Shown: positions 1 to 57,050 of the stretch, one piece after another
How positions within the stretch are numbered: position 1 is the first letter of the stretch
How the letters are laid out: every line of letters starts with the position of its first letter
Source of the DNA: Verrucomicrobia bacterium ADurb.Bin018
GTDB lineage: Bacteria > Verrucomicrobiota > Kiritimatiellia > CAIQIC01 > Lenti-01
Assembly (NCBI GenBank): GCA_002071335.1
Contig: MWEZ01000002.1
Span: forward strand, 1 to 57,050
DNA: 57,050 nt
Direction: 5' to 3'
Notes under the pieces: model-generated
Told to the model about the DNA's origin: nothing
What the model saw: the letters and a program-made list of their open reading frames with translations, nothing else
Database searches by the model: none
Made by a program: the position numbers and the translations under genes

Positions 1-1
1 A

Positions 2-769
2 GACCACAAATCACCGACCAACTGCTATCCCTGCAAGGAGTGGGAAGCCTACGGCGACGGCACCGGCAAGTGGGTTCTCTATCCTCGTGGTACCACACCG
101 AATAGATGCGCCGGCGACACCACGGACTACACCTGCAAGGAATGCGACGGCAAGGGAGAAGTGGGAAGTAAAAAGGATGGTACCCAAGAACTAGGAAAGG
201 CGCCTTCTGGCGCGAACTGGAAGTGTTGTGGGGGACAGCCCATAGATCCCAACTGGTATGACTGTTGCAACGGAAAGCCCCGGCATTTATACACTGAGAA
301 ATGTTGTTGTGATAAAGAAGTGTACGATCCAACAAAACAGGGATGCTGCAAGACTGAGAATACAACCCCAAGTCAGCTGTGTAGACTCACTAACAACCCG
401 GAAGAAGATGCCGATCCCTGTTCTTCGTTTGAGCCCCGATCTTCATTAACGGTGGGTCATGTCATCTGCTATAATGGGCAACCGTATGCTTGCACCTTTC
501 CGCAGAATTATCCACAAGGCTGGCCCGCATCCGTCATGGATACTTGCATAACACGACATGAAGAAACACACAAAAGTGACCCCCGCAGGACGAAATGCTA
601 CAAATGTACGACTTATGCTGCCGGCGCGCCCCCCAGCAATCACGATGCCTCAGAATGCGATGCACATAAAGAGGAACTGGAATGCGCCCAAGGATATCCA
701 GATGACATTCCCGGTATCAAAGAATATATAGAAAGCATTGAGATAGGTATTTCTAAGTACTGCCGGTAA
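2..769 (+). CDS. Cys-rich protein, C-terminal part (5' end runs off the window)
   Basis: Frame 2 is open from nt 2 with no stop before the listed GTG at 161, so the ORF is cut by the window edge. It has CxxC (CYPC) and CxxCxGxG (CKECDGKG) motifs. Four 13-aa repeats begin with vicinal Cys (CC-X11-CC-X11-CCC-X11-CC). HEETH (HExxH) lies near the C-terminus. GC is visibly lower than in core genes. Confidence 0.55.
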   Translation, partial: DHKSPTNCYPCKEWEAYGDGTGKWVLYPRGTTPNRCAGDTTDYTCKECDGKGEVGSKKDGTQELGKAPSGANWKCCGGQPIDPNWYDCCNGKPRHLYTEKCCCDKEVYDPTKQGCCKTENTTPSQLCRLTNNPEEDADPCSSFEPRSSLTVGHVICYNGQPYACTFPQNYPQGWPASVMDTCITRHEETHKSDPRRTKCYKCTTYAAGAPPSNHDASECDAHKEELECAQGYPDDIPGIKEYIESIEIGISKYCR

Positions 770-806
770 ATCTATTTCATCAACACCAGTAAAAGGCCTG
801 AATCTA

Positions 807-1889
807 ATGAAAACATCTTTCTTACTCATCACCTTTTCGGCGCTGTACTGCATTGTCACTACGGGGCAGGAGATAAAGTCGGAAATCGGCATAAAAGACA
901 TCTCTAAGCCTCACTCTGAATTATCTGTGGCACGCGGCAAACTGGTTTCTTTTAAAATCCAAGAAAACCCCAGACTCTTTTCGTATGCGATCTACGATCT
1001 GTTGTCCATAAATCGAGGTCCGTTGAATGGCAATACCGTTATGGCACATTTTTATGCCTCCACCCTCCAAGAACCCTTGCCGGAAGATGCCATACTCATT
1101 CTACATACACTCCACTATAATGACATTCAGAACACACGCACCTATTGCGCCGCCGGATTGGAAGCATGGCGGGGCGTTCTGCCATTCTCAGAGGAAAAAT
1201 GGAGCGAAATATGTGAGACGCCATCCTCAGTTCTTGGTCAATCATCTCCCGAAGACCGCCTCCCACTGGACCGCGCAATCCAAATTGCGAGCCAAGCGGC
1301 GAGGCGTCATTATGAACAAGACGGCCTCTCTGTCCAACAAACCCAATTGGATGACAAGGCATTGCGAAACAACTTTTCATGGGTGATTCCTATCGCAGTG
1401 ACTGTCCTTGATAGAAAGCACATGGGCATTTACTGGCGAATCATCGCCCTTGTTAAAATTTCCGACACAGGCGTCCTTCTCGATTATTACCCTGGGCGAG
1501 AAGCTGAAGAAGTGTACGAGGATGGAGCATCCACAGACGAAAAACTCGCTTTGCTCAATAAATATACAATCGAACCGGCAGAGGCCAAAGGGCTCACCGC
1601 ACATAAGGTGATCTGCAAAAATGCTTCTTTTTCCATTCCTGAAATCAATCTGGAAGACAACTATGACGCTGTGTCCGAATGGGGTCTCATGGAGGAGGAA
1701 GTGTCTCCCCTGGCCCAAAACTGCCCTTATATCCAATGGGTTCGTTCGTTGGATCCCGAAAAAGACTTTGTGCTTTTTATCGGAATTCTTGATGGGCCAG
1801 AGTCTCCTTGGCAATATTTGGACGCCGCCACGGCAAGGAACGGTATTCGAATTGGCTATTCATTGCAGAAAAGCAGCGTAGTCCCATAA
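807..1889 (+). CDS. hypothetical secreted protein
   Basis: 360-aa ORF with a signal-peptide-like N-terminus MKTSFLLITFSALYCIVTTGQ. No family recognised. It shares the lower GC of the upstream ORF. Confidence 0.55.
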   Translation: MKTSFLLITFSALYCIVTTGQEIKSEIGIKDISKPHSELSVARGKLVSFKIQENPRLFSYAIYDLLSINRGPLNGNTVMAHFYASTLQEPLPEDAILILHTLHYNDIQNTRTYCAAGLEAWRGVLPFSEEKWSEICETPSSVLGQSSPEDRLPLDRAIQIASQAARRHYEQDGLSVQQTQLDDKALRNNFSWVIPIAVTVLDRKHMGIYWRIIALVKISDTGVLLDYYPGREAEEVYEDGASTDEKLALLNKYTIEPAEAKGLTAHKVICKNASFSIPEINLEDNYDAVSEWGLMEEEVSPLAQNCPYIQWVRSLDPEKDFVLFIGILDGPESPWQYLDAATARNGIRIGYSLQKSSVVP

Positions 1890-1951
1890 GAATAAATAGG
1901 GACATCAATGTGGGATGCGGCAAGGATGGCGGATGTTCAACAGGGCGGCCC

Positions 1952-1979
1952 TTGACAGATTGCGCGCATAGGCATAATT
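1952..1979 (+). promoter_or_regulatory. candidate sigma70-type promoter (TTGACA, 15-16 nt spacer, CATAAT/ATAATT) facing the IS and rhomboid gene
   Basis: TTGACA at 1952-1957 and cATAAT at 1973-1978, read directly. The spacer is short (15 nt) unless ATAATT is used (16 nt). Confidence 0.3.
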
Positions 1980-2043
1980 GCTCAAAACTGATTGGCGATC
2001 GCAATACCAGCCCATTTGTCCCGCATCATCCTTGCCGCGCACG

Positions 2044-2057
2044 CTCAACGCAAGCGT
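2044..2057. repeat. 14-bp direct repeat CTCAACGCAAGCGT, left copy, abutting the IS end
   Basis: The identical 14-mer recurs at 3330-3343, immediately outside the other IS end. Confidence 0.85.
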
Positions 2058-3329
2058 GGCGAATTACAAGCAAAATGGATCAGCGATTTAGGCAACGGCA
2101 AGAAAAGCTTCATGAGCGGTTGCTCCTTGTAAGATTTGACGGGGGATAGAGTTGATAAAGTTCTGAAGCGCTCGTATGGCCTGGACCGAGACACGACGGA
2201 AGTCAGTCCCCTTCGGGTACCAGCGGCGAACATGCCGATTGGCGTTTTCAACGGAGCCCTTTTCCCAAGCGGCATAGGCATGGGTGTAATAGACTTTCAA
2301 ACAGGCATTGATCTTGGAAAAGAGGGTCTCGATCTGGCGAGCGTCGAGGAACTCGCAACCATTGTCCGTCGTGATGGAAAGGACCTTCTTCATCTGTCCG
2401 CTGCGGATTAGGTAACGCAAGGCCCGCAAGACTTCGAGCTGGCTGATGCGACGTAATTTGACAATGAGATAGAAGCGGGTCTTGCGTTCGATCAGGACCA
2501 GTAGGCCGCCTTTGCCATGAACGCCGGAGACCATGGTATCCATCTCCCAATGACCGAATTCGTCGCGGAGGGAAAGGTCAGGCCGGTCTTCAATGGACAG
2601 GTGGTACGGTTTTTTCCAGGCTCGCCGGACAGTCACGCATCGTTTAGTTCGCCGCTTGGGATGGTAGGGCGTTTCGCCGTGAAGAATCCCGATATCGCCA
2701 TGATTAATATGGGCATAGATGGTGCTGAGGGCGGGGACAAAAGGCAGCCCTTCGGCGAGCAGCTCCTTGCGTGCATGGGCCGGAGATTTTCGTTCGTTTT
2801 TGATTTTGATGGCCAAAAGACTCGCGATGAGGTTCGTGATGCGCATGCCCCGGCCCTTATTCTGAGCTCCGGCACGAATGTGGTCTTGGGCGATATGTTC
2901 CGAGTACTCCCAGTACTCCTTGTCCTGATGCAGAACCGGTTGAGCGATGCGGCCGCGGAGGATCTCCCTGTGTAACGTGCTGTACGGCAGACCGATCCGG
3001 CTGGCCAGTTCGCGGAGAGAAAGACGTTTATAGGCCGGCTGTCGAAGGTTCTGATTGTAGATCATGGCGATCTGCTCGCGATCCTTGAACGTCAAATGCT
3101 GGCCGGGGACGTGGTGGAGGGTGTATGGTCTAGTCATTGGGAGTTCCTTTCCTTTTGTCGGTTGGTTTTGTGTTCACTTGACATATAGGGATTGGACTCC
3201 CTTTTTTCGCGCCAAAATTTTGCCGCCCCCCTAGGGGGGCGCCTCGGCTCTTTGGCCAGGGCTTGGGCACCGTCAGGCGCCCCTGTTCAGACCATGGCCG
3301 GACTGATCCATCTCTTTGTGGAATTATCC
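2058..3329 (-). mobile_element. IS30-family insertion sequence (1272 bp)
   Basis: Single transposase ORF. The imperfect terminal inverted repeats are GGCGAATTACAAGCAAAATGGATCAG (2058-2083) and the reverse complement of 3303-3329, GGATAATTCCACAAAGAGATGGATCAG. The outer GGnnAATTnC block and the inner ATGGATCAG block match. The element is bounded by a perfect 14-bp direct repeat. Confidence 0.85.
2088..3137 (-). CDS. IS30 family transposase
   Basis: 349 aa with an N-terminal HTH region. The DDE-type core carries IS30 hallmark stretches HWEMDTM, TTDNGCEF and YAAWEKGSVENANRHVRRWYPKGTDF. Confidence 0.92.
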   Translation of the reverse strand: MTRPYTLHHVPGQHLTFKDREQIAMIYNQNLRQPAYKRLSLRELASRIGLPYSTLHREILRGRIAQPVLHQDKEYWEYSEHIAQDHIRAGAQNKGRGMRITNLIASLLAIKIKNERKSPAHARKELLAEGLPFVPALSTIYAHINHGDIGILHGETPYHPKRRTKRCVTVRRAWKKPYHLSIEDRPDLSLRDEFGHWEMDTMVSGVHGKGGLLVLIERKTRFYLIVKLRRISQLEVLRALRYLIRSGQMKKVLSITTDNGCEFLDARQIETLFSKINACLKVYYTHAYAAWEKGSVENANRHVRRWYPKGTDFRRVSVQAIRALQNFINSIPRQILQGATAHEAFLAVA

Positions 3330-3343
3330 CTCAACGCAAGCGT
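3330..3343. repeat. 14-bp direct repeat CTCAACGCAAGCGT, right copy
   Basis: Identical to 2044-2057 and directly follows the right IS terminus. Confidence 0.85.
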
Positions 3344-3378
3344 TTTGAATATGGTGGCGCAATTGGCTGGCGGGCGGT

Positions 3379-4206
3379 ATGGTGAGGCGCATGAGTTTCC
3401 AGTACGAATCCTATCCGCCGCGCGCCACGGGCTTCTTCGACCGTCTGCCACCGGTTTGCGCGTGGCTGATCAAAGTCAACGTGGCTGTCGCGCTGGTTTT
3501 CTTTTTGCTGCCGGGGTTGCGCAATCTGGAAACGCTCTTGGCGCTCTCGCGCGCCGGCCTGCGCCACGGCTATCTCTGGCAACCGGTCACCTATATGTTT
3601 TTGCATGGCGGCTTCACCCATCTGCTCTTTAACATGTTCACGCTTTATTTTCTGGGCCCGGAAACCGAGCGCGCCATGGGCTCCAAGCATTTTCTGGCCA
3701 TGTATCTCATCAGCGGCGTGCTTGGCGGCCTTGGCTGGCTTTGGCTCATGCCCATCCCGTGGGCGGAATGCGTCGGCGCATCTGGCGCCATCTTCGGCGT
3801 GCTCGCCGCGTTCGCCACGCTTTATCCGCGTCGCCAGCTCACCCTCCTGATCTTTTTTATTTTTCCAGTCACCATGATGGCCTGGCAACTGGTCGCGGGC
3901 CTGGCCTTGATTGAGTTCATTCTGGCTAACAACGACAACTCCGGCGTGGCCCATACCGCACACTTGGCCGGTGCGTTCGCGGGATTCCTCTATATTGACC
4001 AGCTTTTCGAGAATGCCCACCTGCGCCGCCTTTGGGCCCGCCTGCGCGATTACGTCGCCCAGCGCCCCCACACTCCCCGCGCTGGCCCCCCGCCCCCCGA
4101 CCAAGCCGAAGTGGGCCGCATCCTCGACAAAATCTCCGCCCAAGGCATCCAATCGCTGACCAAGGCCGAGCGCCAAACCCTGCACCGCGCTTCCCGCACG
4201 TTTTAG
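3379..4206 (+). CDS. rhomboid family intramembrane serine protease
   Basis: Polytopic membrane protein with the catalytic GASGAIFG (GxSG) motif and the downstream HTAHLAGAFAGF His motif. Confidence 0.85.
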   Translation: MVRRMSFQYESYPPRATGFFDRLPPVCAWLIKVNVAVALVFFLLPGLRNLETLLALSRAGLRHGYLWQPVTYMFLHGGFTHLLFNMFTLYFLGPETERAMGSKHFLAMYLISGVLGGLGWLWLMPIPWAECVGASGAIFGVLAAFATLYPRRQLTLLIFFIFPVTMMAWQLVAGLALIEFILANNDNSGVAHTAHLAGAFAGFLYIDQLFENAHLRRLWARLRDYVAQRPHTPRAGPPPPDQAEVGRILDKISAQGIQSLTKAERQTLHRASRTF

Positions 4207-4293
4207 GCGCCGCCACCGCGCGTCGACGACCTCTTTCTTGCACTTTGCCCCCTCGTGGAGCATATTCCCTCCACTTGAAAAACGGAGCCCCTC

Positions 4294-5955
4294 ATGACCC
4301 TCAAACTTGAAAAACGCGCCAACTACACCCCGCCCAAAGGGCCGGTCGTCCTCATCATCATGGATGGCGTCGGCATTGGCAAATACACGGAGGGCGACTT
4401 TGTCCGCGCCGCCTGGAAACCCAATCTCGACTGGCTAATGGCCAACTGCCCCCACACCACGCTCAAAGCCCACGGCCGGGCCGTCGGCATGCCGACGGAC
4501 GAAGACATGGGCAACTCCGAAATCGGCCACAACGCCATCGGCTGCGGCCGTGTGTATGATCAGGGCGCCTCGCTCGTCGCCAAAGCCGTCACCTCTGGGT
4601 CCCTCTTTGCCGGCGCGACCTGGCGCAACATGATTGCCAACGTCAAAGAGCACAACTCCACGCTGCACTTCATCGGCCTATTTTCCGATGGCAACGTCCA
4701 CGCGCACATTGACCACCTCAAAGGGATGCTCGGGCAGGCCAAGCAGGAAGGCGTCAAACGCGCCCGCATCCATCCACTGCTGGACGGCCGGGATGTCCCG
4801 CCCACCTCCGCGCTCGATTACATTATCCCCTTCGAGGAATTTCTCGCCGGCCTCAATGCCGATGGCACCGTGGACTATGCCATTGCCTCCGGCGGCGGCC
4901 GCATGAAGGTCACCATGGACCGCTACGAAGCCGACTGGCGCATCGTGGAACGCGGCTGGAAAACCCACGTCCTCGGCCAAGGCACGCTCTACCCCTCCGC
5001 GCAGGCGGCCATCGAAGCCCTGCGTCGCGAAAACCCCGGCATCCTCGACCAAGACCTCCCGCCGTTTGTCATCGGCAAGGATGGCCAGCCCATCGGCCCC
5101 ATCGAGGACAACGACTCCGTCATCCTCTACAACTTCCGCGGCGACCGCGCCATCGAGCTGACCCGCGCGTTTGAGGAAGACGACTTCGCGCACTTCGACC
5201 GCCAGCGCCGCCCCAAGGTGCTCTTTGCCGGCATGATGCAGTACGATGGCGACGCCAACATCCCGAAATCGTTTCTCGTCGAGCCCCCGCGCATCACCCG
5301 CACCATGGGCGAATATCTCGCCGACACCGGCGTCCGCCAGCTCGCCATCAGCGAGACGCAAAAATTCGGCCACGTCACCTACTTCTTCAACGGCAACCGC
5401 GCCGAAAAATTCAGCGAAGAACTCGAGGACTACGTCGAAGTCCCCTCCGACCGCGTCCCCTTCGAGCAGCGCCCGTGGATGAAGGCCGCTGAAATCACCG
5501 ACAACGTCATCGAGGCCATGAACTCCGGCAAGTACCGCTTCATCCGCGTCAACTTTGCCAACGGCGACATGGTCGGTCACACCGGCGTTTTCCCCGCCGT
5601 GCAAATCGCCGTGGAAACCGTGGACCTCTGCCTGGGCCGCCTGATTCCCGCCGCCCAGGCCGCCGGCGCCATCCTCGTCATCAGCGCCGACCACGGCAAC
5701 TCCGACGACATGTACGAGCACGCCAAAGATGGTTCTGTCATCAAGGACAAAGCCACTGGCCGGCCCAAGGCCCGCACCGCGCACTCTTTAAACCCCGTAC
5801 CCGCCATCATCTACGACCCCAGCAACGCCGCCGGCGTCAAACTGACGGACAAAAAAGGCTTGGGCATCTCGTCGCTCGCCGCCACCTGCCTCAACCTCAT
5901 CGGTTACCAGACTCCGGAAGGCTACGACCCTTCGCTCCTCGAAATCGGCAGCTAG
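4294..5955 (+). CDS. gpmI: 2,3-bisphosphoglycerate-independent phosphoglycerate mutase
   Basis: 553 aa. Typical iPGM N-terminus (VVLIIMDGVGIG) and metal/phosphoserine motifs (GNSEIGH, ADHGNSD). Confidence 0.95.
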   Translation: MTLKLEKRANYTPPKGPVVLIIMDGVGIGKYTEGDFVRAAWKPNLDWLMANCPHTTLKAHGRAVGMPTDEDMGNSEIGHNAIGCGRVYDQGASLVAKAVTSGSLFAGATWRNMIANVKEHNSTLHFIGLFSDGNVHAHIDHLKGMLGQAKQEGVKRARIHPLLDGRDVPPTSALDYIIPFEEFLAGLNADGTVDYAIASGGGRMKVTMDRYEADWRIVERGWKTHVLGQGTLYPSAQAAIEALRRENPGILDQDLPPFVIGKDGQPIGPIEDNDSVILYNFRGDRAIELTRAFEEDDFAHFDRQRRPKVLFAGMMQYDGDANIPKSFLVEPPRITRTMGEYLADTGVRQLAISETQKFGHVTYFFNGNRAEKFSEELEDYVEVPSDRVPFEQRPWMKAAEITDNVIEAMNSGKYRFIRVNFANGDMVGHTGVFPAVQIAVETVDLCLGRLIPAAQAAGAILVISADHGNSDDMYEHAKDGSVIKDKATGRPKARTAHSLNPVPAIIYDPSNAAGVKLTDKKGLGISSLAATCLNLIGYQTPEGYDPSLLEIGS

Positions 5956-5986
5956 CCCCCCCATGCGGCAACGCGCGGCCCATCCC

Positions 5987-6174
5987 TTTTCCATGGCGTG
6001 GAAAAAATATTTCCACACTGTGGAAAAATCGGTCCAAAGTTGTTCCATTGTGTGGAAAAATCGCCAAAACTTTTTCCATTGCGTGGAAAAATCGCCAAAA
6101 CTTTTTCCATTGCGTGGAAAAATATCACCCCATTTTTCCACACTGTGGAAAAAAGATTTCCACACTGTGGAAAA
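5987..6174. repeat. array 1 of palindromic repeats (7 units, core TTCCA-N5-TGGAA; best units TTTTCCACACTGTGGAAAA)
   Basis: Cores at 5989-6003, 6011-6025, 6043-6057, 6074-6088, 6105-6119, 6136-6150 and 6158-6172. Centre spacings are 22, 32, 31, 31, 31 and 22 bp. The array includes a tandem copy of a ~31-bp unit (6057-6121). Confidence 0.9.
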
Positions 6175-6477
6175 GTGCGAGGCCCGCCCGTGAGCTGGCT
6201 GACGGACACCCCCGCCGGCGCGGTGCTGACCCTGCGCATTGTGCCGCGCGCCGCCAAAAACGCCATCGTGGGCGAACATGGCGACGCCCTCAAAATCCGC
6301 CTTTGCGCCCCGCCCGTGGATGGTGCCGCCAACGCCGCGCTAATTGAGTTTCTGGCCGACGCCCTCGCCCTCCCGCGCGCGCGCATCCAAATCCTTTCCG
6401 GCGCCACCTCGCGCCATAAGCGGGTTCTCCTTGCCCAAGCGCCCGCTGCCGCTATCCGCTCTCAACTCCAACCCTGA
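6175..6477 (+). CDS. DUF167/YggU-family protein
   Basis: The C-terminal ~95 aa ([44 protein letters not shown]...[14 protein letters not shown]) match the YggU/UPF0235 pattern. The track ORF start (5998) lies inside the repeat array, so the start was moved to the in-frame GTG at 6175 (alternative GTG at 6190). Confidence 0.7.
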
Positions 6478-6567
6478 CTTCTGACCTCTGACTTCTGACC
6501 TCTTTACTGAACCCTGAACCCCGAACCCTGAACTCTTTACTGACCTCTGAACTCTGACCTCTGACCT
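6474..6567. repeat. ordered heptanucleotide tract: three blocks of four CTGA(C/A)(C/T)(T/C) heptads separated by CTTTA
   Basis: Blocks at 6474-6501, 6507-6534 and 6540-6567, with spacers at 6502-6506 and 6535-6539. The tract spans from the yggU stop codon (TGA 6475-6477) to 7 nt before the hypD ATG. Confidence 0.9.
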
Positions 6568-6574
6568 CCTTCTA

Positions 6575-7669
6575 ATGCTCCACCTCACCGAATACTCCAA
6601 CTCCGCCACCATCCGCGGCCTTGCCGCGGAGATCGCGCGCATCTCCCGGCGACCCGCGCGCATCATGGAAGTCTGCGGCGGCCAAACCCACGCCATTTTG
6701 CGCCACGCGCTGGACACGCTGCTGCCGCCGCACGTCCATCTGCTCCACGGCCCCGGCTGCCCGGTGTGCGTCACCCCCGGTGATTACCTCGACCACGCCA
6801 TCGCCATCGCGCGCCAGCCTGGAACCATCATCACCACCTTCGGCGATTTGCTCCGCGTACCTTCGGCCACCCACGGCGACCTCTTCGCCGCCAAGGCCCG
6901 CGGCGCGGATATCCGCATGATCACCTCCCCGCTGCAAGCCTTGGACTTCGCCCGCGAGCAGCCGGAAAAACAAGTGGTGCATCTCGCCATTGGTTTTGAA
7001 ACCACCGCGCCCGCCAACGCCATGCTCGCTTATCTGGCGCGCGAGCGCGGCCAACGCAATGTCTCCCTGCTCGTCTCGCAGTTTCTGGTGCCCCCCATCC
7101 TGCGCCACATCAGCGCCGATCCGGCCAACACCCCCGATGCTTTTTTGGCCGCCGGCCACGTCTGCGCCATCATGGGCTCCGCTCCCTACGAACCGCTCGC
7201 CCGCGAACTGCGCCGCCCCATCGCCATTACCGGTTTTGAACCCGCCGATATTCTCCTCGGTGTCCTCGCCGTCATCCGCCAACTGGAAGCTGGCGAAGCC
7301 CGCATGGAAAACATGTACCCCCGCGTGGTTCATCCCGCCGGCAATCCCGCCGCGCAAAAAATCATGGATACGGTATTCCAGATCGCCGACCGCGAATGGC
7401 GCGGCCTGGGCATGGTCCCGCAGAGCGGCCTCGCCCTCCGCCCCGAATATGCCGACCTCGACGCTGCCCAACGTTTCCCTGTCTCTTCATCGCCAGTCGC
7501 CGTCGCCAGCAATGCCGACTGCCCCGCCGCCGATGTCCTTTTGGGCAAACTCGAACCCTGCGATTGCCCGCACTTCGGCACGCGCTGCACCCCCGACCAC
7601 CCCCTCGGCGCTCCCATGGTCTCCCCCGAAGGCCCCTGCGCCGCCTACTACCTCCACCGCCACGGCTGA
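6575..7669 (+). CDS. hypD: [NiFe]-hydrogenase maturation factor HypD-like protein
   Basis: 364 aa colinear with HypD: IMEVCGGQTHAI, HGPGCPVCVTP, GFETT, AGHVCAIMG and a C-terminal Cys cluster (C..CDCPHFGTRC..C). Confidence 0.85.
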   Translation: MLHLTEYSNSATIRGLAAEIARISRRPARIMEVCGGQTHAILRHALDTLLPPHVHLLHGPGCPVCVTPGDYLDHAIAIARQPGTIITTFGDLLRVPSATHGDLFAAKARGADIRMITSPLQALDFAREQPEKQVVHLAIGFETTAPANAMLAYLARERGQRNVSLLVSQFLVPPILRHISADPANTPDAFLAAGHVCAIMGSAPYEPLARELRRPIAITGFEPADILLGVLAVIRQLEAGEARMENMYPRVVHPAGNPAAQKIMDTVFQIADREWRGLGMVPQSGLALRPEYADLDAAQRFPVSSSPVAVASNADCPAADVLLGKLEPCDCPHFGTRCTPDHPLGAPMVSPEGPCAAYYLHRHG

Positions 7670-7803
7670 CTCTCCACACGCCACGCCGCAGGCGCGCGTG
7701 GCGCTGCTTGGGCCCGCCCCAGCAGATGGCCAGCGCATATTTTTTGCTGTTCATTTGCTGGCTATTGCCGAAAATGGGGGTTCATTTGAAAGAAGGCACA
7801 CCT

Positions 7804-8676
7804 ATGTTCCAAGGCGCATATACCGCATTGATCACCCCCTTCCAAGCTGACGGGAAGGTGGATTTTGGCAAGCTCCGCGAGCTGGTTGAGCTGCAGGTGG
7901 CGGGGGGCATTGATGGCTTGGTGCCGGTGGGCACCACGGGCGAGTCCCCCACGCTGGACATTGATGAGCATTTGGAGGTCATCCGCGTGGTGACGGAAGC
8001 GGCCGCCGGCCGGGTGAAGATCATCGCCGGCACCGGCGCCAACTCCACCGATGAGGCGCTGGAACTGACGCGCCACGCCAAGGATTTTGGCGTGGACGGC
8101 ACGCTGCAAGTGACCCCGTACTACAATAAGCCGACGCAAGCCGGATTGGTCCGCCATTTTTCAGCAGTAGCCGATCTCGGCCTGCCGGTGGTGTTGTACA
8201 ACGTGCCCGGCCGCTGCTCATGCGAGATTGCCGTGGGTACCATTGCCGAGCTGGCCAAACACCCCCATGTGGTTTGCGTGAAAGAGGCGGGCGGCAGCGT
8301 GGACCGCGTGAGCAAAATCCGCGCGGCATGCGACATCGAGATTCTATCGGGTGATGACGCGCTGACCCTGCCCATGATGGCCGTCGGCGCAAGCGGGGTC
8401 ATTAGCGTGGCGTCCAACGTGGCGCCACGCGCAGTGGCCGACTTGGTCCACGCGGCGGCGGCCGGCAACTGGGACGAAGCTCGCCGGCTGCACTACCAGT
8501 ACTACGCGCTGTTCACCGATTTGTTCATCGAGACCAACCCCATCCCCGTGAAGGCCGCGGCGGAGATGATGGGGCTGGCGCCGGCGTTGTATCGCCTGCC
8601 GTTATGCGCAATGGCTCCGGCCAACCGCGACAAACTGCGCGCGACTCTCCAACAATGCGGCTTGGTGCGCGCATGA
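7804..8676 (+). CDS. dapA: 4-hydroxy-tetrahydrodipicolinate synthase
   Basis: MFQGAYTALITPF...VPVGTTGESPTL is the typical DapA N-terminus. The start was set at ATG 7804, in frame with track ORF 7396..8676, whose Pro/Arg-rich extension is implausible. Confidence 0.92.
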   Translation: MFQGAYTALITPFQADGKVDFGKLRELVELQVAGGIDGLVPVGTTGESPTLDIDEHLEVIRVVTEAAAGRVKIIAGTGANSTDEALELTRHAKDFGVDGTLQVTPYYNKPTQAGLVRHFSAVADLGLPVVLYNVPGRCSCEIAVGTIAELAKHPHVVCVKEAGGSVDRVSKIRAACDIEILSGDDALTLPMMAVGASGVISVASNVAPRAVADLVHAAAAGNWDEARRLHYQYYALFTDLFIETNPIPVKAAAEMMGLAPALYRLPLCAMAPANRDKLRATLQQCGLVRA

Positions 8677-9509
8677 GCACGCCCATCAAGATTCTGTTGG
8701 TGGGCGCGGCAGGGCGCATGGGGCAGAGCATCACGCGGCTGCTGGCTGCGGGCACGGTGCCCGGCTTGGAACTGGTGGCCGCGGTGGACCGTGCGGACTC
8801 GCCATTGGCCGGCCAAGATGCCGGCACGGCGGCCGGCACGCGCGCGCTGGGGGTGAAGATCACCAGCGATTTGGCTGCGGCCCTTGCGGCAAAACCGGCG
8901 GTGGCCATTGATTTTTCGGCGCACACGCTGACGGCGGCTGCCGCGCCCTTGCTGGCGGCGGCGGGCGTGGCGTGGGTGAACGGCACCACCGGACTCGAAG
9001 CCGCCGACAACGCCGCGGTGGCGCAGGCCGCCCAGCGGATCCCCGTGGTACGCTCGGCCAACATGAGCCTCGGGGTCAACCTGCTGTACGCCTTGGTGGA
9101 ACAAGCCGCCCGCGCCTTGCGCGGCAAGGATTACGATTGCGAAATCATCGAGCGCCATCACCGGCGCAAGAAAGATGCGCCGTCCGGCACCGCGCTCTAT
9201 TTGGGCGAAGCGGCGGCCCAAGGCTACGACTGGCCGCTGCGCGACGTGGCCGTGGACGGCCGCTCGGGTCTGACCGGCGCGCGCCCCGCCAAGCAAATCG
9301 GGTTCCACGCGGTGCGTGGGGGCGATATTGTCGGCGACCACACCGTCCTGTTTGCCGCCGATGGCGAATGCGTTGAGCTGGCGCACCGCGCGACCTCGCG
9401 CGACACCTTTGCGCTCGGCGCGCTGCGCGCCGCCTCGTGGCTTGCCGGCCGCGCGCCGGGGCTCTATTCCATGCGCGATGTTCTTGGCCTCAACCCCGGT
9501 TCGTCATGA
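8673..9509 (+). CDS. dapB: 4-hydroxy-tetrahydrodipicolinate reductase
   Basis: MSTPIKILLVGAAGRMGQ Rossmann start and the ERHHRRKKDAPSGTA motif. ATGA overlap with the dapA stop. Confidence 0.9.
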   Translation: MSTPIKILLVGAAGRMGQSITRLLAAGTVPGLELVAAVDRADSPLAGQDAGTAAGTRALGVKITSDLAAALAAKPAVAIDFSAHTLTAAAAPLLAAAGVAWVNGTTGLEAADNAAVAQAAQRIPVVRSANMSLGVNLLYALVEQAARALRGKDYDCEIIERHHRRKKDAPSGTALYLGEAAAQGYDWPLRDVAVDGRSGLTGARPAKQIGFHAVRGGDIVGDHTVLFAADGECVELAHRATSRDTFALGALRAASWLAGRAPGLYSMRDVLGLNPGSS

Positions 9510-10018
9510 ATGGCATTGAAGTTGGTCTGAGCCTCGGCGCGAATCTCGACGACAAGCTGGCCAACTTGCGCGCCGCCCGCACGGCCATTGCGGCTATTCC
9601 GTATGTGTCGGTGCTGGCCTCCGCGCCGCTCTACGAAACCGAGCCCGTGGGCGTACCCGAAGAATTTGCCAATCTCAAGTTTTTCAACACGGTGGTGATC
9701 ATCGGCACCTCGCTCGATGCGCACCGGTTGTTTGCCGAATTGCAGAAGGTGGAGCTGGCCCTCGGCCGCAAGCGCACCCTGCGCCCCAATACGCCGCGCG
9801 TGATTGATATTGATATGATTTACTACAACGGCCAGACCATCCGCAGCGGCGGGCTGGTGATCCCCCACCCCCGCTGGACCAAGCGCCGTTTTGTGCTGCA
9901 ACCGCTGGCCGATGTGCGCGGCTATCTTGTGCTGCCCGGCCACGACCGCCGCGTGCGCGACATTCTCGCCGCGCTGCCGCCCGGGCAGGATATCAAAAAG
10001 ATCATGGTGGAGTGGTGA
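9506..10018 (+). CDS. folK: 2-amino-4-hydroxy-6-hydroxymethyldihydropteridine diphosphokinase
   Basis: GLSLGANL...PLYETEPVG...IDIDMI...IPHPRW...RRFVLQPL HPPK signature. ATGA overlap with the dapB stop. Confidence 0.9.
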   Translation: MNGIEVGLSLGANLDDKLANLRAARTAIAAIPYVSVLASAPLYETEPVGVPEEFANLKFFNTVVIIGTSLDAHRLFAELQKVELALGRKRTLRPNTPRVIDIDMIYYNGQTIRSGGLVIPHPRWTKRRFVLQPLADVRGYLVLPGHDRRVRDILAALPPGQDIKKIMVEW

Positions 10019-10020
10019 GC

Positions 10021-10812
10021 ATGCGCCTGACCCCCCGTTCGATCACCGCGATGAAGGGCCGCGAGAAAATTGCGGCGCTCACGGCCTATGACTACCGCAC
10101 GGCGCAACTGCTCGATGCCGCCGGCATCCCGCTGCTGCTGGTGGGCGATTCGCTCGGCACCACGCTGCTGGGCTACGAGAACACCCTGCCGGTGACGCTG
10201 CTCGATATGCTCCGCCACACTGCCGCCGTGGTGCGCGGCGTGAAAAACGCGGTGGTGGTGGTGGACATGCCGTTCATGACCTACCAGGCCTCCATCGAGC
10301 AGGCGCTGCGCAACTGCGGCCGCGCCATTCAGAAAACAGGCTGCCACGCCGTCAAGATTGAAGGCGGCGAGTTCCGCGCCCCCACCGTCGCCGCGCTCGT
10401 CCAAAATGGGATTCCGGTGCTGGGGCACATCGGCCTCACCCCGCAGAGCGTGCAAACGCTGGGCCTGCGCGTGCAGGGCCGCGGCACAGAAGCCGCGCGG
10501 CAGCTGGTGGCCGATGCCCAGGCCATCGCCGCCGCCGGCGCTTTCGCCATTGTGCTGGAGGCCGTGCCGAGCGCGCTCGGCGCGGAGGTCACCGCCGCCG
10601 TACCGGTGCCGGTGATCGGCATTGGCGCCGGCCCCGGATGCGACGGGCAGATTCTGGTGATCAACGATTTGCTCGGTCTCTCCGGCGATTTCAAACCCAA
10701 GTTTGTGAAACAATATGCCAACCTTGGCGCGCAAATCAGCGCGGCGGCCAGCGCCTACAAATCCGAGGTGGCCGGCGCCGTGTTCCCCGGCCCGGAGCAT
10801 GGCTACGATTAA
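10021..10812 (+). CDS. panB: 3-methyl-2-oxobutanoate hydroxymethyltransferase
   Basis: KIAALTAYDY...LLVGDSLG...VVVDMPF PanB pattern. ATG 10021 lies 2 nt after the folK stop. The track start GTG 10012 is an alternative. Confidence 0.9.
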   Translation: MRLTPRSITAMKGREKIAALTAYDYRTAQLLDAAGIPLLLVGDSLGTTLLGYENTLPVTLLDMLRHTAAVVRGVKNAVVVVDMPFMTYQASIEQALRNCGRAIQKTGCHAVKIEGGEFRAPTVAALVQNGIPVLGHIGLTPQSVQTLGLRVQGRGTEAARQLVADAQAIAAAGAFAIVLEAVPSALGAEVTAAVPVPVIGIGAGPGCDGQILVINDLLGLSGDFKPKFVKQYANLGAQISAAASAYKSEVAGAVFPGPEHGYD

Positions 10813-10841
10813 CCGCGGCTGCGGCCGCGCCTGCTGATGCC

Positions 10842-11693
10842 ATGAAGGTCATCACCCACTCCCCGGAAATGCAACAGACCGCGCTCGCCTTGCGCGCGGC
10901 GGGCCGGCGGCTGGCGCTCGTGCCCACCATGGGCAACCTGCACGCGGGACACCTCGCCCTGGTGCGGCTGGCCAAACAGCACGCGGATGTGGTGATTGTC
11001 TCCATTTTTGTGAATCCCACCCAGTTCGGCCCCAACGAGGATTTTCAAACGTACCCGCGCACGTTCGAGGCCGACCGCGCCCAATGCGCCGCAGCCGGGG
11101 TGGATATTATTTTTTATCCGGCGGACGTCAGCGAAATCTATCCCGCCGATGCCAGCATCACGGTGGTGGAATCGGCGCTTTCGCAAACCTTGTGCGGGGC
11201 ATCGCGTCCGGGACATTTCACTGGCGTTTGCACCGTGGTGGCCAAGCTGTTCAACCTGACGCTGCCGCATGTGGCAGTCTTTGGCGAAAAAGATGGCCAG
11301 CAACTGCGCATCATGCGCCGCATGGCCCGCGACTTGCACTTCCCGGTGGAAATCATCGCGGGCCCCACGGTGCGGGAGCAGGACGGCCTCGCGCTGTCCT
11401 CACGTAACCAGTATCTCACCCCCGCCCAGCGCGCGCAGGCCACCTGCCTGCGCCGCGCATTGACCGAAGCCGAGCAGCGTTTTGCCGCCGGTGAACGCAA
11501 TCCGCAATGCCTCATTACGGCCATGTGGAATCTGATTGCCGCCGAGCCCGACACCCGGATTGACTACATTGCCATTGTGGATGATGAAACCCTCGCACCG
11601 GTGTTGGAGCCCATCACCCGCCCGGCGCTGGTGGCGCTGGCGGTTTGGGTGGGCCAGCCGCGGCTGATTGACAACACCGTTCTGCGACCTTGA
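10842..11693 (+). CDS. panC: pantoate--beta-alanine ligase
   Basis: LALVPTMGNLHAGHLALV (HIGH-type motif) and FGEKDGQQ. The start was set at ATG 10842, in frame with track ORF 10638. Confidence 0.9.
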   Translation: MKVITHSPEMQQTALALRAAGRRLALVPTMGNLHAGHLALVRLAKQHADVVIVSIFVNPTQFGPNEDFQTYPRTFEADRAQCAAAGVDIIFYPADVSEIYPADASITVVESALSQTLCGASRPGHFTGVCTVVAKLFNLTLPHVAVFGEKDGQQLRIMRRMARDLHFPVEIIAGPTVREQDGLALSSRNQYLTPAQRAQATCLRRALTEAEQRFAAGERNPQCLITAMWNLIAAEPDTRIDYIAIVDDETLAPVLEPITRPALVALAVWVGQPRLIDNTVLRP

Positions 11694-11697
11694 TACT

Positions 11698-11827
11698 TGG
11701 AAGGTCGGCGACCATTCCAGCCCGACAATCCGACCCGGCTGCTTTTGTAGGGCGGGAATGGTTGAGGGACGATACCTTCCCGCCGGAAAAGGCTGGAAGG
11801 TCTGCGACCGTTCCAGCCCTACAATCC
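11698..11827. repeat. two ~34-bp hairpin-containing direct repeats plus a central hairpin in the convergent gap after panC
   Basis: TGGAAGGTCgGCGACCaTTCCAGCCCgACAATCC (11698-11731) and TGGAAGGTCtGCGACCgTTCCAGCCCtACAATCC (11794-11827), offset by 96 bp. Each holds the stem TGGAAGGTC/GACCnTTCCA. The central hairpin is GGCGGGAA...TTCCCGCC (11751-11784). Confidence 0.7.
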
Positions 11828-11843
11828 AATCTGGATGTGATGA

Positions 11844-13322
11844 TTACAAAATTTCGACTCGGACGTCCTCGGCGGACTTTTGGTCAATCGCCTTGGTTTC
11901 GATGGGCTGGTAGGTGGGCAGGAAGCGGTAATACACTTGCAGCGTCAAGGCGGCCAAGGTGGTGGCATAGACTTGGCTGTTGATGCTTTCGCCGCGGAAC
12001 TCACGCGTGACGCCATCGCCGGTGAGCGCATGGCCGGGGGAGGTCCAACTGCCGTCCGAGCTTTGATTGTGGATCAGCGTGGGCGCAAATTTGTTGTTCC
12101 ATGCCGTCCAGTGGGCGCCACCTTGGTGAAACTTGGCCTGGCTGACGTAGTACCATGAATAGATGGGCGCCTGCTCCGGTTTTTTCCAGTTGCAGTCGGC
12201 ATCCTTCAGGAAGCTCAAGCCGGATTTGGTCGCGCTGTGGTTGCCGTAGCCCAGTAGTTGCAGGCACAACACCGACACCGCCGTCATGTTGGGCTGGCGG
12301 CCCGAGTTGGCGGCGGAATACGGGAAGCTGCCATCCTGCTGTTGCCGTTGTACAAGAAATTCCGACGCTTTATCCATGGAGGCCTTGAGCCCTTGGTTGT
12401 CCGCACCGGCGATATACGCCGCTTTGAGCGCCTGCATGCAGAAACCGGAAAGCGAGACGTCCCAGCGGGCCGCATCGCCGGTCTTGCCGAACGAATACAT
12501 CACCCAGCCACCATGGTTGCGCTGGCCATCCAGGATAACCTGCACCGCTTTTTCCATGACTTGGCGCAGCGAGGGGATGCGGGTCATGCCATAAGCTTCG
12601 CTGAGGGCATAGGTGCAAATGGCGTGGCCATAGGCGCCACCGGAGCCTTCGGTTTTCAGGAATTCGCCCTGCTCATTCTGCCGGGCCACCAAGAAGCGGA
12701 TGGCGCGTTCGACGGTGGCCCCATATTTTTCGGAGGCCGTGGTTTCACCATGGGCCAGATAGGTCAGGATGGCCAAGCCGGTATAGGCCTCCTTGTCGTT
12801 GTTGCCCCAGGAGCCGTCCGCATTCTGATGGATGCGCAGCCACTCAAGGGCGCGCAGCACGGCGATTTCGGCACGTTCCCCCCATGGGCCAGCGTAGTTG
12901 CCGAGGGCCCCGATGCGGCTCTCGCCGATGCGGTTGCCCATCGCCCCCGGGGGGAGCCCCCGCAAAATGATGGGGCTGATGGCATTGTCAATGTACAACT
13001 CCGTAAGGGTGTCGGCCGGCGCCTGGGCAAAATCACTAATCTCCGGCGGCGGGGGCATGTCTATGCTCACTTCCGGCGGGGTAACGGTCGGCACCGTCTC
13101 CGGTGGCAATTCTGTCCGCGGATCCTGCGGGACCAAGGTATCGAGTTTCAGCGGGTCAATTTCGACCACCTGCACTTCGATTTCGCTGGTTTTCTCCTTG
13201 GTGGTCTGGCTGGCAAACAGGAAGAGCAGGACAATGGCCAGCACGTGCAGTGTAATGGAGCCAGTGGGGCCGGCGACCCATTCCATGAAGTTCTTATATA
13301 GCGCGTTGTGCGATACGTTCAT
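11844..13322 (-). CDS. TonB-like N-terminal anchor (SxxxH) + Pro-rich linker fused to QW-repeat (squalene-cyclase/prenyltransferase-like) domain, paralog 1
   Basis: 492 aa. One TM segment, GSITLHVLAIVLLFLF, carries S-x-x-x-H. A Pro/Glu-rich segment follows (PPETVPTVTPPEVSIDMPPPPE). Then come repeats fitting the QW motif: RALEWLRIHQNADGSW, RAIRFLVARQNEQGEF, KAVQVILDGQRNHGGW, KASEFLVQRQQQDGSF, and a looser LIHNQSSDGSW. Confidence 0.8.
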   Translation of the reverse strand: MNVSHNALYKNFMEWVAGPTGSITLHVLAIVLLFLFASQTTKEKTSEIEVQVVEIDPLKLDTLVPQDPRTELPPETVPTVTPPEVSIDMPPPPEISDFAQAPADTLTELYIDNAISPIILRGLPPGAMGNRIGESRIGALGNYAGPWGERAEIAVLRALEWLRIHQNADGSWGNNDKEAYTGLAILTYLAHGETTASEKYGATVERAIRFLVARQNEQGEFLKTEGSGGAYGHAICTYALSEAYGMTRIPSLRQVMEKAVQVILDGQRNHGGWVMYSFGKTGDAARWDVSLSGFCMQALKAAYIAGADNQGLKASMDKASEFLVQRQQQDGSFPYSAANSGRQPNMTAVSVLCLQLLGYGNHSATKSGLSFLKDADCNWKKPEQAPIYSWYYVSQAKFHQGGAHWTAWNNKFAPTLIHNQSSDGSWTSPGHALTGDGVTREFRGESINSQVYATTLAALTLQVYYRFLPTYQPIETKAIDQKSAEDVRVEIL

Positions 13323-13443
13323 GACTTCCTCCAGCTTTATAGTCGCAGGTCATCCTTAGACGGCATCTGGCGAACAGGCACCGGTTTCTATCCTACTTAT
13401 ACATCTTTTTTGCGCGTGAGTCACGCAATTATTTCAAGCCGGT

Positions 13444-14592
13444 TCAGGGCGCGGCAGCGCCCGCCAGAAGCCGCTGATAAAGATCTAACAGCTTCTGGGC
13501 GCTGGCGGGCCATGTATGGCGGGCCAACACCAGATCGCGCCCGGCCGCGCCAAGGCGCTGGCGCAAGGCCGGATTGTCCGCCAGCTTGGTCAGGCCTGCC
13601 GCCAGTGCCGTCGCATCGCCCACCGGCACCACGATGCCCGCGCCATCGGCCACCAGCCGCGGCACCCAGGCGCAATCGGTGGTCAACACCGGCAGGCCGG
13701 CGGACATTCCCTCGATGGCCGCAAAGCAGAAGGATTCGTAATCGCTGGCGATGACCTTGATATCGGCGGCGGCATACACCGCCGGCAGTTCGGCAAATGG
13801 CACCTCGCCCAGGAACAACACCTGCTTGCTGATGCCCAGCGTCGCGGCCTGCTGCTCCGTTCGCTCGCGCAACGGCCCGCTGCCCACCAGCACCAGCCGC
13901 GCTGCCGGATGGGTTTTGGCAAATTCGGCAAACGCGTCCAGCAACAGCGCATGGTTTTTGAACGCTTGAAAACGCGCTACATACAACGCCACGAATTCAT
14001 CGCGGCAAATGCCGTGTTGGGCGCGAAAAGCGGAGGGCTGTGGGCGAAACAAATCGGCATCCACCGCGTTGGGGATATTGGTCGGCGCCGGGAGCGGAGA
14101 CGCGGAGTCCGCGCCGCCGCGGGCCCGAAGTTTTTCGATGGTGGTGCCGCTGGCAATGAGCGCATCGGCCAACGGCGCGCCGCTGCGCGGGTCATAAAAG
14201 TTGGGCGCGGTGAGGCGCATCACCAGCGGGGTGGCCACCCCCCGTTTTTTCAGCCAATAGACCAGATTGGGCAGCTCGCAAATTTGAATGATGTCCCACT
14301 CGGCAGCGCGACGCGCAATCCAGCGTGCGGCACGCCATTCAAACCATTCAAACTCCAGTTGGCGGATACGCCAACCGCCTTTGACCTTGTCCCATGGGAA
14401 TCTCTTGAGCCAAGGGGTGTGCAGCACCTTCGCGCCGGGCAGCGGCAGCAGCGGCGGGCCGCAGAGTGGCGCGCCACTCAACAACGTAATCTCCACGCCC
14501 AGACGGGCCAGATGCCGCGAAATTTCGAGATCAAACGTCTCCCCCCCGCCCCGCTCCAGACAGGCCATCCGATTGACAAACAAAACTTTCAT
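13444..14592 (-). CDS. glycosyltransferase, GT4 (group 1) family
   Basis: 382 aa with an MKVLFVN...GGGE N-terminus and the C-terminal SDYESFCFAAIEGMSAGLPVLTTD (E-X7-E region) typical of GT-B group-1 enzymes. Confidence 0.85.
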   Translation of the reverse strand: MKVLFVNRMACLERGGGETFDLEISRHLARLGVEITLLSGAPLCGPPLLPLPGAKVLHTPWLKRFPWDKVKGGWRIRQLEFEWFEWRAARWIARRAAEWDIIQICELPNLVYWLKKRGVATPLVMRLTAPNFYDPRSGAPLADALIASGTTIEKLRARGGADSASPLPAPTNIPNAVDADLFRPQPSAFRAQHGICRDEFVALYVARFQAFKNHALLLDAFAEFAKTHPAARLVLVGSGPLRERTEQQAATLGISKQVLFLGEVPFAELPAVYAAADIKVIASDYESFCFAAIEGMSAGLPVLTTDCAWVPRLVADGAGIVVPVGDATALAAGLTKLADNPALRQRLGAAGRDLVLARHTWPASAQKLLDLYQRLLAGAAAP

Positions 14593-14748
14593 GTCCGGCC
14601 GGCCATGTCACCCAGACAAGAGGGTGGCCCCGAAACAATCGTATGGCACGCGCACATGCTGCCTGCCTGCTGGATCGGCATTACCATGCCGCGCAATTTG
14701 CCCGAATCGCCGGTTGAAGGCGACAGAAATCCAGTCCCACCGCGAGGA

Positions 14749-16230
14749 TTAGAGGATTTCGATTTGGACGTCCTCGGAGGACTTTTGGTCAATGGTCTTG
14801 GTTTCGATGGGCTGGTAGGTGGGCAGGAAGCGGTAATACACCTGCAGCGTCAGGGCGGCCAACGTGGTGGCATAAACCTGGCTGTTGATGCCTTCGCCGC
14901 GGAACTCGCGCGTGACGCCATCGCCGGTGAGCGCGTGGCCGGGGGAGGTCCAACTACCATCGGGGCTTTGGTTGCGGATCAGCGTGGGCGCGAACTTGTT
15001 GTTCCACGATGACCAGTGGGCGCCACCCTGGTGGAACTTGGCTTGGCTGACGTAGTACCACGAGTAGATGGGCGCCTGCTCCGGTTTGTTCCAGTTGCAG
15101 TCGGCATCCTTCAGGAAACTCAGGCCTGCTTTGGTGGCGTTGTGATTGCCGTAGCCCAGCAGTTGCAGGCACAGCACCGACACGGCCGTAATGTTGGGTT
15201 GGCGGCCCGGGTTGGCAGCCGAATAAGGGAAGCCGCCATCCTGCCGTTGCCGCTTGATCAGAAAGTCAGCGGCCTTATCCATCGAATCTTTGAGCCCCGG
15301 ATTGTCGGCGCCGGCGATATACGCCGCTTTGAGCGCCTGCATACAGAAACCGGAAAGCGAGACGTCCCAGCGGGCCACATCGCCGGATTTGCCAAAGGAG
15401 TACATCACCCAGCCGCCATGGTTGCGCTGGCCATCAATGATGACCTGTACCGCTTTTTCCATGACTTGGCGCAGCGAAGGAATACGCGTCATGCCGTAGG
15501 CTTCGCTGAGCGCATAGGTGCAAATGGCGTGACCATAGACGCCGCCGGAGCCTTCGGTTTTCAGGAATTCGCCCTGTTCATTCTGGCGGGCCACCAAATA
15601 GCGGATGGCCCGTTCGACGGTGGGGCCGTATTTTTCGGAGGCCGTGGTTTCGCCATGGGCCAGATAGGTCAAGATGGCCAAGCCGGCATACGCCTCCTTG
15701 TCATTCGTGCCCCAGGAGCCGTCCGGATTCTGATTGATGCGCAGCCACTCGAGGGCGCGCAGCACGGCGGCTTCGGCATATTGCCCCCACTGGCCGCCAT
15801 AGTTGCCGATGGCCGCATTGCGACCGGCGCCGGAACGGTTGGACATCTGCCCGGGGGCGAGGCCCTTCATGATGATGGGGCTGATGGCATCGGAGGCAAT
15901 ATCCAATTCTGTGACCGTGTCGGCCACCGGCGCCGCGGCAAAATCCTGAATGTCCGGCGGCGGAGTCATGTCCATGTTCACGTCCGGCGGCGTGACGGTG
16001 TCCACCATGTCCGGCAGTTCTTCGGGTGGACGGTCTTCGAGCAAGTCGTCCAGTTCCTGCTGGTCAATTTCGACCATCTGCACTTCGATTTCGCTGGTTT
16101 TCTCCTTGGTGGCCTGGCTGGCAAACAGGAAGAGCAGAACAATGGCCACCACGTGCAGCGTGATGGAGCCGGTGGGACCGGCCGCCCATTCCATGAAGTT
16201 CTTATATAGCGCTCTGTGCGATACGTTCAT
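14749..16230 (-). CDS. TonB-like anchor + Pro-rich linker fused to QW-repeat domain, paralog 2 (immediately downstream of exbD)
   Basis: 493 aa, colinear and mostly identical to 11844..13322, with the same GSITLHV anchor and QW-type repeats. Starts 34 nt after the exbD stop. Confidence 0.8.
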   Translation of the reverse strand: MNVSHRALYKNFMEWAAGPTGSITLHVVAIVLLFLFASQATKEKTSEIEVQMVEIDQQELDDLLEDRPPEELPDMVDTVTPPDVNMDMTPPPDIQDFAAAPVADTVTELDIASDAISPIIMKGLAPGQMSNRSGAGRNAAIGNYGGQWGQYAEAAVLRALEWLRINQNPDGSWGTNDKEAYAGLAILTYLAHGETTASEKYGPTVERAIRYLVARQNEQGEFLKTEGSGGVYGHAICTYALSEAYGMTRIPSLRQVMEKAVQVIIDGQRNHGGWVMYSFGKSGDVARWDVSLSGFCMQALKAAYIAGADNPGLKDSMDKAADFLIKRQRQDGGFPYSAANPGRQPNITAVSVLCLQLLGYGNHNATKAGLSFLKDADCNWNKPEQAPIYSWYYVSQAKFHQGGAHWSSWNNKFAPTLIRNQSPDGSWTSPGHALTGDGVTREFRGEGINSQVYATTLAALTLQVYYRFLPTYQPIETKTIDQKSSEDVQIEIL

Positions 16231-16264
16231 GACTTTCTCCAGCTATATCGTCGCAGGTTCTCGT

Positions 16265-16678
16265 TCAGTTGGATGCGCTGACCACCGACAGGCTTCGCAA
16301 ATTGTTTTTGGCGCACAGGTCCAGCACCTTCACCAGCATGCCGTGCTTGGACACCGCAGACACCGTGATCATGATGGTTTGGCCGGTATCAATGGAGGCC
16401 ACCTTGCCCAACGCCGCGTCCAGCTTGTCCAGCGTGACGGGGATGTCGTTGACGGTGTAGCCGTCCTGATACACGCCCACGCGTACAAGGTTGGGCGGCT
16501 TCTGATCTTCCTTGGCGGTTTTGTCCGGCGCGGGCCGGAAGACGTCCAAGTTGGTCATCACGTCAATCGGCTTGGTGGTGACGATGAAGTAGATCAGGAG
16601 CTGGAACACCACGTCAATCATGGGGGTCATTGACAGGGCGGGCTCCGTCACATCCGGGCGTTTGCGTTTTCTGGCCAT
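16265..16678 (-). CDS. exbD: ExbD/TolR family biopolymer transport protein (second copy)
   Basis: MARKRKRPDVTEPALSMTPMIDVVFQLLIYFIV is the typical ExbD N-terminus. The start was moved to ATG 16678 (SD GGAAGGAAG upstream), because the track start 16762 overlaps the upstream exbD. Confidence 0.85.
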   Translation of the reverse strand: MARKRKRPDVTEPALSMTPMIDVVFQLLIYFIVTTKPIDVMTNLDVFRPAPDKTAKEDQKPPNLVRVGVYQDGYTVNDIPVTLDKLDAALGKVASIDTGQTIMITVSAVSKHGMLVKVLDLCAKNNLRSLSVVSASN

Positions 16679-16697
16679 GGGGTGCTTCCTTCCTGTC

Positions 16698-17111
16698 CTA
16701 ACCCGCCTTTTCCTTGAGCGCGGCGAAGCGGAGCTTCCACAGCCCGGCCTTGCCGCAGACATCCATCACGCGCTTGATGGCGTCGTGCTGGGTCTCGCCA
16801 TCGCCGCGGATCACCACCGGCGTGCTTTGCCCGGTAGTGTTGCGCGCCTTGACCAACACGTTCAGCAGTTGTGCCTCGCTCAAGTTGGTCTTCATGATGG
16901 AAATCTTGCCGTTCTTGTCCACGTCCACCACCACGGTGCGCGGGTCCTTGACCTCCTCGACGGGGCCGTGGGGGGCCATGGCCATGCGGACGGCGGTGTC
17001 CATGGCCTTGGCCTGCAAGTCCGCGGTGGTAACGAAGAAAATGATGAGCTGGAACACCACGTCAATCATCGGCGTCATGTTCAGCTCGGCATCCGGATAT
17101 TGCTTTTTCAT
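16698..17111 (-). CDS. exbD: ExbD/TolR family biopolymer transport protein (first copy)
   Basis: 137 aa with the NMTPMIDVVFQLIIFF motif. Confidence 0.9.
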   Translation of the reverse strand: MKKQYPDAELNMTPMIDVVFQLIIFFVTTADLQAKAMDTAVRMAMAPHGPVEEVKDPRTVVVDVDKNGKISIMKTNLSEAQLLNVLVKARNTTGQSTPVVIRGDGETQHDAIKRVMDVCGKAGLWKLRFAALKEKAG

Positions 17112-17138
17112 GCTTGTCTCCCCGGGCGGGGTGGCAGC

Positions 17139-17939
17139 TTATTCTTCCACCACTTCCACGTTGCGCAGCGCCTTGATCAGGTCCATGGTCAAGCCTTCCA
17201 TGTTCAGGATGATCCGGGACAAGCGGTTCTTGAAGTAGGTGTAGAACGACACGGCCGGGATCGCCACCACCAGACCGGCGGCGGTGGTCCACAGCGCTTG
17301 GGCGATATTGAGCGCCAGCATGGCCTGCTGCGCGGCGCCCGCCTGCGTGTTGGCCAAGTTGGCGAAGGCCATGATCATGCCTTGCACCGTGCCGAGCAGC
17401 CCAAGCATCGGGGCAATATTGCCGTTCATGTTCAGGTAGGACACGCGCTGCATCATCTTTTCGCTCTCGAGGTCGGCGGCCACGCCCACCTGCTCCTGAA
17501 TAACTTCAAAGCCTTCCTTCACGTTGCGGAAGCCCGCCAGCAAAATGGCGGAAAGCGGTCCTTGATCCTGTTCGCAGCGCTGCATGGCCTTGATGACATC
17601 GCCCTGCTCCATGGCTTCGCGAACATCGTTCACCAACGCTTCGGGAATGATGCGCTTGGGACTGACGGTGATGAAGAAGTCAATGACCAGCCATGCCGCG
17701 GCAATGGAAGTGGCCAACAGGCCCAACCAAAGCACCACGCCCAGCCAGCCGGAGCCAACAATCACCTGCCACAGGCCGGAAGACGGCGCAGCGGCTTCGC
17801 CACCACCGGAGCCTTCCATCACCAATTCGCCGGCGGGTGCGGCGGCTTCTTCCTGCGCCAAGGTAGCCAGCGGCACCAGCACCAAAGCGGCCAAAACCAG
17901 AATCCCCAATGTCAACTGCAGTTTCTTGGACATGTTCAT
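17139..17939 (-). CDS. exbB: MotA/TolQ/ExbB proton-channel family protein
   Basis: 266 aa with a signal-like N-terminus, three TM segments and the conserved C-terminal GNIAPMLGLLGTVQGM...ALWTTAAGL region. Confidence 0.9.
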   Translation of the reverse strand: MNMSKKLQLTLGILVLAALVLVPLATLAQEEAAAPAGELVMEGSGGGEAAAPSSGLWQVIVGSGWLGVVLWLGLLATSIAAAWLVIDFFITVSPKRIIPEALVNDVREAMEQGDVIKAMQRCEQDQGPLSAILLAGFRNVKEGFEVIQEQVGVAADLESEKMMQRVSYLNMNGNIAPMLGLLGTVQGMIMAFANLANTQAGAAQQAMLALNIAQALWTTAAGLVVAIPAVSFYTYFKNRLSRIILNMEGLTMDLIKALRNVEVVEE

Positions 17940-17963
17940 TCTCCTTCAGTTCTTTTTACATTG

Positions 17964-18767
17964 TTACATTTTGCCCCGAGCCTGCGCGGCATAGGGCGAA
18001 GAGCCGTACTCGTTGACCACTTTCTTATACATATCCTTTGCGCGCGGGTCACGCAATTGTTCCAAGGCGGCGGCGGCTTTGTATGTGGCCTCGCCCATGA
18101 TCATCGGATCGCGCACGTCGGCAAACAGAATGGCCGTGCGCAGATAGTCCAGCGCAGCCAGCTCGACGTTGTTTTGATCCAACTGGATATCGCCGCGCAT
18201 GGTCTGGGCACGGGCCGCATCAGTCCGGCTGCCGGACGCCGCCACGGCATCCAACTGGCGCAGCAGCGCCGGATATTGCTTGGCCTTGAGCATGGCCGTC
18301 CGCATGCCCCACGCCGAGTCCGCGTTTTGTTTCTCGGCGGGCGACAACTGGAACAACTGCTCATAGGCCTTCACCGCACCCTCGGCATCACCCTTGGCCA
18401 GCAGGGCCTGCCCGAGCAGCTTGGCGGCTTCCACATCCCAGCCCAAGTGCCGGTATTTGGCAATCACGCCTTCCAGCAGCGATTTGGCCGCGTCATATTT
18501 CTGGGCCTTGATGGCTGCCGCGGCTTGGTCAATTTCCGCCGGCTTGTCGGCCACCGCGCGCTGGTAAGAGCCCTTGGGGAACGTCCGGCTGCCCATGTCG
18601 GTCATCAGGGTAATATCGCCATTGGGCTGGGCGCGGATGGCGGTGCCGGTAATTTGCTTGCCATCATTAAGCACCACGTAGGGCGCGGCCCAGACCGTGC
18701 CAGCCAGCATGGCCAGCGCGACGCAGATTCCAAGGATTCTCATAGTTTTCATGCTCTGGTCTCCCAT
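17964..18767 (-). CDS. TPR-like repeat protein with signal peptide
   Basis: 267 aa with a signal-like MKTMRILGICVALAMLAGTVWA and Ala/Leu-rich helical repeats. Starts 2 nt after the upstream TPR gene's stop. Confidence 0.7.
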   Translation of the reverse strand: MGDQSMKTMRILGICVALAMLAGTVWAAPYVVLNDGKQITGTAIRAQPNGDITLMTDMGSRTFPKGSYQRAVADKPAEIDQAAAAIKAQKYDAAKSLLEGVIAKYRHLGWDVEAAKLLGQALLAKGDAEGAVKAYEQLFQLSPAEKQNADSAWGMRTAMLKAKQYPALLRQLDAVAASGSRTDAARAQTMRGDIQLDQNNVELAALDYLRTAILFADVRDPMIMGEATYKAAAALEQLRDPRAKDMYKKVVNEYGSSPYAAQARGKM

Positions 18768-18769
18768 GT

Positions 18770-21601
18770 TTACATTTCGGTTTCGGCGGCAGGCGCGGTC
18801 GGTTCGGCGGGCGCGGCGGGTTCAACCGCCGCCGGTGCGGCCACTTCCGCATTTACCTTGAAGGAAGCCGTCGTCCGTTTTTGCCGCACTTCGTTGATCT
18901 TGGGGCTGGTCGGATACAGTTGCAAATAGCGGTCGCAGCTTTCGAGGACATCCGCGCTGCGGTCGAGTTCGTTCGCCACATCAATGGCCGCGAGGATGGC
19001 GGTGGCCACCTGCTGGCGCTCGCGCTCCGTCTTCATGCTCTGGCTGCCGAAGTATTCCATGCGCTTGTAGGTGGCCAGCGCGCCGACCAGGTCCTTCTCC
19101 TGTTCGAGGATCTGGGCGTAGAGGAGGCTGGCATCGTTGACCACTTCCGGTTCGCGCGCGTACTTGAAGATGTCGTTGAGCGCGGTCTTGGCAGCGGGCA
19201 GGCTGCCCAGTTTGAGGTTCGCGCGCGCGAGGGTGAATTTGGCCTGATAGAACAGCGCCGAATTGGGCCAGCGAGTCATCAGGTCGTTGAGCGCGGCCAC
19301 GGAGTCCGCATAGTCGCCCAGCTCATACTTGGCGGCCCCCATCCCATAAAGGGCGCGCTCCAGCACGGCGCGCTCTTCGGTTTTGCCAACCACCTGGCCA
19401 AATGCGCCGGCGGCCTCGGCCCACTGCTTGTGCTCCAGCATGGCCTGGCCCACGCGGGCAAATTCTTCCACTTTGTAGCTGCCGGGGCTGGCCAGCATGG
19501 CGGTCAGGGCGTCCTTGGCCTGCGCATATTGAGCCAGCTCCAGTGCGCCGCTAATGCGCGCATACTGCGCGTTCTTGCCTTCATCGGTGTTGGGATATTC
19601 CGCGGCCAGCCGCGCATACGTATCGTTGGCGCCGGGGTCCTTCAGCGCCATTTGCAACGACCCCTTCAAGTTGAGCGCCTTGGCCGCCAGATCGGACTTG
19701 GGATAAAAACCGAGGAATTCATCCAGCTTTTGGATGGCCGCCTTGCGAGTGGCATCGTTCGGCAGGCGGCTGAGACTATAGGCAAAGTAAAACCGCGCCT
19801 GCTCCAGCAAGGTGGCATTGCGCTGGATGTCCGCCGCCGAGTTGCCATAAGGATTGCCCGCCGGCGAAATAGCGGCAATCAGCGCGTTGAACTGCCGCGC
19901 GGCCTCGGCCAACTGGTCCGTGCGCCGGTAGCAATCGCCCAGCGCGAACATGGCCTGCGCCCGCGTGGGGCTCGGCTGCGACGACTCCAGATACAGCTTC
20001 ATGCCGTCAATCGCCCCCGCGTAATCTTGATCCGCGTAGGCCTTCCACGCGCGCTTGCTCAGCGCCTTCGGGTAGTTCTGGTCGTTGGGATAGTCGGTGA
20101 TGATCTTCGCCAGATAGTTGTTGGCGGTGTCCTGATCGCCCGCCTGCTCGGCCTTGCTGGCCAGATAAAACAGGATTTGTCCCGCCCGCGAGTCCTGCGG
20201 ACAATAGGCCAGGTAGCGGTCGAACAAATACTTCGACATCTCGGCGTTGCCGGCGCGGTCATACAACTGCGCGGCGGACACCAGCCCCTTGGCGGGGATG
20301 TCGCTCTTGGCCGCGAACCGCTCGCCCAGATAGTTCGCCGCCACCTTCGCATACAGCGAATCATCCAGATTCTGGTAGCACTGCAACAGGTTGGCCACCG
20401 CCGCTATGGAGAGCTCTCCCGACTCCGGGAACCGCGACAACACTTGCAGATATTCCGCCGCCGCATCCGCATATTGCTTCGAGCGGAACATGTTGTCCGC
20501 CATCATGAACTCGGTGCCCGCCGCCTTGTTGGCCAACGTGGTGGGCAGGTCAATCTTAACCTGCTTGCCGTACTTGGTTTCGAGGATTTCCTTGATCTCC
20601 TTGGCCGCCATGCCCGCGCTGGGACCCCACTCGCTGTCGCCGTATTTGATGAAGACGTTGTAATACTCGCCCAGCGCGCCGCTATACGCCTTGATGGCCT
20701 CCTCTTCCTTGCCTGCCTGCCCGGCCAACTTGTCGGCCTCCTCGCGGAAGAGCCGGCCCAGCAGCGACCGCGTGCCGGCCATCGGGCTTTCCTTGAGCGG
20801 GATCCCCATTTCCTTGAGGTTCTCGTCAATGGGCTTGATGACATCCATGTACTCCATCAGCACCTTCTTCGCGCCCGCCGGATTGCCCTTGGCCAGCTCA
20901 ATGTTCGCCAGCACCACGATGGAATCCACAAACTGCAAGTCCATGCCGCCCCACTGGATCGTCTCGCAAAGCTTGCGGGCCTCATCCAGCAACTTGTTTT
21001 TGTCGTCACCGCTCTTGTTTTCAGCTGCGCGCACCAGCGCTTGCGCGCGGTGCACCTGCATCGAGCGCTGCATTTCCTTGCCATCCGCCACTTCCTCGAC
21101 GCGCTTGAAGCTCTTGGCCGCCTCCTCGAACTGGCTGATCATCTGCAACATCTGCGCGTACTGATACGCCGCGTCGCGGTAAAACCGCGCCACATCCGCA
21201 TCCGTCGGCTTCTGGTTTTCGTACAACTTGAAAAAGGCATCATAGAGCGCCCGCGCCTTGTCGTATTCGCCGATCCCGAAATAGTTGCGCGCCAACGCCA
21301 GGCTGATCGCCTGCGCCTTGGGGTTGCTCATCCCCATCTCGTTGATGATCGCCTCCGCGTCCGCGTATTGCCGGCGCTGAATCAGGATTTCCGCTTGGAT
21401 GATCCGGCTGCGGTCTTTTTGCGAAGGGTCCTTCGCCAGCACCGCATCCACCACTTTTTGCGCAAAGTCCGCGAAGGGAGGCTGATAGTTCACCAGTCCG
21501 GAAGCAAACTTGAAGTCCTCGTCCACGTCCGCCCGGGCCCCCCAGCCCGCCAGCATTACAGTTGCCATCACCACCGTGCCGACCCACTTGCTCTTTTTCA
21601 T
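18770..21601 (-). CDS. large tetratricopeptide-repeat protein with signal peptide
   Basis: About 943 aa of TPR-type repeats (recurrent A..Y/F..A...P motifs). The preferred start is ATG 21601 (MKKSKWVGTVVMATVMLAGWGARA, with AGGAG 12 nt upstream). The track start 21613 is an alternative. Confidence 0.8.
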   Translation of the reverse strand: MKKSKWVGTVVMATVMLAGWGARADVDEDFKFASGLVNYQPPFADFAQKVVDAVLAKDPSQKDRSRIIQAEILIQRRQYADAEAIINEMGMSNPKAQAISLALARNYFGIGEYDKARALYDAFFKLYENQKPTDADVARFYRDAAYQYAQMLQMISQFEEAAKSFKRVEEVADGKEMQRSMQVHRAQALVRAAENKSGDDKNKLLDEARKLCETIQWGGMDLQFVDSIVVLANIELAKGNPAGAKKVLMEYMDVIKPIDENLKEMGIPLKESPMAGTRSLLGRLFREEADKLAGQAGKEEEAIKAYSGALGEYYNVFIKYGDSEWGPSAGMAAKEIKEILETKYGKQVKIDLPTTLANKAAGTEFMMADNMFRSKQYADAAAEYLQVLSRFPESGELSIAAVANLLQCYQNLDDSLYAKVAANYLGERFAAKSDIPAKGLVSAAQLYDRAGNAEMSKYLFDRYLAYCPQDSRAGQILFYLASKAEQAGDQDTANNYLAKIITDYPNDQNYPKALSKRAWKAYADQDYAGAIDGMKLYLESSQPSPTRAQAMFALGDCYRRTDQLAEAARQFNALIAAISPAGNPYGNSAADIQRNATLLEQARFYFAYSLSRLPNDATRKAAIQKLDEFLGFYPKSDLAAKALNLKGSLQMALKDPGANDTYARLAAEYPNTDEGKNAQYARISGALELAQYAQAKDALTAMLASPGSYKVEEFARVGQAMLEHKQWAEAAGAFGQVVGKTEERAVLERALYGMGAAKYELGDYADSVAALNDLMTRWPNSALFYQAKFTLARANLKLGSLPAAKTALNDIFKYAREPEVVNDASLLYAQILEQEKDLVGALATYKRMEYFGSQSMKTERERQQVATAILAAIDVANELDRSADVLESCDRYLQLYPTSPKINEVRQKRTTASFKVNAEVAAPAAVEPAAPAEPTAPAAETEM

Positions 21602-21728
21602 GGTCGCATCCATCTCCTACAAAATGGCCTGTCTGCCAGTCGAACGCTGTTGCAGATTCATGACTTGTTTATACCTGTTCAACCGGACTATCGTCAACCC
21701 GGAAGACATCTTTTTTGCGGAACCCACC

Positions 21729-22820
21729 ATGCTCTACAAGGAATACGGCTCCACCGGCAAGCGAATCAGCGTCATTGGCTGCGGCGGCATGCGCCTGCCC
21801 ACGCCCCATGACCACGCCGCCGGCATCGCCATCCTGCACGCCGCCCGCCGCGCTGGCATCAACTACTTCGACACCGCCCCCTTCTACTGCGACGACCAAA
21901 GCGAGGCCATCTTCGGCGAGGCCCTCCGCACCATGCCCCCCTCCCCCCACCCCCTCTACCTCTCCTCCAAATGCTCTCACGCCAACGGCGCTGATTTCCG
22001 CCGCGGCCTCGAAAAATCCCTGCGCCGCCTCGGCGTCCCCCGCATTGACTTCTTCCACATCTGGTGCGTCATGGATGCCGCCGACTGGCAGGCCCGACTT
22101 CGTGGCGGCGCCCTCCGCGCCGCCCTACGCGCCAAGGAAGAAGGCCTTATTGGCCACATCTGCGTCTCCGCCCACATGAGCGGCCCTGAAATCGAGGACA
22201 TGATCCGCCAGCACCCGGAAATCGAAGGCCTCACCCTTGGCAGCAACGCCATCAACTTCCCCTACCGCCAACAAGGCGTCACCGCTGCCCACCGCCATCA
22301 CCGCGGCGTAGTGGCCATGAACCCGCTGGGCGGCGGCATCATCCCCCAACACCCCGCCGCTTTTGATTTCATCCGCAGCCCGGACGACCCCGACGTCGTC
22401 ACCGCCGCCCTGCGGTTCCTCATCTCCGACCCCGCCATCACCTCGGCGCTTATCGGATTCCACAGCCTCGAAGAAGTGGCCGCCGCTGTCCGCGCCGTCG
22501 AACAATTCGCCCCCTACCCGCCCACCCATCTAGACGCCATCCGCCGCCGCCTCACCAGCGACTTCAACGAAATGTGCACCGGCTGCGGCTATTGCCTCCC
22601 CTGCCCCGCTGGAATCCCCATCCCGCGCCTCATGGACATCCACAACCTCATGCAACTCGGCGCCACCGATCGCGCCATCCACGACCGCTTCCAAAACCAC
22701 TGGGAACTCACCCCCGCCCAAGCCGCCGACTGCACCGCTTGCGGCCAATGCGAATCCCGCTGCACCCAGCACCTCCCCATCATCCAGCGCCTCAAAAAAA
22801 TCGCCGCCTTCCCCCTCTGA
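21729..22820 (+). CDS. aldo/keto reductase with C-terminal 4Fe-4S-binding Cys motifs
   Basis: MLYKEYGSTGKRISVIGCGGMRL is an AKR start. The C-terminus has CTGCGYCLPCP and CTACGQCESRC clusters. The start was set at ATG 21729, in frame with track ORF 21510. Confidence 0.85.
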   Translation: MLYKEYGSTGKRISVIGCGGMRLPTPHDHAAGIAILHAARRAGINYFDTAPFYCDDQSEAIFGEALRTMPPSPHPLYLSSKCSHANGADFRRGLEKSLRRLGVPRIDFFHIWCVMDAADWQARLRGGALRAALRAKEEGLIGHICVSAHMSGPEIEDMIRQHPEIEGLTLGSNAINFPYRQQGVTAAHRHHRGVVAMNPLGGGIIPQHPAAFDFIRSPDDPDVVTAALRFLISDPAITSALIGFHSLEEVAAAVRAVEQFAPYPPTHLDAIRRRLTSDFNEMCTGCGYCLPCPAGIPIPRLMDIHNLMQLGATDRAIHDRFQNHWELTPAQAADCTACGQCESRCTQHLPIIQRLKKIAAFPL

Positions 22821-22829
22821 AGCCCCTCA

Positions 22830-22934
22830 TTTTTCCACACTGTGGAAAACATATTTCCATGCTGTGGAATAAATTACGCTTTAGGTACCCAATTTTTCCA
22901 CACTGTGGAAAACTTATTTCCACGCCGTGGAAAA
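22830..22934. repeat. array 2 of the TTCCA-N5-TGGAA palindrome family (4 units)
   Basis: Cores at 22833-22847, 22855-22869, 22896-22910 and 22918-22932. Centre spacings are 22, 41 and 22 bp. The array lies in the convergent gap between the AKR gene and waaA. Confidence 0.9.
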
Positions 22935-22992
22935 CCCTCTCCGCCAGCCTGCCCTCCCGCCCGAATCAGGACCACAAAAGACCCATTTTTAT

Positions 22993-23036
22993 TTCACTTA
23001 TTGCAATATGTGAATTCACTTATTGTAATAAGTGAA
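22993..23036. repeat. two abutting 22-bp AT-rich palindromes TTCAC-N12-GTGAA
   Basis: TTCACTTATTGCAATATGTGAA (22993-23014, near-perfect) and TTCACTTATTGTAATAAGTGAA (23015-23036, perfect 10-bp arms). They also read as two direct 16-mers TTCACTTATTG(C/T)AATA. They sit in a strikingly AT-rich ~60 bp stretch. Confidence 0.85.
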
Positions 23037-23069
23037 ACAATACTTGGCTGTGTTGCTGCGCGTTGAATT

Positions 23070-24380
23070 TTAGTCGGGAAGACGTTCGGCCAAGACTCGC
23101 TCGGCCATCCGGCGGGTGGCGCCGGCTCTGTTGGCCACGAGGTCGGCAGCGGCGCGGCCAAGCCGGTTGCGCGCGGCGGGATCGTCCAACAATTCCAGCA
23201 AAATTCGGTGCAAATCGGCAGTGTCACGGGCTTGGCGCCACGCGCCGGCAGCGGTGAAGTCGTCGGCAATCACCGCAAAGTTTTCCATGTGGGGCCCCAC
23301 CACCACGGGCTTGCCGTCACGGGCGGGTTCAATTGGATTTTGTCCGCCGGTTTGGGTGAGGCTTTTTCCAACAAAAATCAAATCGGCGGCGGCATAAAAT
23401 CCGCGGAGTTCGCCGGTGGTGTCCACCAGCAGGACGTCGGGGCGTTGTTCGGGAACGGGGGCGTCGTCGGGGAACTGACTGCGCTGGACGTAGTGCAGGC
23501 CGCGGCGGCGGATTTCGTCGAGGACTTCCTCCCGACGCTCGGCGTGGCGGGGCACCAGAACCAGCAACAATCCCGGATGTGTGGCCTTGGCGGTTTGATA
23601 GAAATCGAGCAGGACCGCTTCTTCGCCGGCCCACGTGGAGCCGCCAACCAGCACGGGGTGGCCGGGCTTCACGCCCAGCTTGGCGAGGAGCGCGCTGGCC
23701 CGGGCTTCCGCCGTAGGCGCGGTGGGGCCAATGTCATATTTGGCGCTGCCGGCAATTTCCACCCGCTCGGGCGGCGCACCCAGAGCCAGCAGCCGGTCGC
23801 GGTCCACTTCGCTCTGCACGCAAAACCAGTTCAGGCGTGGCAGCAGGCGGCGGGTAATGAACCGGAGCTTGCGGTAGCCCTTGAACGAATGGGCGGAAAT
23901 CCGGCCGTTAACCAGCAAGACGGGGATGCCGCGCTTGCGGGAGTAGCGAATCAGATTGGGCCACATTTCGTTTTCGATGAGCACCACGGCGCTGGGCCGG
24001 ATGCGCCGCAGGGCGCGGGTGACCACGCCGGGCACATCCATCGGGAAATAGAGCGTGACATCGGGCGCGTGAACTTTTTTCAGCGCGAGGGCATGGCCGG
24101 TGGAGGTGTTGGTGGTCAGCACAAAGCGCAAGTTCGGGGCGCGGCGGCGCAACTCATCCATAAATGAAAAAGCCACGGCCAACTCGCCGACGCTGACAGC
24201 TTGAATCCAGATGGGTCGGCCGGGTGCGGCGAGCAAGTCGGCGGTGGCGGCGTTATACCACGCAAAACGCTGGGTAAAGTCGCGCGCGTAGCCGCCGCGG
24301 CGCAGCATCCGCCAGATGAAATGCGGCAGCAAAAAGGCGAACGCAATCGGAAACAACAAGTTATATAACCACCAAATCAC
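23070..24380 (-). CDS. waaA: 3-deoxy-D-manno-octulosonic acid (Kdo) transferase
   Basis: 436 aa with an N-terminal membrane anchor and the PIWIQAVSVGE motif typical of KdtA/WaaA. Confidence 0.9.
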   Translation of the reverse strand: MIWWLYNLLFPIAFAFLLPHFIWRMLRRGGYARDFTQRFAWYNAATADLLAAPGRPIWIQAVSVGELAVAFSFMDELRRRAPNLRFVLTTNTSTGHALALKKVHAPDVTLYFPMDVPGVVTRALRRIRPSAVVLIENEMWPNLIRYSRKRGIPVLLVNGRISAHSFKGYRKLRFITRRLLPRLNWFCVQSEVDRDRLLALGAPPERVEIAGSAKYDIGPTAPTAEARASALLAKLGVKPGHPVLVGGSTWAGEEAVLLDFYQTAKATHPGLLLVLVPRHAERREEVLDEIRRRGLHYVQRSQFPDDAPVPEQRPDVLLVDTTGELRGFYAAADLIFVGKSLTQTGGQNPIEPARDGKPVVVGPHMENFAVIADDFTAAGAWRQARDTADLHRILLELLDDPAARNRLGRAAADLVANRAGATRRMAERVLAERLPD

Positions 24381-25588
24381 GGCACAAATCCTTTGTTCAT
24401 CTGCAAGATGGGCAGCAGTACGGCCAGCGCAATCAACGTTACAAACAGGCCCACCACCAACGTCAAACCGATTTCCAGCAGCAGCATTCCGCGGGTGGCC
24501 AGGCGGTCCCAGCTTTGTTGGAAACGCTGCGCGGCGTTATCCAGCAGGCCAACCAAATTACCACCGGCTTCGCCGGCTTGCACCCAGGCCGCCAGCGAGG
24601 GATGCAGTGGCTGAATGCTGCGGATGACAGCCACCAGCGGCTTCCCCTGCCCCATGGCTTCGGTTTCGCGCGCCGCGCAGGAAGCGAGCCACGCGCTGCC
24701 GGAGGCCCGCCCGGCCATCGGCACGCTTTCGATCAGGCTCACGCCGCGCTCCAACAGCAACCCGAACACCCTCACAAAACGCAGGCTGGCCAGATTCCGC
24801 CAGCCGCCGCCGATGATCGGCAACGAGAACAAGCGGCGGTCCAGGCGGATGCGCCACACTTCATCAGTGCGCCAGCGCCGCCGCAGCACAAAAAATGCCG
24901 CCACCGCGCCGGCCACCAGCAGGAGCAACAGCAGGCCGAGCGTCCGCCCGCCCGCCAGCAGGATGCGCGTTAACGCCGGCAACTGCAGGTTTGCCTCGGT
25001 GAAGAGGCTTTGCACCTTGGGCAGCAGCAGCGTGAGCACGAGGCCACCGATGATCAACGCCAGCGAAACCACAACCAGCGGATATAACAGCGCGGTCATC
25101 AGCTTTTCGCGCAATTTTTCCTGTTCTTCCAAAAATGCGGCCAACCGCGCCAGCGCTTCGGGCATGCCGCCGGTACGCTCGCCCACTTCGATCACGGCCT
25201 GCTCGAAGAGTGTCACCTGCGGCGAGACGGCCGGCATGGCGGCGCTCAGCGGGCGGCCTTCGCGCACCATGTCGCGCACGGCGGCCAGCAGGGTGCGGGC
25301 CTGATCCAGCTCGGGCGCTTGCAGAATGACATCGAGGGCGGGCACCAACGCCACGCCGGAGCCGAGCAGTGCGGCCAGCTCGCGATAAAACATGGTGCGC
25401 ACGTCTGAGGAAAAAATGGTGGCGCGTGCCCCGCGCCGGGCGGCGGTGCCGCGCGCGGCCTGTACGCTTTCCGGTAAGATACCGCGCACGGTGAGGCGCT
25501 TGCGGGCATCCTTGAGGTCCGCGGCTTCGATCAATCCGGACTGCGCGCGGCCGGCGGCATCAAAGCCCTTATATTCAAAGGTCATCAC
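24377..25588 (-). CDS. gspF: type II secretion system protein F (GspF/PilC family)
   Basis: 403 aa with two T2SSF-type repeats and three TM segments. The stop overlaps the waaA start (ATGA). Confidence 0.88.
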   Translation of the reverse strand: MMTFEYKGFDAAGRAQSGLIEAADLKDARKRLTVRGILPESVQAARGTAARRGARATIFSSDVRTMFYRELAALLGSGVALVPALDVILQAPELDQARTLLAAVRDMVREGRPLSAAMPAVSPQVTLFEQAVIEVGERTGGMPEALARLAAFLEEQEKLREKLMTALLYPLVVVSLALIIGGLVLTLLLPKVQSLFTEANLQLPALTRILLAGGRTLGLLLLLLVAGAVAAFFVLRRRWRTDEVWRIRLDRRLFSLPIIGGGWRNLASLRFVRVFGLLLERGVSLIESVPMAGRASGSAWLASCAARETEAMGQGKPLVAVIRSIQPLHPSLAAWVQAGEAGGNLVGLLDNAAQRFQQSWDRLATRGMLLLEIGLTLVVGLFVTLIALAVLLPILQMNKGFVP

Positions 25589-25609
25589 GGCGGTGTGCGC
25601 TCCCGGCCT

Positions 25610-27157
25610 TTAGTCCCGCCGCGTGCCGGCGGCGCGCAGCACTTCGGCCACGGAAGTCACACCGGCCAAAATCTTGTCCAAGCCGTCATCGAGCATATCG
25701 CGGAAACCCGCCGCGACGGCCTGCCGGCGCAATTCCGCCGGCGGCACATTTTTGCGGATGGCTTCGGCCAGCGGCGGCGTGACGGCCAGCAATTCATAAA
25801 TGCCGGTGCGCCCCTTGTAGCCGCCGAGGCATTCCGCGCAGCCGGCGCCCGACGGCTCCCACGCGGGTCGCCCGGCCAGCGCCGGTTGGCCAAATACAGC
25901 GGCATCAGTGGCGGTGAGTGTGGTTTCGCGCCGGCAGTTGGGGCACAAGCGTCGTACGAGCCGCTGGGCCAGCATCGCGCGCGAGGCGGCGGCCAGCAGA
26001 TACGGCGGGATGCCCATGTCCACCATGCGCGTCATGGCGCCCACCGCGTCGTTGGTGTGCAGCGTGGTGAAGACCAGATGGCCGGTCAACGAGGCGCGCA
26101 CCACGATCTCCGCGGTTTCCAAATCGCGGGTTTCGCCGACGAGCACCACATCCGGGTCCTGCCGCAGCAGGTGCCGCAGGCCGCGCGCGAACGTCAGCCC
26201 GATTTTGGGATGCACCTGCACTTGGCCGATGTTGGGCAACTGGTATTCGATGGGGTCTTCGATGGTCAGCACGTTGAGATGCGCGGTGTCCAGCTCGCGC
26301 AACGTGGCATAGAGCGTGGTAGTTTTGCCACTGCCGGTTGGCCCGGTGACGAGCACAATGCCGTGCGGTTCGCGCAGAATATCGCGGAACTGGGCCAGCA
26401 TGGCGGGCGCGATGCCCAGCTCATTCAACGAATAGCGCGTGGATTCGCGGTGCAGCAGGCGCAGCACGATGCGCTCGCCTTCGGCGACGGGCACGCTGGA
26501 CACGCGCACATCAATCTCGCGCGCCCCCACCCGCACCCGCGCCACGCCGTCCTGCGGCAGACGCTTTTCGGCCAAGTCCAATTTGGCCATCACCTTGAGG
26601 CGGGCGGTCAGCGCGCCTTCCAAATGGCGTGGCGGGCGCGGCTGTTCGTAGAGCAGGCCGTCAATCCGGTAGCGCACGGTCAGAGTGTTGGCGAACGGCT
26701 CAATATGAATATCCGACGCGCCCCGTTTGACGGCCTCCAGCAACACGAGGTTCACGTAGTTGGCCACAGGAGCATCCGCGTGGCCGGCCAGCAGGTCGTC
26801 CGCCTCGCGCGCGGCAGGCGTGCCCGCGCCGCCGGCCACCGCGGCTTGGCCCGCTTGCTCGGCGGCTTCGTCCGTTTGGCCCGCGCGCCGGAAATAGCAC
26901 CGATCAATCGCGCGCTGGATTTCGGCGGCCGGCGCGGTGACCCACACGGCCTCCACGCCCAGCAGCAGCGATAAATCTTCGTAGGCTTGCAGCGCAGCAT
27001 TTTCCGCGCCGGCAATGGCCACGGCCCCATTCCAGCGCAGCGGCACGAGGCCATGCCGCCGCACCCAATCCACGGGCACCGTTTCGATCAACGCCGGGTC
27101 GAGCCATTCGTCGGCAATGCGTTCCAGCGCGGGTCGGCCTGGCGCCGCGGCGCTCAT
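25610..27157 (-). CDS. gspE: type II secretion ATPase (GspE family)
   Basis: Walker A GPTGSGKTTT, Asp/His boxes and a tetracysteine motif (CPNC...CAEC). The start overlaps the gspD stop. Confidence 0.92.
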   Translation of the reverse strand: MSAAAPGRPALERIADEWLDPALIETVPVDWVRRHGLVPLRWNGAVAIAGAENAALQAYEDLSLLLGVEAVWVTAPAAEIQRAIDRCYFRRAGQTDEAAEQAGQAAVAGGAGTPAAREADDLLAGHADAPVANYVNLVLLEAVKRGASDIHIEPFANTLTVRYRIDGLLYEQPRPPRHLEGALTARLKVMAKLDLAEKRLPQDGVARVRVGAREIDVRVSSVPVAEGERIVLRLLHRESTRYSLNELGIAPAMLAQFRDILREPHGIVLVTGPTGSGKTTTLYATLRELDTAHLNVLTIEDPIEYQLPNIGQVQVHPKIGLTFARGLRHLLRQDPDVVLVGETRDLETAEIVVRASLTGHLVFTTLHTNDAVGAMTRMVDMGIPPYLLAAASRAMLAQRLVRRLCPNCRRETTLTATDAAVFGQPALAGRPAWEPSGAGCAECLGGYKGRTGIYELLAVTPPLAEAIRKNVPPAELRRQAVAAGFRDMLDDGLDKILAGVTSVAEVLRAAGTRRD

Positions 27158-29229
27158 GGCTGGTCACCCGCCGGCGCCGCGCGCTTTTGCTTCTGACCGC
27201 GTTTGGGCGGCGGCGCGGGAGCAGGCGCGGTTTCCGGGTCCGGCGCGTCCAATGCCGTGGTGGCGTCTTGCAGGCTGGTGGCACGCTCCAACCGCTCGCG
27301 TTCCGCCTCGGCCGCGTGCATATCCGTCACAATGCGCGGCGTGACGAAAATCAACAAATTGGTCCGCCGTTTGGAAATGCTGGACGAGCGAAACAGGGCG
27401 CCCAGCAGGGGGATATCGCCCAGCACCGGGATTTTGCTGACGATGCGCGTGTTGTCCTCGCGGATCAGGCCGCTAATCACCACCGTGGCGCGGTCAGGAA
27501 CCGTCACCGAGGTTTTGACTTCGCGCTTGGCGATGGTCGGGGTGTAGAGCAGGGCCGGGTCGCTCTGCTGCACAATGGATTCAATACTGGGGTTCAAGTC
27601 CAACTGGATTTCGCGCTCCGGATTCACATGCGGGGTCAGCGTCAACTTGATGCCCACATCCTGCCGCTCGATGTTTTGGATGTAGTCGCGCCCACTGCCG
27701 GAGCCCTCGACCGACGATTTCAGGATGGGGATGTTTTCGACCACGCTCACCGAGGCTTCCAGATTGTTTTGCGCCCAGAGCGGGATGTTCGAAAGAATCT
27801 TCAAGTTGTGTTCGCCGGCCACTGCCCGCAGGAACAGTGGAATCTGGTTATACACCGTGCCATCCGGCGCGGTGAATGTGCCGCTGATGATGCCGCCCAC
27901 GAAGCCCTGCGGGAACGCAAAGTTGGTGAGCAGGTTGAACATGGCGTCGGCGGTGCCGTAGCGCGACCGCCCGAAGCCACCGGTGCCCTTGCCCGTGGGC
28001 TGATCCAAGCCGAACCATTCCACGCTGACATCGCGCCCTTTTTCGAGATTCACCTCGGCAATCAGCACTTCCACCAGCACCTGCTGGGGCACCACATCCA
28101 GCCGCTCCACCAAGCGGCGGACATATTCAAAGTTTTGCGGCGAAGCATCCACCAGCAGCGCGTTGTTCGCGATGCTCGGCTCGATAGCGATATCCCGCTG
28201 CGCGGGCAGGCCATCGGCCGCCGGCGCCTTGCCGAGCAGCGCGTTGAGGCTCTTGGCCGCTTCTTCCGCCGATAGATAATTCAGGAAAATAGCGTTGAGT
28301 CGCCCAATCCCGTGCGGATTTTCCACATCCATTTTTTGAATGATGCCCTTGGTCTCGGCGATCTGCATGGGCAGGCCCACCAGAATCAGGCTGTTGGCCT
28401 GCGGCACCGGCACCACGGTGAAATCGGTCGGCAGGCTGCCCGTGCCGCCGGCCACCTGCTCAAAGTGGCGGTTGATTTTGTTGACGGCGCTATCCGTTGC
28501 GCCAATGGTGGCGCGCAGTTGTTCGGCCACGGCCTCCACACTGGCATATTTCAGCGGCACCACCTCGATGACGTTGCCGGTGCCGGGCTGGTCAATCTGA
28601 GCCACCAGCGCCTCCAGCCGCGCCACGTTGCCGGCGGTGTCGGTCACAATCAGGTGGTTGCCCGGGGCGAACACTTCCAGCCCGCCCTCGCGCCCGCCGC
28701 GCACGAGACCCTCAAAACTCTTTTTGACGTGCACCGCGCTGACGTGCTGCAACGGGATCAGCTTGGTCACCAAGCCATCCGCCGCATCCAGACTGGCCGG
28801 CAGCGACGGCCCGGCCGGCAGCGGCGTAACCTGGCACACGCCAGCGCGCTCCACCACGGTGTAGCCGCTGGCTTCCAGTGCGTTGAGATACAAGGGATAA
28901 ATTTCTGACACCGGTACGGGCTCCGGCACCAGAATGCTCACCCGGCCCGTGACCCCCTCCGGCACCACGAACTTTTTGTTGATGTATTTGCCGACAATCT
29001 GCGTCACCAGCCGGATGTCCGCCTGCTCGAAACTGAACTGCACTTTTGCGGCGGAACTCAGCGGCGCCACCGGTGCCACGGGCTCCGTAGCGGCGCCCGC
29101 GGCTTCATAGGCCGGCGCCAGGAGCGTCGGCTCTGGCGCTTGCGTCCACCCGGCCGTGGCCCACGCCGCGCCCAACAGCGCGCCTGCCGCGACCCTCGCC
29201 CACGCCCCGCCCTGCTTGTGCTTGTTCAT
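27154..29229 (-). CDS. gspD: type II secretion system secretin (GspD family)
   Basis: 691 aa with a signal peptide, repeated secretin N-domains and the C-terminal secretin core (VPVLGDIPLLGALFR...NLLIFVTPRIV). Confidence 0.9.
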   Translation of the reverse strand: MNKHKQGGAWARVAAGALLGAAWATAGWTQAPEPTLLAPAYEAAGAATEPVAPVAPLSSAAKVQFSFEQADIRLVTQIVGKYINKKFVVPEGVTGRVSILVPEPVPVSEIYPLYLNALEASGYTVVERAGVCQVTPLPAGPSLPASLDAADGLVTKLIPLQHVSAVHVKKSFEGLVRGGREGGLEVFAPGNHLIVTDTAGNVARLEALVAQIDQPGTGNVIEVVPLKYASVEAVAEQLRATIGATDSAVNKINRHFEQVAGGTGSLPTDFTVVPVPQANSLILVGLPMQIAETKGIIQKMDVENPHGIGRLNAIFLNYLSAEEAAKSLNALLGKAPAADGLPAQRDIAIEPSIANNALLVDASPQNFEYVRRLVERLDVVPQQVLVEVLIAEVNLEKGRDVSVEWFGLDQPTGKGTGGFGRSRYGTADAMFNLLTNFAFPQGFVGGIISGTFTAPDGTVYNQIPLFLRAVAGEHNLKILSNIPLWAQNNLEASVSVVENIPILKSSVEGSGSGRDYIQNIERQDVGIKLTLTPHVNPEREIQLDLNPSIESIVQQSDPALLYTPTIAKREVKTSVTVPDRATVVISGLIREDNTRIVSKIPVLGDIPLLGALFRSSSISKRRTNLLIFVTPRIVTDMHAAEAERERLERATSLQDATTALDAPDPETAPAPAPPPKRGQKQKRAAPAGDQP

Positions 29230-30002
29230 CTGGATATGCCTCGCTCGCTCTTGCGGATGAAGTCCACAAAATGCTCGATGGGCGCCGATGTTGCCACCGT
29301 CGCCACAATTTTCTCCAACGCCGCCGCCACGGTCAGGTCGGAGCGATACACAATTTTATAGGCCTCTTTCAGCGCCTGCTGAACTTCTAGCGGGATGCCG
29401 TGGCGCTCCAACCCCACTTTGTTCGGGCCATAGACCTTCAGCGGGTCGCCATCGGCCATCATATAAGGCGGTACATCCTTCACCACCTTGGTGAACCCGC
29501 CCACGATGCTCATCCGCCCCACCCGCACGAACTGGTGCACCCCCGTCAGACCGCCGATGATGGCTTCATCCTCCACGATCACGTGCCCCGCCAACGTGGC
29601 GTTGTTGGCCATGATGACGCGGTCGCCCACGACGCAGTCGTGCGCCACATGGCAATAGGCCATGATCAGGCACTTGGCGCCCACGCGCGTTTCACCACCA
29701 TCAAAGGTGGCACAATTCAACGTGGCGCATTCGCGAATGACGGTTTGTTCGCCCACGATCAGGCGCGGCGCGCCGCCTTTGTACTTCAGGTCCTGCGTTT
29801 TGCCGCCCACGCTGGCAAACGGCCAAACCTCACAGCCTGCGCCCAACGTGGTATGCCCTTCCACACTCACGTGCGAACGCAACACAACGCGATCCCCCAA
29901 CCGCACGTTCTCGCCCACCATGCAGAACGGACCGACAACCGCATCCGCCCCCAACTCCGCGTTGGGGTGCACCACGGCCAGCGGATGGATGCTCACCCCC
30001 AT
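29226..30002 (-). CDS. lpxA: acyl-ACP--UDP-N-acetylglucosamine O-acyltransferase
   Basis: MGVSIHPLAVVHPNAELG starts the hexapeptide-repeat LpxA fold. The start was set at ATG 30002 (track ORF extends to 30302). The stop overlaps the gspD start (ATGA). Confidence 0.9.
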   Translation of the reverse strand: MGVSIHPLAVVHPNAELGADAVVGPFCMVGENVRLGDRVVLRSHVSVEGHTTLGAGCEVWPFASVGGKTQDLKYKGGAPRLIVGEQTVIRECATLNCATFDGGETRVGAKCLIMAYCHVAHDCVVGDRVIMANNATLAGHVIVEDEAIIGGLTGVHQFVRVGRMSIVGGFTKVVKDVPPYMMADGDPLKVYGPNKVGLERHGIPLEVQQALKEAYKIVYRSDLTVAAALEKIVATVATSAPIEHFVDFIRKSERGISR

Positions 30003-30004
30003 GC

Positions 30005-30439
30005 CTATTTGCCTCCGCCGAACATCATTTCGGCCTCGCACGCCAACTCGCCATCCACCAGCGTCCGGCCGGCTACTTTTGCCATGCCCATGCGTAGCCG
30101 CAGCAATTTGATTTCCATCCGCATCTGATCCCCTGGCACCACCATTCGGCGGAACTTCGCCTGATCCACGCCCAGATAATACGACACTTTCCCTGCCGAC
30201 CCCACCACCGTATTCAGCAGGATTCCCGCCGTCTGCGCCATCGCCTCCAACTGCAAAACGCCCGGGAAAATCGGCAACCCCGGAAAGTGCCCCTGGAAGC
30301 ACGGTTCATTCGCCGCCACGTTTTTGATCCCCACGATCCAATCCTTGTTGTTGCATTCCACAATGCGGTCCACCAGTAGGAACGGATGCCGGTGCGGCAA
30401 AATGTTCAAGATATCTTTGGCTTCCAGAACAGTATTCAT
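30005..30439 (-). CDS. fabZ: 3-hydroxyacyl-ACP dehydratase
   Basis: 144 aa with ILPHRHPFLLVDRI and the FQGHFPG...PGVL hot-dog signature. Confidence 0.95.
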   Translation of the reverse strand: MNTVLEAKDILNILPHRHPFLLVDRIVECNNKDWIVGIKNVAANEPCFQGHFPGLPIFPGVLQLEAMAQTAGILLNTVVGSAGKVSYYLGVDQAKFRRMVVPGDQMRMEIKLLRLRMGMAKVAGRTLVDGELACEAEMMFGGGK

Positions 30440-30584
30440 CAGACGTCTCCTTCACAAGAATCGGGGCAGCCTAGCATTCTTTGCATACCGCCGACAAATC
30501 CCAAAACACGCCGCGGCGGTTCAATTGCGCTTGCCCCGCTGTGCCCGGCCACGTATCGTGGCCCCATCGCGCGAAAGGCTCAAT

Positions 30585-31886
30585 ATGTCGCAACACCACC
30601 GCCGCTGGTTCCTCAAGGAAGTACCCTCCCTGCTCGCGGACGGCGTCATTGATGCCGACACCGCCCGCCGATTGGAAGCGCGCTACACCACGGCCGAACC
30701 CGGCCGCAACCGGGCGCTGACTGTTTTCAGCATTTTGGGCGGCACCTTGGTAGGCCTGGGCATCATTTTGTTGCTGGCCCATAACTGGGCGGAGCTGTCG
30801 CGCGCGACCCGCACCGCCTTGGCCTTCGCACCGCTGATCTGCGCGCAAGCCCTCGCCGTCTGGCTGATTCGCTCCGGTCGCGACTCCGCCGCGTGGCGCG
30901 AAGGCGTCGGCCTCTTCTGGACGTTTGCCATCGGCGCCGCAATTGCCCTCGTGGCGCAGACCTACCATATCCCCGGCGATGCCGGACGTTTCGCCATGAC
31001 GTGGATGCTGCTCACGCTGCCGGTGATTTATCTGCTGAATGCCAGCGGGCCCGCGCTGGTCTATCTGGCCGGCATGCTCTTCTGGGCCGCCGATACCCAA
31101 GACAACGGTGGCGCCGCATGGGTCTTTTGGCCGCTGGCCGCCCTCCTGCTACCCCACACCTATCCCGCGGTACGGCAAAATCCTTACGGCTCCCGCGCCG
31201 CGGTGCTACTCTGGGGCGGTACGGTGGCTTTGTGCATTGCCACCGCCATTACGCTGGAAGATTTGGTGAGGGATCGCTGGGTATTTGTGTATGCCGTTCT
31301 TTTTGCCGCACTCTATCTGGCCGGAGAAAACTGGCTGGCCGATGCCACCTCCAACTGGCAACGCCCACTGCGAACCATTGGTGGCGGTGGCTGCGTGGTG
31401 CTGACCTTCCAGCTCACCTACGACTGGATGTGGGACGATTTCACCTGGCTTTTCTGGACGAATCACCTGCAAAACAACTACGCCGCCATTCTATCTAACC
31501 TCATTCTCGCGCTTATGGCTGTGGCGGTCATTGCGTTGCTGGTGCGTAGTGCGCGGCACGGCAAAACCCACGCCCTCTTCATCGGCGCGCTGCCCATCAT
31601 GGTCGGCCTCGGCAATTTCATCGCGCACAAATTCGGCGGCGGGGCCATCTGCCTGGCGAACCTCTACGCTTTCGGATTGGGCCTCGACCTCCTTATTCGT
31701 GGCTTCCGGACCCGCCGCAATGGCACCGTCAATTTGGGGCTGCTGCTCCTCTTTACCCTGATTCTGTTGCGGTTTTGGGATGAGCGCTTCGGGTTTGTGC
31801 TTCGCGGCGTGATCTTCGTCGTGCTGGGCCTCGCCTTCTTGTCCGTCAATCTGTTCTTGGCCCGCCACAAAAAGGCCACACCATGA
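30585..31886 (+). CDS. DUF2157-like polytopic membrane protein
   Basis: N-terminal soluble segment (WFLKEVPSLLADGVIDADTARRLEARY) followed by many TM helices. The start was set at ATG 30585, in frame with track ORF 30324. Confidence 0.65.
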   Translation: MSQHHRRWFLKEVPSLLADGVIDADTARRLEARYTTAEPGRNRALTVFSILGGTLVGLGIILLLAHNWAELSRATRTALAFAPLICAQALAVWLIRSGRDSAAWREGVGLFWTFAIGAAIALVAQTYHIPGDAGRFAMTWMLLTLPVIYLLNASGPALVYLAGMLFWAADTQDNGGAAWVFWPLAALLLPHTYPAVRQNPYGSRAAVLLWGGTVALCIATAITLEDLVRDRWVFVYAVLFAALYLAGENWLADATSNWQRPLRTIGGGGCVVLTFQLTYDWMWDDFTWLFWTNHLQNNYAAILSNLILALMAVAVIALLVRSARHGKTHALFIGALPIMVGLGNFIAHKFGGGAICLANLYAFGLGLDLLIRGFRTRRNGTVNLGLLLLFTLILLRFWDERFGFVLRGVIFVVLGLAFLSVNLFLARHKKATP

Positions 31887-32434
31887 AAAAGTCCACGCTA
31901 TTGACTCTGCTGGCCCTCGTCATCGGTCTGCAACTGGCTATCCCCGGCGGCATGATCTTGCGCCGCGAATACGTGCTGAGCCACGGCCGCGCCTTCAAGT
32001 TCCGCGTGGGCCCCGTGGACCCCCACGACCCCTTCCGGGGCCGCTACGTCGCCTTGCGCTTTGCCCAAAACTCCGTAGCAATACCCCCCGGCCTCACCAT
32101 TCGCCGCAACCAGACCGTGCATGTCTTGCTGGGCGAAGACGACAACGGCTTCGCCATCTTCACCGGCCTGCAACTCACCCGGCCCAAATCCGATCCCTAC
32201 CTGACCACCCGCGTGAATTCGGCTTATAGCGGCAATGCCATTTTGCGCCTGCCCTTTGACCGCTTCTACATGGATGAAAAATCCGCGCCCACGGCGGAAA
32301 TCGTTGCCCGCAACTCGCTGGCCGACACCAACCGGCCCACCTACGCGGAAGTCCGCATCAGCCGCGGCTTCGCCGTCCTCGCCGACCTCTACGTCGCCGA
32401 CCGCCCCATCCGCGAAGTCCTCGCCGCCCCATAG
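31883..32434 (+). CDS. GDYXXLXY-domain protein
   Basis: 183 aa with one N-terminal TM and the DPHDPFRGRYVALRF motif. Has a 4-nt overlap with the upstream membrane-protein gene, its usual partner. Confidence 0.65.
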   Translation: MKKSTLLTLLALVIGLQLAIPGGMILRREYVLSHGRAFKFRVGPVDPHDPFRGRYVALRFAQNSVAIPPGLTIRRNQTVHVLLGEDDNGFAIFTGLQLTRPKSDPYLTTRVNSAYSGNAILRLPFDRFYMDEKSAPTAEIVARNSLADTNRPTYAEVRISRGFAVLADLYVADRPIREVLAAP

Positions 32435-32566
32435 GATTTTGCGCTGTTTCACACGGTGCAAGTGCATTTGGTAAGCAAAATACTGCGCTTGTCCCAGCCT
32501 TCTGTATACACCATAATTCGCTCACGTTTGGCGCTGGGCGTTCGGCATCCGTAGAAAGGAAAGATT

Positions 32567-33472
32567 ATGGCTATTCCTGATTATCAATCGTGTATGCTCC
32601 CGCTCTTACGAGTTTTTGCCGATAAGCGTGAACATGCTTTCCGGGATACTGTGGAAGCGCTGGCTCGTGAATTTGATCTTTCCGAAGATGAGCGACGCGA
32701 AATGCTGCCCAGCGGGAACCAAGACGTATTCACCAACCGTGTCGGCTGGGCACGCACATACTTGAAAAAAGCCGGCCTGCTGGAATCCACCCGGCGTGGC
32801 TTCAATTAAATTACCCCTCGCGGACTATCAGTGCTCGCAGAAAAACCAAGCCGTATTGATGTGGCTTATTTGGGGCAATTCTCGGAATTTCAGGCTTTCC
32901 GAGCCTTACGGCACACGAAAGCCGAAGGTACACTCGAGCTTGAGTCGAACGCCGAAACGCCAGAAGAGGCATTGGAAGGTGCCTATCTCAAATTGCGCGC
33001 GGATGTCGCCGCCGATTTGCTCCAACGGCTGACGACATGTTCGCCACAATTTTTTGAACGATTGGTAGTCGAGGTTATTGTCAAGATGGGTTATGGCGGC
33101 ACACGCCAAGATGCCGGCAAAGTGCTTGGCAAACCGGGCGACGGCGGTATTGACGGTATTATCAAGGAAGACAAATTGGGATTGGATGCGATTTATATCC
33201 AAGCCAAGCGCTGGGAAAGCACAGTTGGTCGGCCCGAAATACAAAGATTTGTTGGCGCGCTGACCGGGCATCGAGCGAAAAAAGGCCTTTTCATCACCAC
33301 CTCAAACTTTTCAGCCGAAGCCCAAGCATATGTCACGAATATTGATGCCAAAGTCGTTTTGATTGATGGCGAGACATTGGCGCAACTCATGCTGGATCAC
33401 AATGTCGGGGTTTCGACTATCGGCACCTACGAAGTCAAAAAGGTGGATTCAGATTATTTTTCAGAAGAGTAA
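32567..33472 (+). pseudogene. mrr: Mrr-type restriction endonuclease interrupted by one in-frame TAA
   Basis: The Mrr N-terminal winged-helix part (32567-32806) and the catalytic part (GDGGIDGI...IQAKRW) are in the same frame. They are separated only by TAA at 32807-32809 (reads ...STRRGFN*ITPRGLSVLAEKPSRIDV...). The patch is lower in GC. Confidence 0.8.
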
Positions 33473-33534
33473 GGCTTCAATTATTCGCCATTCCCTGATG
33501 AATTGACCTATTTGGGGATAAAATTGCAGCAAGC

Positions 33535-33563
33535 AAAAGGCCCGGGGGGTACCCGGGCCTTTT
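33535..33563. terminator. bidirectional intrinsic terminator between mrr and rpoC
   Basis: AAAAGGCCCGGG-gggta-CCCGGGCCTTTT: a perfect GC-rich 8-bp stem flanked by an A-run and a T-run, so it reads as hairpin plus U-tract on both strands. Confidence 0.75.
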
Positions 33564-33593
33564 GAGTTACGCGGCGCGTGAAGCGCGCGTGAT

Positions 33594-37760
<4,167 letters not shown>

Positions 37761-37815
37761 CGGGGGCCTCCTCAATTGCAAAGGTTGATCATGGCGGCAA
37801 GTTCTTCGCGCGGGT

Positions 37816-40800
37816 TCAAGAGTTGTCCCGGCGTTGGACGCGGATATCCAGCGCGAGGCTCTGGATTTCCTTCATCAGAACGTTGAACGACTCCGGCACG
37901 CCCGCCTCGAGGGAGTTGGTTCCCTTGACGATGGACTCATAGATGCGCGTGCGGCCGGCGACGTCGTCGCTCTTGACCGTCAACAGTTCTTGCAGGGCGT
38001 AGGCTGCGCCATAGGCTTCCATGGCCCACACTTCCATTTCACCGAAACGCTGGCCGCCGTACTGTGCCTTGCCGCCCAGCGGCTGCTGGGTGACGAGGCT
38101 GTAGGGGCCGACGGCGCGGGCGTGAATCTTGTCGCTGACCAAGTGATGCAGTTTGAGCATGTAGATCACGCCCACCACCACCCGCTGGTCAAACGGCTCG
38201 CCCGTGCGGCCGTCGTAAAGCAGCGACTTGCCATCGTCCGGCAAATTCGCCTTCTTCATCATTTCCCAAATCTGGGCCTCGGGGCAGCCATCAAATACCG
38301 GTGTGGCGGCGTGCAGCCCCAGCACCCGGCAGGCAATGCCCAAGTGGGTTTCCAGCACCTGCCCCACGTTCATGCGGGAAGGCACCCCCAGCGGATTCAG
38401 CACAATGTCCACCGGCGTGCCATCCGGCATGAAGGGCATATCCTCTTCGGGGAGGATCTGCGCCACCACGCCCTTGTTGCCGTGCCGGCCGGACATTTTG
38501 TCGCCCACGCTCAGTTTCTTCTTGCTGGCAATGAACACCTTGACCTGCTTGATGATGCCGGTTTCGGTGTCTTCACCGCTTTCGAGGCGCAAGGACATGT
38601 TGTCGCGGTCGTCCTTCACCTGGGCAAACTTGGCGCTGTATTCGCTGATGATGTTGTTGATCTTCTGCTGAATCGGGCTCGGATCAATCGCAATCACATC
38701 ATAGGCCGCGGCCAGCTTGCGCAGCAGCGTCTTGGTGATCTTGCGGTTGGCCGGAATGATGATTTCGCCGGTTTCGCCGTTGAGGACTTCCAGCGGAATC
38801 TTTTCGCCGAGCAGGATATTGGAGAGCGCGTCGGTCAGATTTTCGGTGATTTCCGCTTCGCGCTTGTCGAAATCCTCCTGCATCTGCTTTTGCTGCTTAT
38901 TGCGCTCGGCCTTGCTCATCTTGGTCTGCTGCGGCAGGTCGCGCGACGTGGTCTTCACATCCATCACGATGCCGTAGGTGCCGCTGGGGACCGTCAGCGA
39001 TGTGTCGCGCACGTCCGCGGCCTTTTCACCAAAAATGGCGCGCAGCAGTTTTTCTTCCGGCGCCAGTTCGGTCTCACTCTTGGGCGTGATTTTGCCCACG
39101 AGAATGTCGCCGGGCTTCACTTCCGCGCCGATGCGCACCACGCCGTCCGAACCGAGGTTCTTCAGCGCTTCTTCGCCAACGTTCGGGATGTCGCGGGTGA
39201 TTTCTTCCGGCCCGAGCTTGGTGTCGCGCGCGCCGCACTCGAACTCCTCGATGTGCACGGAGGTGAACACGTCTTCGGCCACGAGGCGCTCATTGATCAG
39301 AATGGCGTCTTCGAAGTTGCTGCCGCACCACGGCATGAACGCCGCCAGCACGTTGCGCCCCAGCGCCAGCTCGCCGCCGTCCGTCAACGGGCCATCGGCC
39401 AGCACGTCGCCCTTCTTGACGCGTTGGCCCTTGCTGACCAGCGGGCGCTGGTTGATGCAGGTGCCGGCGTTGGAGCGGGTGAACTTGCGCAGTTCGTACG
39501 TCTGATATTCATCTTTGGGCGTCTTCTTGGTCGGCACGGAGCCATCCTTGGAGACCACGATGCGGTTGGCGGCCACATAGGCCACCTTGCCGGACTCCTG
39601 GGCAATGACCATCACGCGGCTGTCGCGGGCCACGCGCCCCTCGATGCCGGTGGCCACGTAGGGCGTCTCGGTCTGCAGGAGCGGCACGGCCTGGCGCTGC
39701 ATGTTGGCGCCCATCAGGGCGCGGTTGGCGTCGTCGTGCTCCAGGAACGGAATCAAGCCCGCCGCCACGGACACCACCTGCTTCGGCGAGACGTCCATGT
39801 AGTTGCAGCGCTTGGCATCCACTTCCAGAAATTCGCCGCGATAGCGGCCAGCCACGGTTTCGCGCGCAAACGTGCCGTCGGAATTGAGCGGGGCGTTGGC
39901 CTGCGCGATCACATAATGCTCTTCCTGGTCGGCGGTCAGGTAATCCACGGTATCGGTCACCTTGCCGTTCACCACGCGGCGGTACGGCGTCTCGATGAAC
40001 CCGAACTCATTCACCCGCGCAAACATCGAAAGCGACGAAATCAAGCCGATGTTCGGCCCTTCCGGCGTCTCGATCGGGCAAATGCGCCCGTAGTGCGAGG
40101 AATGCACGTCGCGGACCTCAAAGCCCGCGCGCTCGCGGCTCAAGCCGCCCGGCCCCAGTGCGCTCAAACGGCGCTTGTGGGTCAGTTCCGCCAGCGGATT
40201 GGTCTGATCCATGAACTGCGACAACTGGCTGCGCCCGAAGAAATCGCGAATCACCGCGGCCAGCGCCTTGGGGTTGATCAGTTTTTGCGGGGTCAGTTTT
40301 TCCGCCTGCTGGTCGAACACGGTCATGCGCTCGCGGACCACGCGCTCGGTGCGGGTCAGGCCCACGCGGCACTGGTTTTCCACCAGTTCGCCCACGGTGC
40401 GGATGCGCCGGCTGCCGAGGTGGTCAATATCGTCAATCGTGCCTTCGCCGCGGCGCAGGTTGATCAGATACTTGATCGCCGCCACGAAGTCTTCCTTCTC
40501 CAGCACGCGGCTCTCGTTCTTGGCGTCCAAGCCCAGCTTTTGCTGGATCTTGTAGCGGCCCACGCGGCCGAGATCATAGCGGCGCGGATCGAAGAAAATG
40601 CGTTTGAGCAACTGCCGGGCATTCGAGGTGGTGGCCGGATCGCCGGGGCGCAGCTTGGTATAGATATCCTTGAGCGCATCGTCGGTGGAGGCCGTCTGGT
40701 CCTTGCGCATGCTCTTCAGCAGCAGGCCTTCGTCCCAGGTCACATCCACCACATCCACGGTGGCGATGCCCGCGCTCTTCACTTCGTTGAGCATGTCGCG

Positions 40801-41556
40801 GGTGACGGGCTCGAATTTCTTGACGATCACGCGGGTGTCGTCCAGCACGTCGGCCAGGAACACGCGGTTGTCCAGTTGTTCGGCGCGCGGCTTGGCCACG
40901 TCCAGCTTTTCGATCTTGTAGAACAGGCCCAGCAGCTCTTCATCGGTTCCGTAGCCGAGGGCGCGGAGGAACGTGGTTGCCAAAAACTTGCGGCGGCGTT
41001 TTTTGCGGTCGAGGTAGATGTTGAGCATGTCCGAGGTGTCGAACTGCACTTCCACCCACGAGCCACGGTCCGGAATCACGCGGAACGAATGCAGCAGCGT
41101 GCCGTTGGCGTGCAGGGTCTGCTCAAAGCAGATGCCCGGCGAACGGTGCAACTGGCTGACAATGACGCGCTCCGCCCCGTTGATGATGAACGTGCCCTGC
41201 TCGGTGATCAGCGGCACTTCGCCCATGAACACCGTTTCTTCGCGGACTTCCTGCTGATTGCGCAGGCGGAAGGTCACGTGCAGCGCCGCCGTGTGCGATT
41301 CGCCTTCCTTCAAGCTGGCAAACGCCGTCTGTTTGGGCGGCGTGATTTCATACTTCACGAAGTCGAGGCTGCAGTTCCCGTCGTAGCTTTCAATCGGGAA
41401 TACTTCCTTGAAAACCGCCTGCAAACCGACCAAGCGGCGCTTGGTGGGCGCCACATCCATCTGCAAGAATTCCAAATAGGAACGGGTCTGGATCTCGATG
41501 AGATCCGGCAACTCGACCACGTCCGTCAACTTGCCAAAATTAATTCTGTCAACCAT
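37816..41556 (-). CDS. rpoB: DNA-directed RNA polymerase subunit beta
   Basis: 1246 aa of unambiguous RpoB sequence. Confidence 0.98.
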
Positions 41557-41590
41557 CCGTGTCGCCTTTCATGCCAGGGGAAAAATCGCG

Positions 41591-41639
41591 CAAACCAAAA
41601 GACAGGCACACCCCGGATGCGCTTTTCAGCGTCCCGGGG
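41591..41639 (-). terminator. possible rplL-rpoB attenuator hairpin
   Basis: On the minus strand, CCCCGGGACGCTGAAAAGCGCATCCGGGG is followed after 9 nt by TCTTTTGGTTT. An attenuator at this position is known from E. coli. The U-tract here is weak. Confidence 0.3.
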
Positions 41640-41664
41640 CGGCTGTCCCACTACCTTGGAGGGG

Positions 41665-42066
41665 CTACTTGATGGTGATTTTGGCACCGGCAGCTTCAAG
41701 CTGCTTTTTGATCTTTTCGGCTTCGTCCTTGGCAACGTTTTCCTTGACCGCCTTCGGGGCGCCTTCCACCAGATCCTTGGCTTCCTTCAGGCCCAGACCC
41801 GTGATCGCGCGGACTTCCTTGATGACGGCAATCTTCTGCGCGCCGGCATCGGTCAGTTCCACGGTGAACTCGGTCTTTTCTTCCGCCGCCGCCGCGCCAG
41901 CGCCGCCCGCGGCCGGAGCCGCGGCCACCGCCACCGGAGCCGCCGCCGAAACGCCCAAGCGGGATTCCAGCGCCTTCACCAACTGCGAAAGTTCCAAGAC
42001 CGAAATGGTCTCGATCCAGTCCACAAATTCAGCCATTTTTCCTTCGAGTTTTACTTCTTCGTTCAT
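41665..42066 (-). CDS. rplL: 50S ribosomal protein L7/L12
   Basis: 133 aa with an Ala-rich hinge and the conserved C-terminal domain ([23 protein letters not shown]). Confidence 0.97.
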
Positions 42067-42123
42067 TGGGATGTCTCCTGATCCTTGTTTTTTAAATCGT
42101 GATTACGGGCGCTCACCCTGTGC

Positions 42124-42642
42124 TTAGGCGGCGCTCTTCTTGTCGGCGGCGGCCTTCAGCACATAGACCAAGCTCGCCAGTTTTTGGCTCATCACACCAA
42201 CCAAATTGCTCATCGGGGCCGCAATCGTGCCCACCAAGATGCCCTGCATGACCTTCTTGGACGGCAGGGAAGCCAGCGTTTCGACATCGGCGGCTTGCAG
42301 TACCGCGCCATCCATGTGGCCCAGTTTCACCACGGGCACCTTCTCGGCCTTGATGAAGTCGCGCAGCGCCTTGGCGGCCGCGGCCACGTCGCCATCGCCG
42401 AACACAATGGCCGTCGGGCCCTTCAGCCCGGCCTCGATGCCCGTCAATTCCAGTTCCTGCGCCACCTTGCGGAACAAGCGGTTGGGCACCACCTGATAAC
42501 GCGCTTCCACCTCGCGCAGCTTGCGGCGCAAGGCCATCGTCTTGGTGGTATCCATCCGGGTGAAATCGGTCAGGATGGCAAACTTGGCGGCCCCCAGTTG
42601 CTCCTTGATTTCCCGGGCAATCGCAATCTTTTCAGCTCTCAT
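42124..42642 (-). CDS. rplJ: 50S ribosomal protein L10
   Basis: 172 aa. Position and sequence are typical of L10. Confidence 0.93.
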   Translation of the reverse strand: MRAEKIAIAREIKEQLGAAKFAILTDFTRMDTTKTMALRRKLREVEARYQVVPNRLFRKVAQELELTGIEAGLKGPTAIVFGDGDVAAAAKALRDFIKAEKVPVVKLGHMDGAVLQAADVETLASLPSKKVMQGILVGTIAAPMSNLVGVMSQKLASLVYVLKAAADKKSAA

Positions 42643-42667
42643 GGTCGGCTCTCCGTACGAGAAAGGG

Positions 42668-43360
42668 TTAGGCGGTTTCGCGCGGGTCCAGGCGCAGGCC
42701 GGGGCCCATGGTGGAGGTAATCGTGGCGCGCTTGATAAAAATGCCCTTGGCGGCCGCCGGGCGGGCGGCGTTCAGCCCGTCAATCACGGCCTTGCAGTTG
42801 CCCACCAGCGCCGGCAGGTCAAACGACATCTTGCCAAACGGCACCATCACGTTGCCGTGGCGGTCCATGCGGAACTCCACGCGGCCGGCCTTGCAGGCCT
42901 TGACCGCCGCGGCGGTGTCATCGCTGACAGTGCCGGTTTTGGGGTTCGGCATCAGGCCGCGCGGCCCGAGCACTTTGCCCAGCTTACGGACTTCCTTCAT
43001 CGCGTCCGGCGTGGCCACGGCCACATCGAAATCGGTAAAGCCGCCGGTGACCTTGGCAATCATGTCTTCAAAACCGACATATTCCGCGCCCGCTTCCCGG
43101 GCAGCTTCCGCCGCCGGGCCGCTGGCGAACACCAGCACGCGCACGGTCTTGCCCGTGCCGAAGGGCAGCGTCACGGTGCTGCGCACAGCCTGGTCGCTCT
43201 TGGTCGGGTCCACGCCCAGCCGGAAGGCGATCTCGGCCGTGGCATCAAACTTTGTGGTCGGATTGTCCTTGAGGAACTTCAGCGCGCCTTCAATCGTGTA
43301 GAGCGTCTCGCGGTCCACCTTGGCCGCCACTTTTTTATATTTCTTTCCGTGAAATGCCAT
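42668..43360 (-). CDS. rplA: 50S ribosomal protein L1
   Basis: 230 aa with the L1 pattern (VLGPRGLMPNPKTGTV). Confidence 0.96.
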   Translation of the reverse strand: MAFHGKKYKKVAAKVDRETLYTIEGALKFLKDNPTTKFDATAEIAFRLGVDPTKSDQAVRSTVTLPFGTGKTVRVLVFASGPAAEAAREAGAEYVGFEDMIAKVTGGFTDFDVAVATPDAMKEVRKLGKVLGPRGLMPNPKTGTVSDDTAAAVKACKAGRVEFRMDRHGNVMVPFGKMSFDLPALVGNCKAVIDGLNAARPAAAKGIFIKRATITSTMGPGLRLDPRETA

Positions 43361-43369
43361 GGCTGCACC

Positions 43370-43792
43370 TTACTCCACTTCAATTCCCATGCTGCGCGCG
43401 GTGCCGGCCACCATCCGGATGGCGTGGTCGTCGTCGTTCGCATTCAAATCCTTGGCCTTGAGCTTGGCAATCTCCACCAACTGCTTCTTGCTGACCTTGC
43501 CCACCTTGTCGCGGTTCGGCACGCCCGAGCCCTTGGCAATTCCGGCCGCCTTCTTCAGCAGCGCCGCTGCCGGCGGACTCTTGGTGATGAACGTAAAGCT
43601 CTTGTCCTGATAAACCGTGATGACCACCGGAATGACCATCCCGGCTTCCTTCTGGGTCGCGGCGTTGAATTCCTTGCAAAACGCCATGATGTTGACGCCC
43701 TGCTGGCCCAAAGCCGGCCCGACCGGGGGCGCCGGATTGGCCTGGCCCGCCGGAATCTGCAATTTGATGATGCCTGTAATTTTCTTTGCCAT
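43370..43792 (-). CDS. rplK: 50S ribosomal protein L11
   Basis: 140 aa with [27 protein letters not shown]. Confidence 0.97.
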
Positions 43793-43805
43793 AAAACACC
43801 CGGGC

Positions 43806-44357
43806 CTATTCGCCTCTCTCCACCTGCCAATATTCCAATTCCACCGGCGCCGTGCGGCCGAAGATCGAAACCGAGACCTTCAACTTGCCGCGCTCCGGGT
43901 CCACTTCTTCCACGATGCCGCCAAAACTCAGGAAGGGGCCGTCCGTAATCCGGACCGTCTCACCCGGCTCAAACACCACCTTGGGCTTGACCCGTTCCTT
44001 CTTCTCTTCGATCTGCTGCAGGATGTTGGCCACTTCGTCCGGGCGCAAGGCCACCGGCCGCTTGCCGCCGATGAACCCAATCTGGCCCGGCGTGGCCTGG
44101 ATGAATGCCCACGGCTTTTCCAGCAACTGCTTGTTTTCGTCGTACATCGCAATTTCCACGAGCACATAGCCCGGGAAAAACTTCCGCACCTGCGTGGTGC
44201 GCTTGCCCTGCTTGACTTCGGAAACTTTTTCCGTGGGGATCAGCACCTCGCCCACATAGTCGCCCATCTCTTCCATCTGGACGCGCTTGAGCAGGTTTTC
44301 CCGCACCTTCGCCTCCTGTCCGGTCAGGACGTGCAACACATACCATTTTTTGTCCAT
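43806..44357 (-). CDS. nusG: transcription termination/antitermination factor NusG
   Basis: 183 aa with the [16 protein letters not shown] start and a KOW region. Confidence 0.95.
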
Positions 44358-44376
44358 GGGCTGCTTGCTCCCCGGC

Positions 44377-44574
44377 TTAGACCAGCTTCATCAGTTCGCG
44401 CAGCAGCACGTCGCACAGCGCCACGAACAAGCCCAGCAGGCCCACGGAAACCACCACGACGATGGTCGAATCGAACAGCTCGGCGCGGTTCGGCCAGGCG
44501 CACTTTTTCAACTCGGCGCCGACCTCGTCGAAAAACACGCGGATGCCTCGGATGCTTCCTGCTATCTTGCTCAT
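44377..44574 (-). CDS. secE: preprotein translocase subunit SecE
   Basis: 65 aa, MSKIAGSIRGIRVFFDEVGAELKKCAWPNR plus one TM. The track start 44661 would overlap tRNA-Trp, so the start was moved to ATG 44574. Confidence 0.85.
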   Translation of the reverse strand: MSKIAGSIRGIRVFFDEVGAELKKCAWPNRAELFDSTIVVVVSVGLLGLFVALCDVLLRELMKLV

Positions 44575-44628
44575 TGTTTGCTCTGCCTTTTCGTTAGCGG
44601 CGACCCGCCTGCGGGCCTTTTGCGGACT

Positions 44629-44704
44629 TGGCAGGCCAGGAGGGACTTGAACCCCCAACAACCGGTTTTGGAGACCGGTGCTCTGCCAATTGAGCTACTG
44701 GCCT
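44629..44704 (-). tRNA. tRNA-Trp (anticodon CCA)
   Basis: The minus strand AGGCCAGTAGCTCAATTGGCAGAGCACCGGTCTCCAAAACCGGTTGTTGGGGGTTCAAGTCCCTCCTGGCCTGCCA folds as a cloverleaf. The anticodon loop is CTCCAAA and the 3' CCA is encoded. Confidence 0.93.
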
Positions 44705-44741
44705 GTCGGTGCGCCTGCCGTGAAACGAGTTCCGCCCTGCC

Positions 44742-44894
44742 CTACTTTGCCTCGCGGTGCACCGTGTGCTTCCGCTCCGCCGGACAATACTTCTTCAGTT
44801 CCAAGCGTTCAGTCTTGGTTTTCTTGTTCCGGCTGTTGACATAGTTGCGGCGCTTGCACTCGGTGCACGCCAGCGTGATCTGTTCTCTGGGCAT
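44742..44894 (-). CDS. rpmG: 50S ribosomal protein L33
   Basis: 50-aa ORF absent from the supplied track (too short): [55 protein letters not shown] lies upstream. Its position between tuf and tRNA-Trp is canonical. Confidence 0.9.
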
Positions 44895-44962
44895 GGCTCA
44901 AACTCCCGTTGCGGCTGGCGGGGCGCGCCGCACGCGCGGGCGCCCCAAGACGGCCGCGAACC

Positions 44963-46171
<1,209 letters not shown>

Positions 46172-46249
46172 GGAGTCGTCTCCTCTTTGTATCTTTTTTA
46201 AATCTTGCCGTCGCCGGCGCCCTTTTTATCCAACATTCTTCCTCTGTTC

Positions 46250-46325
46250 TGGAGCCTACGAGCGGGATTGAACCGCTGACCTCGTCCTTACCAAGGACGT
46301 GCTCTACCAACTGAGCTACGTAGGC
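46250..46325 (-). tRNA. tRNA-Thr (anticodon GGT)
   Basis: The minus strand GCCTACGTAGCTCAGTTGGTAGAGCACGTCCTTGGTAAGGACGAGGTCAGCGGTTCAATCCCGCTCGTAGGCTCCA folds as a cloverleaf with anticodon loop TTGGTAA. Track ORF 46158..46379 overlaps it and is spurious. Confidence 0.93.
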
Positions 46326-46485
46326 CCGCACGTCCGGCTCCACCCGTCGCAATATGCAGACGGGCACAGGACATAACACTCCTAGCCTTAGGTTTCCCGG
46401 AGAGGCTCGGAAAGCGCTAAATCCTGTGACTGACGCTATATTTCACACCTGGAACCGTTTACCGACGTTCCCAAATGTCGCGCGC

Positions 46486-46534
46486 ATCATACCGTCACGT
46501 TGCGGCCTGTCAACTTTTTTTCGAAAAAATTTTT
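46486..46534 (-). promoter_or_regulatory. strong sigma70-type promoter with A/T-rich UP-like element, upstream of tRNA-Thr-tuf
   Basis: The minus strand reads AAAAATTTTTTCGAAAAAAAG-TTGACA-16 nt-TATGAT. On the plus strand the -35 is at 46508-46513 and the -10 at 46486-46491. Confidence 0.6.
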
Positions 46535-46560
46535 CGGCCACCCACACCCTCTCCCCGGTT

Positions 46561-46895
46561 GGCCTATTTCACCAGAACCCGGAACACCCCCGGCCCCCGG
46601 TTGCTGATCCGGAAACTGGCCACCGTTTGCGAACCACCCAGATCAAACTGTTGTTTCTCGCCTTTGTTGAATAACCGTGCCACACGAATCTCGCGCTTGC
46701 CCCCGCCGCCACGTACCCAAAGCGTGTTGATGACCACCGCGCCCTCCCGGCACTCAATTTGAATCTCCCGCACATCCCGGCCCACGCCGATTTCGCTGGC
46801 CTCCGTCTTGGCGCTCGCCGTTATCTCCGCCACGGTGTGCCAGTCCGCCGCCATGGCGCTCGCCGCGCCACCAATCATCAACCACACCGCCAGCC
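46561..46895. repeat. 335-bp direct repeat, copy A (partner 48462-48796)
   Basis: By-eye alignment shows only 3 mismatches, at 46576, 46581 and 46869. The offset is 1901 bp. Confidence 0.9.
46564..46887 (-). CDS. small secreted-type protein, copy A (N-terminus degraded; possibly non-functional)
   Basis: The mature part is identical to copy B. Relative to copy B, the start region carries small indels totalling 8 nt, so the equivalent ATG (46915) is out of frame. Only a GTG-initiated, truncated signal sequence (MWLMIGGAASAMA) remains. Confidence 0.45.
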   Translation of the reverse strand: MWLMIGGAASAMAADWHTVAEITASAKTEASEIGVGRDVREIQIECREGAVVINTLWVRGGGGKREIRVARLFNKGEKQQFDLGGSQTVASFRISNRGPGVFRVLVK

Positions 46896-47000
46896 CAATT
46901 GCGCCTGACCACTCATAGTGTGGAAAACTTCACCGAAAGCCGCCGCGCCGGCCCGAGCGTGGTCACGCCAATTGATCGCGATAGTAGGCAATACGGATTA

Positions 47001-47029
47001 TTGACATATATGTTAAGTACAGGTATTGT
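47001..47029 (+). promoter_or_regulatory. candidate promoter of the AbiE cassette (TTGACA-17 nt-TATTGT), possibly giving a leaderless mRNA
   Basis: The -35 is at 47001-47006 and the -10 at 47024-47029. The abiEii ATG begins at 47036, 7 nt after the -10. Confidence 0.45.
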
Positions 47030-47035
47030 ATCTAT

Positions 47036-47791
47036 ATGAATAGGCACTCTCCACAAGCCACGGTGGAACTCTTCCATCTGATTCTTCTCGATTTGCTTGG
47101 CCGGAAAACCGACCGCAAGCTCTACGCCCTCAAAGGAGGCTGCAACTTGCGGTTTTTTCTGAAAAGTATCCGCTATTCGGAAGACATGGATATTGATGTC
47201 GGGCCCGGCCTCTCCAAAGACAAGCTGGCCGATCTTATGGAAAGCATTCTTGTTTCCAAAACGCTTGCGAATCTACTCACCGTGCGCCGACTCCGCATCG
47301 TTGAACGCTCAGCGCCCAAGCAGACCGATACCACCCAGCGTTGGAAATTCGGTCTCGAATTTGACGGGTCAGCCGTCTTGCTGCGCACGAAAATCGAATT
47401 TTCCCGTCGCGGGATGGATACCGAAACCGCTTTTGGTCCCGTTGATCCTCTACTCATTGGCACCTACGAACTCACACCGATTCTAGCCAACCACTACACG
47501 CCCCAAGCCGCGTTGCACCAGAAAATCCGCGCCTTGGCCACGCGTCGCGATGTGCAAGCCCGGGATATATTCGATGTGGACCTCCTGCTGAACTCCGGCA
47601 TCGTGCCTAAATCGGCCGACATCGCCTTGCGGCATAAGGCCCGCGACAACGCTATTTCTGTCGGGTTTGACACGTTCAAAGCCCAAGTCCTGTCGTTCTT
47701 GGCTCCCGACCATCAGAATCAATACGACTCGCCGGATGTCTGGGATGAACTTGTGCTGCGGGTGGTCGCGGCCTTGGAGCAACCGTCGTGA
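47036..47791 (+). CDS. nucleotidyltransferase AbiEii/AbiGii-family toxin (DUF1814)
   Basis: 251 aa with LKGGCNLRFFLKSIRYSEDMDIDV matching the family NTase motif (LKGG...R.SeDlD). Confidence 0.8.
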   Translation: MNRHSPQATVELFHLILLDLLGRKTDRKLYALKGGCNLRFFLKSIRYSEDMDIDVGPGLSKDKLADLMESILVSKTLANLLTVRRLRIVERSAPKQTDTTQRWKFGLEFDGSAVLLRTKIEFSRRGMDTETAFGPVDPLLIGTYELTPILANHYTPQAALHQKIRALATRRDVQARDIFDVDLLLNSGIVPKSADIALRHKARDNAISVGFDTFKAQVLSFLAPDHQNQYDSPDVWDELVLRVVAALEQPS

Positions 47792-48411
47792 CATTGGCTG
47801 GGGCATTGGAACGGCTGCACGCATTCGGCCTGCCGGTTTTGCGCACGGCGGATGTCACGGCGCATCTGGACGTCAACCCGGCCAATGCGTCCCAAATCAT
47901 GCTCCGGCTGGCCCGGCATGGCTACGTGCAGCGCATCAAGCGCGGCCTGTGGTCCTTGGCCGACACGGAGCCCATGGCCATCGTTTCACACCTGACCGCG
48001 CCGTTTCCCGCCTACATTTCCTTGCAGTCGGCGCTCTATCACCACGGAATGATCTCCCAGATCCCGGATGTCGTGTATTGCGTGTCCCTCGCGCGCACTC
48101 GGGTCTATCACACCCCCTTGGCGACAGTCTCCGTGCACCATGTCCCTGACACTTTGTATTTCGGATATGAACGGCTCGGCAACGGCGCCTTCGGCATGGC
48201 AACGCCTGAAAAAGCCCTGGTGGATTTTTGTTATCTGGGCCCCACGAAATCCCGCCTGTTTGCAGCCTTGCCGGAGTTGGAAGTTCCACACGATTTCAGC
48301 CACAAACGTCTGCAATGGATGATGGCCCGTATCTCGGATCCCAAACGCCGCGCGCATGTCCAATTACGAATCAATCGGCTTCTACAGGGCAAGGTCCGTT
48401 CTGTAACCTGA
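47788..48411 (+). CDS. AbiEi-family antitoxin-like transcriptional regulator
   Basis: 207 aa with an N-terminal winged-helix segment (VLRTADVTAHLDVNPANASQIMLRLARHGYVQRIKRGLWSL). Has a GTGA overlap with the upstream toxin stop. Confidence 0.7.
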   Translation: MTLAGALERLHAFGLPVLRTADVTAHLDVNPANASQIMLRLARHGYVQRIKRGLWSLADTEPMAIVSHLTAPFPAYISLQSALYHHGMISQIPDVVYCVSLARTRVYHTPLATVSVHHVPDTLYFGYERLGNGAFGMATPEKALVDFCYLGPTKSRLFAALPELEVPHDFSHKRLQWMMARISDPKRRAHVQLRINRLLQGKVRSVT

Positions 48412-48461
48412 ATAATGCCCGCGACAAGTCTGCCCCTCCGACTCGGACGAACCTTTGTTTG

Positions 48462-48796
48462 GGCCTATTTCACCAGGACCCTGAACACCCCCGGCCCCCG
48501 GTTGCTGATCCGGAAACTGGCCACCGTTTGCGAACCACCCAGATCAAACTGTTGTTTCTCGCCTTTGTTGAATAACCGTGCCACACGAATCTCGCGCTTG
48601 CCCCCGCCGCCACGTACCCAAAGCGTGTTGATGACCACCGCGCCCTCCCGGCACTCAATTTGAATCTCCCGCACATCCCGGCCCACGCCGATTTCGCTGG
48701 CCTCCGTCTTGGCGCTCGCCGTTATCTCCGCCACGGTGTGCCAGTCCGCCGCCATGGCGCTCGCCGCGCAACCAATCATCAACCACACCGCCAGCC
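48462..48796. repeat. 335-bp direct repeat, copy B
   Basis: See copy A (46561-46895). Confidence 0.9.
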
Positions 48797-48809
48797 ATTG
48801 TGCCTTCAT
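48465..48809 (-). CDS. small secreted protein, copy B (intact signal peptide)
   Basis: The start was set at ATG 48809, giving MKAQWLAVWLMIGCAASAMA followed by ADWHTVAEITASAK... No family recognised with confidence. Confidence 0.65.
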   Translation of the reverse strand: MKAQWLAVWLMIGCAASAMAADWHTVAEITASAKTEASEIGVGRDVREIQIECREGAVVINTLWVRGGGGKREIRVARLFNKGEKQQFDLGGSQTVASFRISNRGPGVFRVLVK

Positions 48810-48930
48810 GTTGCTCCCTGTGCTCATCGCTCGCTCAATCACATTCGCGCGCAACATATCACAACCCCGCACTGCTCGCCACCGGTGTTTTCGCTTCCCC
48901 CGCGCGCGCGTTTGTTTCTATAACACCCGC

Positions 48931-50013
48931 ATGAAGCCTTCCAAATCCAAAACCGCCAAGACCAAACCTTTCCCCGTCCGCCGGCTCTATGCCGTGCTGT
49001 TGCTGCTGCTGGCCGGCCTCGTCTGGCTGCTCGTTCAGCCCCAGCCCGGGCTGCGCATCGCCCGCCTCAAGCCGGTCATTGCTCCCGAAGAACCGCTCCC
49101 CCACGCCCCGCCCGCCCAATTGCGCCTGGCCACCTATAATCTGGAAAACTTTACCGATGGCCGCAACGACGGCCCTGAGCGAACTCCCGCCGTCTTCGTC
49201 ACCCACGCGCGCGATGCTGCTGCCGTCATTGCCGAGGCCAATCCCGACATCCTGCTGTTGCAGGAGATCGAAAACCGACGCACGCTGGAATTTCTCAACA
49301 GCCAACTCCCCGAACCCTACCCCTATGTTTATATCACCAAGCTGCGCCAGAGTGCCGGCGCCCGCGAAAAACTCAACCTCGCCCTCATGACCCGCCTGCG
49401 CCCGCGCTACACCCGGCAGCTTGAGTTTTATTATCTGGCCGGCAAGGGCCGCCCCGCGCGCGGCGTCCTCGCCGCCACCTTCGATCTGGGCGATGGCTCC
49501 TATCTGGCCGTGTATGGTATCCACCTGAAATCCAACTATGGCGAAGCGCCCCGCAATCAGGCCCAGCGCGGCATCGCCCTGTGCCACATCGCCGCCGATG
49601 CCATCGCCGAAACTTTCCGCCACGATCCGGCGCCGCTCTCCGTGGTGATTCTTGGCGACACCAACGTGGACCCCGAAGAACCGCAATTCGCCAACGACCC
49701 CTCACTCGAGCCGCTCGCCGGTTCGTTCGTGGACCTCTGGCGCGGGCGCCCCCTCGCCGAGCGCATCACCATCCCTACCCGGCAGCCCGGCCCCGATGGT
49801 GATCCCACCATGGTCTTTCCACCTGCCGCGTTTGACCGCGTGTTTGTTTCCAAGAACCTGACCAGCCACGGCCCGTGGCAAGCCCTCTCGCCGCAAGCCA
49901 TTCAAAAAGGCACCGACACCACCAACAACCTCACCCTCCCCGGCCACAACGGCCACATCTCCGACCACTTCCTCGTCTATACCGATTTGCGCAGCCAAGC
50001 CGTCGCCGAATAA
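48931..50013 (+). CDS. endonuclease/exonuclease/phosphatase (EEP) family protein with N-terminal membrane anchor
   Basis: LRLATYNLENF, ILLLQEIEN and the C-terminal SDHFLVYTDL are EEP signatures. The start was set at ATG 48931, in frame with track ORF 48709. Confidence 0.8.
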   Translation: MKPSKSKTAKTKPFPVRRLYAVLLLLLAGLVWLLVQPQPGLRIARLKPVIAPEEPLPHAPPAQLRLATYNLENFTDGRNDGPERTPAVFVTHARDAAAVIAEANPDILLLQEIENRRTLEFLNSQLPEPYPYVYITKLRQSAGAREKLNLALMTRLRPRYTRQLEFYYLAGKGRPARGVLAATFDLGDGSYLAVYGIHLKSNYGEAPRNQAQRGIALCHIAADAIAETFRHDPAPLSVVILGDTNVDPEEPQFANDPSLEPLAGSFVDLWRGRPLAERITIPTRQPGPDGDPTMVFPPAAFDRVFVSKNLTSHGPWQALSPQAIQKGTDTTNNLTLPGHNGHISDHFLVYTDLRSQAVAE

Positions 50014-50097
50014 CCACCCGCGCCGCCACTGCTGCAAAATGCGCGCGCAAGTTGACAGGCGGCGGCGCTCCCGTTATCTTTCCCCTTTGACATGAAT

Positions 50098-50172
50098 GGC
50101 GCGGTAGCCAAGTGGTAAGGCGAGGGTCTGCAAAATCCTTATACATCGGTTCGATCCCGATCCGCGCCTCCA
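50098..50172 (+). tRNA. tRNA-Cys (anticodon GCA)
   Basis: GGCGCGGTAGCCAAGTGGTAAGGCGAGGGTCTGCAAAATCCTTATACATCGGTTCGATCCCGATCCGCGCCTCCA forms a cloverleaf. The anticodon loop is CTGCAAA and CCA is encoded. Confidence 0.92.
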
Positions 50173-50190
50173 GTTTCCGTTCTGTCCATC

Positions 50191-50211
50191 AGCGCCGACA
50201 GGCGCTTTTTT
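50191..50211 (+). terminator. intrinsic terminator after tRNA-Cys
   Basis: AGCGCC-GACA-GGCGCT followed by TTTTT. Confidence 0.65.
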
Positions 50212-50216
50212 GGTAA

Positions 50217-52928
50217 ATGGCGAGCCAACGCATGACCAACTCCTACCGGCAGGACGCGGCCGCGGTGCTAGCGGCTCACGCGTCCACGCCGGCTGGCCTG
50301 ACGCCTGCCGAAGCCGGCGCGCGCCTGGCTGCCGACGGTCCCAATGAATTACGCGAGACCGTGTCGCGCCCCGCCTGGCGAATGCTGCTGGCGCAGTTCA
50401 TCGAGCCCATGATCCTGATTTTGCTGGCCGCGGCAGGCTTCGCATTTGTCCTCGGCAATGTCACTGAGGGGCTGGCCATTTTGGCCATCGTGGTGCTGTT
50501 TGGTATTCTGGGTTTCATTCAGGAGTACCGTGCTGAAAAAGCCATCGCTGCGCTTAAGCGGCTGGCCTCGCCCACGGTGCGGGTGCGTCGCGACAACGTC
50601 TTGGTGGAAATCCCCGCGCGGGACTTGGTCCGCGGTGATATCGTCTATCTCGAAACCGGCAACACCGTGCCCGCCGACTTGCGGCTGCTGGAAGCCGTCA
50701 ACCTGCGCGTGATGGAAGCCGCGCTGACCGGCGAGGCCGCCGCCGTCCTCAAACAAACCGCCGCGCTGACCGCCGACCAACTACCGCTCGGCGACCGCAC
50801 CAATATGGCCTTCCTCGGCACTGTGGTGGTCAATGGCCGCGGCGCGGGGGTCGTGGTGGCCACCGGCATGAAAACGGAGCTGGGGCAAATTGCCGGCATG
50901 ATCCAAGGCATCGCGCATGCCCGCACTCCGCTCCAACGCAAGCTGGCCCAAGTGGGCAAGCAAATCAGCCTGCTGGGACTCGCTGCCGCGCTGGCGATTT
51001 TTTTGCTCGGCTTCTTCCGTCACGAAAAAATTGGCGAGTTGGTTTTGACTGCCGTCAGCCTGTTGGTGGCCGTGGTGCCGGAAGGATTGCCGGCCGTGAT
51101 TACCGCCACGTTGGCCCTGGGCAGCCGGCGAATGCTCAAACGCCATGCCTTGATCCGCCGCCTGCCGGCGGTGGAAACACTCGGCGCCGTCACGGTGATT
51201 TGTACCGACAAAACCGGCACGTTGACCGAGAACCGCATGACGGTCACGCACCTGCACACGTTGCATGGAACCATGCGCCTCGACACCGCCGCCCTCCCCG
51301 CCGCCTCTCGTGCGGACAATGCCGAACTCCGCACGCTCCTGCTCACCGCCGCGCTTTGCAACGATGCGCATTTGGTTTTTGACGAGGCATCTTCTGCGCC
51401 ACGCGCGATGGGCGACCCCACCGAATCCGCGCTGCTGATTGCAGCCGAACAATTGGGCATTGCCACTGCCCGCCTGGCCGGCGATGCCCCGCGCGTCGCG
51501 GAGTATCCGTTTGATGCCGAGCGCAAGCGCATGACCACGCTGCACCGCAGCGGCGATCGCGGCCTTCCTTTTCCCGCGGTAATGGCCGCGCCCGTGCTGG
51601 CGGCCACCAAAGGCTCGCTCGATGGCCTGCTGGCCCGCGCCACGCACGTGGTGGACGCCGAGCGCGTCATTCCCTTGACGGATGAAATCCGGCAGCAGTT
51701 TCTCGCGCACCATGAGCGCTTGGCGCGCGAGGGCATCCGGCTGCTGGGTGTGGCCTTTCGCCGCTTCGACGCGCCGCCGGCGCCGGACACTCCTGCCGAT
51801 GCCGTGGAAACGGATCTCGTGTTCTGCGGCCAAATCGGCATGATGGACCCGCCGCGCCGCGCCGTCTGCGCGGCGATTGCCTCCTGCCACGCCGCCGGCA
51901 TCCGCACCATCATGATCACCGGCGATCACCCGCTCACCGCCGTGGCCATCGCCCGCGGCTTGCACCTCGCTCCTGCCGGCCAAGATCCGCGCGTCATGGA
52001 TGGCACGCAACTGGCCGCATTGTCCGCCGAAGAACTACGCCAACAAGTGGTGGATGTTTCCGTTTTTGCGCGTGTTTCGCCCACGGATAAACTGCGCATT
52101 GTCACTGCCTTGCAGGAGCGCGGACACATTGTCGCCATGACCGGCGACGGCGTGAACGACTCCCCCGCTCTCAAGCGCGCCGAAATTGGCGTGGCCATGG
52201 GCATCACCGGTACCGATGTCGCCAAAGAAGCCGCCCAAATGGTACTGCTCGATGACAACTACTCCACGCTGGTTGCCGCGGTGGAAGAGGGCCGCGCCAT
52301 TTTCGACAACCTGCTGCGTTTTTTGAAATATTCGTTCAGCGGGAATCTCGGCAAGGTGCTGGTGATGTTAGCCGCGCCGCTCGCGGGCATTGGCGTGATG
52401 GCGCTGCGCCCACTGCATTTGCTGTGGCTCAATCTGCTCACGGATGGCTTGATGGGTCTCGGCCTCGGCCTTGAACCGGCGGAGGCGGATGTGATGTCGC
52501 GCCCGCCCCGTCGTCCCGATGCGCGGATTCTCAACCGGCCCGCGCTGGCACACATCGGGCGAATGGGCCTGTTTATCTGCCTCGGCTCCCTGCTGCTGGC
52601 CGGGTTGTGGTATCGCAGCCCATGGGGCCATGGCGAATGGCAAACGGTGCTCTTCGCGGCCATCGGTTTCGCGCAAGTTGGGCAGGCGTGGGGCCTGCGC
52701 GCGCTGGCGCCACGCCCCTTCCGTTTCGGGCGCAACTCCGCGCTGACCGGCCTGACCGCGCTGACGCTACTTTTGCAACTGGGCGCGATGTATATCCCCG
52801 CCCTCGCGCGCGTGTTCAACTTGCAACCGTTATCCGGTGCCGGTTTGGCGGCCACCATCGCGCTGGGCGTGGTGACGTTTGTGCTCGTGCACGGGGAGCG
52901 CCGCCTCTGCCTGCGGCGCGGGTGTTAG
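50217..52928 (+). CDS. cation-transporting P-type ATPase (type II, Ca2+/Mg2+-like)
   Basis: 903 aa with DKTGTLT, PEGLPAV, TGDGVNDSPALK and 10 predicted TM-like segments. Substrate not assignable from sequence alone. Confidence 0.9.
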   Translation: MASQRMTNSYRQDAAAVLAAHASTPAGLTPAEAGARLAADGPNELRETVSRPAWRMLLAQFIEPMILILLAAAGFAFVLGNVTEGLAILAIVVLFGILGFIQEYRAEKAIAALKRLASPTVRVRRDNVLVEIPARDLVRGDIVYLETGNTVPADLRLLEAVNLRVMEAALTGEAAAVLKQTAALTADQLPLGDRTNMAFLGTVVVNGRGAGVVVATGMKTELGQIAGMIQGIAHARTPLQRKLAQVGKQISLLGLAAALAIFLLGFFRHEKIGELVLTAVSLLVAVVPEGLPAVITATLALGSRRMLKRHALIRRLPAVETLGAVTVICTDKTGTLTENRMTVTHLHTLHGTMRLDTAALPAASRADNAELRTLLLTAALCNDAHLVFDEASSAPRAMGDPTESALLIAAEQLGIATARLAGDAPRVAEYPFDAERKRMTTLHRSGDRGLPFPAVMAAPVLAATKGSLDGLLARATHVVDAERVIPLTDEIRQQFLAHHERLAREGIRLLGVAFRRFDAPPAPDTPADAVETDLVFCGQIGMMDPPRRAVCAAIASCHAAGIRTIMITGDHPLTAVAIARGLHLAPAGQDPRVMDGTQLAALSAEELRQQVVDVSVFARVSPTDKLRIVTALQERGHIVAMTGDGVNDSPALKRAEIGVAMGITGTDVAKEAAQMVLLDDNYSTLVAAVEEGRAIFDNLLRFLKYSFSGNLGKVLVMLAAPLAGIGVMALRPLHLLWLNLLTDGLMGLGLGLEPAEADVMSRPPRRPDARILNRPALAHIGRMGLFICLGSLLLAGLWYRSPWGHGEWQTVLFAAIGFAQVGQAWGLRALAPRPFRFGRNSALTGLTALTLLLQLGAMYIPALARVFNLQPLSGAGLAATIALGVVTFVLVHGERRLCLRRGC

Positions 52929-52947
52929 ACTCGGCCTCCACCAGCCG

Positions 52948-53766
52948 CTACGCCCACACCTGCCAGAAATGGTGCACCGGGCCATGGCCGTGGCCAATCG
53001 CATATTCCGCGCCGGCCTGGATGGCGCCAGTGATGTAGTCCTTGGCGCGGCGCACCGCGGTTTCCATGGGGTCGCCCTGCGCCAGCCGCGCCGCGATGGC
53101 GGATGACAACGTGCAACCCGTGCCGTGATTATTGCGCGTGGCGATGCGCGGACTGGCCAGCCAGTGGATTTGTCGCGACGCGCCGAGATACAGACAATCG
53201 GCGCTGTCGCCATCCACCAGATGGCCGCCCTTCACCAACACATTTTGGCAACCCAAGTCGGCCAGCGCGGTTGCGGCGCTGGCCATGGCTTCGCGCGTGG
53301 CAATCTCGCGGTCGAGCAGCACCGCAGCTTCCGGCAAGTTGGGCGTGATCAAGGCCGCCAGGGGAATTAGATGCTCCTTGAGTGCGGCCACGGCGTCATC
53401 GCGCAACAGCTTGTCGCCACTGGCGGCCACCATCACCGGGTCCAACACCACTTGGGCCACCCGATATTCCCGCAGCTTGCGCGCAATGGCCGCAATCAGC
53501 TCCGGCGAAAACAACATGCCGATTTTGACGGCATCCACCCCGATATCCGCCAGCACGGCATCTAGCTGCTGCGCGACAAACTCCGGCGGCACCGGATGGA
53601 TGCCGCTGACGCCCTGCGTGTTCTGTGCGGTCAGCGCGGTGATGACGCTCATGCCGTAGCAGCCATTGGCGGCAAAGGTTTTCAAGTCCGCTTGAATCCC
53701 CGCCCCCCCGCCGCTGTCGGAACCGGCAATGGTCAATACCCGGCAATACGTTTTGAGTGTGCTCAT
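52948..53766 (-). CDS. thiD: hydroxymethylpyrimidine/phosphomethylpyrimidine kinase
   Basis: VLTIAGSDSGGGAGIQADLKTF and the C-terminal GTGCTLSSAIAA motifs. ATGA overlap with the thiE stop. Confidence 0.93.
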   Translation of the reverse strand: MSTLKTYCRVLTIAGSDSGGGAGIQADLKTFAANGCYGMSVITALTAQNTQGVSGIHPVPPEFVAQQLDAVLADIGVDAVKIGMLFSPELIAAIARKLREYRVAQVVLDPVMVAASGDKLLRDDAVAALKEHLIPLAALITPNLPEAAVLLDREIATREAMASAATALADLGCQNVLVKGGHLVDGDSADCLYLGASRQIHWLASPRIATRNNHGTGCTLSSAIAARLAQGDPMETAVRRAKDYITGAIQAGAEYAIGHGHGPVHHFWQVWA

Positions 53767-54395
53767 GCTTGGGTCTCCTGAATGATGCGCCGTAAATCCG
53801 CTGCGGTCTGGCGCGGATTCTCCGCCGCCAAAATGGCCGACACCACCGCCAAACCATCGGCGCCGGCGCGCAACACCGCTGCAGCGTTGTCCGGGTGAAT
53901 GCCGCCTATGGCCACCAGCGGTGTTTGCACCGCCGCGCGAATGGCGCGCAAGCCCGCCAGCCCCAACGGCAGCGCGGTGTCCGTTTTAGTCGGTGTGGCA
54001 AACACTGGACTCACGCCGATGTAATCCGCCCCCCCACGCGCGGCCTGCTCGGCATCGGCCAGCGATTCCGCGGAAACGCCGACAATCCAGCCGCGCGGCG
54101 TCAACCGGCGGACATCGGCCAGCGGCATGTCCTGCTGGCCCACATGCACGCCGTCCGCGCCGGCTGCCAGCGCCACATCCACCCGGTCATTGATAATCAA
54201 CGGCACCCCCGCCGGCCGCAACACGGCCAACAGCGCGCGCGCTTCCGCCAACATCTCGCGGGTGCCCAATTGTTTTTCGCGCAACTGCACGCACGTGACG
54301 CCACCCGCGACCGCCTCGCGCACCAGCTCAACCAGCGGCCGCCCGCGCGCCAGCGCGCGGTCAGTCACCAGATATAGCGAGTAATCCGGCTTCAC
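53763..54395 (-). CDS. thiE: thiamine-phosphate synthase
   Basis: LYLVTD..., VQLREK, and GADYIGVSPVFATPTK motifs. The preferred start is GTG 54395, just after the thiM stop. The track ORF extends to 54572 and an upstream ATG is possible. Confidence 0.88.
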   Translation of the reverse strand: MKPDYSLYLVTDRALARGRPLVELVREAVAGGVTCVQLREKQLGTREMLAEARALLAVLRPAGVPLIINDRVDVALAAGADGVHVGQQDMPLADVRRLTPRGWIVGVSAESLADAEQAARGGADYIGVSPVFATPTKTDTALPLGLAGLRAIRAAVQTPLVAIGGIHPDNAAAVLRAGADGLAVVSAILAAENPRQTAADLRRIIQETQA

Positions 54396-54399
54396 CCGC

Positions 54400-55221
54400 T
54401 CATCCTTCCGTGAGGCGCGCGCCGTGTTCCATTTCTTCCGGCGTAAGTTCATGCAGGGCGTCCGTGAAGCGCACGGCAAAGGTGCCCGGCCCCGGCGCGC
54501 CATCTGCCGCATATTCGCCGGCCAAACCGAAGTAGGCCAGTGCCGTGGCCGTGGCGAGCAGCCGATCCTCATCCACCGCCGCGAAAGCCCCGATGACCGC
54601 CGTAGCCGCGCAGCCGGTGCCCGTCACGCAACCCATCAAGGGATGCCCGTTCGTCACCCGCACCACGCGCTGAGCATCCATGATGACATCCGTCGGGCCG
54701 GTAATCGCCACTACCGCGCCCGTGGCGCGCGCCAGCTCGCGACCGCCGGCCACCGCCGCTTCCACGCTGTCCGCCGCATCCACGCCGCGCGTCTGCGCCG
54801 CCGCACCGGCCAACGCCAAAATCTCGGAAGCGTTTCCGCGCACCACCGCCACCTTGGTTTCGGCCAGGATGCGTTGCGCCGTCGCCGTACGCAAGGGGGT
54901 GGCACCCGCGCCGACCGGATCGAGAACAATCGGGATACCCCGCCGCGCCGCCGCCTGCCCCGCGTGGAGCATCGCGGCAACCTGCGCGTCATCCAGCGTG
55001 CCGATGTTCAGCACCAGCGCCTTGGCCAGCGCGACCATGTCCGCCACTTCATTGGGCGCGTGGGCCATCACCGGCGCCGCGCCGGCCGCCAGCAAAACAT
55101 TCGCCACAAAATTGATGGTGACTTGGTTCGTGATGTTGTGCACCAGCGGCCGCGTGTCGCGCACCCGTTGCAAATTGGCTGCGGCCCGTGCCGCCAACGT
55201 GGTTGTCGTATTCATGTTCAT
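54400..55221 (-). CDS. thiM: hydroxyethylthiazole kinase
   Basis: NITNQVTINFVANVLLAAGAAPVMAH motif. The start ATG 55221 overlaps the upstream stop (ATGA). Confidence 0.9.
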   Translation of the reverse strand: MNMNTTTTLAARAAANLQRVRDTRPLVHNITNQVTINFVANVLLAAGAAPVMAHAPNEVADMVALAKALVLNIGTLDDAQVAAMLHAGQAAARRGIPIVLDPVGAGATPLRTATAQRILAETKVAVVRGNASEILALAGAAAQTRGVDAADSVEAAVAGGRELARATGAVVAITGPTDVIMDAQRVVRVTNGHPLMGCVTGTGCAATAVIGAFAAVDEDRLLATATALAYFGLAGEYAADGAPGPGTFAVRFTDALHELTPEEMEHGARLTEG

Positions 55222-56474
55222 CCTTTCTGTTTCCTGGCCAGCCCGCCATACAGCAGCGCCGCCGCGCCCAGCGCCGGCAGCGATGCGCCGCCGACAAACC
55301 CGCTGCGGGCACAAACCTGATAGATGGCGAACCCGACCGCCCATGCAAGCAAGGCCCGGGGATTCACTCCGCCCCGATACCAGTACCGCCCGCGCTGATA
55401 AAGGTCGGCCACCTCATAATGCGCGCGACGCAAAATAAAATAATCCGTCAGCACCACCCCGAACAACGGACAAAATGCGGAGCCGATCAGCAGCAAAAAG
55501 GTCTCATATTTCGTGGCGTCGAAAAATAGCGCCAAGAGGGTGCCGGCCAAGCCACCGAGCAACACCAAGCGCCGTGTGCCTAGCCGGGGGAACAAACTCT
55601 GCGCGGAGAGCGCGTTGGAATAGATGTCGAGAAATGTGGTCGTCAACGTGGAGAGCAGCACGATGGCCACGGCCGGCGCCAGCAGGCCGTGCCCGCCCAG
55701 CAACTGCAGCAGCATGGATTCCGGCGCCGCGGAGCCGGTGGCCAGCGTGGCCATCAACCCCACGGCAAACATCCATGAACTCACGAGAAAATAGCCCCAC
55801 CACGTACCGCGCAAACCGCGCCCGGGCACCGCGGCATGACGCGTGTAGTCCGCCACCAACGGCATCCAGGAAATCGGCATGGCGATCACCAAGTCCAACC
55901 CCAGCATGGGAGGCATGGTGCGCGGCGGGGACTGCGCCAAAAGCGGGCGCCACCCATACGCGCGCAGGGCCACCACGGTCATGACCACGGACAAGGCGAG
56001 GAGCAGCACCACCCCGATTTTTTGCAGCACGCGCCACATCCGGCTGCCGGCAAGAGCCCACGCGGTCGTCAACACCCCCAGTCCCCCGATCCACCACCGG
56101 GCGCTGCTCGCGCCGCCCAGCAGCCCCGCCGCCGCCTGCCCGCCAATCCAGAGCATGACGGAGGTCCAGCCCACCAGTTGCAGCACATTCAGCACGGCGG
56201 GCAACATGGCGCCCCGATTGCCCAGCGCGCCCCGCGTGCTGACCATGCTGGGTACGCCATGACGACTGCCGATCAGTCCGCCCAGCGCCATCGGCGTATT
56301 CCCCACCAAATGGCCGACCACAATAATCCCCAGCCCGGTCAACAACCCGAACGATGCCAGCAACCCGCCCGCCCAGATTTCAGACAGCGAAATCGCGGCA
56401 CCCGCCCACAAGAGAAAAAAATCCCATTCGCGCAGCGTGCGCTCGCTCGTAGGATTTGGCTCACCGGTTGACAT
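55218..56474 (-). CDS. cytX: NCS1-family permease, probable hydroxymethylpyrimidine transporter (CytX-like)
   Basis: About 418-aa, 12-TM permease, first gene behind a TPP riboswitch and ahead of thiM-thiE-thiD. The start was set at ATG 56474 (GGAGAAG upstream), because the track start 56564 lies inside the riboswitch platform. Confidence 0.6.
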   Translation of the reverse strand: MSTGEPNPTSERTLREWDFFLLWAGAAISLSEIWAGGLLASFGLLTGLGIIVVGHLVGNTPMALGGLIGSRHGVPSMVSTRGALGNRGAMLPAVLNVLQLVGWTSVMLWIGGQAAAGLLGGASSARWWIGGLGVLTTAWALAGSRMWRVLQKIGVVLLLALSVVMTVVALRAYGWRPLLAQSPPRTMPPMLGLDLVIAMPISWMPLVADYTRHAAVPGRGLRGTWWGYFLVSSWMFAVGLMATLATGSAAPESMLLQLLGGHGLLAPAVAIVLLSTLTTTFLDIYSNALSAQSLFPRLGTRRLVLLGGLAGTLLALFFDATKYETFLLLIGSAFCPLFGVVLTDYFILRRAHYEVADLYQRGRYWYRGGVNPRALLAWAVGFAIYQVCARSGFVGGASLPALGAAALLYGGLARKQKG

Positions 56475-56518
56475 TGCATCTTCTCCGATCCTGCCGCCGG
56501 GGAGCCTGCCGCGGCCAA

Positions 56519-56552
56519 CAAAAAACCGCGGTTCCATCGAAGAAACCACGGT
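56519..56552 (-). terminator. riboswitch expression-platform terminator
   Basis: The minus strand reads ACCGUGGUU-UCUUCGAUGG-AACCGCGGU followed by UUUUUUG. It lies between the TPP aptamer and the cytX start. Confidence 0.6.
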
Positions 56553-56564
56553 GCCGGTCCACAC

Positions 56565-56662
56565 GATCCGCTGTCCCTACGCTGGAATGATCCAACAGGT
56601 TCCAAGGGTTATCCGGCCAACCGGAACTCTCAGCCCTCTCCATCGAGGACACCCCTAGCGAC
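56565..56662 (-). promoter_or_regulatory. TPP (THI-box) riboswitch aptamer
   Basis: The minus strand reads CTAGGGGTGTCC...GGCTGAGAG...ACCCTTGGAACCTGTTGGATCATTCCAGCGTAGGGA. This contains the conserved CUGAGA and ACCCUU-GAACCUG-...-GCGUAGGGA elements. Confidence 0.9.
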
Positions 56663-56684
56663 CACATTTTTTAGTCAACGACAG

Positions 56685-56712
56685 ACCATACCACCCATGC
56701 CACCCGCGTCAA
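56685..56712 (-). promoter_or_regulatory. candidate promoter of the thi operon (TTGACG-16 nt-TATGGT)
   Basis: On the plus strand the -35 is at 56707-56712 and the -10 at 56685-56690. It lies ~25 nt upstream of the riboswitch and 10 bp from array 3. Confidence 0.45.
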
Positions 56713-56721
56713 GCCCGGCCC

Positions 56722-56930
56722 TTTTCCACACTGTGGAAAAAAGTTTATCCCACGCAGGCGGGATTTTCCACACCGTGGAAAAATCCACCGCCACGCGCCC
56801 ATTTTTTCCACACCGTGGAAAAAAGTTTTCCACGCTATGGAAAAACCAGGTCAAATTGTTCCACACAATGGAAAAACTTTCGGCGGATTTTCCACACAAT
56901 GGAAGAACTTTGCGGATATTTTTCCACAGA
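56722..56930. repeat. array 3 of the TTCCA-N5-TGGAA palindrome family (6 full units, 1 degenerate, 1 half-site)
   Basis: Cores at 56724-56738, 56766-56780, 56806-56820, 56828-56842, 56859-56873 and 56890-56904. A degenerate unit TTTATCCCACGCAGGCGGGATTTT lies at ~56745-56768 and a half-site TTTTTCCACAGA at ~56919-56930. Centre spacings are 42, 40, 22, 31 and 31 bp (and 32 to the half-site). Confidence 0.9.
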
Positions 56931-56951
56931 TAGGATGAGAAGGCAAAAGAG

Positions 56952-57025
56952 GATCGGTTTCCTTTGGGCGTTGATTTAAACACCTATCTCAAACGCACTC
57001 ATCAGGTGCAGAAAGGAAACCGATC
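56952..57025 (+). promoter_or_regulatory. 14-bp perfect inverted repeat whose 3' arm contains a Shine-Dalgarno-like AAAGGAAAC just before a GTG at 57026
   Basis: GATCGGTTTCCTTT (56952-65) pairs with AAAGGAAACCGATC (57012-25), with a 46-nt loop. An ORF (GTG AAG ATA CGT...) then runs off the window. Confidence 0.35.
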
Positions 57026-57050
57026 GTGAAGATACGTAACACAGTTGGAA

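Follow-up and report, generated by a model that had tools for sequence, protein, structure and literature searches.

Dispersed Arrays of a 19-bp Palindrome With Conserved Arms in a Kiritimatiellia-like Clade of Verrucomicrobiota

Three Palindrome Arrays in the Window

The window, by which we mean the whole stretch of DNA that was analysed (57,050 nucleotides, contig MWEZ01000002.1 of Verrucomicrobia bacterium ADurb.Bin018), contains three arrays of a 19-bp palindrome, none of them assigned to a strand. The core TTCCA-N5-TGGAA has 17 exact matches in the window, where 100 dinucleotide-preserving shuffles lead one to expect 0.03 (no shuffle gave more than 1), and all 17 lie inside the three arrays, with none elsewhere in the window. 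An initial annotation of this DNA had described a three-site repeat family, and the exact steps that it gave between cores were reproduced here.

Array 1 (5987–6174) consists of seven 19-bp units (5987–6005, 6009–6027, 6041–6059, 6072–6090, 6103–6121, 6134–6152, and 6156–6174) between gpmI (4294–5955) and a DUF167/YggU gene (6190–6477), both of which had been correctly named as its neighbors. The cores start at 5989, 6011, 6043, 6074, 6105, 6136, and 6158, giving steps of 22, 32, 31, 31, 31, and 22 bp, and the order is that of a doublet, three polar 31-bp units (TTCCATTGYGTGGAA followed by the spacer AAATCGSCNAAASTTT), and a further doublet. On the left, at 5956–5979 of the plus strand, lies a degenerate copy, CCCCCATGCGG(G)GAATCGCGGCTCA, of a flank motif that brackets arrays in the MAG CAZMOR01. 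Five further assemblies of this species have an array 1 of unchanged length, indicating that it is not hypervariable over short time scales, and three further loci (L108, L085, and L036) carry an array at the equivalent intergenic position. At L108, the ortholog of array 1, the polar units run the other way, which indicates turnover at a fixed site.

Array 2 (22831–22934) is formed by two 22-bp doublets 41 bp apart (units 22831–22849, 22853–22871, 22894–22912, and 22916–22934; core starts 22833, 22855, 22896, and 22918; steps 22, 41, and 22 bp). It is located between convergent genes, encoding an aldo-keto-reductase/Fe-S protein on the plus strand and waaA on the minus strand.

Array 3 (56722–56929) had been counted as seven units, six of which are full (56722–56740, 56764–56782, 56804–56822, 56826–56844, 56857–56875, and 56888–56906; core starts 56724, 56766, 56806, 56828, 56859, and 56890; steps 42, 40, 22, 31, and 31 bp), whereas the seventh is only a left half unit, TTTTCCACAG at 56920–56929 (step 32), cut at its center by an IS110-family element that begins at 56930. 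Its polar units (TTCCACACAATGGAA) run opposite to those of array 1, and its 42-bp module, also found in L003 and L117, contains a small GC-rich inverted repeat (ATCCCACGCAGGCGGGAT, 56747–56764, no strand assigned). The array lies upstream of a TPP riboswitch that is followed by a cytX-thiM-thiE-thiD operon on the minus strand. Searches against Rfam, with gathering thresholds for the whole window and in E-value mode for 56650–57050, returned only tRNAs and the TPP riboswitch and left the arrays unmatched; a sub-threshold match to a CRISPR-DR family falls on the small GC-rich inverted repeat. The gaps between units of the repeat family are 3 or 12 bp and semi-conserved, rather than the unique spacers of about 26–70 bp of a CRISPR array, and this assignment was rejected.

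An IS110-Family Element Inserted at the Center of a Unit

The right end of the window is occupied by the left end of the IS110-family element (56930–57050, plus strand), comprising a non-coding leader (56930–57025) and then the beginning of the recombinase gene, with its GTG start codon at about 57026; across three contigs that span the window end, the encoded protein shows the domains DEDD_Tnp_IS110 and Transposase_20. The left junction reads TTTTCCAC-AG|ATAGGATGAG and the right junction CTCATAAG-AG|TGTGGAAAAG, which places the insertion at the exact center of a CAGTG-type unit, with AG on both sides, the target being TTTTCCAC-AG-TGTGGAAAA. The element is present in at least two different arrays, and a relative with 68% identity in L060 has an unrelated target. 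The element in the window targets the repeat family but is no part of it. All metagenome contigs that carry the thiD of the window end within about 7 bp of position 57050, which we attribute, as for the end of the window itself, to the insertion of IS110 in array 3. In L117, a unit has also been interrupted by a DDE-type IS.

Unit Anatomy, Modules, and Spacing

To describe the family beyond the window, we used a scan with the exact palindrome TTTTCCACANTGTGGAAAA over one genome per GTDB species, which yielded at least 111 loci; it should be noted that loci picked by a perfect 19-mer form a sample skewed to intact units. A position matrix of 258 units gives the consensus TTTTCCA-YRSYR-TGGAAAA, a 19-bp palindrome in which the five TTCCA positions are 100% conserved by construction, being fixed by the search pattern, and the outer T/A positions, which lie outside this pattern, are conserved to 93–96%. 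The center base is always C or G, and only transitions are found at positions ±2.

The units are arranged in a small number of recurrent modules. The 22-bp doublet is formed by near-perfect palindromes with the center CACTG or CAGTG, joined by 3-nt linkers of the AAG/CTT type. The 31-bp polar unit consists of TTTTCCATTGYGTGGAAAA or TTTTCCATAGCGTGGAAAA, with centers TTGYG or TAGCG or their reverse complements, and a semi-conserved 12-bp spacer (AAWNSSSNRAAASTT), and is repeated head to tail in direct orientation; polar units side by side are often identical. A module of 40–42 bp holds either the GC-rich inverted repeat (in the window, L003, and L117) or a lead-in with the sequence CCCCATTTT. 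Module sequences and linkers recur across different genomes, polarity within arrays is nearly uniform (54 arrays with a single polarity, 5 mixed), and the edges of the arrays are sharp. Inverted copies of a terminal motif of 20–25 bp (ATGCGGGGAATCGCGGCTCA) stand as brackets around many of the arrays in the MAG CAZMOR01; these brackets are missing in most genomes, and the degenerate left copy at 5956–5979 is all that the window retains.

Steps between neighboring cores are sharply peaked rather than flat, in other species as in the window: among the at least 111 loci, 22 bp was observed 80 times and 30/31 bp 77 times, with 40–42 bp (n = 2) and 51–52 bp (n = 4) far behind. Among the loci listed, 157 of the 168 neighboring pairs no more than 120 bp apart are separated by 22 or 30–31 bp, and other steps (20, 32, 33, 40, 42, 51, 52, 62, and 104 bp) occur one or two times each.

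Distribution and Gene Context

Among the matches listed, about 75 loci come from at least 21 array-bearing MAGs labelled as Verrucomicrobiota, Kiritimatiellia, Lentisphaerae, or Opitutia, and the non-PVC matches listed (Clostridia, Saprospiraceae, Acidobacteriota, Leptotrichia, and others) consist of one palindrome each and do not form arrays. Viral contigs searched for the palindrome gave six single matches and no array. The copy number is known roughly: with 17 units in three arrays over the 57 kb of the window and at least 12–17 loci per MAG, the palindrome is a many-copy repeat, for which we roughly estimate tens of loci, perhaps up to a couple of hundred, in each genome of a Kiritimatiellia-like clade within the Verrucomicrobiota. 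A description of the motif, or of such repeats in Kiritimatiellota, was not found in the searchable literature, and the arrays therefore represent a dispersed mosaic repeat family that is apparently undescribed there.

About 91% of the arrays are extragenic, with 7 of 78 (about 9%) located in frame inside intact genes. Gene context was called by a codon-phase GC test and is approximate; the 34 confident cases comprise 11 convergent, 20 tandem, and 3 divergent settings, so that 31 of the 34 arrays border at least one gene 3′ end. Polar units show no preference with respect to the transcription of flanking genes (5:5), nor does their orientation follow local GC skew (Fisher p = 0.57).

Arrays Inside Protein-Coding Genes

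The seven in-gene arrays are found in four kinds of protein, three of which are hit at a common site in two loci each. These are an NTP-transferase (NTP_transferase; L106 and L027, array spans of 93 and 186 bp), a dihydroorotase-like amidohydrolase (L006, with a 93-bp array in a 99-bp insert, and L057, with a 41-bp array in a 48-bp insert), and a large membrane protein (L019 and L093, 93 and 156 bp); the fourth is TilS (L023, about 45 bp). The open reading frame continues through all seven arrays, the Pfam domains are complete on either side of the insert, and five of the seven spans (93, 93, 93, 156, and 186 bp) are multiples of three. The 19-mer is stop-free in every frame, and the in-gene layout 22-30-22 (93 bp) replaces 22-31-22, the 30-bp step keeping the reading frame. 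The peptides with FHTVEK that recur in open reading frames across the arrays had been regarded as translation artefacts, which is correct within the window, but relatives do translate the arrays as in-frame inserts of conserved proteins.

The dihydroorotase-like enzyme allowed this to be followed over a large set of sequences. With the L006 protein as query, about 80 clusters with 55–100% identity were obtained, and in all but two of them the array-encoded peptide stands directly after HAEDExx, with an insert length of 15 to about 70 residues and FFHxVEKxFPxCGK as the commonest form. The conserved residues of the insert map to the palindrome arms and the variable ones to the centers and linkers. 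In one member, P0064, the insert is almost gone, and in another, P0080, it is decayed; in outgroups (about 45% identity), a short native loop takes its place. A synthetic array-encoded peptide used as protein query matched five short hypothetical open reading frames, a search that was probably limited by the word index.

At the DNA level, four orthologs (L006, L057, L133, and L134) have a flanking identity of 55–74% and a third-position identity of 37–57%, and nonetheless every TTCCA-N5-TGGAA core is intact, as is the 22-bp step, with arms conserved to 100%. In these genes, which have a GC3 of 0.68–0.74, the codons of the arms end in A or T. The motif is read as FSTVWK... in three of the orthologs and as FFHTVEK... 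in the fourth; as the same motif appears in different frames, the conserved object is the nucleic-acid sequence and not the peptide. The insert of L057 is shifted by one base in register against those of L133 and L134, again indicating turnover of the array at a fixed site.

Hairpin Folding and the Sequence of the Arms

A single unit folds with an 8-bp stem and a 3-nt loop (−6.9 kcal/mol as RNA, −5.6 as DNA), so that the initial suggestion of a central spacer too small for a hairpin loop does not hold, and a doublet gives a single long hairpin (−21 kcal/mol as RNA, −14.5 as DNA). The variable positions show no sign of pairing being maintained: at ±2 the counts are 143 for C-G, 51 for C-A, 57 for T-G, and 7 for T-A (14 expected), and this depletion of the double change, with single changes being common, indicates that there is no pair-preserving covariation. 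Nor are the two centers of a doublet mutually complementary as a rule, since they are reverse complements in 5 cases, identical in 11, and neither of these in 69. A search for degenerate units at the expected 22/31-bp positions beside the 258 perfect-arm units gave only about 10 candidates, mostly at array edges. The units do not qualify as intrinsic terminators, for they lack a GC-rich stem running into a U-tract; A-U pairs form the end of the stem, the arm has AAAA at its 3′ end, and the units are symmetric.

Discussion

The life-style of these arrays is clearly that of a mobile or expanding repeat, as seen from their insertion into coding sequence, tandem duplication, terminal brackets in one genome, location at gene 3′ ends, and sharp edges. 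The reading that we favor, at a probability of roughly 60%, is that of a new family akin to BIME, BOX, or RPE elements, the arms of which would be read by a putative conserved protein with sequence specificity. Three other histories would leave different traces: compensated drift for an element kept for its structure only, decay for an old insertion that is purely neutral, and a consensus diverging between species for a selfish family homogenized by gene conversion alone; as none of these was seen, a conserved protein reading the arms would be the simplest explanation.

A post-transcriptional role in stability, processing, or termination has been proposed for many REPs, and hairpins acting at the level of RNA or single-stranded DNA would explain why 31 of 34 arrays border a gene 3′ end and why units and doublets fold as stably as they do in RNA. 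We nevertheless consider such a role unlikely, given arms that are invariant, variable positions without a compensatory pattern, doublet centers that do not complement each other, polar units that are indifferent to the direction of transcription, and the lack of both a terminator U-tract and a match to any Rfam family. The preference of the initial annotation for a protein over an RNA hairpin appears sound on partly different grounds, namely the invariant arms, the missing compensation, the conservation independent of frame, and the 5:5 orientation, whereas its argument from the loop falls away and that from the phasing is not conclusive by itself. With regard to the latter, strict spacing may come from fixed modules copied by tandem duplication, to which the identical 31-bp neighbors and the 30-bp in-gene steps also point, and phasing alone is therefore no proof of binding to one face of the helix. 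Canonical REP/BIME elements mobilized by a RAYT (REP-associated tyrosine transposase) would likewise appear as short palindromes in mosaic clusters that are mostly extragenic and targeted by an IS110-family element, and the known targets of IS110-family elements include REPs of E. coli and Pseudomonas, which are reached by means of a bridge RNA (PMC11208160, PMC12288879). Most REPs are tagged by a GTAG or CGTC head (PMC3733652), but no such head is present in the matrix of 258 units, the flanks of which are A/T-rich. No cognate RAYT flanked by array units was found among about 125 searched sequences including the window; tblastn with E. coli RayT revealed a single RAYT-like open reading frame, in the array-bearing MAG of L012 (3899–4540; NCBIfam REP_Tyr_transpos, E = 1.2e-17, below the curated cut-off), and this gene is flanked by classical GTAG-headed palindromes (GTAGGGGCTCAGCTTGCTGAGCCC) of another repeat family and not by TTTTCCACA units. 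To our knowledge, REPs do not typically stay at fixed sites with unaltered arms when synonymous positions approach saturation, and we regard mobilization by a RAYT as very improbable; REP/BIME, proposed as the default, was the right kind of element as an analogy, although not in the canonical sense. Uptake-signal-like sequences (DUS/USS), kept because uptake and recombination favor the DNA that carries them and not because of a local function, could also be over-represented throughout a clade, held at synonymous sites and in genes with few decayed copies, and the window does contain genes of the type II secretion/type IV pilus type. Known uptake sequences are single 9–12-mers or inverted pairs at about one per kb, and arrays of 2–7 units, set at fixed steps of 22/31 bp and found about once in 20–60 kb, make this origin hardly credible.

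The most specific candidate for a reader is DnaA. The arrays would then be clusters of DnaA boxes that titrate or regulate the replication initiator, as do datA or the Bacillus clusters, in a mobile, multi-copy form. The commonest half-site is TTTTCCACA, which fits the DnaA-box consensus TTWTNCACA and is among the better E. coli boxes (PMC5835720); a literature search shows that it is also the DnaA box used for cyanobacteria. A perfect unit accordingly amounts to two convergent consensus boxes 1 bp apart, and as only about 28 of 262,144 9-mers are within one mismatch of TTATCCACA, a fit by chance is unlikely. Furthermore, 15 of the 17 exact copies of TTTTCCACA in the window lie in the arrays, DnaA is sufficiently conserved to account for an unchanging motif, and in the complete Leptotrichia genome (L059) the palindrome occurs once, directly after dnaA at a presumptive origin. 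The pattern of conservation is the reverse of that expected, however: box positions 8 (C) and 9 (A) are conserved to only 75% and 64%, as against 93–100% for TTTTCCA, the 31-bp polar units have TTTTCCATT or TTTTCCATA as one half, and the in-gene doublet of L134 includes a unit without a consensus box in either half (CTTTCCATA and GTTTCCATA) in which the TTCCA arms are intact. A tblastn search of all fetched loci with E. coli DnaA and DnaN detected only Leptotrichia L059; no dnaA or dnaN, and no link of the arrays to dnaA or oriC, was seen in the fetched stretches (up to 8 kb) of PVC array loci, a small sample that makes this a weak argument. Taken with the half-site, these observations leave the involvement of DnaA improbable in our judgment. 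Two further variants concern the way in which the arms are kept. Their invariance could in principle be due to gene conversion among copies (concerted evolution) instead of site-by-site selection, with which the register shift between L057 and L133/L134, as turnover at a fixed site, is in accord; the consensus is shared between species, which is not expected of gene conversion alone. It is also possible that the reader is specific for structure together with sequence in RNA or single-stranded DNA, since units and doublets are able to form stable hairpins.

Several known systems resemble the arrays in part. REP/BIME elements of Enterobacteria and Pseudomonas, many-copy imperfect palindromes of 20–40 nt, share the palindromic units with fixed linkers, mosaic clusters of variable unit number, a mostly extragenic location at gene 3′ ends, and targeting by IS110; the arrays described here differ in the absence of a GTAG/CGTC head and a cognate RAYT, in essentially invariant arms, in the roughly 9% located in frame in genes, and in their retention at orthologous sites with near-saturated synonymous positions. 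Rickettsia palindromic elements (RPE) are found in frame in conserved genes and kept as extra peptide segments, and are single elements of about 100–150 bp belonging to unrelated sequence families in an alphaproteobacterial genus. The likeness to them, in-frame insertion into conserved genes with retention in orthologs, is by analogy; our inserts are arrays of a 19-bp palindrome rather than elements of more than 100 bp, it is the DNA and not the peptide that is conserved, and the host clade is a different one. BOX elements of Streptococcus pneumoniae and MITE-like elements are similarly modular, with variable internal tandem units, and find a parallel in the inverted terminal brackets of CAZMOR01, but in our family the brackets are mostly missing and the internal units are perfect palindromes; neither a target-site duplication nor a mobilizing transposase was identified for the arrays. 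Phased operators provide a further comparison, as NrdR boxes, 31–32 bp apart, and ARG boxes, 21 bp apart, are sites of oligomeric repressors. The arrays share with NrdR and ARG boxes the palindromic sites placed two or three helical turns from center to center; those operators, however, occur as one or two pairs in the promoters of a defined regulon, whereas the arrays have up to seven units, no functional gene theme, and avoid divergent promoter regions (3 of 34). The clusters of DnaA boxes at datA, in Bacillus, and at oriC are alike in the fit of the half-site and in the clustering of boxes in intergenic DNA, and unlike in that the arrays are strictly palindromic, least conserved at positions 8–9, and present in tens per genome.

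For the favored reading, a conserved protein that recognizes the arms, the following course can be envisaged. The putative reader would be a symmetric dimer on two TTCCA half-sites with centers 10 bp apart, and steps of 22 and 31 bp (about two and three helical turns) would align successive dimers, and with them the A5/T5 tracts, along the same helical face, an arrangement that may favor cooperative binding, bent DNA, or both. Insertion would bring arrays to new sites, tandem duplication would make them longer or shorter, and recombination between copies would account for their turnover. The reader might be either a mobilizing enzyme, in which case the element would be selfish, or a chromosomal protein of the host. 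A more far-reaching proposal, possible but in our view doubtful, is that arrays across the whole genome serve as helically phased landing pads for a predicted, conserved host protein that organizes the nucleoid, acts in segregation, or is DnaA itself.

Dispersed palindromic repeats are usually regarded as fast-evolving, species-specific selfish DNA. Unlike this usual view, ten arm bases and the 22/31-bp steps are here shared by at least 21 species, and about 80 dihydroorotase-like clusters keep the motif while the peptide changes frame and synonymous neighbors are near saturation. To judge from the sequences, this pattern would be a clean computational signature of a genome-wide reader of DNA sequence in an uncultured clade. 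The array-bearing clade is common in anaerobic digesters and wastewater, and the arrays have practical effects: metagenome assemblies break at them, gene callers are misled by them, and IS110 (bridge-RNA) elements are drawn to them. If the arrays do serve as landing pads for a host protein, they would constitute a self-spreading system of binding sites, of such importance that they are preserved base for base even within coding sequence and in any frame.

Insertion Sequences and Bracketing Motifs Associated with the Arrays

An IS110-family insertion sequence of ~1.45 kb was found at the right end of the window (56930–57050) and in L117 (2498–3955), L118, and L119. It splits a palindromic unit precisely in the middle, with AG at either junction. 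In the window, this insertion point is also where all contigs of this species break. The element has a structured, non-coding leader, which could be a bridge RNA; a 68%-identical relative in locus L060 has a different target. Locus L117 additionally encodes a DDE-type transposase (492–2212; DDE_Tnp_1/DDE_Tnp_1_6) with inverted ends GTGGTGGCACCGACAAAAG, and this gene is flanked by two truncated units, therefore representing a second IS family, besides IS110, that lands inside units.

In the metagenome-assembled genome CAZMOR01, arrays are bracketed by inverted copies of the motif CCCCCATGCGGGGAATCGCGGCTCA, a layout resembling that of MITE/BOX elements. The motif is present in L072 (177–203 and 355–381), L062, L063, L045, L058, L028, and L108, and can also be found on its own; the window has a single, degenerate copy, on the left side (5956–5979).

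Other Palindromes and Neighboring Elements

Locus L012 (region 3876–4724) encodes a RAYT-like protein (REP_Tyr_transpos, E = 1.2e-17, a match below the cut-off), and the GTAG-headed palindromes GTAGGGGCTCAGCTTGCTGAGCCC and GTAGGGGCCGAGCTTGCTCGGACC on the flanks of this gene are a second, classical REP family within the array-bearing clade. A rare variant half-site, TTTTACGTA, was observed at L023 5172–5190, L071 ~2033–2051, and L103 ~6416–6434, once as the full compensated palindrome TTTTACGTACTACGTAAAA and twice joined to a normal half as the chimera TTTTACGTAGCGTGGAAAA. The same 19-bp palindrome as the array unit occurs as a solitary copy in the complete genome of Leptotrichia rugosa (L059, 1456–1474), ~90 bp past the dnaA gene, where it forms two convergent DnaA boxes within a presumptive oriC.

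Two adjoining AT-rich palindromes of the form TTCAC-N12-GTGAA (window 22994–23036; the second being TTCACTTATTGTAATAAGTGAA) are located shortly past the 3' end of waaA, at a distance of 60 bp from array 2. They show no relation to the TTTTCCACA family, and could be an operator or bidirectional terminator. A TPP riboswitch (56556–56666, minus strand; 58.7 bits, above the gathering score) precedes the minus-strand cytX-thiM-thiE-thiD operon.

Arrays and Coding Sequence

In the array 1 region, represented by L129 (1924–2403) and L130 (1889–2119), gene callers either add 64 residues to YggU by reading through the array, or place a 76-residue ORF across it. Because the YggU family profile matches only the portion after the array, these calls are artefacts of annotation that arise because the palindrome contains no stop codon. 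Some dihydroorotase-like orthologs (protein clusters P0031, P0069, P0075, P0018, P0057, and P0078) have, beside the array-encoded peptides, extra insertions that keep the reading frame, for example GRANRPGEPxLxExRLGRDASPYP or GRHGGRPSMEGRAPSRPD; these have the appearance of a different repeat, nested within the array and translated along with it.

Follow-up and report, generated by a model that had tools for sequence, protein, structure and literature searches.

A 57,050-nucleotide stretch of contig MWEZ01000002.1 from Verrucomicrobia bacterium ADurb.Bin018 (the window) encodes two paralogous proteins, toroid proteins A and B, that are probably non-canonical periplasmic force transducers of the TonB/TolA class, driven by an ExbB5-(ExbD1/ExbD2) motor and carrying an (alpha/alpha)6 toroid as the C-terminal head. 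To our knowledge, motors of the ExbB/ExbD and TolQ/TolR type are the only known means of energy delivery to the periplasm and outer membrane of Gram-negative cells, and until 2025 all of their known output proteins shared one C-terminal fold. The earlier note on this DNA had proposed a periplasm-spanning protein coupled to the proton motive force. This reading is supported by linkage to motor genes in related genomes, by an anchor histidine conserved within the paralogs' clade and by the lack of a cryptic TonB fold, while the coupling itself remains inferred.

The genes of the system lie on the minus strand. The first encodes TPR947, a TPR protein of 947 aa whose N-terminus carries a signal-peptide-like segment (18770..21613; Pfam TPR_6, TPR_14, TPR_19 and YfiO), and the second a 267-aa TPR protein, also with a signal-peptide-like N-terminus, whose TPR_16 and TPR_6 matches fall below the gathering scores (TPR267, 17964..18767). 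These are followed by an ExbB/TolQ-like proton-channel subunit of 266 aa with an N-terminal signal-like extension (17139..17939; Pfam MotA_ExbB, 101.6 bits), by two ExbD/TolR-like subunits of 137 aa each (ExbD1, 16698..17111, Pfam ExbD 87.3 bits; ExbD2, 16265..16678, 71.3 bits) and by toroid protein A, whose 493 aa comprise an anchor, a linker, the toroid and an acidic tail (14749..16230). The longest open reading frame for ExbD2 (16265-16762) would overlap ExbD1; however, an ATG at 16678 with GGAAGGAAG just upstream as ribosome-binding site yields the 137-aa product. With this start the intergenic gaps from TPR947 through toroid A are 2, 24, 27, 19 and 34 nt, so that the gene order, coordinates and 2-34 nt spacing given in the earlier note all hold. 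Toroid protein B (492 aa, 11844..13322, minus strand) is 84% identical to A by BLASTP and shares its arrangement of anchor, strand, toroid and tail. A gene for a 382-aa GT4 glycosyltransferase (13444..14592, minus strand; Pfam Glycos_transf_1, 131.9 bits) separates the two toroid genes and is a lineage-specific insertion. It was rejected as a component of the system, since L013, the nearest relative, is the only linked locus in which a GT4 gene directly follows a toroid gene.

Absence of linkage to exbBD in related genomes had been named as a possible refutation of the proposal, and the linkage was found in 55 of the 64 loci with enough upstream sequence to judge it, as well as in 6 of 6 loci of a branch whose anchor has no histidine. 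In these 55 loci the operon reads TPR-TPR-ExbB-ExbD-ExbD-toroid, with one to four toroid genes and 38-94% identity; it is also present in loci L001-L003. TPR947 is the first operon gene in 55 related loci, and the position of TPR267 is likewise conserved. Synteny of the family extends through Kiritimatiellia, Lentisphaerae and related PVC lineages; motor linkage is absent from the other nine loci and from one Lentisphaeria example. Extra toroid copies that are not linked to a motor keep the anchor, strand and tail, as would be expected of additional TonB paralogs. The family is large, with about 1,000 clusters at 50% identity matching at E<=1e-30 and at least 558 matches in species-representative genomes; a look-up of clusters for a cultured host gave MAGs alone. 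What is directly observed is the order of the genes, the domain architecture, the motifs, and the conservation of both synteny and motifs.

Judged from profile scores alone, the motor and TPR genes resemble Tol components more than Ton components. The best NCBIfam match of the ExbB-like protein is TolQ (91 bits, cut-off 221) rather than ExbB (58 bits), both below their cut-offs, and on the ExbD side the best match is TolR (52 bits against a cut-off of 127), which is closer than the ExbD model. TPR947 matches tol_pal_ybgF with 100.3 bits in seven stretches (cut-off 90.1) and is built of YbgF/CpoB-type TPR modules (seven repeats), in a 947-aa architecture unlike that of CpoB; TPR267 scores 43 bits with the same model, below the cut-off. 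The operon contains neither tolB nor pal, either here or in those related loci that carry annotation; the remainder of the genome lay outside the scope of the analysis. The residues of the motor are intact: the TM1 serine of the ExbB-like protein aligns with TolQ S28 and ExbB S34, its Thr, Thr and Pro (LGTVQG, LWTTAAG, AIPAV) are all present, and both ExbD copies carry the transmembrane Asp (MIDVVFQL in ExbD1), which corresponds to D25 of E. coli ExbD. W38 of E. coli ExbB TM1 (W32 in TolQ) is only loosely kept, with an aromatic residue at +4 or +5. ExbD1 and ExbD2 share about 30% identity. Across related loci ExbD1 is 42-93% identical, as a paralog separate from ExbD2, and the heterologous pair is kept in all linked loci.

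The anchor of toroid protein A is a single transmembrane helix. As the earlier note had claimed, GSITLHV lies in the sole predicted TM helix, which AF2 places at residues 19-39 (16114..16176, minus strand) and which carries S22-x3-H26-x6-L33. S22, H26 and L33 are in register with the SHLS motif of TonB/TolA; the fourth position is occupied by A37, which S38 directly follows. This fourth position is not conserved in toroid proteins, and the last Leu-Ser positions of SHLS are poorly conserved in TonB too. Across 26 relatives, with identities as low as 50%, G18, P19, G21 and H26 do not vary. In the paralogs' clade, about 50 of 52 linked loci retain the histidine (the exceptions being H to N and H to Y), and it recurs in a second anchor type, '...EHLTGPxxSxxxH'. 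However, it is absent from 156 of 409 sampled family sequences. Conservation of SxxxH in orthologs was another check set for the proposal, and it is met for the clade only, because a third, divergent anchor branch without the histidine occurs in the same operon.

The helix is followed by a strand, I48-E-V-Q-M-V-E54 (16069..16089, minus strand), that fits PhiZPhiZPhiPhiZ, the alternating hydrophobic-hydrophilic pattern of the TonB D-box or motor box (PMC10907165). Within 35 residues after the TM helix this pattern was found in 240 of 409 family members, compared with 24 of 409 shuffled sequences (approximately 10-fold enrichment), and the D-box-like strand is kept in all three anchor types. In A the strand, which reads IEVQMVE in both paralogs, has no flanking prolines; many relatives have 'xDP' after it. 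Searches of the isolated N-terminal 146 residues returned no TonB or TolA family (Pfam, E<=10), and the resemblance of the anchor to TonB/TolA, as far as sequence can tell, is at motif level only.

The anchor and the motor vary together. In exactly the six loci of the branch without the histidine, the ExbB TM1 serine is replaced by alanine, whereas all loci with histidine-bearing anchors have the serine. In cryo-EM structures, TolQ S28 and ExbB S34 contact the Ser and His of TolA and TonB. This co-variation probably represents a single evolutionary event. Coupling to the motor is thus supported, though not demonstrated, by the D-box-like strand, by the co-variation of ExbB and anchor and by the intact motor residues.

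Beyond the strand, the approximately 70-residue acidic, proline-rich linker is predicted to be disordered (residues 40-125, AF2). The segment described earlier as a Pro/Glu-rich spacer is acidic and rich in proline, with Asp outnumbering Glu: its 86 residues contain 13 Asp and 9 Glu beside 10 Pro. Toroid proteins share with TonB and TolA (i) one N-terminal TM helix with Ser-x3-His-x6-Leu, (ii) a D-box or motor-box strand just after it, (iii) a periplasmic linker, disordered and rich in proline, of about 70-100 residues, (iv) a gene position directly after exbB/tolQ and exbD/tolR and (v) additional unlinked paralogs in some genomes. They differ in that the C-terminal TonB_C/TolA-III fold of about 90 residues is replaced by an (alpha/alpha)6 toroid of some 340 residues, to which an acidic tail is added, without a profile match to either family. 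Their system also differs in having two different ExbD genes and two large co-encoded TPR proteins, and no TonB-dependent receptor, TolB or Pal gene nearby.

The toroid of A (residues 126-466; 14833..15855, minus strand) is predicted by AF2 as 12 helices in an (alpha/alpha)6 arrangement, mostly with pLDDT above 90, and is followed only by 27 disordered residues. No TonB_C or TolA domain was matched by Pfam in the paralogs at E<=0.1 or in any of 61 family members, nor in the isolated C-terminal 43 residues at E<=10. The earlier statement that a TonB C-terminal domain is missing was thereby upheld, with no cryptic fold to refute it, and this absence is directly observed. Foldseek comparison with the PDB gave no specific relative; all matches were generic (alpha/alpha)6 barrels with a wide variety of functions (TM approximately 0.65, 10-18% identity), and for this reason no function can be transferred from structure. 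One family member has a zf-HC2 anti-sigma domain fused to it, an arrangement that would be expected of a periplasmic sensing or binding module.

As a rival reading, A and B might be inner-membrane-anchored periplasmic (alpha/alpha)6 enzymes (e.g., a glycan hydrolase, lyase, epimerase or lipid-linked-sugar enzyme) that act on the same substrate or pathway as the motor without being pulled by it, their SxxxH and strand likeness being incidental. The top Foldseek matches do include enzymes (AprG transaldolase, GH76, GH105, MmpH and epimerases), Pfam gives weak matches to Pec_lyase and GH88, and a glycosyltransferase gene lies between the paralogs here. Furthermore, many polar and aromatic residues of the toroid are invariant (Y232, Y239, E243, D289, S291, Q298, K301, Y336, Y392 and Y393), suggesting a defined pocket, and the invariant Tyr, Asp, Arg, Lys and Gln residues could equally well form an active site. 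We nevertheless regard uncoupled enzymes as unlikely, given that the operon is conserved with the motor and with no glycan pathway (among linked loci, GT4 follows the toroid gene in L013 alone), that conservation of the anchor and strand far exceeds the needs of a signal anchor, that the anchor co-varies with ExbB TM1 and that no catalytic signature of the matched enzyme families was recognised. An enzymatic role would be compatible with motor coupling, so that only the denial of coupling sets this explanation against the main one.

The C-terminal tail (residues 467-493, 27 aa; 14752..14832, minus strand; disordered in AF2) consists of a conserved RFLPTYQPIE, an acidic stretch and an amphipathic terminal strand, DVQIEIL. 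An alternating strand in the final nine residues was found in 284 of 409 family members and in 22 of 409 shuffled sequences. As this acidic tail could be a ligand of the TPR proteins, which are always co-encoded, the toroid proteins might be static accessories of the motor, acting as peptidoglycan- or envelope-binding struts that anchor or position the ExbB/ExbD complex, or as a TPR scaffold, with motor output passing through another, unlinked protein. The tolerance of one to four tandem toroid copies per operon and the lack of a TonB-like beta-sheet head for gripping a partner strand are also consistent with such a role. However, peptidoglycan contact in Ton and Tol motors normally comes from ExbD/TolR themselves. 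In Ton and Tol it is the moving partner that has a D-box-like handle, a long flexible linker and an SxxxH anchor, and the conserved operons hold no other candidate transducer gene, which makes a static role quite improbable. A second ExbB-ExbD pair in locus L081 has no adjacent transducer.

Database entries of the family carry the names 'terpene cyclase/mutase family protein' and 'squalene cyclase'. The QW repeats reported by the earlier note are present, at positions 158, 207, 259, 319 and 412 of A, but its count of one exact fit with looser copies was too low: in each paralog three repeats match exactly, a fourth has one mismatch and a fifth has two. In 2000 shuffles no exact match occurred, and matches with at most one mismatch arose at 0.003 per shuffled sequence. 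The motif quoted in the note, RALEWLRIHQNADGSW, is residues 157-172 of paralog B, and its equivalent in paralog A is RALEWLRINQNPDGSW. Pfam SQHop_cyclase_C matches both paralogs (54.5 and 48.2 bits, gathering score 26.1) and exceeds its gathering score in 60 of 61 family members, whereas Prenyltrans reaches only 19.3 and 21.0 bits (gathering score 26.5). NCBIfam cyclase scores of 34.7-48.5 bits lie far below the cut-offs of 322.7 and 431.1 (in paralog A, 48.5 against 322.7 for TIGR01787 and 40.9 against 431.1 for TIGR01507), and TED_complement scores near its Pfam threshold. Neither paralog contains D-x-D-[DE] (the DxDD motif) anywhere, C-x-E-Q (the thioester motif) is absent as well, and DDxxD was not found in the toroid; these absences of cyclase and thioester catalytic motifs are plain observations. 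With the absent motifs and sub-threshold scores, cyclase, prenyltransferase and thioester (TED) functions were rejected.

Genuine class II terpene cyclases or prenyltransferases that make or modify an isoprenoid lipid, as the database names imply, can thus hardly be entertained: the proteins share with squalene-hopene and other class II cyclases an (alpha/alpha)6 barrel, QW motifs on its outer helices and the SQHop_cyclase_C match, squalene-hopene cyclases come first in a PDB profile search and single-domain SHC-like proteins are among the top Foldseek matches, but the PDB alignments run only through the QW repeats, and a single, predicted periplasmic toroid that lacks DxDD and is tethered behind a TM helix and long acidic linker in an envelope-motor operon is not a two-domain cyclase. 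The database name is probably a misnomer.

The interpretation of A and B as motor-driven transducers has parallels among known systems. In Myxococcus gliding, where GltG and GltJ act with AglRQS, TolQ/TolR-type motors are reused with dedicated TonB-like partners for something other than nutrient import; GltG and GltJ keep TonB-C-like domains, unlike toroid proteins, and the gliding system has many more components. By comparison of architectures, the closest precedent is the vWA-headed transducers, reported in 2025 (Mol Biol Evol) beside TPR-tolQ-tolR-tolR genes in PVC bacteria (PMC12204202). These have a TM helix with SHLS, a motor box, a linker of about 100 residues and a non-TonB C-terminal domain; they were seeded from one Kiritimatiellota species and sometimes occur two in tandem (PMC12204202). 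Toroid proteins meet these features in their position downstream of TPR, tolQ-like and two heterologous tolR-like genes, in the histidine of the TM helix, in the motor box and in the linker. The head is a toroid here and a von Willebrand A domain there (PMC12204202), and no vWA match was obtained in the paralogs or in 61 family members. The linker is acidic in toroid proteins and basic in the printed Tichowtungia vWA transducer (PMC12204202), and the two TPR genes and the conserved acidic C-terminal strand also set the toroid system apart. The toroid class is mentioned neither in that paper nor in its supplement, and no literature linking squalene-cyclase-like or prenyltransferase-repeat proteins to ExbD/TolR was found. 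No description of the toroid-headed class was found; its architecture has a published conceptual precedent in the vWA-headed transducers (PMC12204202).

In the proposed mechanism, the TM helix would dock on the outside of the ExbB/TolQ-like pentamer, with Ser22 and His26 against the ExbB TM1 serine, a placement that rests on motif homology and co-variation. The ExbD1/ExbD2 heterodimer would take hold of the I48-E54 strand with its periplasmic domains, as happens with the TonB D-box, a step suggested by the strand's motif and conservation. Proton flux is inferred to turn or pull this handle, with the linker carrying the tension to the toroid, which would be located distally, close to the peptidoglycan or outer membrane. 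There the toroid's most likely role would be to bind either a conserved ligand, glycan or lipid-linked, or a partner protein, and not to cyclise terpenes. More speculatively, the acidic tail and amphipathic strand may form a second docking element for the CpoB-like TPR proteins or for a partner beta-sheet. Physical coupling, force direction and the target are all inferences without experiment. A Tol-like role in envelope maintenance is favoured over nutrient import.

A wider proposal is offered only tentatively, as a possibility that may well prove wrong. The toroid would be a third head type after the TonB/TolA fold and vWA, and the main or only Tol-like motor output in Kiritimatiellia and many Lentisphaerae, where it would fill the 'missing TolA' slot reported for them or power receptor-independent handling of glycans or lipid-linked polymers across the envelope. 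A 'tolQ-tolR-???' locus lacking TolA is reported for Lentisphaerae bacterium RIFOXYA12_FULL_48_11 (PMC12204202). Its C-terminal DDVxIEIL would dock into the TPR proteins or a partner sheet, the reverse of the TonB/Ton-box polarity.

If the transducer interpretation is true, evolution has joined the motor-docking module of TM helix and D-box, as a portable cassette, to heads that are unrelated; lineages in which TolA or TonB is reported missing gain a candidate replacement, and thousands of 'terpene cyclase/mutase family protein' database entries are misnamed. The natural variants with and without the histidine, in which the ExbB TM1 residue changes to match, offer a clean test of the essential features of the anchor.

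The surroundings of the operon add some minor observations. Scanning 11.5-22 kb for promoters and terminators yielded no more than shuffled sequence did, and a connection with the type II secretion genes nearby (24-29 kb) was rejected, since mutL and other genes take their place in related loci. The reported lack of a TonB-dependent receptor in the window agrees with what was seen among its five open reading frames above 600 aa, of which two were scanned (a secretin and a P-type ATPase) and a third is the TPR protein. The remaining two, of 1246 and 1395 aa, are read as rpoB and rpoC from context, with adjoining ribosomal-protein genes and tuf and no domain scan. The DNA duplication seen in paralogs A and B takes in the 35-nt leader and 21 nt beyond the stop codon (families D2 and D4).

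The operon is encoded on the minus strand, where Pfam assigns, in order, a 947-aa TPR protein (18770-21613), a 267-aa TPR protein (17964-18767), an ExbB/TolQ-like protein (17139-17939), a first ExbD/TolR-like protein (ExbD1; 16698-17111), a second (ExbD2; 16265-16678), toroid protein A (493 aa; 14749-16230), a GT4 glycosyltransferase (13444-14592) and toroid protein B (492 aa; 11844-13322). The longest ORF for ExbD2 overlaps ExbD1; the ATG at 16678, behind GGAAGGAAG, yields a 137-aa protein, and with this start the intergenic gaps from the 947-aa TPR gene through toroid gene A are 2, 24, 27, 19 and 34 nt. Coordinates and Pfam assignments agree with the earlier note, which had described a packed series of TPR-TPR-ExbB-ExbD-ExbD genes and a 493-aa ORF with gaps of 2-34 nt. 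In the motor, the TM Asp of ExbD is intact in both copies, as are the Thr, Thr and Pro of ExbB. The first 60 residues of the ExbB-like protein comprise a signal-peptide-like start and an Ala/Pro/Glu-rich extension ahead of TM1. The Ton-like framing of the system required correction to Tol-like: NCBIfam scored the ExbB/TolQ-like protein at 91 bits for TolQ versus 58 for ExbB, both below their cut-offs, and the 947-aa TPR protein reached 100.3 bits with the YbgF/CpoB model. By these models the motor and TPR genes appear closer to Tol than to Ton, and neither tolB nor pal is found within the operon.

AlphaFold2 modelling of toroid protein A, with an alignment of 61 family members as input (mean pLDDT 79, pTM 0.71), gave a short N-terminal helix (residues 5-17), a single TM helix (19-39), a disordered segment (40-125), an (alpha/alpha)6 toroid of twelve helices with pLDDT mostly above 90 (126-466) and a disordered tail (467-493). 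Within the TM helix, GPTGSITLHVVAIVLLFLFAS, the residues S22-x3-H26-x6-L33 equal the first three SHLS positions of TonB/TolA; the TonB-like S-x-x-x-H that had been read in the lone TM helix is thus located, as S22 and H26, in the modelled helix. The spacer (10 Pro, 13 Asp and 9 Glu in its 86 residues) is acidic and proline-rich, as had been proposed, although Asp rather than Glu is the commoner acidic residue. Each paralog has three exact fits to the QW pattern (the squalene-hopene-cyclase repeat motif), one with one mismatch and one with two, at a spacing of roughly 50 residues; no exact fit arose in 2000 shuffles. The single exact fit originally claimed was too few. Pfam detected no TonB_C or TolA domain in either protein, and the result stayed negative for the termini searched alone at E<=10 and for all 61 family members. 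No TonB-dependent receptor was found in the window, whose large unassigned ORFs include a secretin and a P-type ATPase. Both absences had been inferred by eye, and the operon and its fusion protein are confirmed.

Two further conserved elements, not noted earlier, flank the toroid. Nine residues past the TM helix, I48-E-V-Q-M-V-E54 fits PhiZPhiZPhiPhiZ, the pattern that defines the TonB D-box, a strand captured by the ExbD dimer (PMC10907165), and that is named the 'motor box' in TolA (PMC12204202). Of the 409 family members in which a TM helix could be recognised, 240 have the pattern within 35 residues after the helix, versus 24 when shuffled. The C-terminus of the family carries a conserved VYYRxLPTY, then an acidic stretch and an amphipathic terminal strand (EDVQIEIL in the window); in 284 of the 409 an alternating strand falls within the final nine residues, versus 22 when shuffled.

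Three anchor types were distinguished: type 1, GPxGSxxxH, which includes the window; type 2, ...EEYRRRQMxEHLTGPxxSxxxH; and type 3, with a roughly 60-residue cytoplasmic segment (...GLKxPxDSGEYKWA...) and a TM helix without His. Conservation of SxxxH holds for type 1, where His is substituted just twice (to N and to Y), and for type 2. It fails in type 3, yet all six type-3 loci examined keep the same operon, so that SxxxH is not universal among orthologs while linkage to the motor persists. Cryo-EM has shown that TonB S16/H20 pack on ExbB TM1 S34 and W38, and TolA S18/H22 on TolQ S28 and W32 (PMC12215075). In alignments, the ExbB TM1 residue matching S34/S28 is Ser in all loci with a His-bearing anchor and Ala in 6/6 type-3 loci; both partners in the predicted contact were thus lost at once. 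Conservation at the E. coli Trp is loose, with some aromatic residue standing at +4 or +5. The Ser/His co-variation is statistically weak because it probably represents one evolutionary event, though it falls at the position predicted by the cryo-EM structures. The conserved type-3 segment, …LMELFDELSFREKWxRVFxGLKxPxDSGEYKWARLQ… (e.g., L082, 10001-11572, and L083, 10001-11662), has no Pfam match. In P0176, a distant family member, the segment comes after an anti-sigma zinc finger, a placement that hints that signals may pass to the cytoplasm. The ExbB N-terminal extension is also kept in divergent type-3 loci.

Toroid proteins are considered likely to be motor-coupled force transducers of a Tol-like motor, and far less confidence attaches to any particular target. 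Docking of the TM helix on ExbB TM1 is inferred from its motif together with the co-variation; that the I48-E54 strand is held by an ExbD1/ExbD2 heterodimer is inferred from the strand's own motif and conservation. The acidic, proline-rich linker would cross the periplasm, and the toroid would bind a conserved ligand or partner close to the wall or outer membrane. More speculatively, the acidic C-terminal strand may be a second docking element, for the co-encoded TPR proteins or as a strand added to a partner sheet. As far as computation can show, the reading of a motor-coupled protein with a toroid in place of the TonB head is supported. The earlier note was aware of no described function for the architecture, but a published precedent exists. 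Williams-Jones et al. (2025, PMC12204202) took the Kiritimatiellota species Tichowtungia aerotolerans as their starting point for a survey of lineages in which TolA/TonB could not be recognised, and described vWA transducers: a TMH bearing SHLS is followed by a motor box, then a linker of ~100 residues, and the C-terminal domain is vWA. The toroid locus shares the operon logic and front end of this published sister class, but the head differs. A squalene-cyclase-like, prenyltransferase-like or toroid head is unmentioned in that paper, its supplement and a 2026 review, and further full-text literature searches found no report of a toroid-headed class; the supplement marks one Lentisphaerae genome 'tolQ-tolR-??? 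- No TolA found'.

The toroid fold of the domain is certain and its function is open, since Foldseek against the PDB returned (alpha/alpha)6 barrels of unrelated functions (TM-score about 0.65 on the target, 10-18% identity), including AprG transaldolase, single-domain SHC-like proteins, MstE, GH76, GH105, MmpH, epimerases and C3 TED. These matches indicate no single function; an anchored enzyme not coupled to the motor, to be set against the motor genes kept beside it, is regarded as unlikely. A static strut or scaffold is rated somewhat lower still. Members that are 33-40% identical share many invariant Tyr, Trp, Gln, Asp, Arg and Lys residues, which speaks for a defined site, conserved for a ligand or a partner. 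A real terpene cyclase can be very nearly dismissed: a PDB profile search did return squalene-hopene cyclases, but the alignments were limited to the QW repeats, NCBIfam cyclase models gave 34.7-48.5 bits (paralog A 48.5 and 40.9) versus cut-offs of 322.7 and 431.1, and a motif scan of the toroid found no DxDD, DDxxD or CxEQ. The zf-HC2 anti-sigma domain fused at the N-terminus of P0176 fits a sensing or binding role for the toroid. In other distant members the family toroid domain is joined to PD40 TolB-type propeller repeats and a LanC-like toroid (P0233, 1729 aa) or to DUF2135 (P0149).

The toroid proteins belong to a large family. A word-indexed search found 1,252 homologs. When cluster representatives were searched exhaustively, 10,913 passed E<=1e-3, of which 1,054 also passed E<=1e-30; of the top 150, the majority align over the full length, anchor through tail. 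Named homologs belong to Kiritimatiellia, Lentisphaerae/Victivallales, 'Verrucomicrobiota' and other PVC MAGs. Scanning one genome per species identified at least 558 relatives; the best 78 loci were taken, and 64 had enough upstream sequence. The exbB-exbD-exbD linkage recurs in these relatives, with TPR947-TPR267-ExbB-ExbD1-ExbD2 immediately 5' of the toroid genes in 55 of the 64; these toroid genes number one to four in tandem, and their products share 38-94% identity with the window protein. Annotated loci L001-L003 have identical gene order, often with mutL next downstream, and ExbD1 and ExbD2 are distinct conserved paralogs (mutual identity about 30%). The nine unlinked toroid copies keep the SxxxH helix, post-TM strand and C-terminal strand, as additional TonB paralogs do. 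The family is thus widespread and consistently syntenic, no curated model names it, and its entries are probably misannotated.

Toroid proteins A and B are 84% identical, and the duplicated DNA (11823-13357 versus 14728-16265) spans a 35-nt leader and 21 nt past the stop codon. Second copies in relatives with tandem genes are just 47-59% identical to protein A, which suggests, at the level of sequence, a recent duplication or gene conversion within this lineage. The GT4 gene between the two copies is also present in the nearest relative, L013.

Elsewhere in the window, two genes of the region 24377-30302 were identified by Pfam, one for a type II secretion secretin (27154-29229) and the other for an LpxA-like acyltransferase (29226-30302). 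Judged by sequence reading alone, the neighbouring genes of 515 and 403 aa resemble GspE and GspF, and one of 436 aa (23070-24380) resembles KdtA. This secretion neighbourhood is not conserved beside the toroid operon in relatives. Positions 1-4000 have lower G+C (0.49-0.56 versus about 0.62 elsewhere) and contain an IS30-like transposase (HTH_38 + rve; 2088-3137). A tRNA-Thr gene lies at 46250-46325. A 300-nt direct repeat of 99% identity (46561-46860 and 48462-48761) flanks 47036-48411, which holds a gene for an AbiEii-family toxin (47036-47791), overlapped by one of 207 aa, and looks like a toxin-antitoxin cassette insertion that duplicated the 5' region of an Exo_endo_phos gene (48709-50013). 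The short palindromic repeat TTCCACnnnGTGGAA clusters in T/A-rich flanks at 5980-6174, 22824-22934 and 56715-56920, with two to five copies each, 22-31 or about 60-80 nt apart and all intergenic; these could be REP-like elements or operator-site arrays. The third cluster is just 5' of a TPP riboswitch (56556-56666, minus strand; 58.7 bits versus a gathering score of 54.3). Directly 3' of the riboswitch is a Transp_cyt_pur-family permease (55218-56564, minus strand), whose position suggests a transporter of thiamine or a precursor.

What the first reader, a model, noticed from the sequence alone, without database searches (positions are those of the whole stretch)
56722..56930. Each half of the palindrome is a DnaA-box-like 9-mer; the arrays could be DnaA-binding (origin or datA/DARS-like) loci
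TTTTCCACA satisfies the general DnaA-box pattern TTWTNCACA (E. coli consensus TTATCCACA). Each full unit is therefore two convergent boxes separated by 1 bp. That gives at least 12-14 box-like sites in arrays 1 and 3 and 8 in array 2. No dnaA or dnaN is in the window, and three arrays cannot all be oriC, so this is a hypothesis only. One piece of context is relevant. The rpoBC/ribosomal-protein/tuf cluster, the thi operon, the T2SS/LPS block and the exbBD operon are all transcribed leftward. This fits a fork moving right-to-left, meaning an origin to the right of ~46 kb. Array 3 would be permissible under that reading, and array 2 would not.
Basis: partly seen in the sequence, partly recalled or inferred. 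Interest (0 to 1): 0.7.

Follow-up and report, generated by a model that had tools for sequence, protein, structure and literature searches.

The report
Dispersed phased palindrome arrays, not origins
The flagged stretch is one of roughly a hundred or more copies per genome of an intergenic array built from a 19-bp palindrome, found in Kiritimatiellia bacteria; each half looks like a DnaA box only in this lineage, and the real replication origin lies elsewhere, next to dnaA.

Summary
Three intergenic arrays (7, 4 and 6 units) are built from TTTTCCACA-S-TGTGGAAAA, with 17 exact half-sites against 0.4 expected by chance. The origin reading fails:
- GC skew does not turn anywhere in the window.
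- The same unit sits at more than 200 fetched loci from Kiritimatiellia MAGs and metagenomes, about one array per 20-25 kb.
- Seven related species carry a canonical oriC between dnaA and dnaN, with direct, degenerate DnaA boxes and no palindrome.

What the arrays conserve is TTTTCCA-N5-TGGAAAA on a 22/31-bp lattice with phased A-tracts. DnaA-box positions 8-9 vary, and a sister lineage uses TTTTCCAAT-G-ATTGGAAAA, which is not a DnaA box. Arrays show no bias towards promoters or particular neighbouring genes. They are gained and lost between close relatives.

The best reading is a clade-specific, REP/BIME-like family of cooperative binding sites for an unidentified dimeric protein. DnaA may bind the CA-type halves as a side effect. 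The terminal "half-site" at 56920-56928 is a unit split at its central CT by an IS110-family element, and that insertion is why assemblies end here.

The parts
5987..6174 (.). Array 1: 7 palindromic units at 5987-6005, 6009-6027, 6041-6059, 6072-6090, 6103-6121, 6134-6152 and 6156-6174. Centre spacings are 22, 32, 31, 31, 31 and 22 bp. It lies between the gpmI stop (5955) and the yggU/DUF167 start (6190), which run in the same direction.
   Evidence: Orthologous arrays with different unit numbers are found in L069, L089 and L030.
22831..22934 (.). Array 2: 4 units at 22831-22849, 22853-22871, 22894-22912 and 22916-22934. Spacings are 22, 41 and 22 bp. It lies between convergent genes: an aldo-keto reductase/4Fe-4S gene (+, stop 22820) and kdtA (-, stop 23070).
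56722..56906 (.). Array 3, the flagged interval: 6 units at 56722-56740, 56764-56782, 56804-56822, 56826-56844, 56857-56875 and 56888-56906. Spacings are 42, 40, 22, 31 and 31 bp. It starts 10 bp upstream of a promoter-like site (56712-56685, - strand), which in turn precedes a TPP riboswitch (56556-56666, - strand) and a cytosine/purine-type permease gene.
56920..56929 (.). Left half of a seventh unit of array 3 (TTTTCCACA, then G). The unit is split at its central CT (AG on this strand) by an insertion sequence. The missing right half (G)TGTGGAAAA is found after the IS in L149, at 3952-3961.
   Evidence: The same IS end abuts TTTTCCACAC at a second locus, L158.
56930..57050 (+). Left end of an IS110/IS1111-family insertion sequence, 1457 bp long in L149. 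It includes a 14-bp inverted repeat (GATCGGTTTCCTTT ... AAAGGAAACCGATC) and the GTG start of the transposase at 57027. The window and four other assemblies end inside it.
   Evidence: Pfam DEDD_Tnp_IS110 1.8e-16 and Transposase_20 2.3e-21 on L149:2592-3644. blastn of the IS against all held loci. Contig ends.
46919..46927 (-). Isolated TTTTCCACA with no inverted partner, in the spacer between a short gene on the - strand and the AbiEii gene. It is not part of an array and may be a chance match or a true single DnaA box.

Best explanation
The three arrays belong to a family specific to Kiritimatiellia. The family consists of dispersed, intergenic, helically phased arrays of one 19-bp dyad-symmetric unit, TTTTCCA-N5-TGGAAAA. 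In role and distribution it resembles the REP/BIME elements of enterobacteria.

The most likely mechanism is as follows. This part is inferred, not shown.
- A sequence-specific dimeric DNA-binding protein contacts the two invariant heptads, which are 12 bp apart centre to centre.
- Neighbouring dimers sit 22 or 31 bp apart (2 or 3 helical turns) on one face of DNA that is intrinsically curved by phased A/T tracts.
- They assemble cooperatively into a short nucleoprotein filament or wrap of 2-11 dimers.
- This structure acts in nucleoid organisation or as a boundary element, not in the control of a particular gene.

Arrays grow by local tandem duplication of unit plus linker, and they are gained and lost between close relatives. 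They are not replication origins. In the window's lineage the inner bases (CA-S-TG) turn about half of the half-sites into perfect DnaA boxes, so DnaA may bind them. That is a lineage-specific by-product, not the conserved function.
For: Shown directly:
- Enrichment. There are 336 units in 0.8 Mb against 0.4 expected, and 205 arrays of 2-11 units in the held loci.
- Obligatory pairing. 96% of 366 exact TTTTCCACA have an inverted partner at exactly 1 bp (5 or more partner mismatches in 14). Imperfect partners differ almost only at positions 8-9, while TTTTCCA is 97-100% conserved.
- No compensatory change. The inner pair classes count CG 193, CA 69, TG 63 and TA 10, against 17 expected for TA.
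- Symmetry at unpairable positions. The dyad also holds at position 9, which cannot pair in a hairpin with a 3-nt loop.
- Weak hairpin. The unit folds at only -5.6 kcal/mol as DNA and -6.9 as RNA.
- Quantised spacing. 217 intervals are 22 bp, 48 are 30 bp and 209 are 31 bp. The linker cores have drifted to about 50% identity, but an extra A-tract is kept, giving A/T tracts every 10.3-11 bp.
- Clean edges. There is no conserved motif or target duplication beyond the units.
- Position. At most 19% of arrays (21 of 113) overlap a called ORF although 88% of the DNA is coding, and those overlaps may be read-through ORFs. Context classes (50 same-direction, 12 convergent, 11 divergent) match the baseline gaps (177, 34, 56). 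The array lies upstream of a flanking gene 90 times and downstream 91 times. The 181 flanking proteins fall into 138 clusters of ordinary housekeeping genes.
- Turnover with persistence. Array 1's position is kept in four species with different unit numbers, while presence varies at another orthologous spacer.
- Lineage variation. L239/L240 use TTTTCCAAT-G-ATTGGAAAA on the same 22/30/31 lattice.
- Separate origin. A canonical oriC with direct DnaA boxes lies at dnaA-dnaN in L129, L234, L235, L237, L239, L243 and L245, with no unit in it.
Against: - No binding protein has been identified. No gene recurs next to arrays that could encode one.
- Arrays lie somewhat closer to the upstream stop codon (median 43 nt) than to the next start codon (median 102 nt). 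That fits a transcribed, REP-like 3' element.
- Quantised spacing could be inherited passively from duplication of two ancestral modules, with no selection for helical phase.
- Whole arrays fold well as RNA (z about -6), although any tandem palindrome would.
- The exact match of the consensus half to a DnaA box is an unlikely coincidence if DnaA plays no part.
- Gene calls in the loci come from my own codon-bias caller, which missed at least one real gene.
Confidence: 0.5

Rival explanations
1. The arrays are DnaA-box clusters, a chromosomal sink or exchange platform for the initiator. They would be comparable to E. coli datA and DARS or to the B. subtilis DnaA-box clusters. Each unit would bind two DnaA molecules on convergent boxes.
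For: - TTTTCCACA meets TTWTNCACA (my own knowledge: Schaper and Messer 1995).
- It occurs as a single direct box in the dnaA-dnaN spacer of this clade.
- The exact 19-mer lies about 60 and 120 bp upstream of dnaA in two Acidobacteria, whose dnaA-dnaN spacers carry direct TTTTCCACA boxes. It also lies in a five-box cluster upstream of nrdA in Saprospiraceae.
- Inverted DnaA boxes do function in DARS (PMC6868365).
- About 54% of half-sites in this lineage are perfect boxes.
- In 22-bp arrays the box density (one per 11 bp) equals that of DnaA oligomer sites.
Against: - The constraint pattern is the reverse of the clade's real boxes. The real boxes vary at positions 3 (A/G/T) and 5 (C/T) and keep CACA. 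The arrays never show A or G at position 3, fix C at position 5 and vary positions 8-9.
- The sister lineage's units (TTTTCCAAT) are not DnaA boxes, yet they keep the lattice.
- Only 4% of exact boxes lack a partner, whereas DnaA sites elsewhere come singly or in direct pairs 2-3 bp apart (PMC11317965).
- The centre base pair is C/G in 99% of units, which a spacer between two independent boxes would not need.
- An estimated 100-200 arrays per genome is far more than any known DnaA regulatory locus.
Confidence: 0.15
2. The arrays are REP-type selfish or structural elements that act as hairpins in single-stranded DNA or in RNA. They would be spread by a Y1 (RAYT-like) or other transposase, with effects on mRNA 3' ends.
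For: - They are high-copy, strictly intergenic and clustered. Presence varies between close relatives.
- They show a modest bias towards positions just after stop codons.
- Each lineage has its own consensus, as expected from amplification of a master copy.
- An IS110-family element inserts precisely at the unit's central CT at two loci. From my own knowledge, IS621 and ISPpu9/10 do the same in REPs (Tobes and Pareja 2006).
Against: - The hairpin is weak, with an 8-bp AT-rich stem at -5.6 kcal/mol.
- There is no GTAG or CGTC head (PMC3733652 abstract).
- The stem shows no variation at all, so there is no covariation, while the linkers have drifted to about 50% identity. That points to sequence readout, not structure readout.
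- Symmetry extends to positions that cannot pair.
- No transposase recurs among the 181 flanking genes.
- Arrays are not excluded from divergent promoter regions.
Confidence: 0.2
3. The arrays are operators of a transcription factor that controls the adjacent genes as a regulon.
For: - The site is dyad-symmetric and is multimerised at whole helical turns. From my own knowledge, ARG boxes, NrdR boxes and BvgA heptads are arranged this way.
- Array 3 abuts a promoter-like -35 element.
Against: - There is no promoter bias (90 upstream, 91 downstream), and 12 arrays lie between convergent genes.
- The neighbouring genes are functionally unrelated.
Confidence: 0.05
4. One of the arrays, array 3 in particular, is the chromosomal replication origin.
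For: - Strand bias and GC skew place the origin to the right of the window.
- Array 3 is the rightmost feature in the window.
Against: - There is no turning point in the skew.
- No DNA-unwinding element and no dnaA or dnaN lie nearby.
- The array is one of hundreds of similar loci.
- In seven relatives oriC lies at dnaA-dnaN, within the mnmE-mnmG...dnaA-dnaN gene order, and has no palindromic unit.
- The sequence to the right of array 3 is an insertion sequence followed by an oxidoreductase gene.
Confidence: 0.01

Closest known systems
REP/BIME elements of Enterobacteria and Pseudomonas (repetitive extragenic palindromes and their mosaic clusters)
   Same: - Short palindromic units in hundreds of copies.
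- Strictly intergenic, and clustered with linkers of fixed length.
- Variable copy number between relatives.
- Used as a specific target by IS110-family insertion sequences.
   Different: - The unit is shorter (19 bp) and AT-rich at its ends, with a weak hairpin.
- There is no GTAG or CGTC head.
- No RAYT gene was seen.
- The stem sequence is invariant and does not covary.
- Units are near-perfect dyads, so no alternating orientation can be defined.
- A/T tracts are phased.
DnaA-box clusters: E. coli datA and DARS1/2, and the B. subtilis DBCs
   Same: - Several consensus DnaA boxes lie close together outside oriC.
- DARS also uses oppositely oriented boxes (PMC6868365).
   Different: - Known clusters number 1-6 per genome, against an estimated 100-200 here.
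- DARS boxes I and II are 5 bp apart, against 1 bp here.
- The conserved positions are not those DnaA needs.
- A sister lineage has units that are not DnaA boxes.
Multimerised dyad operators bound by oligomeric regulators (ArgR ARG boxes at 21 bp, NrdR boxes at 31-32 bp, BvgA/NarL inverted heptads at 22 bp). Comparison from my own knowledge.
   Same: - Inverted heptad half-sites with a variable centre.
- Centre-to-centre distances of 2 or 3 helical turns.
- Cooperative occupation of one face of the helix.
   Different: - Those operators sit in the promoters of defined regulons.
- The arrays here show no bias towards promoters or particular genes, and they are about a hundred times more numerous.
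parS (ParB) and NBS (Noc) sites. Comparison from my own knowledge.
   Same: - Dispersed palindromes that nucleate chromosome-organising proteins.
- The half-site TTTTCCAC resembles the parS half TGTTTCAC at 6 of 8 positions.
   Different: - parS and NBS halves abut with no spacer, whereas here 3 extra central bp separate them.
- Those sites occur singly, not in phased arrays.

Membership tests
Chromosomal origin (oriC) | Lies at the GC-skew turning point, usually beside dnaA or dnaN | tested here: not met
   GC skew is negative across all 57 kb with no turning point. The window holds no dnaA or dnaN. In seven related species oriC-like DNA lies between dnaA and dnaN.
Chromosomal origin (oriC) | DnaA boxes arranged for head-to-tail oligomers next to an AT-rich unwinding element | tested here: not met
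   All boxes in the arrays are convergent pairs, and no AT-rich unwinding stretch flanks them. The relatives' dnaA-dnaN spacer has direct boxes plus an AT-rich stretch next to dnaN.
Chromosomal origin (oriC) | One per replicon | tested here: not met
   There are three arrays in the window.
DnaA-box cluster (datA / DARS / DBC) | Several boxes matching the DnaA consensus within a short stretch | tested here: met
   Arrays 1, 2 and 3 hold 5, 4 and 6 exact TTTTCCACA. About 54% of half-sites across this lineage are exact boxes.
DnaA-box cluster (datA / DARS / DBC) | Sequence constraint follows DnaA specificity: CACA kept, positions 3 and 5 free | tested here: not met
   Arrays keep T at position 3 (117 of 120) and C at position 5 (117 of 120), but only 52 of 120 keep C at position 8 and 35 of 120 keep A at position 9. 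Boxes at dnaA/oriC in the same clade are TT[A/G/T]T[C/T]CACA.
DnaA-box cluster (datA / DARS / DBC) | The DnaA-box character is kept wherever the element is kept | tested here: not met
   L239/L240 have TTTTCCAAT-G-ATTGGAAAA on the same lattice. L241/L242 have TTTTCCACGCCTTGGAAG.
DnaA-box cluster (datA / DARS / DBC) | DnaA binds the locus, and the locus changes initiation timing or the nucleotide state of DnaA | not testable with these tools
   This needs EMSA or ChIP with Kiritimatiellia DnaA.
REP/BIME | High-copy, intergenic, clustered palindromic units | tested here: met
REP/BIME | Imperfect palindrome of 20-40 nt forming a stable stem-loop, with compensatory variation | tested here: not met
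   The unit is 19 nt and folds at -5.6 (DNA) or -6.9 (RNA) kcal/mol. The stem is invariant, and the inner positions vary without compensation.
REP/BIME | Conserved GTAG or CGTC tetranucleotide at one end | tested here: not met
   Beyond TTTT and AAAA the flanks fall to background composition. The feature is taken from the PMC3733652 abstract.
REP/BIME | Associated RAYT (Y1 transposase) gene flanked by units | tested here: inconclusive
   None appears among the 181 flanking proteins. Whole genomes could not be searched.
Transcription-factor regulon operator | Sites concentrated upstream of a functionally coherent gene set | tested here: not met
   The array is upstream of a flanking gene 90 times and downstream 91 times. 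Flanking proteins form 138 clusters out of 181, and 12 arrays lie in convergent spacers.
Rfam RNA families | Match to a curated covariance model | tested here: not met
   The window's only matches are three tRNAs and one TPP riboswitch. Nothing matches at the arrays.

The most novel reading that the evidence does not exclude
Kiritimatiellia have a previously unknown nucleoid-structuring system. A sequence-specific, filament-forming dimer occupies about 100-200 phased arrays on curved DNA. In the window's lineage its sites have evolved to double as perfect convergent DnaA boxes. Competition between the array-binding protein and DnaA would then make the arrays a regulated initiator sink that couples chromosome state to replication initiation.
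Probability: 0.12. Interest if true: 0.8.

Novelty: new variant of a known kind. Interest (0 to 1): 0.45.

Why it matters
- It removes a false origin or datA call from an uncultured wastewater and digester Kiritimatiellia lineage, and it shows where the clade's real oriC lies and what it looks like.
- It defines an apparently undescribed repeat family. Full-text searches for the palindrome found nothing relevant. The family gives a concrete bait, a 19-bp unit or a 22-bp tandem, for pulling down a new DNA-binding protein from a poorly studied phylum.
- It is a warning for motif-based origin prediction. In this clade a perfect DnaA-box string is over-represented for reasons that are largely independent of DnaA.
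- It explains recurrent contig breaks in metagenome assemblies of this organism.
- It provides a natural case of an IS110-family recombinase whose target is the centre of a host repeat.

Tried and rejected
- Extending the window. Exact-protein look-ups for two right-end genes failed, probably because I chose the wrong start codons. ThiD succeeded, but all four contigs shown end at the same point as the window. L149 finally bridged the gap.
- First gene callers. The longest-ORF and GC3-based callers were useless, because ORFs read through the stop-free palindromes and antisense shadow ORFs are long at 62% GC. A codon-bias caller seeded on Pfam-verified genes replaced them. It still missed the aldo-keto reductase gene at 21510-22820.
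- Probing for origin genes. Only the metagenome scan yielded a dnaA contig, L129.
- Viral contigs. They hold only 4 copies of the 19-mer, so I did not pursue them.
- Literature. No paper holds the palindrome. Three later searches failed on a bad argument or a time-out.
- Rfam. It finds nothing at the arrays or in the IS non-coding ends.
- Known motifs. From memory I considered and rejected CRISPR, parS/NBS, the NrdR box, the LexA box, CRP/FNR sites, IclR boxes and DNA uptake sequences, because the motif, spacing or distribution does not fit.
- Intrinsic terminator. Rejected because no U-tract follows the hairpin.

Full report
OBSERVATION

The flagged interval 56722-56930 holds six copies of a 19-bp palindrome plus one half-copy. 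The consensus is TTTTCCACA-S-TGTGGAAAA. Two further arrays lie at 5987-6174 (7 units) and 22831-22934 (4 units). Exact TTTTCCACA occurs 17 times in 57 kb against 0.40 expected, and no shuffle of 100 reaches that number. Units are spaced 22, 31 or about 41 bp centre to centre.

GENE CONTEXT

- Array 1 lies between gpmI and yggU/DUF167, which run in the same direction.
- Array 2 lies between convergent genes, an aldo-keto reductase/ferredoxin gene and kdtA.
- Array 3 starts 10 bp upstream of a promoter-like site. That site precedes a TPP riboswitch and a thiamine-type permease gene on the minus strand.

GC skew is negative over the whole window with no turning point.

A DISPERSED FAMILY

About 95 of these come from Verrucomicrobiota, Kiritimatiellia or "Lentisphaerae" MAGs, with many loci per MAG. 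A metagenome scan again hit its limit, at 117 loci. In all held DNA I counted 205 arrays of 2-11 units. In loci fetched through dnaA, which were not selected for the palindrome, arrays occur about once per 22-26 kb. In the window the rate is one per 19 kb. This extrapolates to roughly 100-200 arrays in a genome of an assumed 3-4 Mb.

ANATOMY OF THE UNIT

- Of 366 exact TTTTCCACA in Kiritimatiellia DNA, 96% have an inverted partner at exactly 1 bp.
- Imperfect partners keep TTTTCCA (97-100% per position, including T at position 3 and C at position 5). They vary at position 8 (C or T) and position 9 (A, G or T).
- The central base pair is C/G in 99% of units.
- Variation at the symmetric inner positions is not compensatory. 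The pair classes count CG 193, CA 69, TG 63 and TA 10, against 17 expected for TA.
- The unit folds only weakly, at -5.6 kcal/mol as DNA and -6.9 as RNA.

ANATOMY OF THE ARRAY

- Centre spacing is sharply quantised: 217 intervals of 22 bp, 48 of 30 bp and 209 of 31 bp.
- The 22-bp linker reads AAAAGTT.
- The 31-bp linker has a drifting GC core, with each position only 46-61% conserved, followed by a retained extra A-tract. A/T tracts therefore recur every 10.3-11 bp.
- Outside the first and last unit nothing is conserved.

Strong conservation of the heptads beside half-decayed linkers, dyad symmetry at positions that cannot pair in a hairpin, and spacing in whole helical turns together point to a protein reading the sequence on duplex DNA.

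NO LINK TO PARTICULAR GENES

I used a codon-bias gene caller seeded on Pfam-verified genes.
- At most 19% of arrays (21 of 113) overlap a called ORF, although 88% of the DNA is coding. These overlaps are probably ORFs reading through the stop-free units.
- The 73 clearly intergenic arrays split 50 same-direction, 12 convergent and 11 divergent. The baseline for all gaps is 177, 34 and 56.
- The array lies upstream of its neighbouring gene 90 times and downstream 91 times.
- The 181 neighbouring proteins form 138 clusters of ordinary housekeeping genes, including an ABC-F ATPase, PheS, TrpB, GuaA and Ddl.
- Arrays lie somewhat nearer the preceding stop codon (median 43 nt) than the following start codon (median 102 nt).

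Array 1's position is conserved in three other species with 3, 5 or at least 4 units and different linkers. At another orthologous convergent spacer, arrays are present in two relatives and absent in two.

THE DnaA QUESTION

In favour of DnaA:
- Outside Kiritimatiellia the same 19-mer is rare, but it is placed tellingly.
- It lies about 60 and 120 bp upstream of dnaA in two Acidobacteria. Their dnaA-dnaN spacers carry direct TTTTCCACA boxes.
- It lies within a five-box cluster upstream of nrdA in Saprospiraceae and Lewinellaceae.

A convergent pair 1 bp apart is thus a natural DnaA operator in other phyla.

Against DnaA, I obtained the clade's own dnaA loci. L129 came from the metagenome scan. 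Its DnaA retrieved 120 close homologues, several named Kiritimatiellia by their sources. Seven of these gave 12-21 kb contexts. These loci show:
- The gene order mnmE-mnmG...dnaA-dnaN in most of them.
- A conserved direct double box, TT[G/A]TTCACA-nn-TTATCCACA, about 140 bp upstream of dnaA. This is the arrangement E. coli DnaA prefers in vivo (PMC11317965).
- A dnaA-dnaN spacer with TTGTCCACA, TTATTCACA, TTTTCCACA and ATGTCCACA-GTATCCACA, plus an AT-rich stretch next to dnaN.
- No palindromic unit in any of them.

The real boxes vary at positions 3 and 5 and keep CACA. The arrays do exactly the reverse.

The most decisive result comes from a sister lineage (DnaA 74% identical; GCA_017527155.1). 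It has arrays on the same 22/30/31 lattice, with the same A/T-tract linkers, but its unit is TTTTCCAAT-G-ATTGGAAAA, which is not a DnaA box. Its dnaA-proximal boxes remain canonical. Another lineage has TTTTCCACGCCTTGGAAG. The invariant is therefore TTTTCCA-N5-TGGAAAA, and the resemblance to a DnaA box is specific to the window's lineage.

DnaA may still bind the CA-type halves. That would be a large sink, perhaps 500 perfect boxes per genome, but it cannot be the family's conserved function.

THE HALF-SITE AND THE WINDOW END

The sequence from 56930 onward is the left end of a 1457-bp IS110/IS1111-family element.
- The full copy is in L149, with Pfam DEDD_Tnp_IS110 at 1.8e-16 and Transposase_20 at 2.3e-21.
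- In L149 the element is flanked by TTTTCCAC-AG on the left and AG-TGTGGAAAA on the right. It sits at the central CT of a unit, and the core dinucleotide appears at both junctions.
- The same right end abuts TTTTCCACAC at a second locus, L158.
- A 67%-identical copy in another species (L047) has a different target.
- The element's 300-nt right end contains TCCACAGATAG and AAGAGTG, which equal the two junction sequences. This is suggestive of bridge-RNA-type guides, but I did not test it.
- The window and four independent assemblies all stop inside this multi-copy element.

With the IS removed, array 3 lies between the stop codon of an oxidoreductase gene and the permease promoter, both on the minus strand.

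CONCLUSION

- Shown: the arrays are real and are not origins. They belong to a dispersed, clade-specific family whose conserved determinants are not those of DnaA.
- Inferred: they are cooperative binding sites for an unidentified dimeric protein on curved DNA. The closest known analogues are REP/BIME elements. That parallel extends to being targets of IS110-family elements, but they fail REP's defining features (stable covarying stem, GTAG/CGTC head, RAYT gene).
- Rivals that remain open: a REP-like hairpin or mobile element (0.20) and a DnaA sink (0.15).

CAVEATS

- The binding protein is unknown.
- Gene calls in the loci come from my own caller.
The Kiritimatiellia dnaA and dnaN calls are confirmed by precomputed Pfam hits.
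- The dnaA locus of the window's own species was not seen.

Noticed in passing
window 56930-57050; full copy L149:2496-3952; second insertion L158:8365-8482: An IS110/IS1111-family insertion sequence is inserted at the central CT of a palindromic unit. It has sub-terminal inverted repeats (ATGAGAAGGCA). Its 300-nt right end contains segments identical to both insertion junctions (TCCACAGATAG, AAGAGTG), which may be bridge-RNA guides. Rfam has no match for it.
   Followed up: partly
window 22993-23036; also L180:3161-3204 and L217:2543-2564: A different 22-bp palindrome, TTCACTTATTG-N-AATAAGTGAA, occurs twice head to tail, 58 bp from array 2 and 34 bp from the kdtA stop codon. It recurs in two metagenome loci and looks like an operator for an unknown regulator.
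   Followed up: partly
window 6474-6568: The yggU-hypD spacer consists of CTGACCT / CTGAACC heptamer repeats (TRF rows with periods 14 and 7). Orthologous spacers in L069 and L030 carry TTCTTAA / TTCTTCA heptamers instead.
   Followed up: no
window 56556-56666 (-): A TPP riboswitch (Rfam RF00059, 58.7 bits) lies upstream of the cytosine/purine-type permease and the thiM-thiE-thiD operon. A promoter-like TTGACG-16-TATGGT lies at 56712-56685.
   Followed up: yes
window 47063-48411: An AbiEii toxin gene (Pfam 4.2e-16) and an unannotated 201-aa partner gene form a low-GC islet between the tuf/tRNA-Thr region and tRNA-Cys. This is probably a type IV toxin-antitoxin or abortive-infection module.
   Followed up: no
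window 1-3100: The left end of the window has low GC (0.49-0.52). It holds a gene with a weak integrase-core (rve) plus HTH_38 match at 2088-3095 on the - strand, so the contig is probably bounded by mobile DNA on this side too.
   Followed up: no
L129, L234, L235, L245 and others, about 140 bp upstream of dnaA: A direct double DnaA box, TT[G/A]TTCACA-nn-TTATCCACA, is conserved across Kiritimatiellia. In the clade's DnaA, domain IV reads RNHATV where E. coli has RDHTTV, a change in the DNA-contact motif that might alter specificity.
   Followed up: partly
many loci, e.g. L026, L028, L066, L119, L125, L131, L137: 39 of 205 arrays lie within 200 nt of a locus end (a contig end or the edge of a stored block). 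The repeats appear to break short-read assemblies of these genomes.
   Followed up: partly
L107:5392-5555: A contig binned as Lentimicrobiaceae (Bacteroidota) carries a typical array upstream of a type I restriction R-subunit gene. It comes from the same study as several Kiritimatiellia MAGs, so mis-binning is likely.
   Followed up: no
L038:6693 and L081:2346 (Pyrinomonadaceae): The 19-mer lies immediately upstream of an IstB/DnaC-like AAA+ ATPase gene in two species. This may be a DnaA-regulated helicase-loader gene.
   Followed up: no
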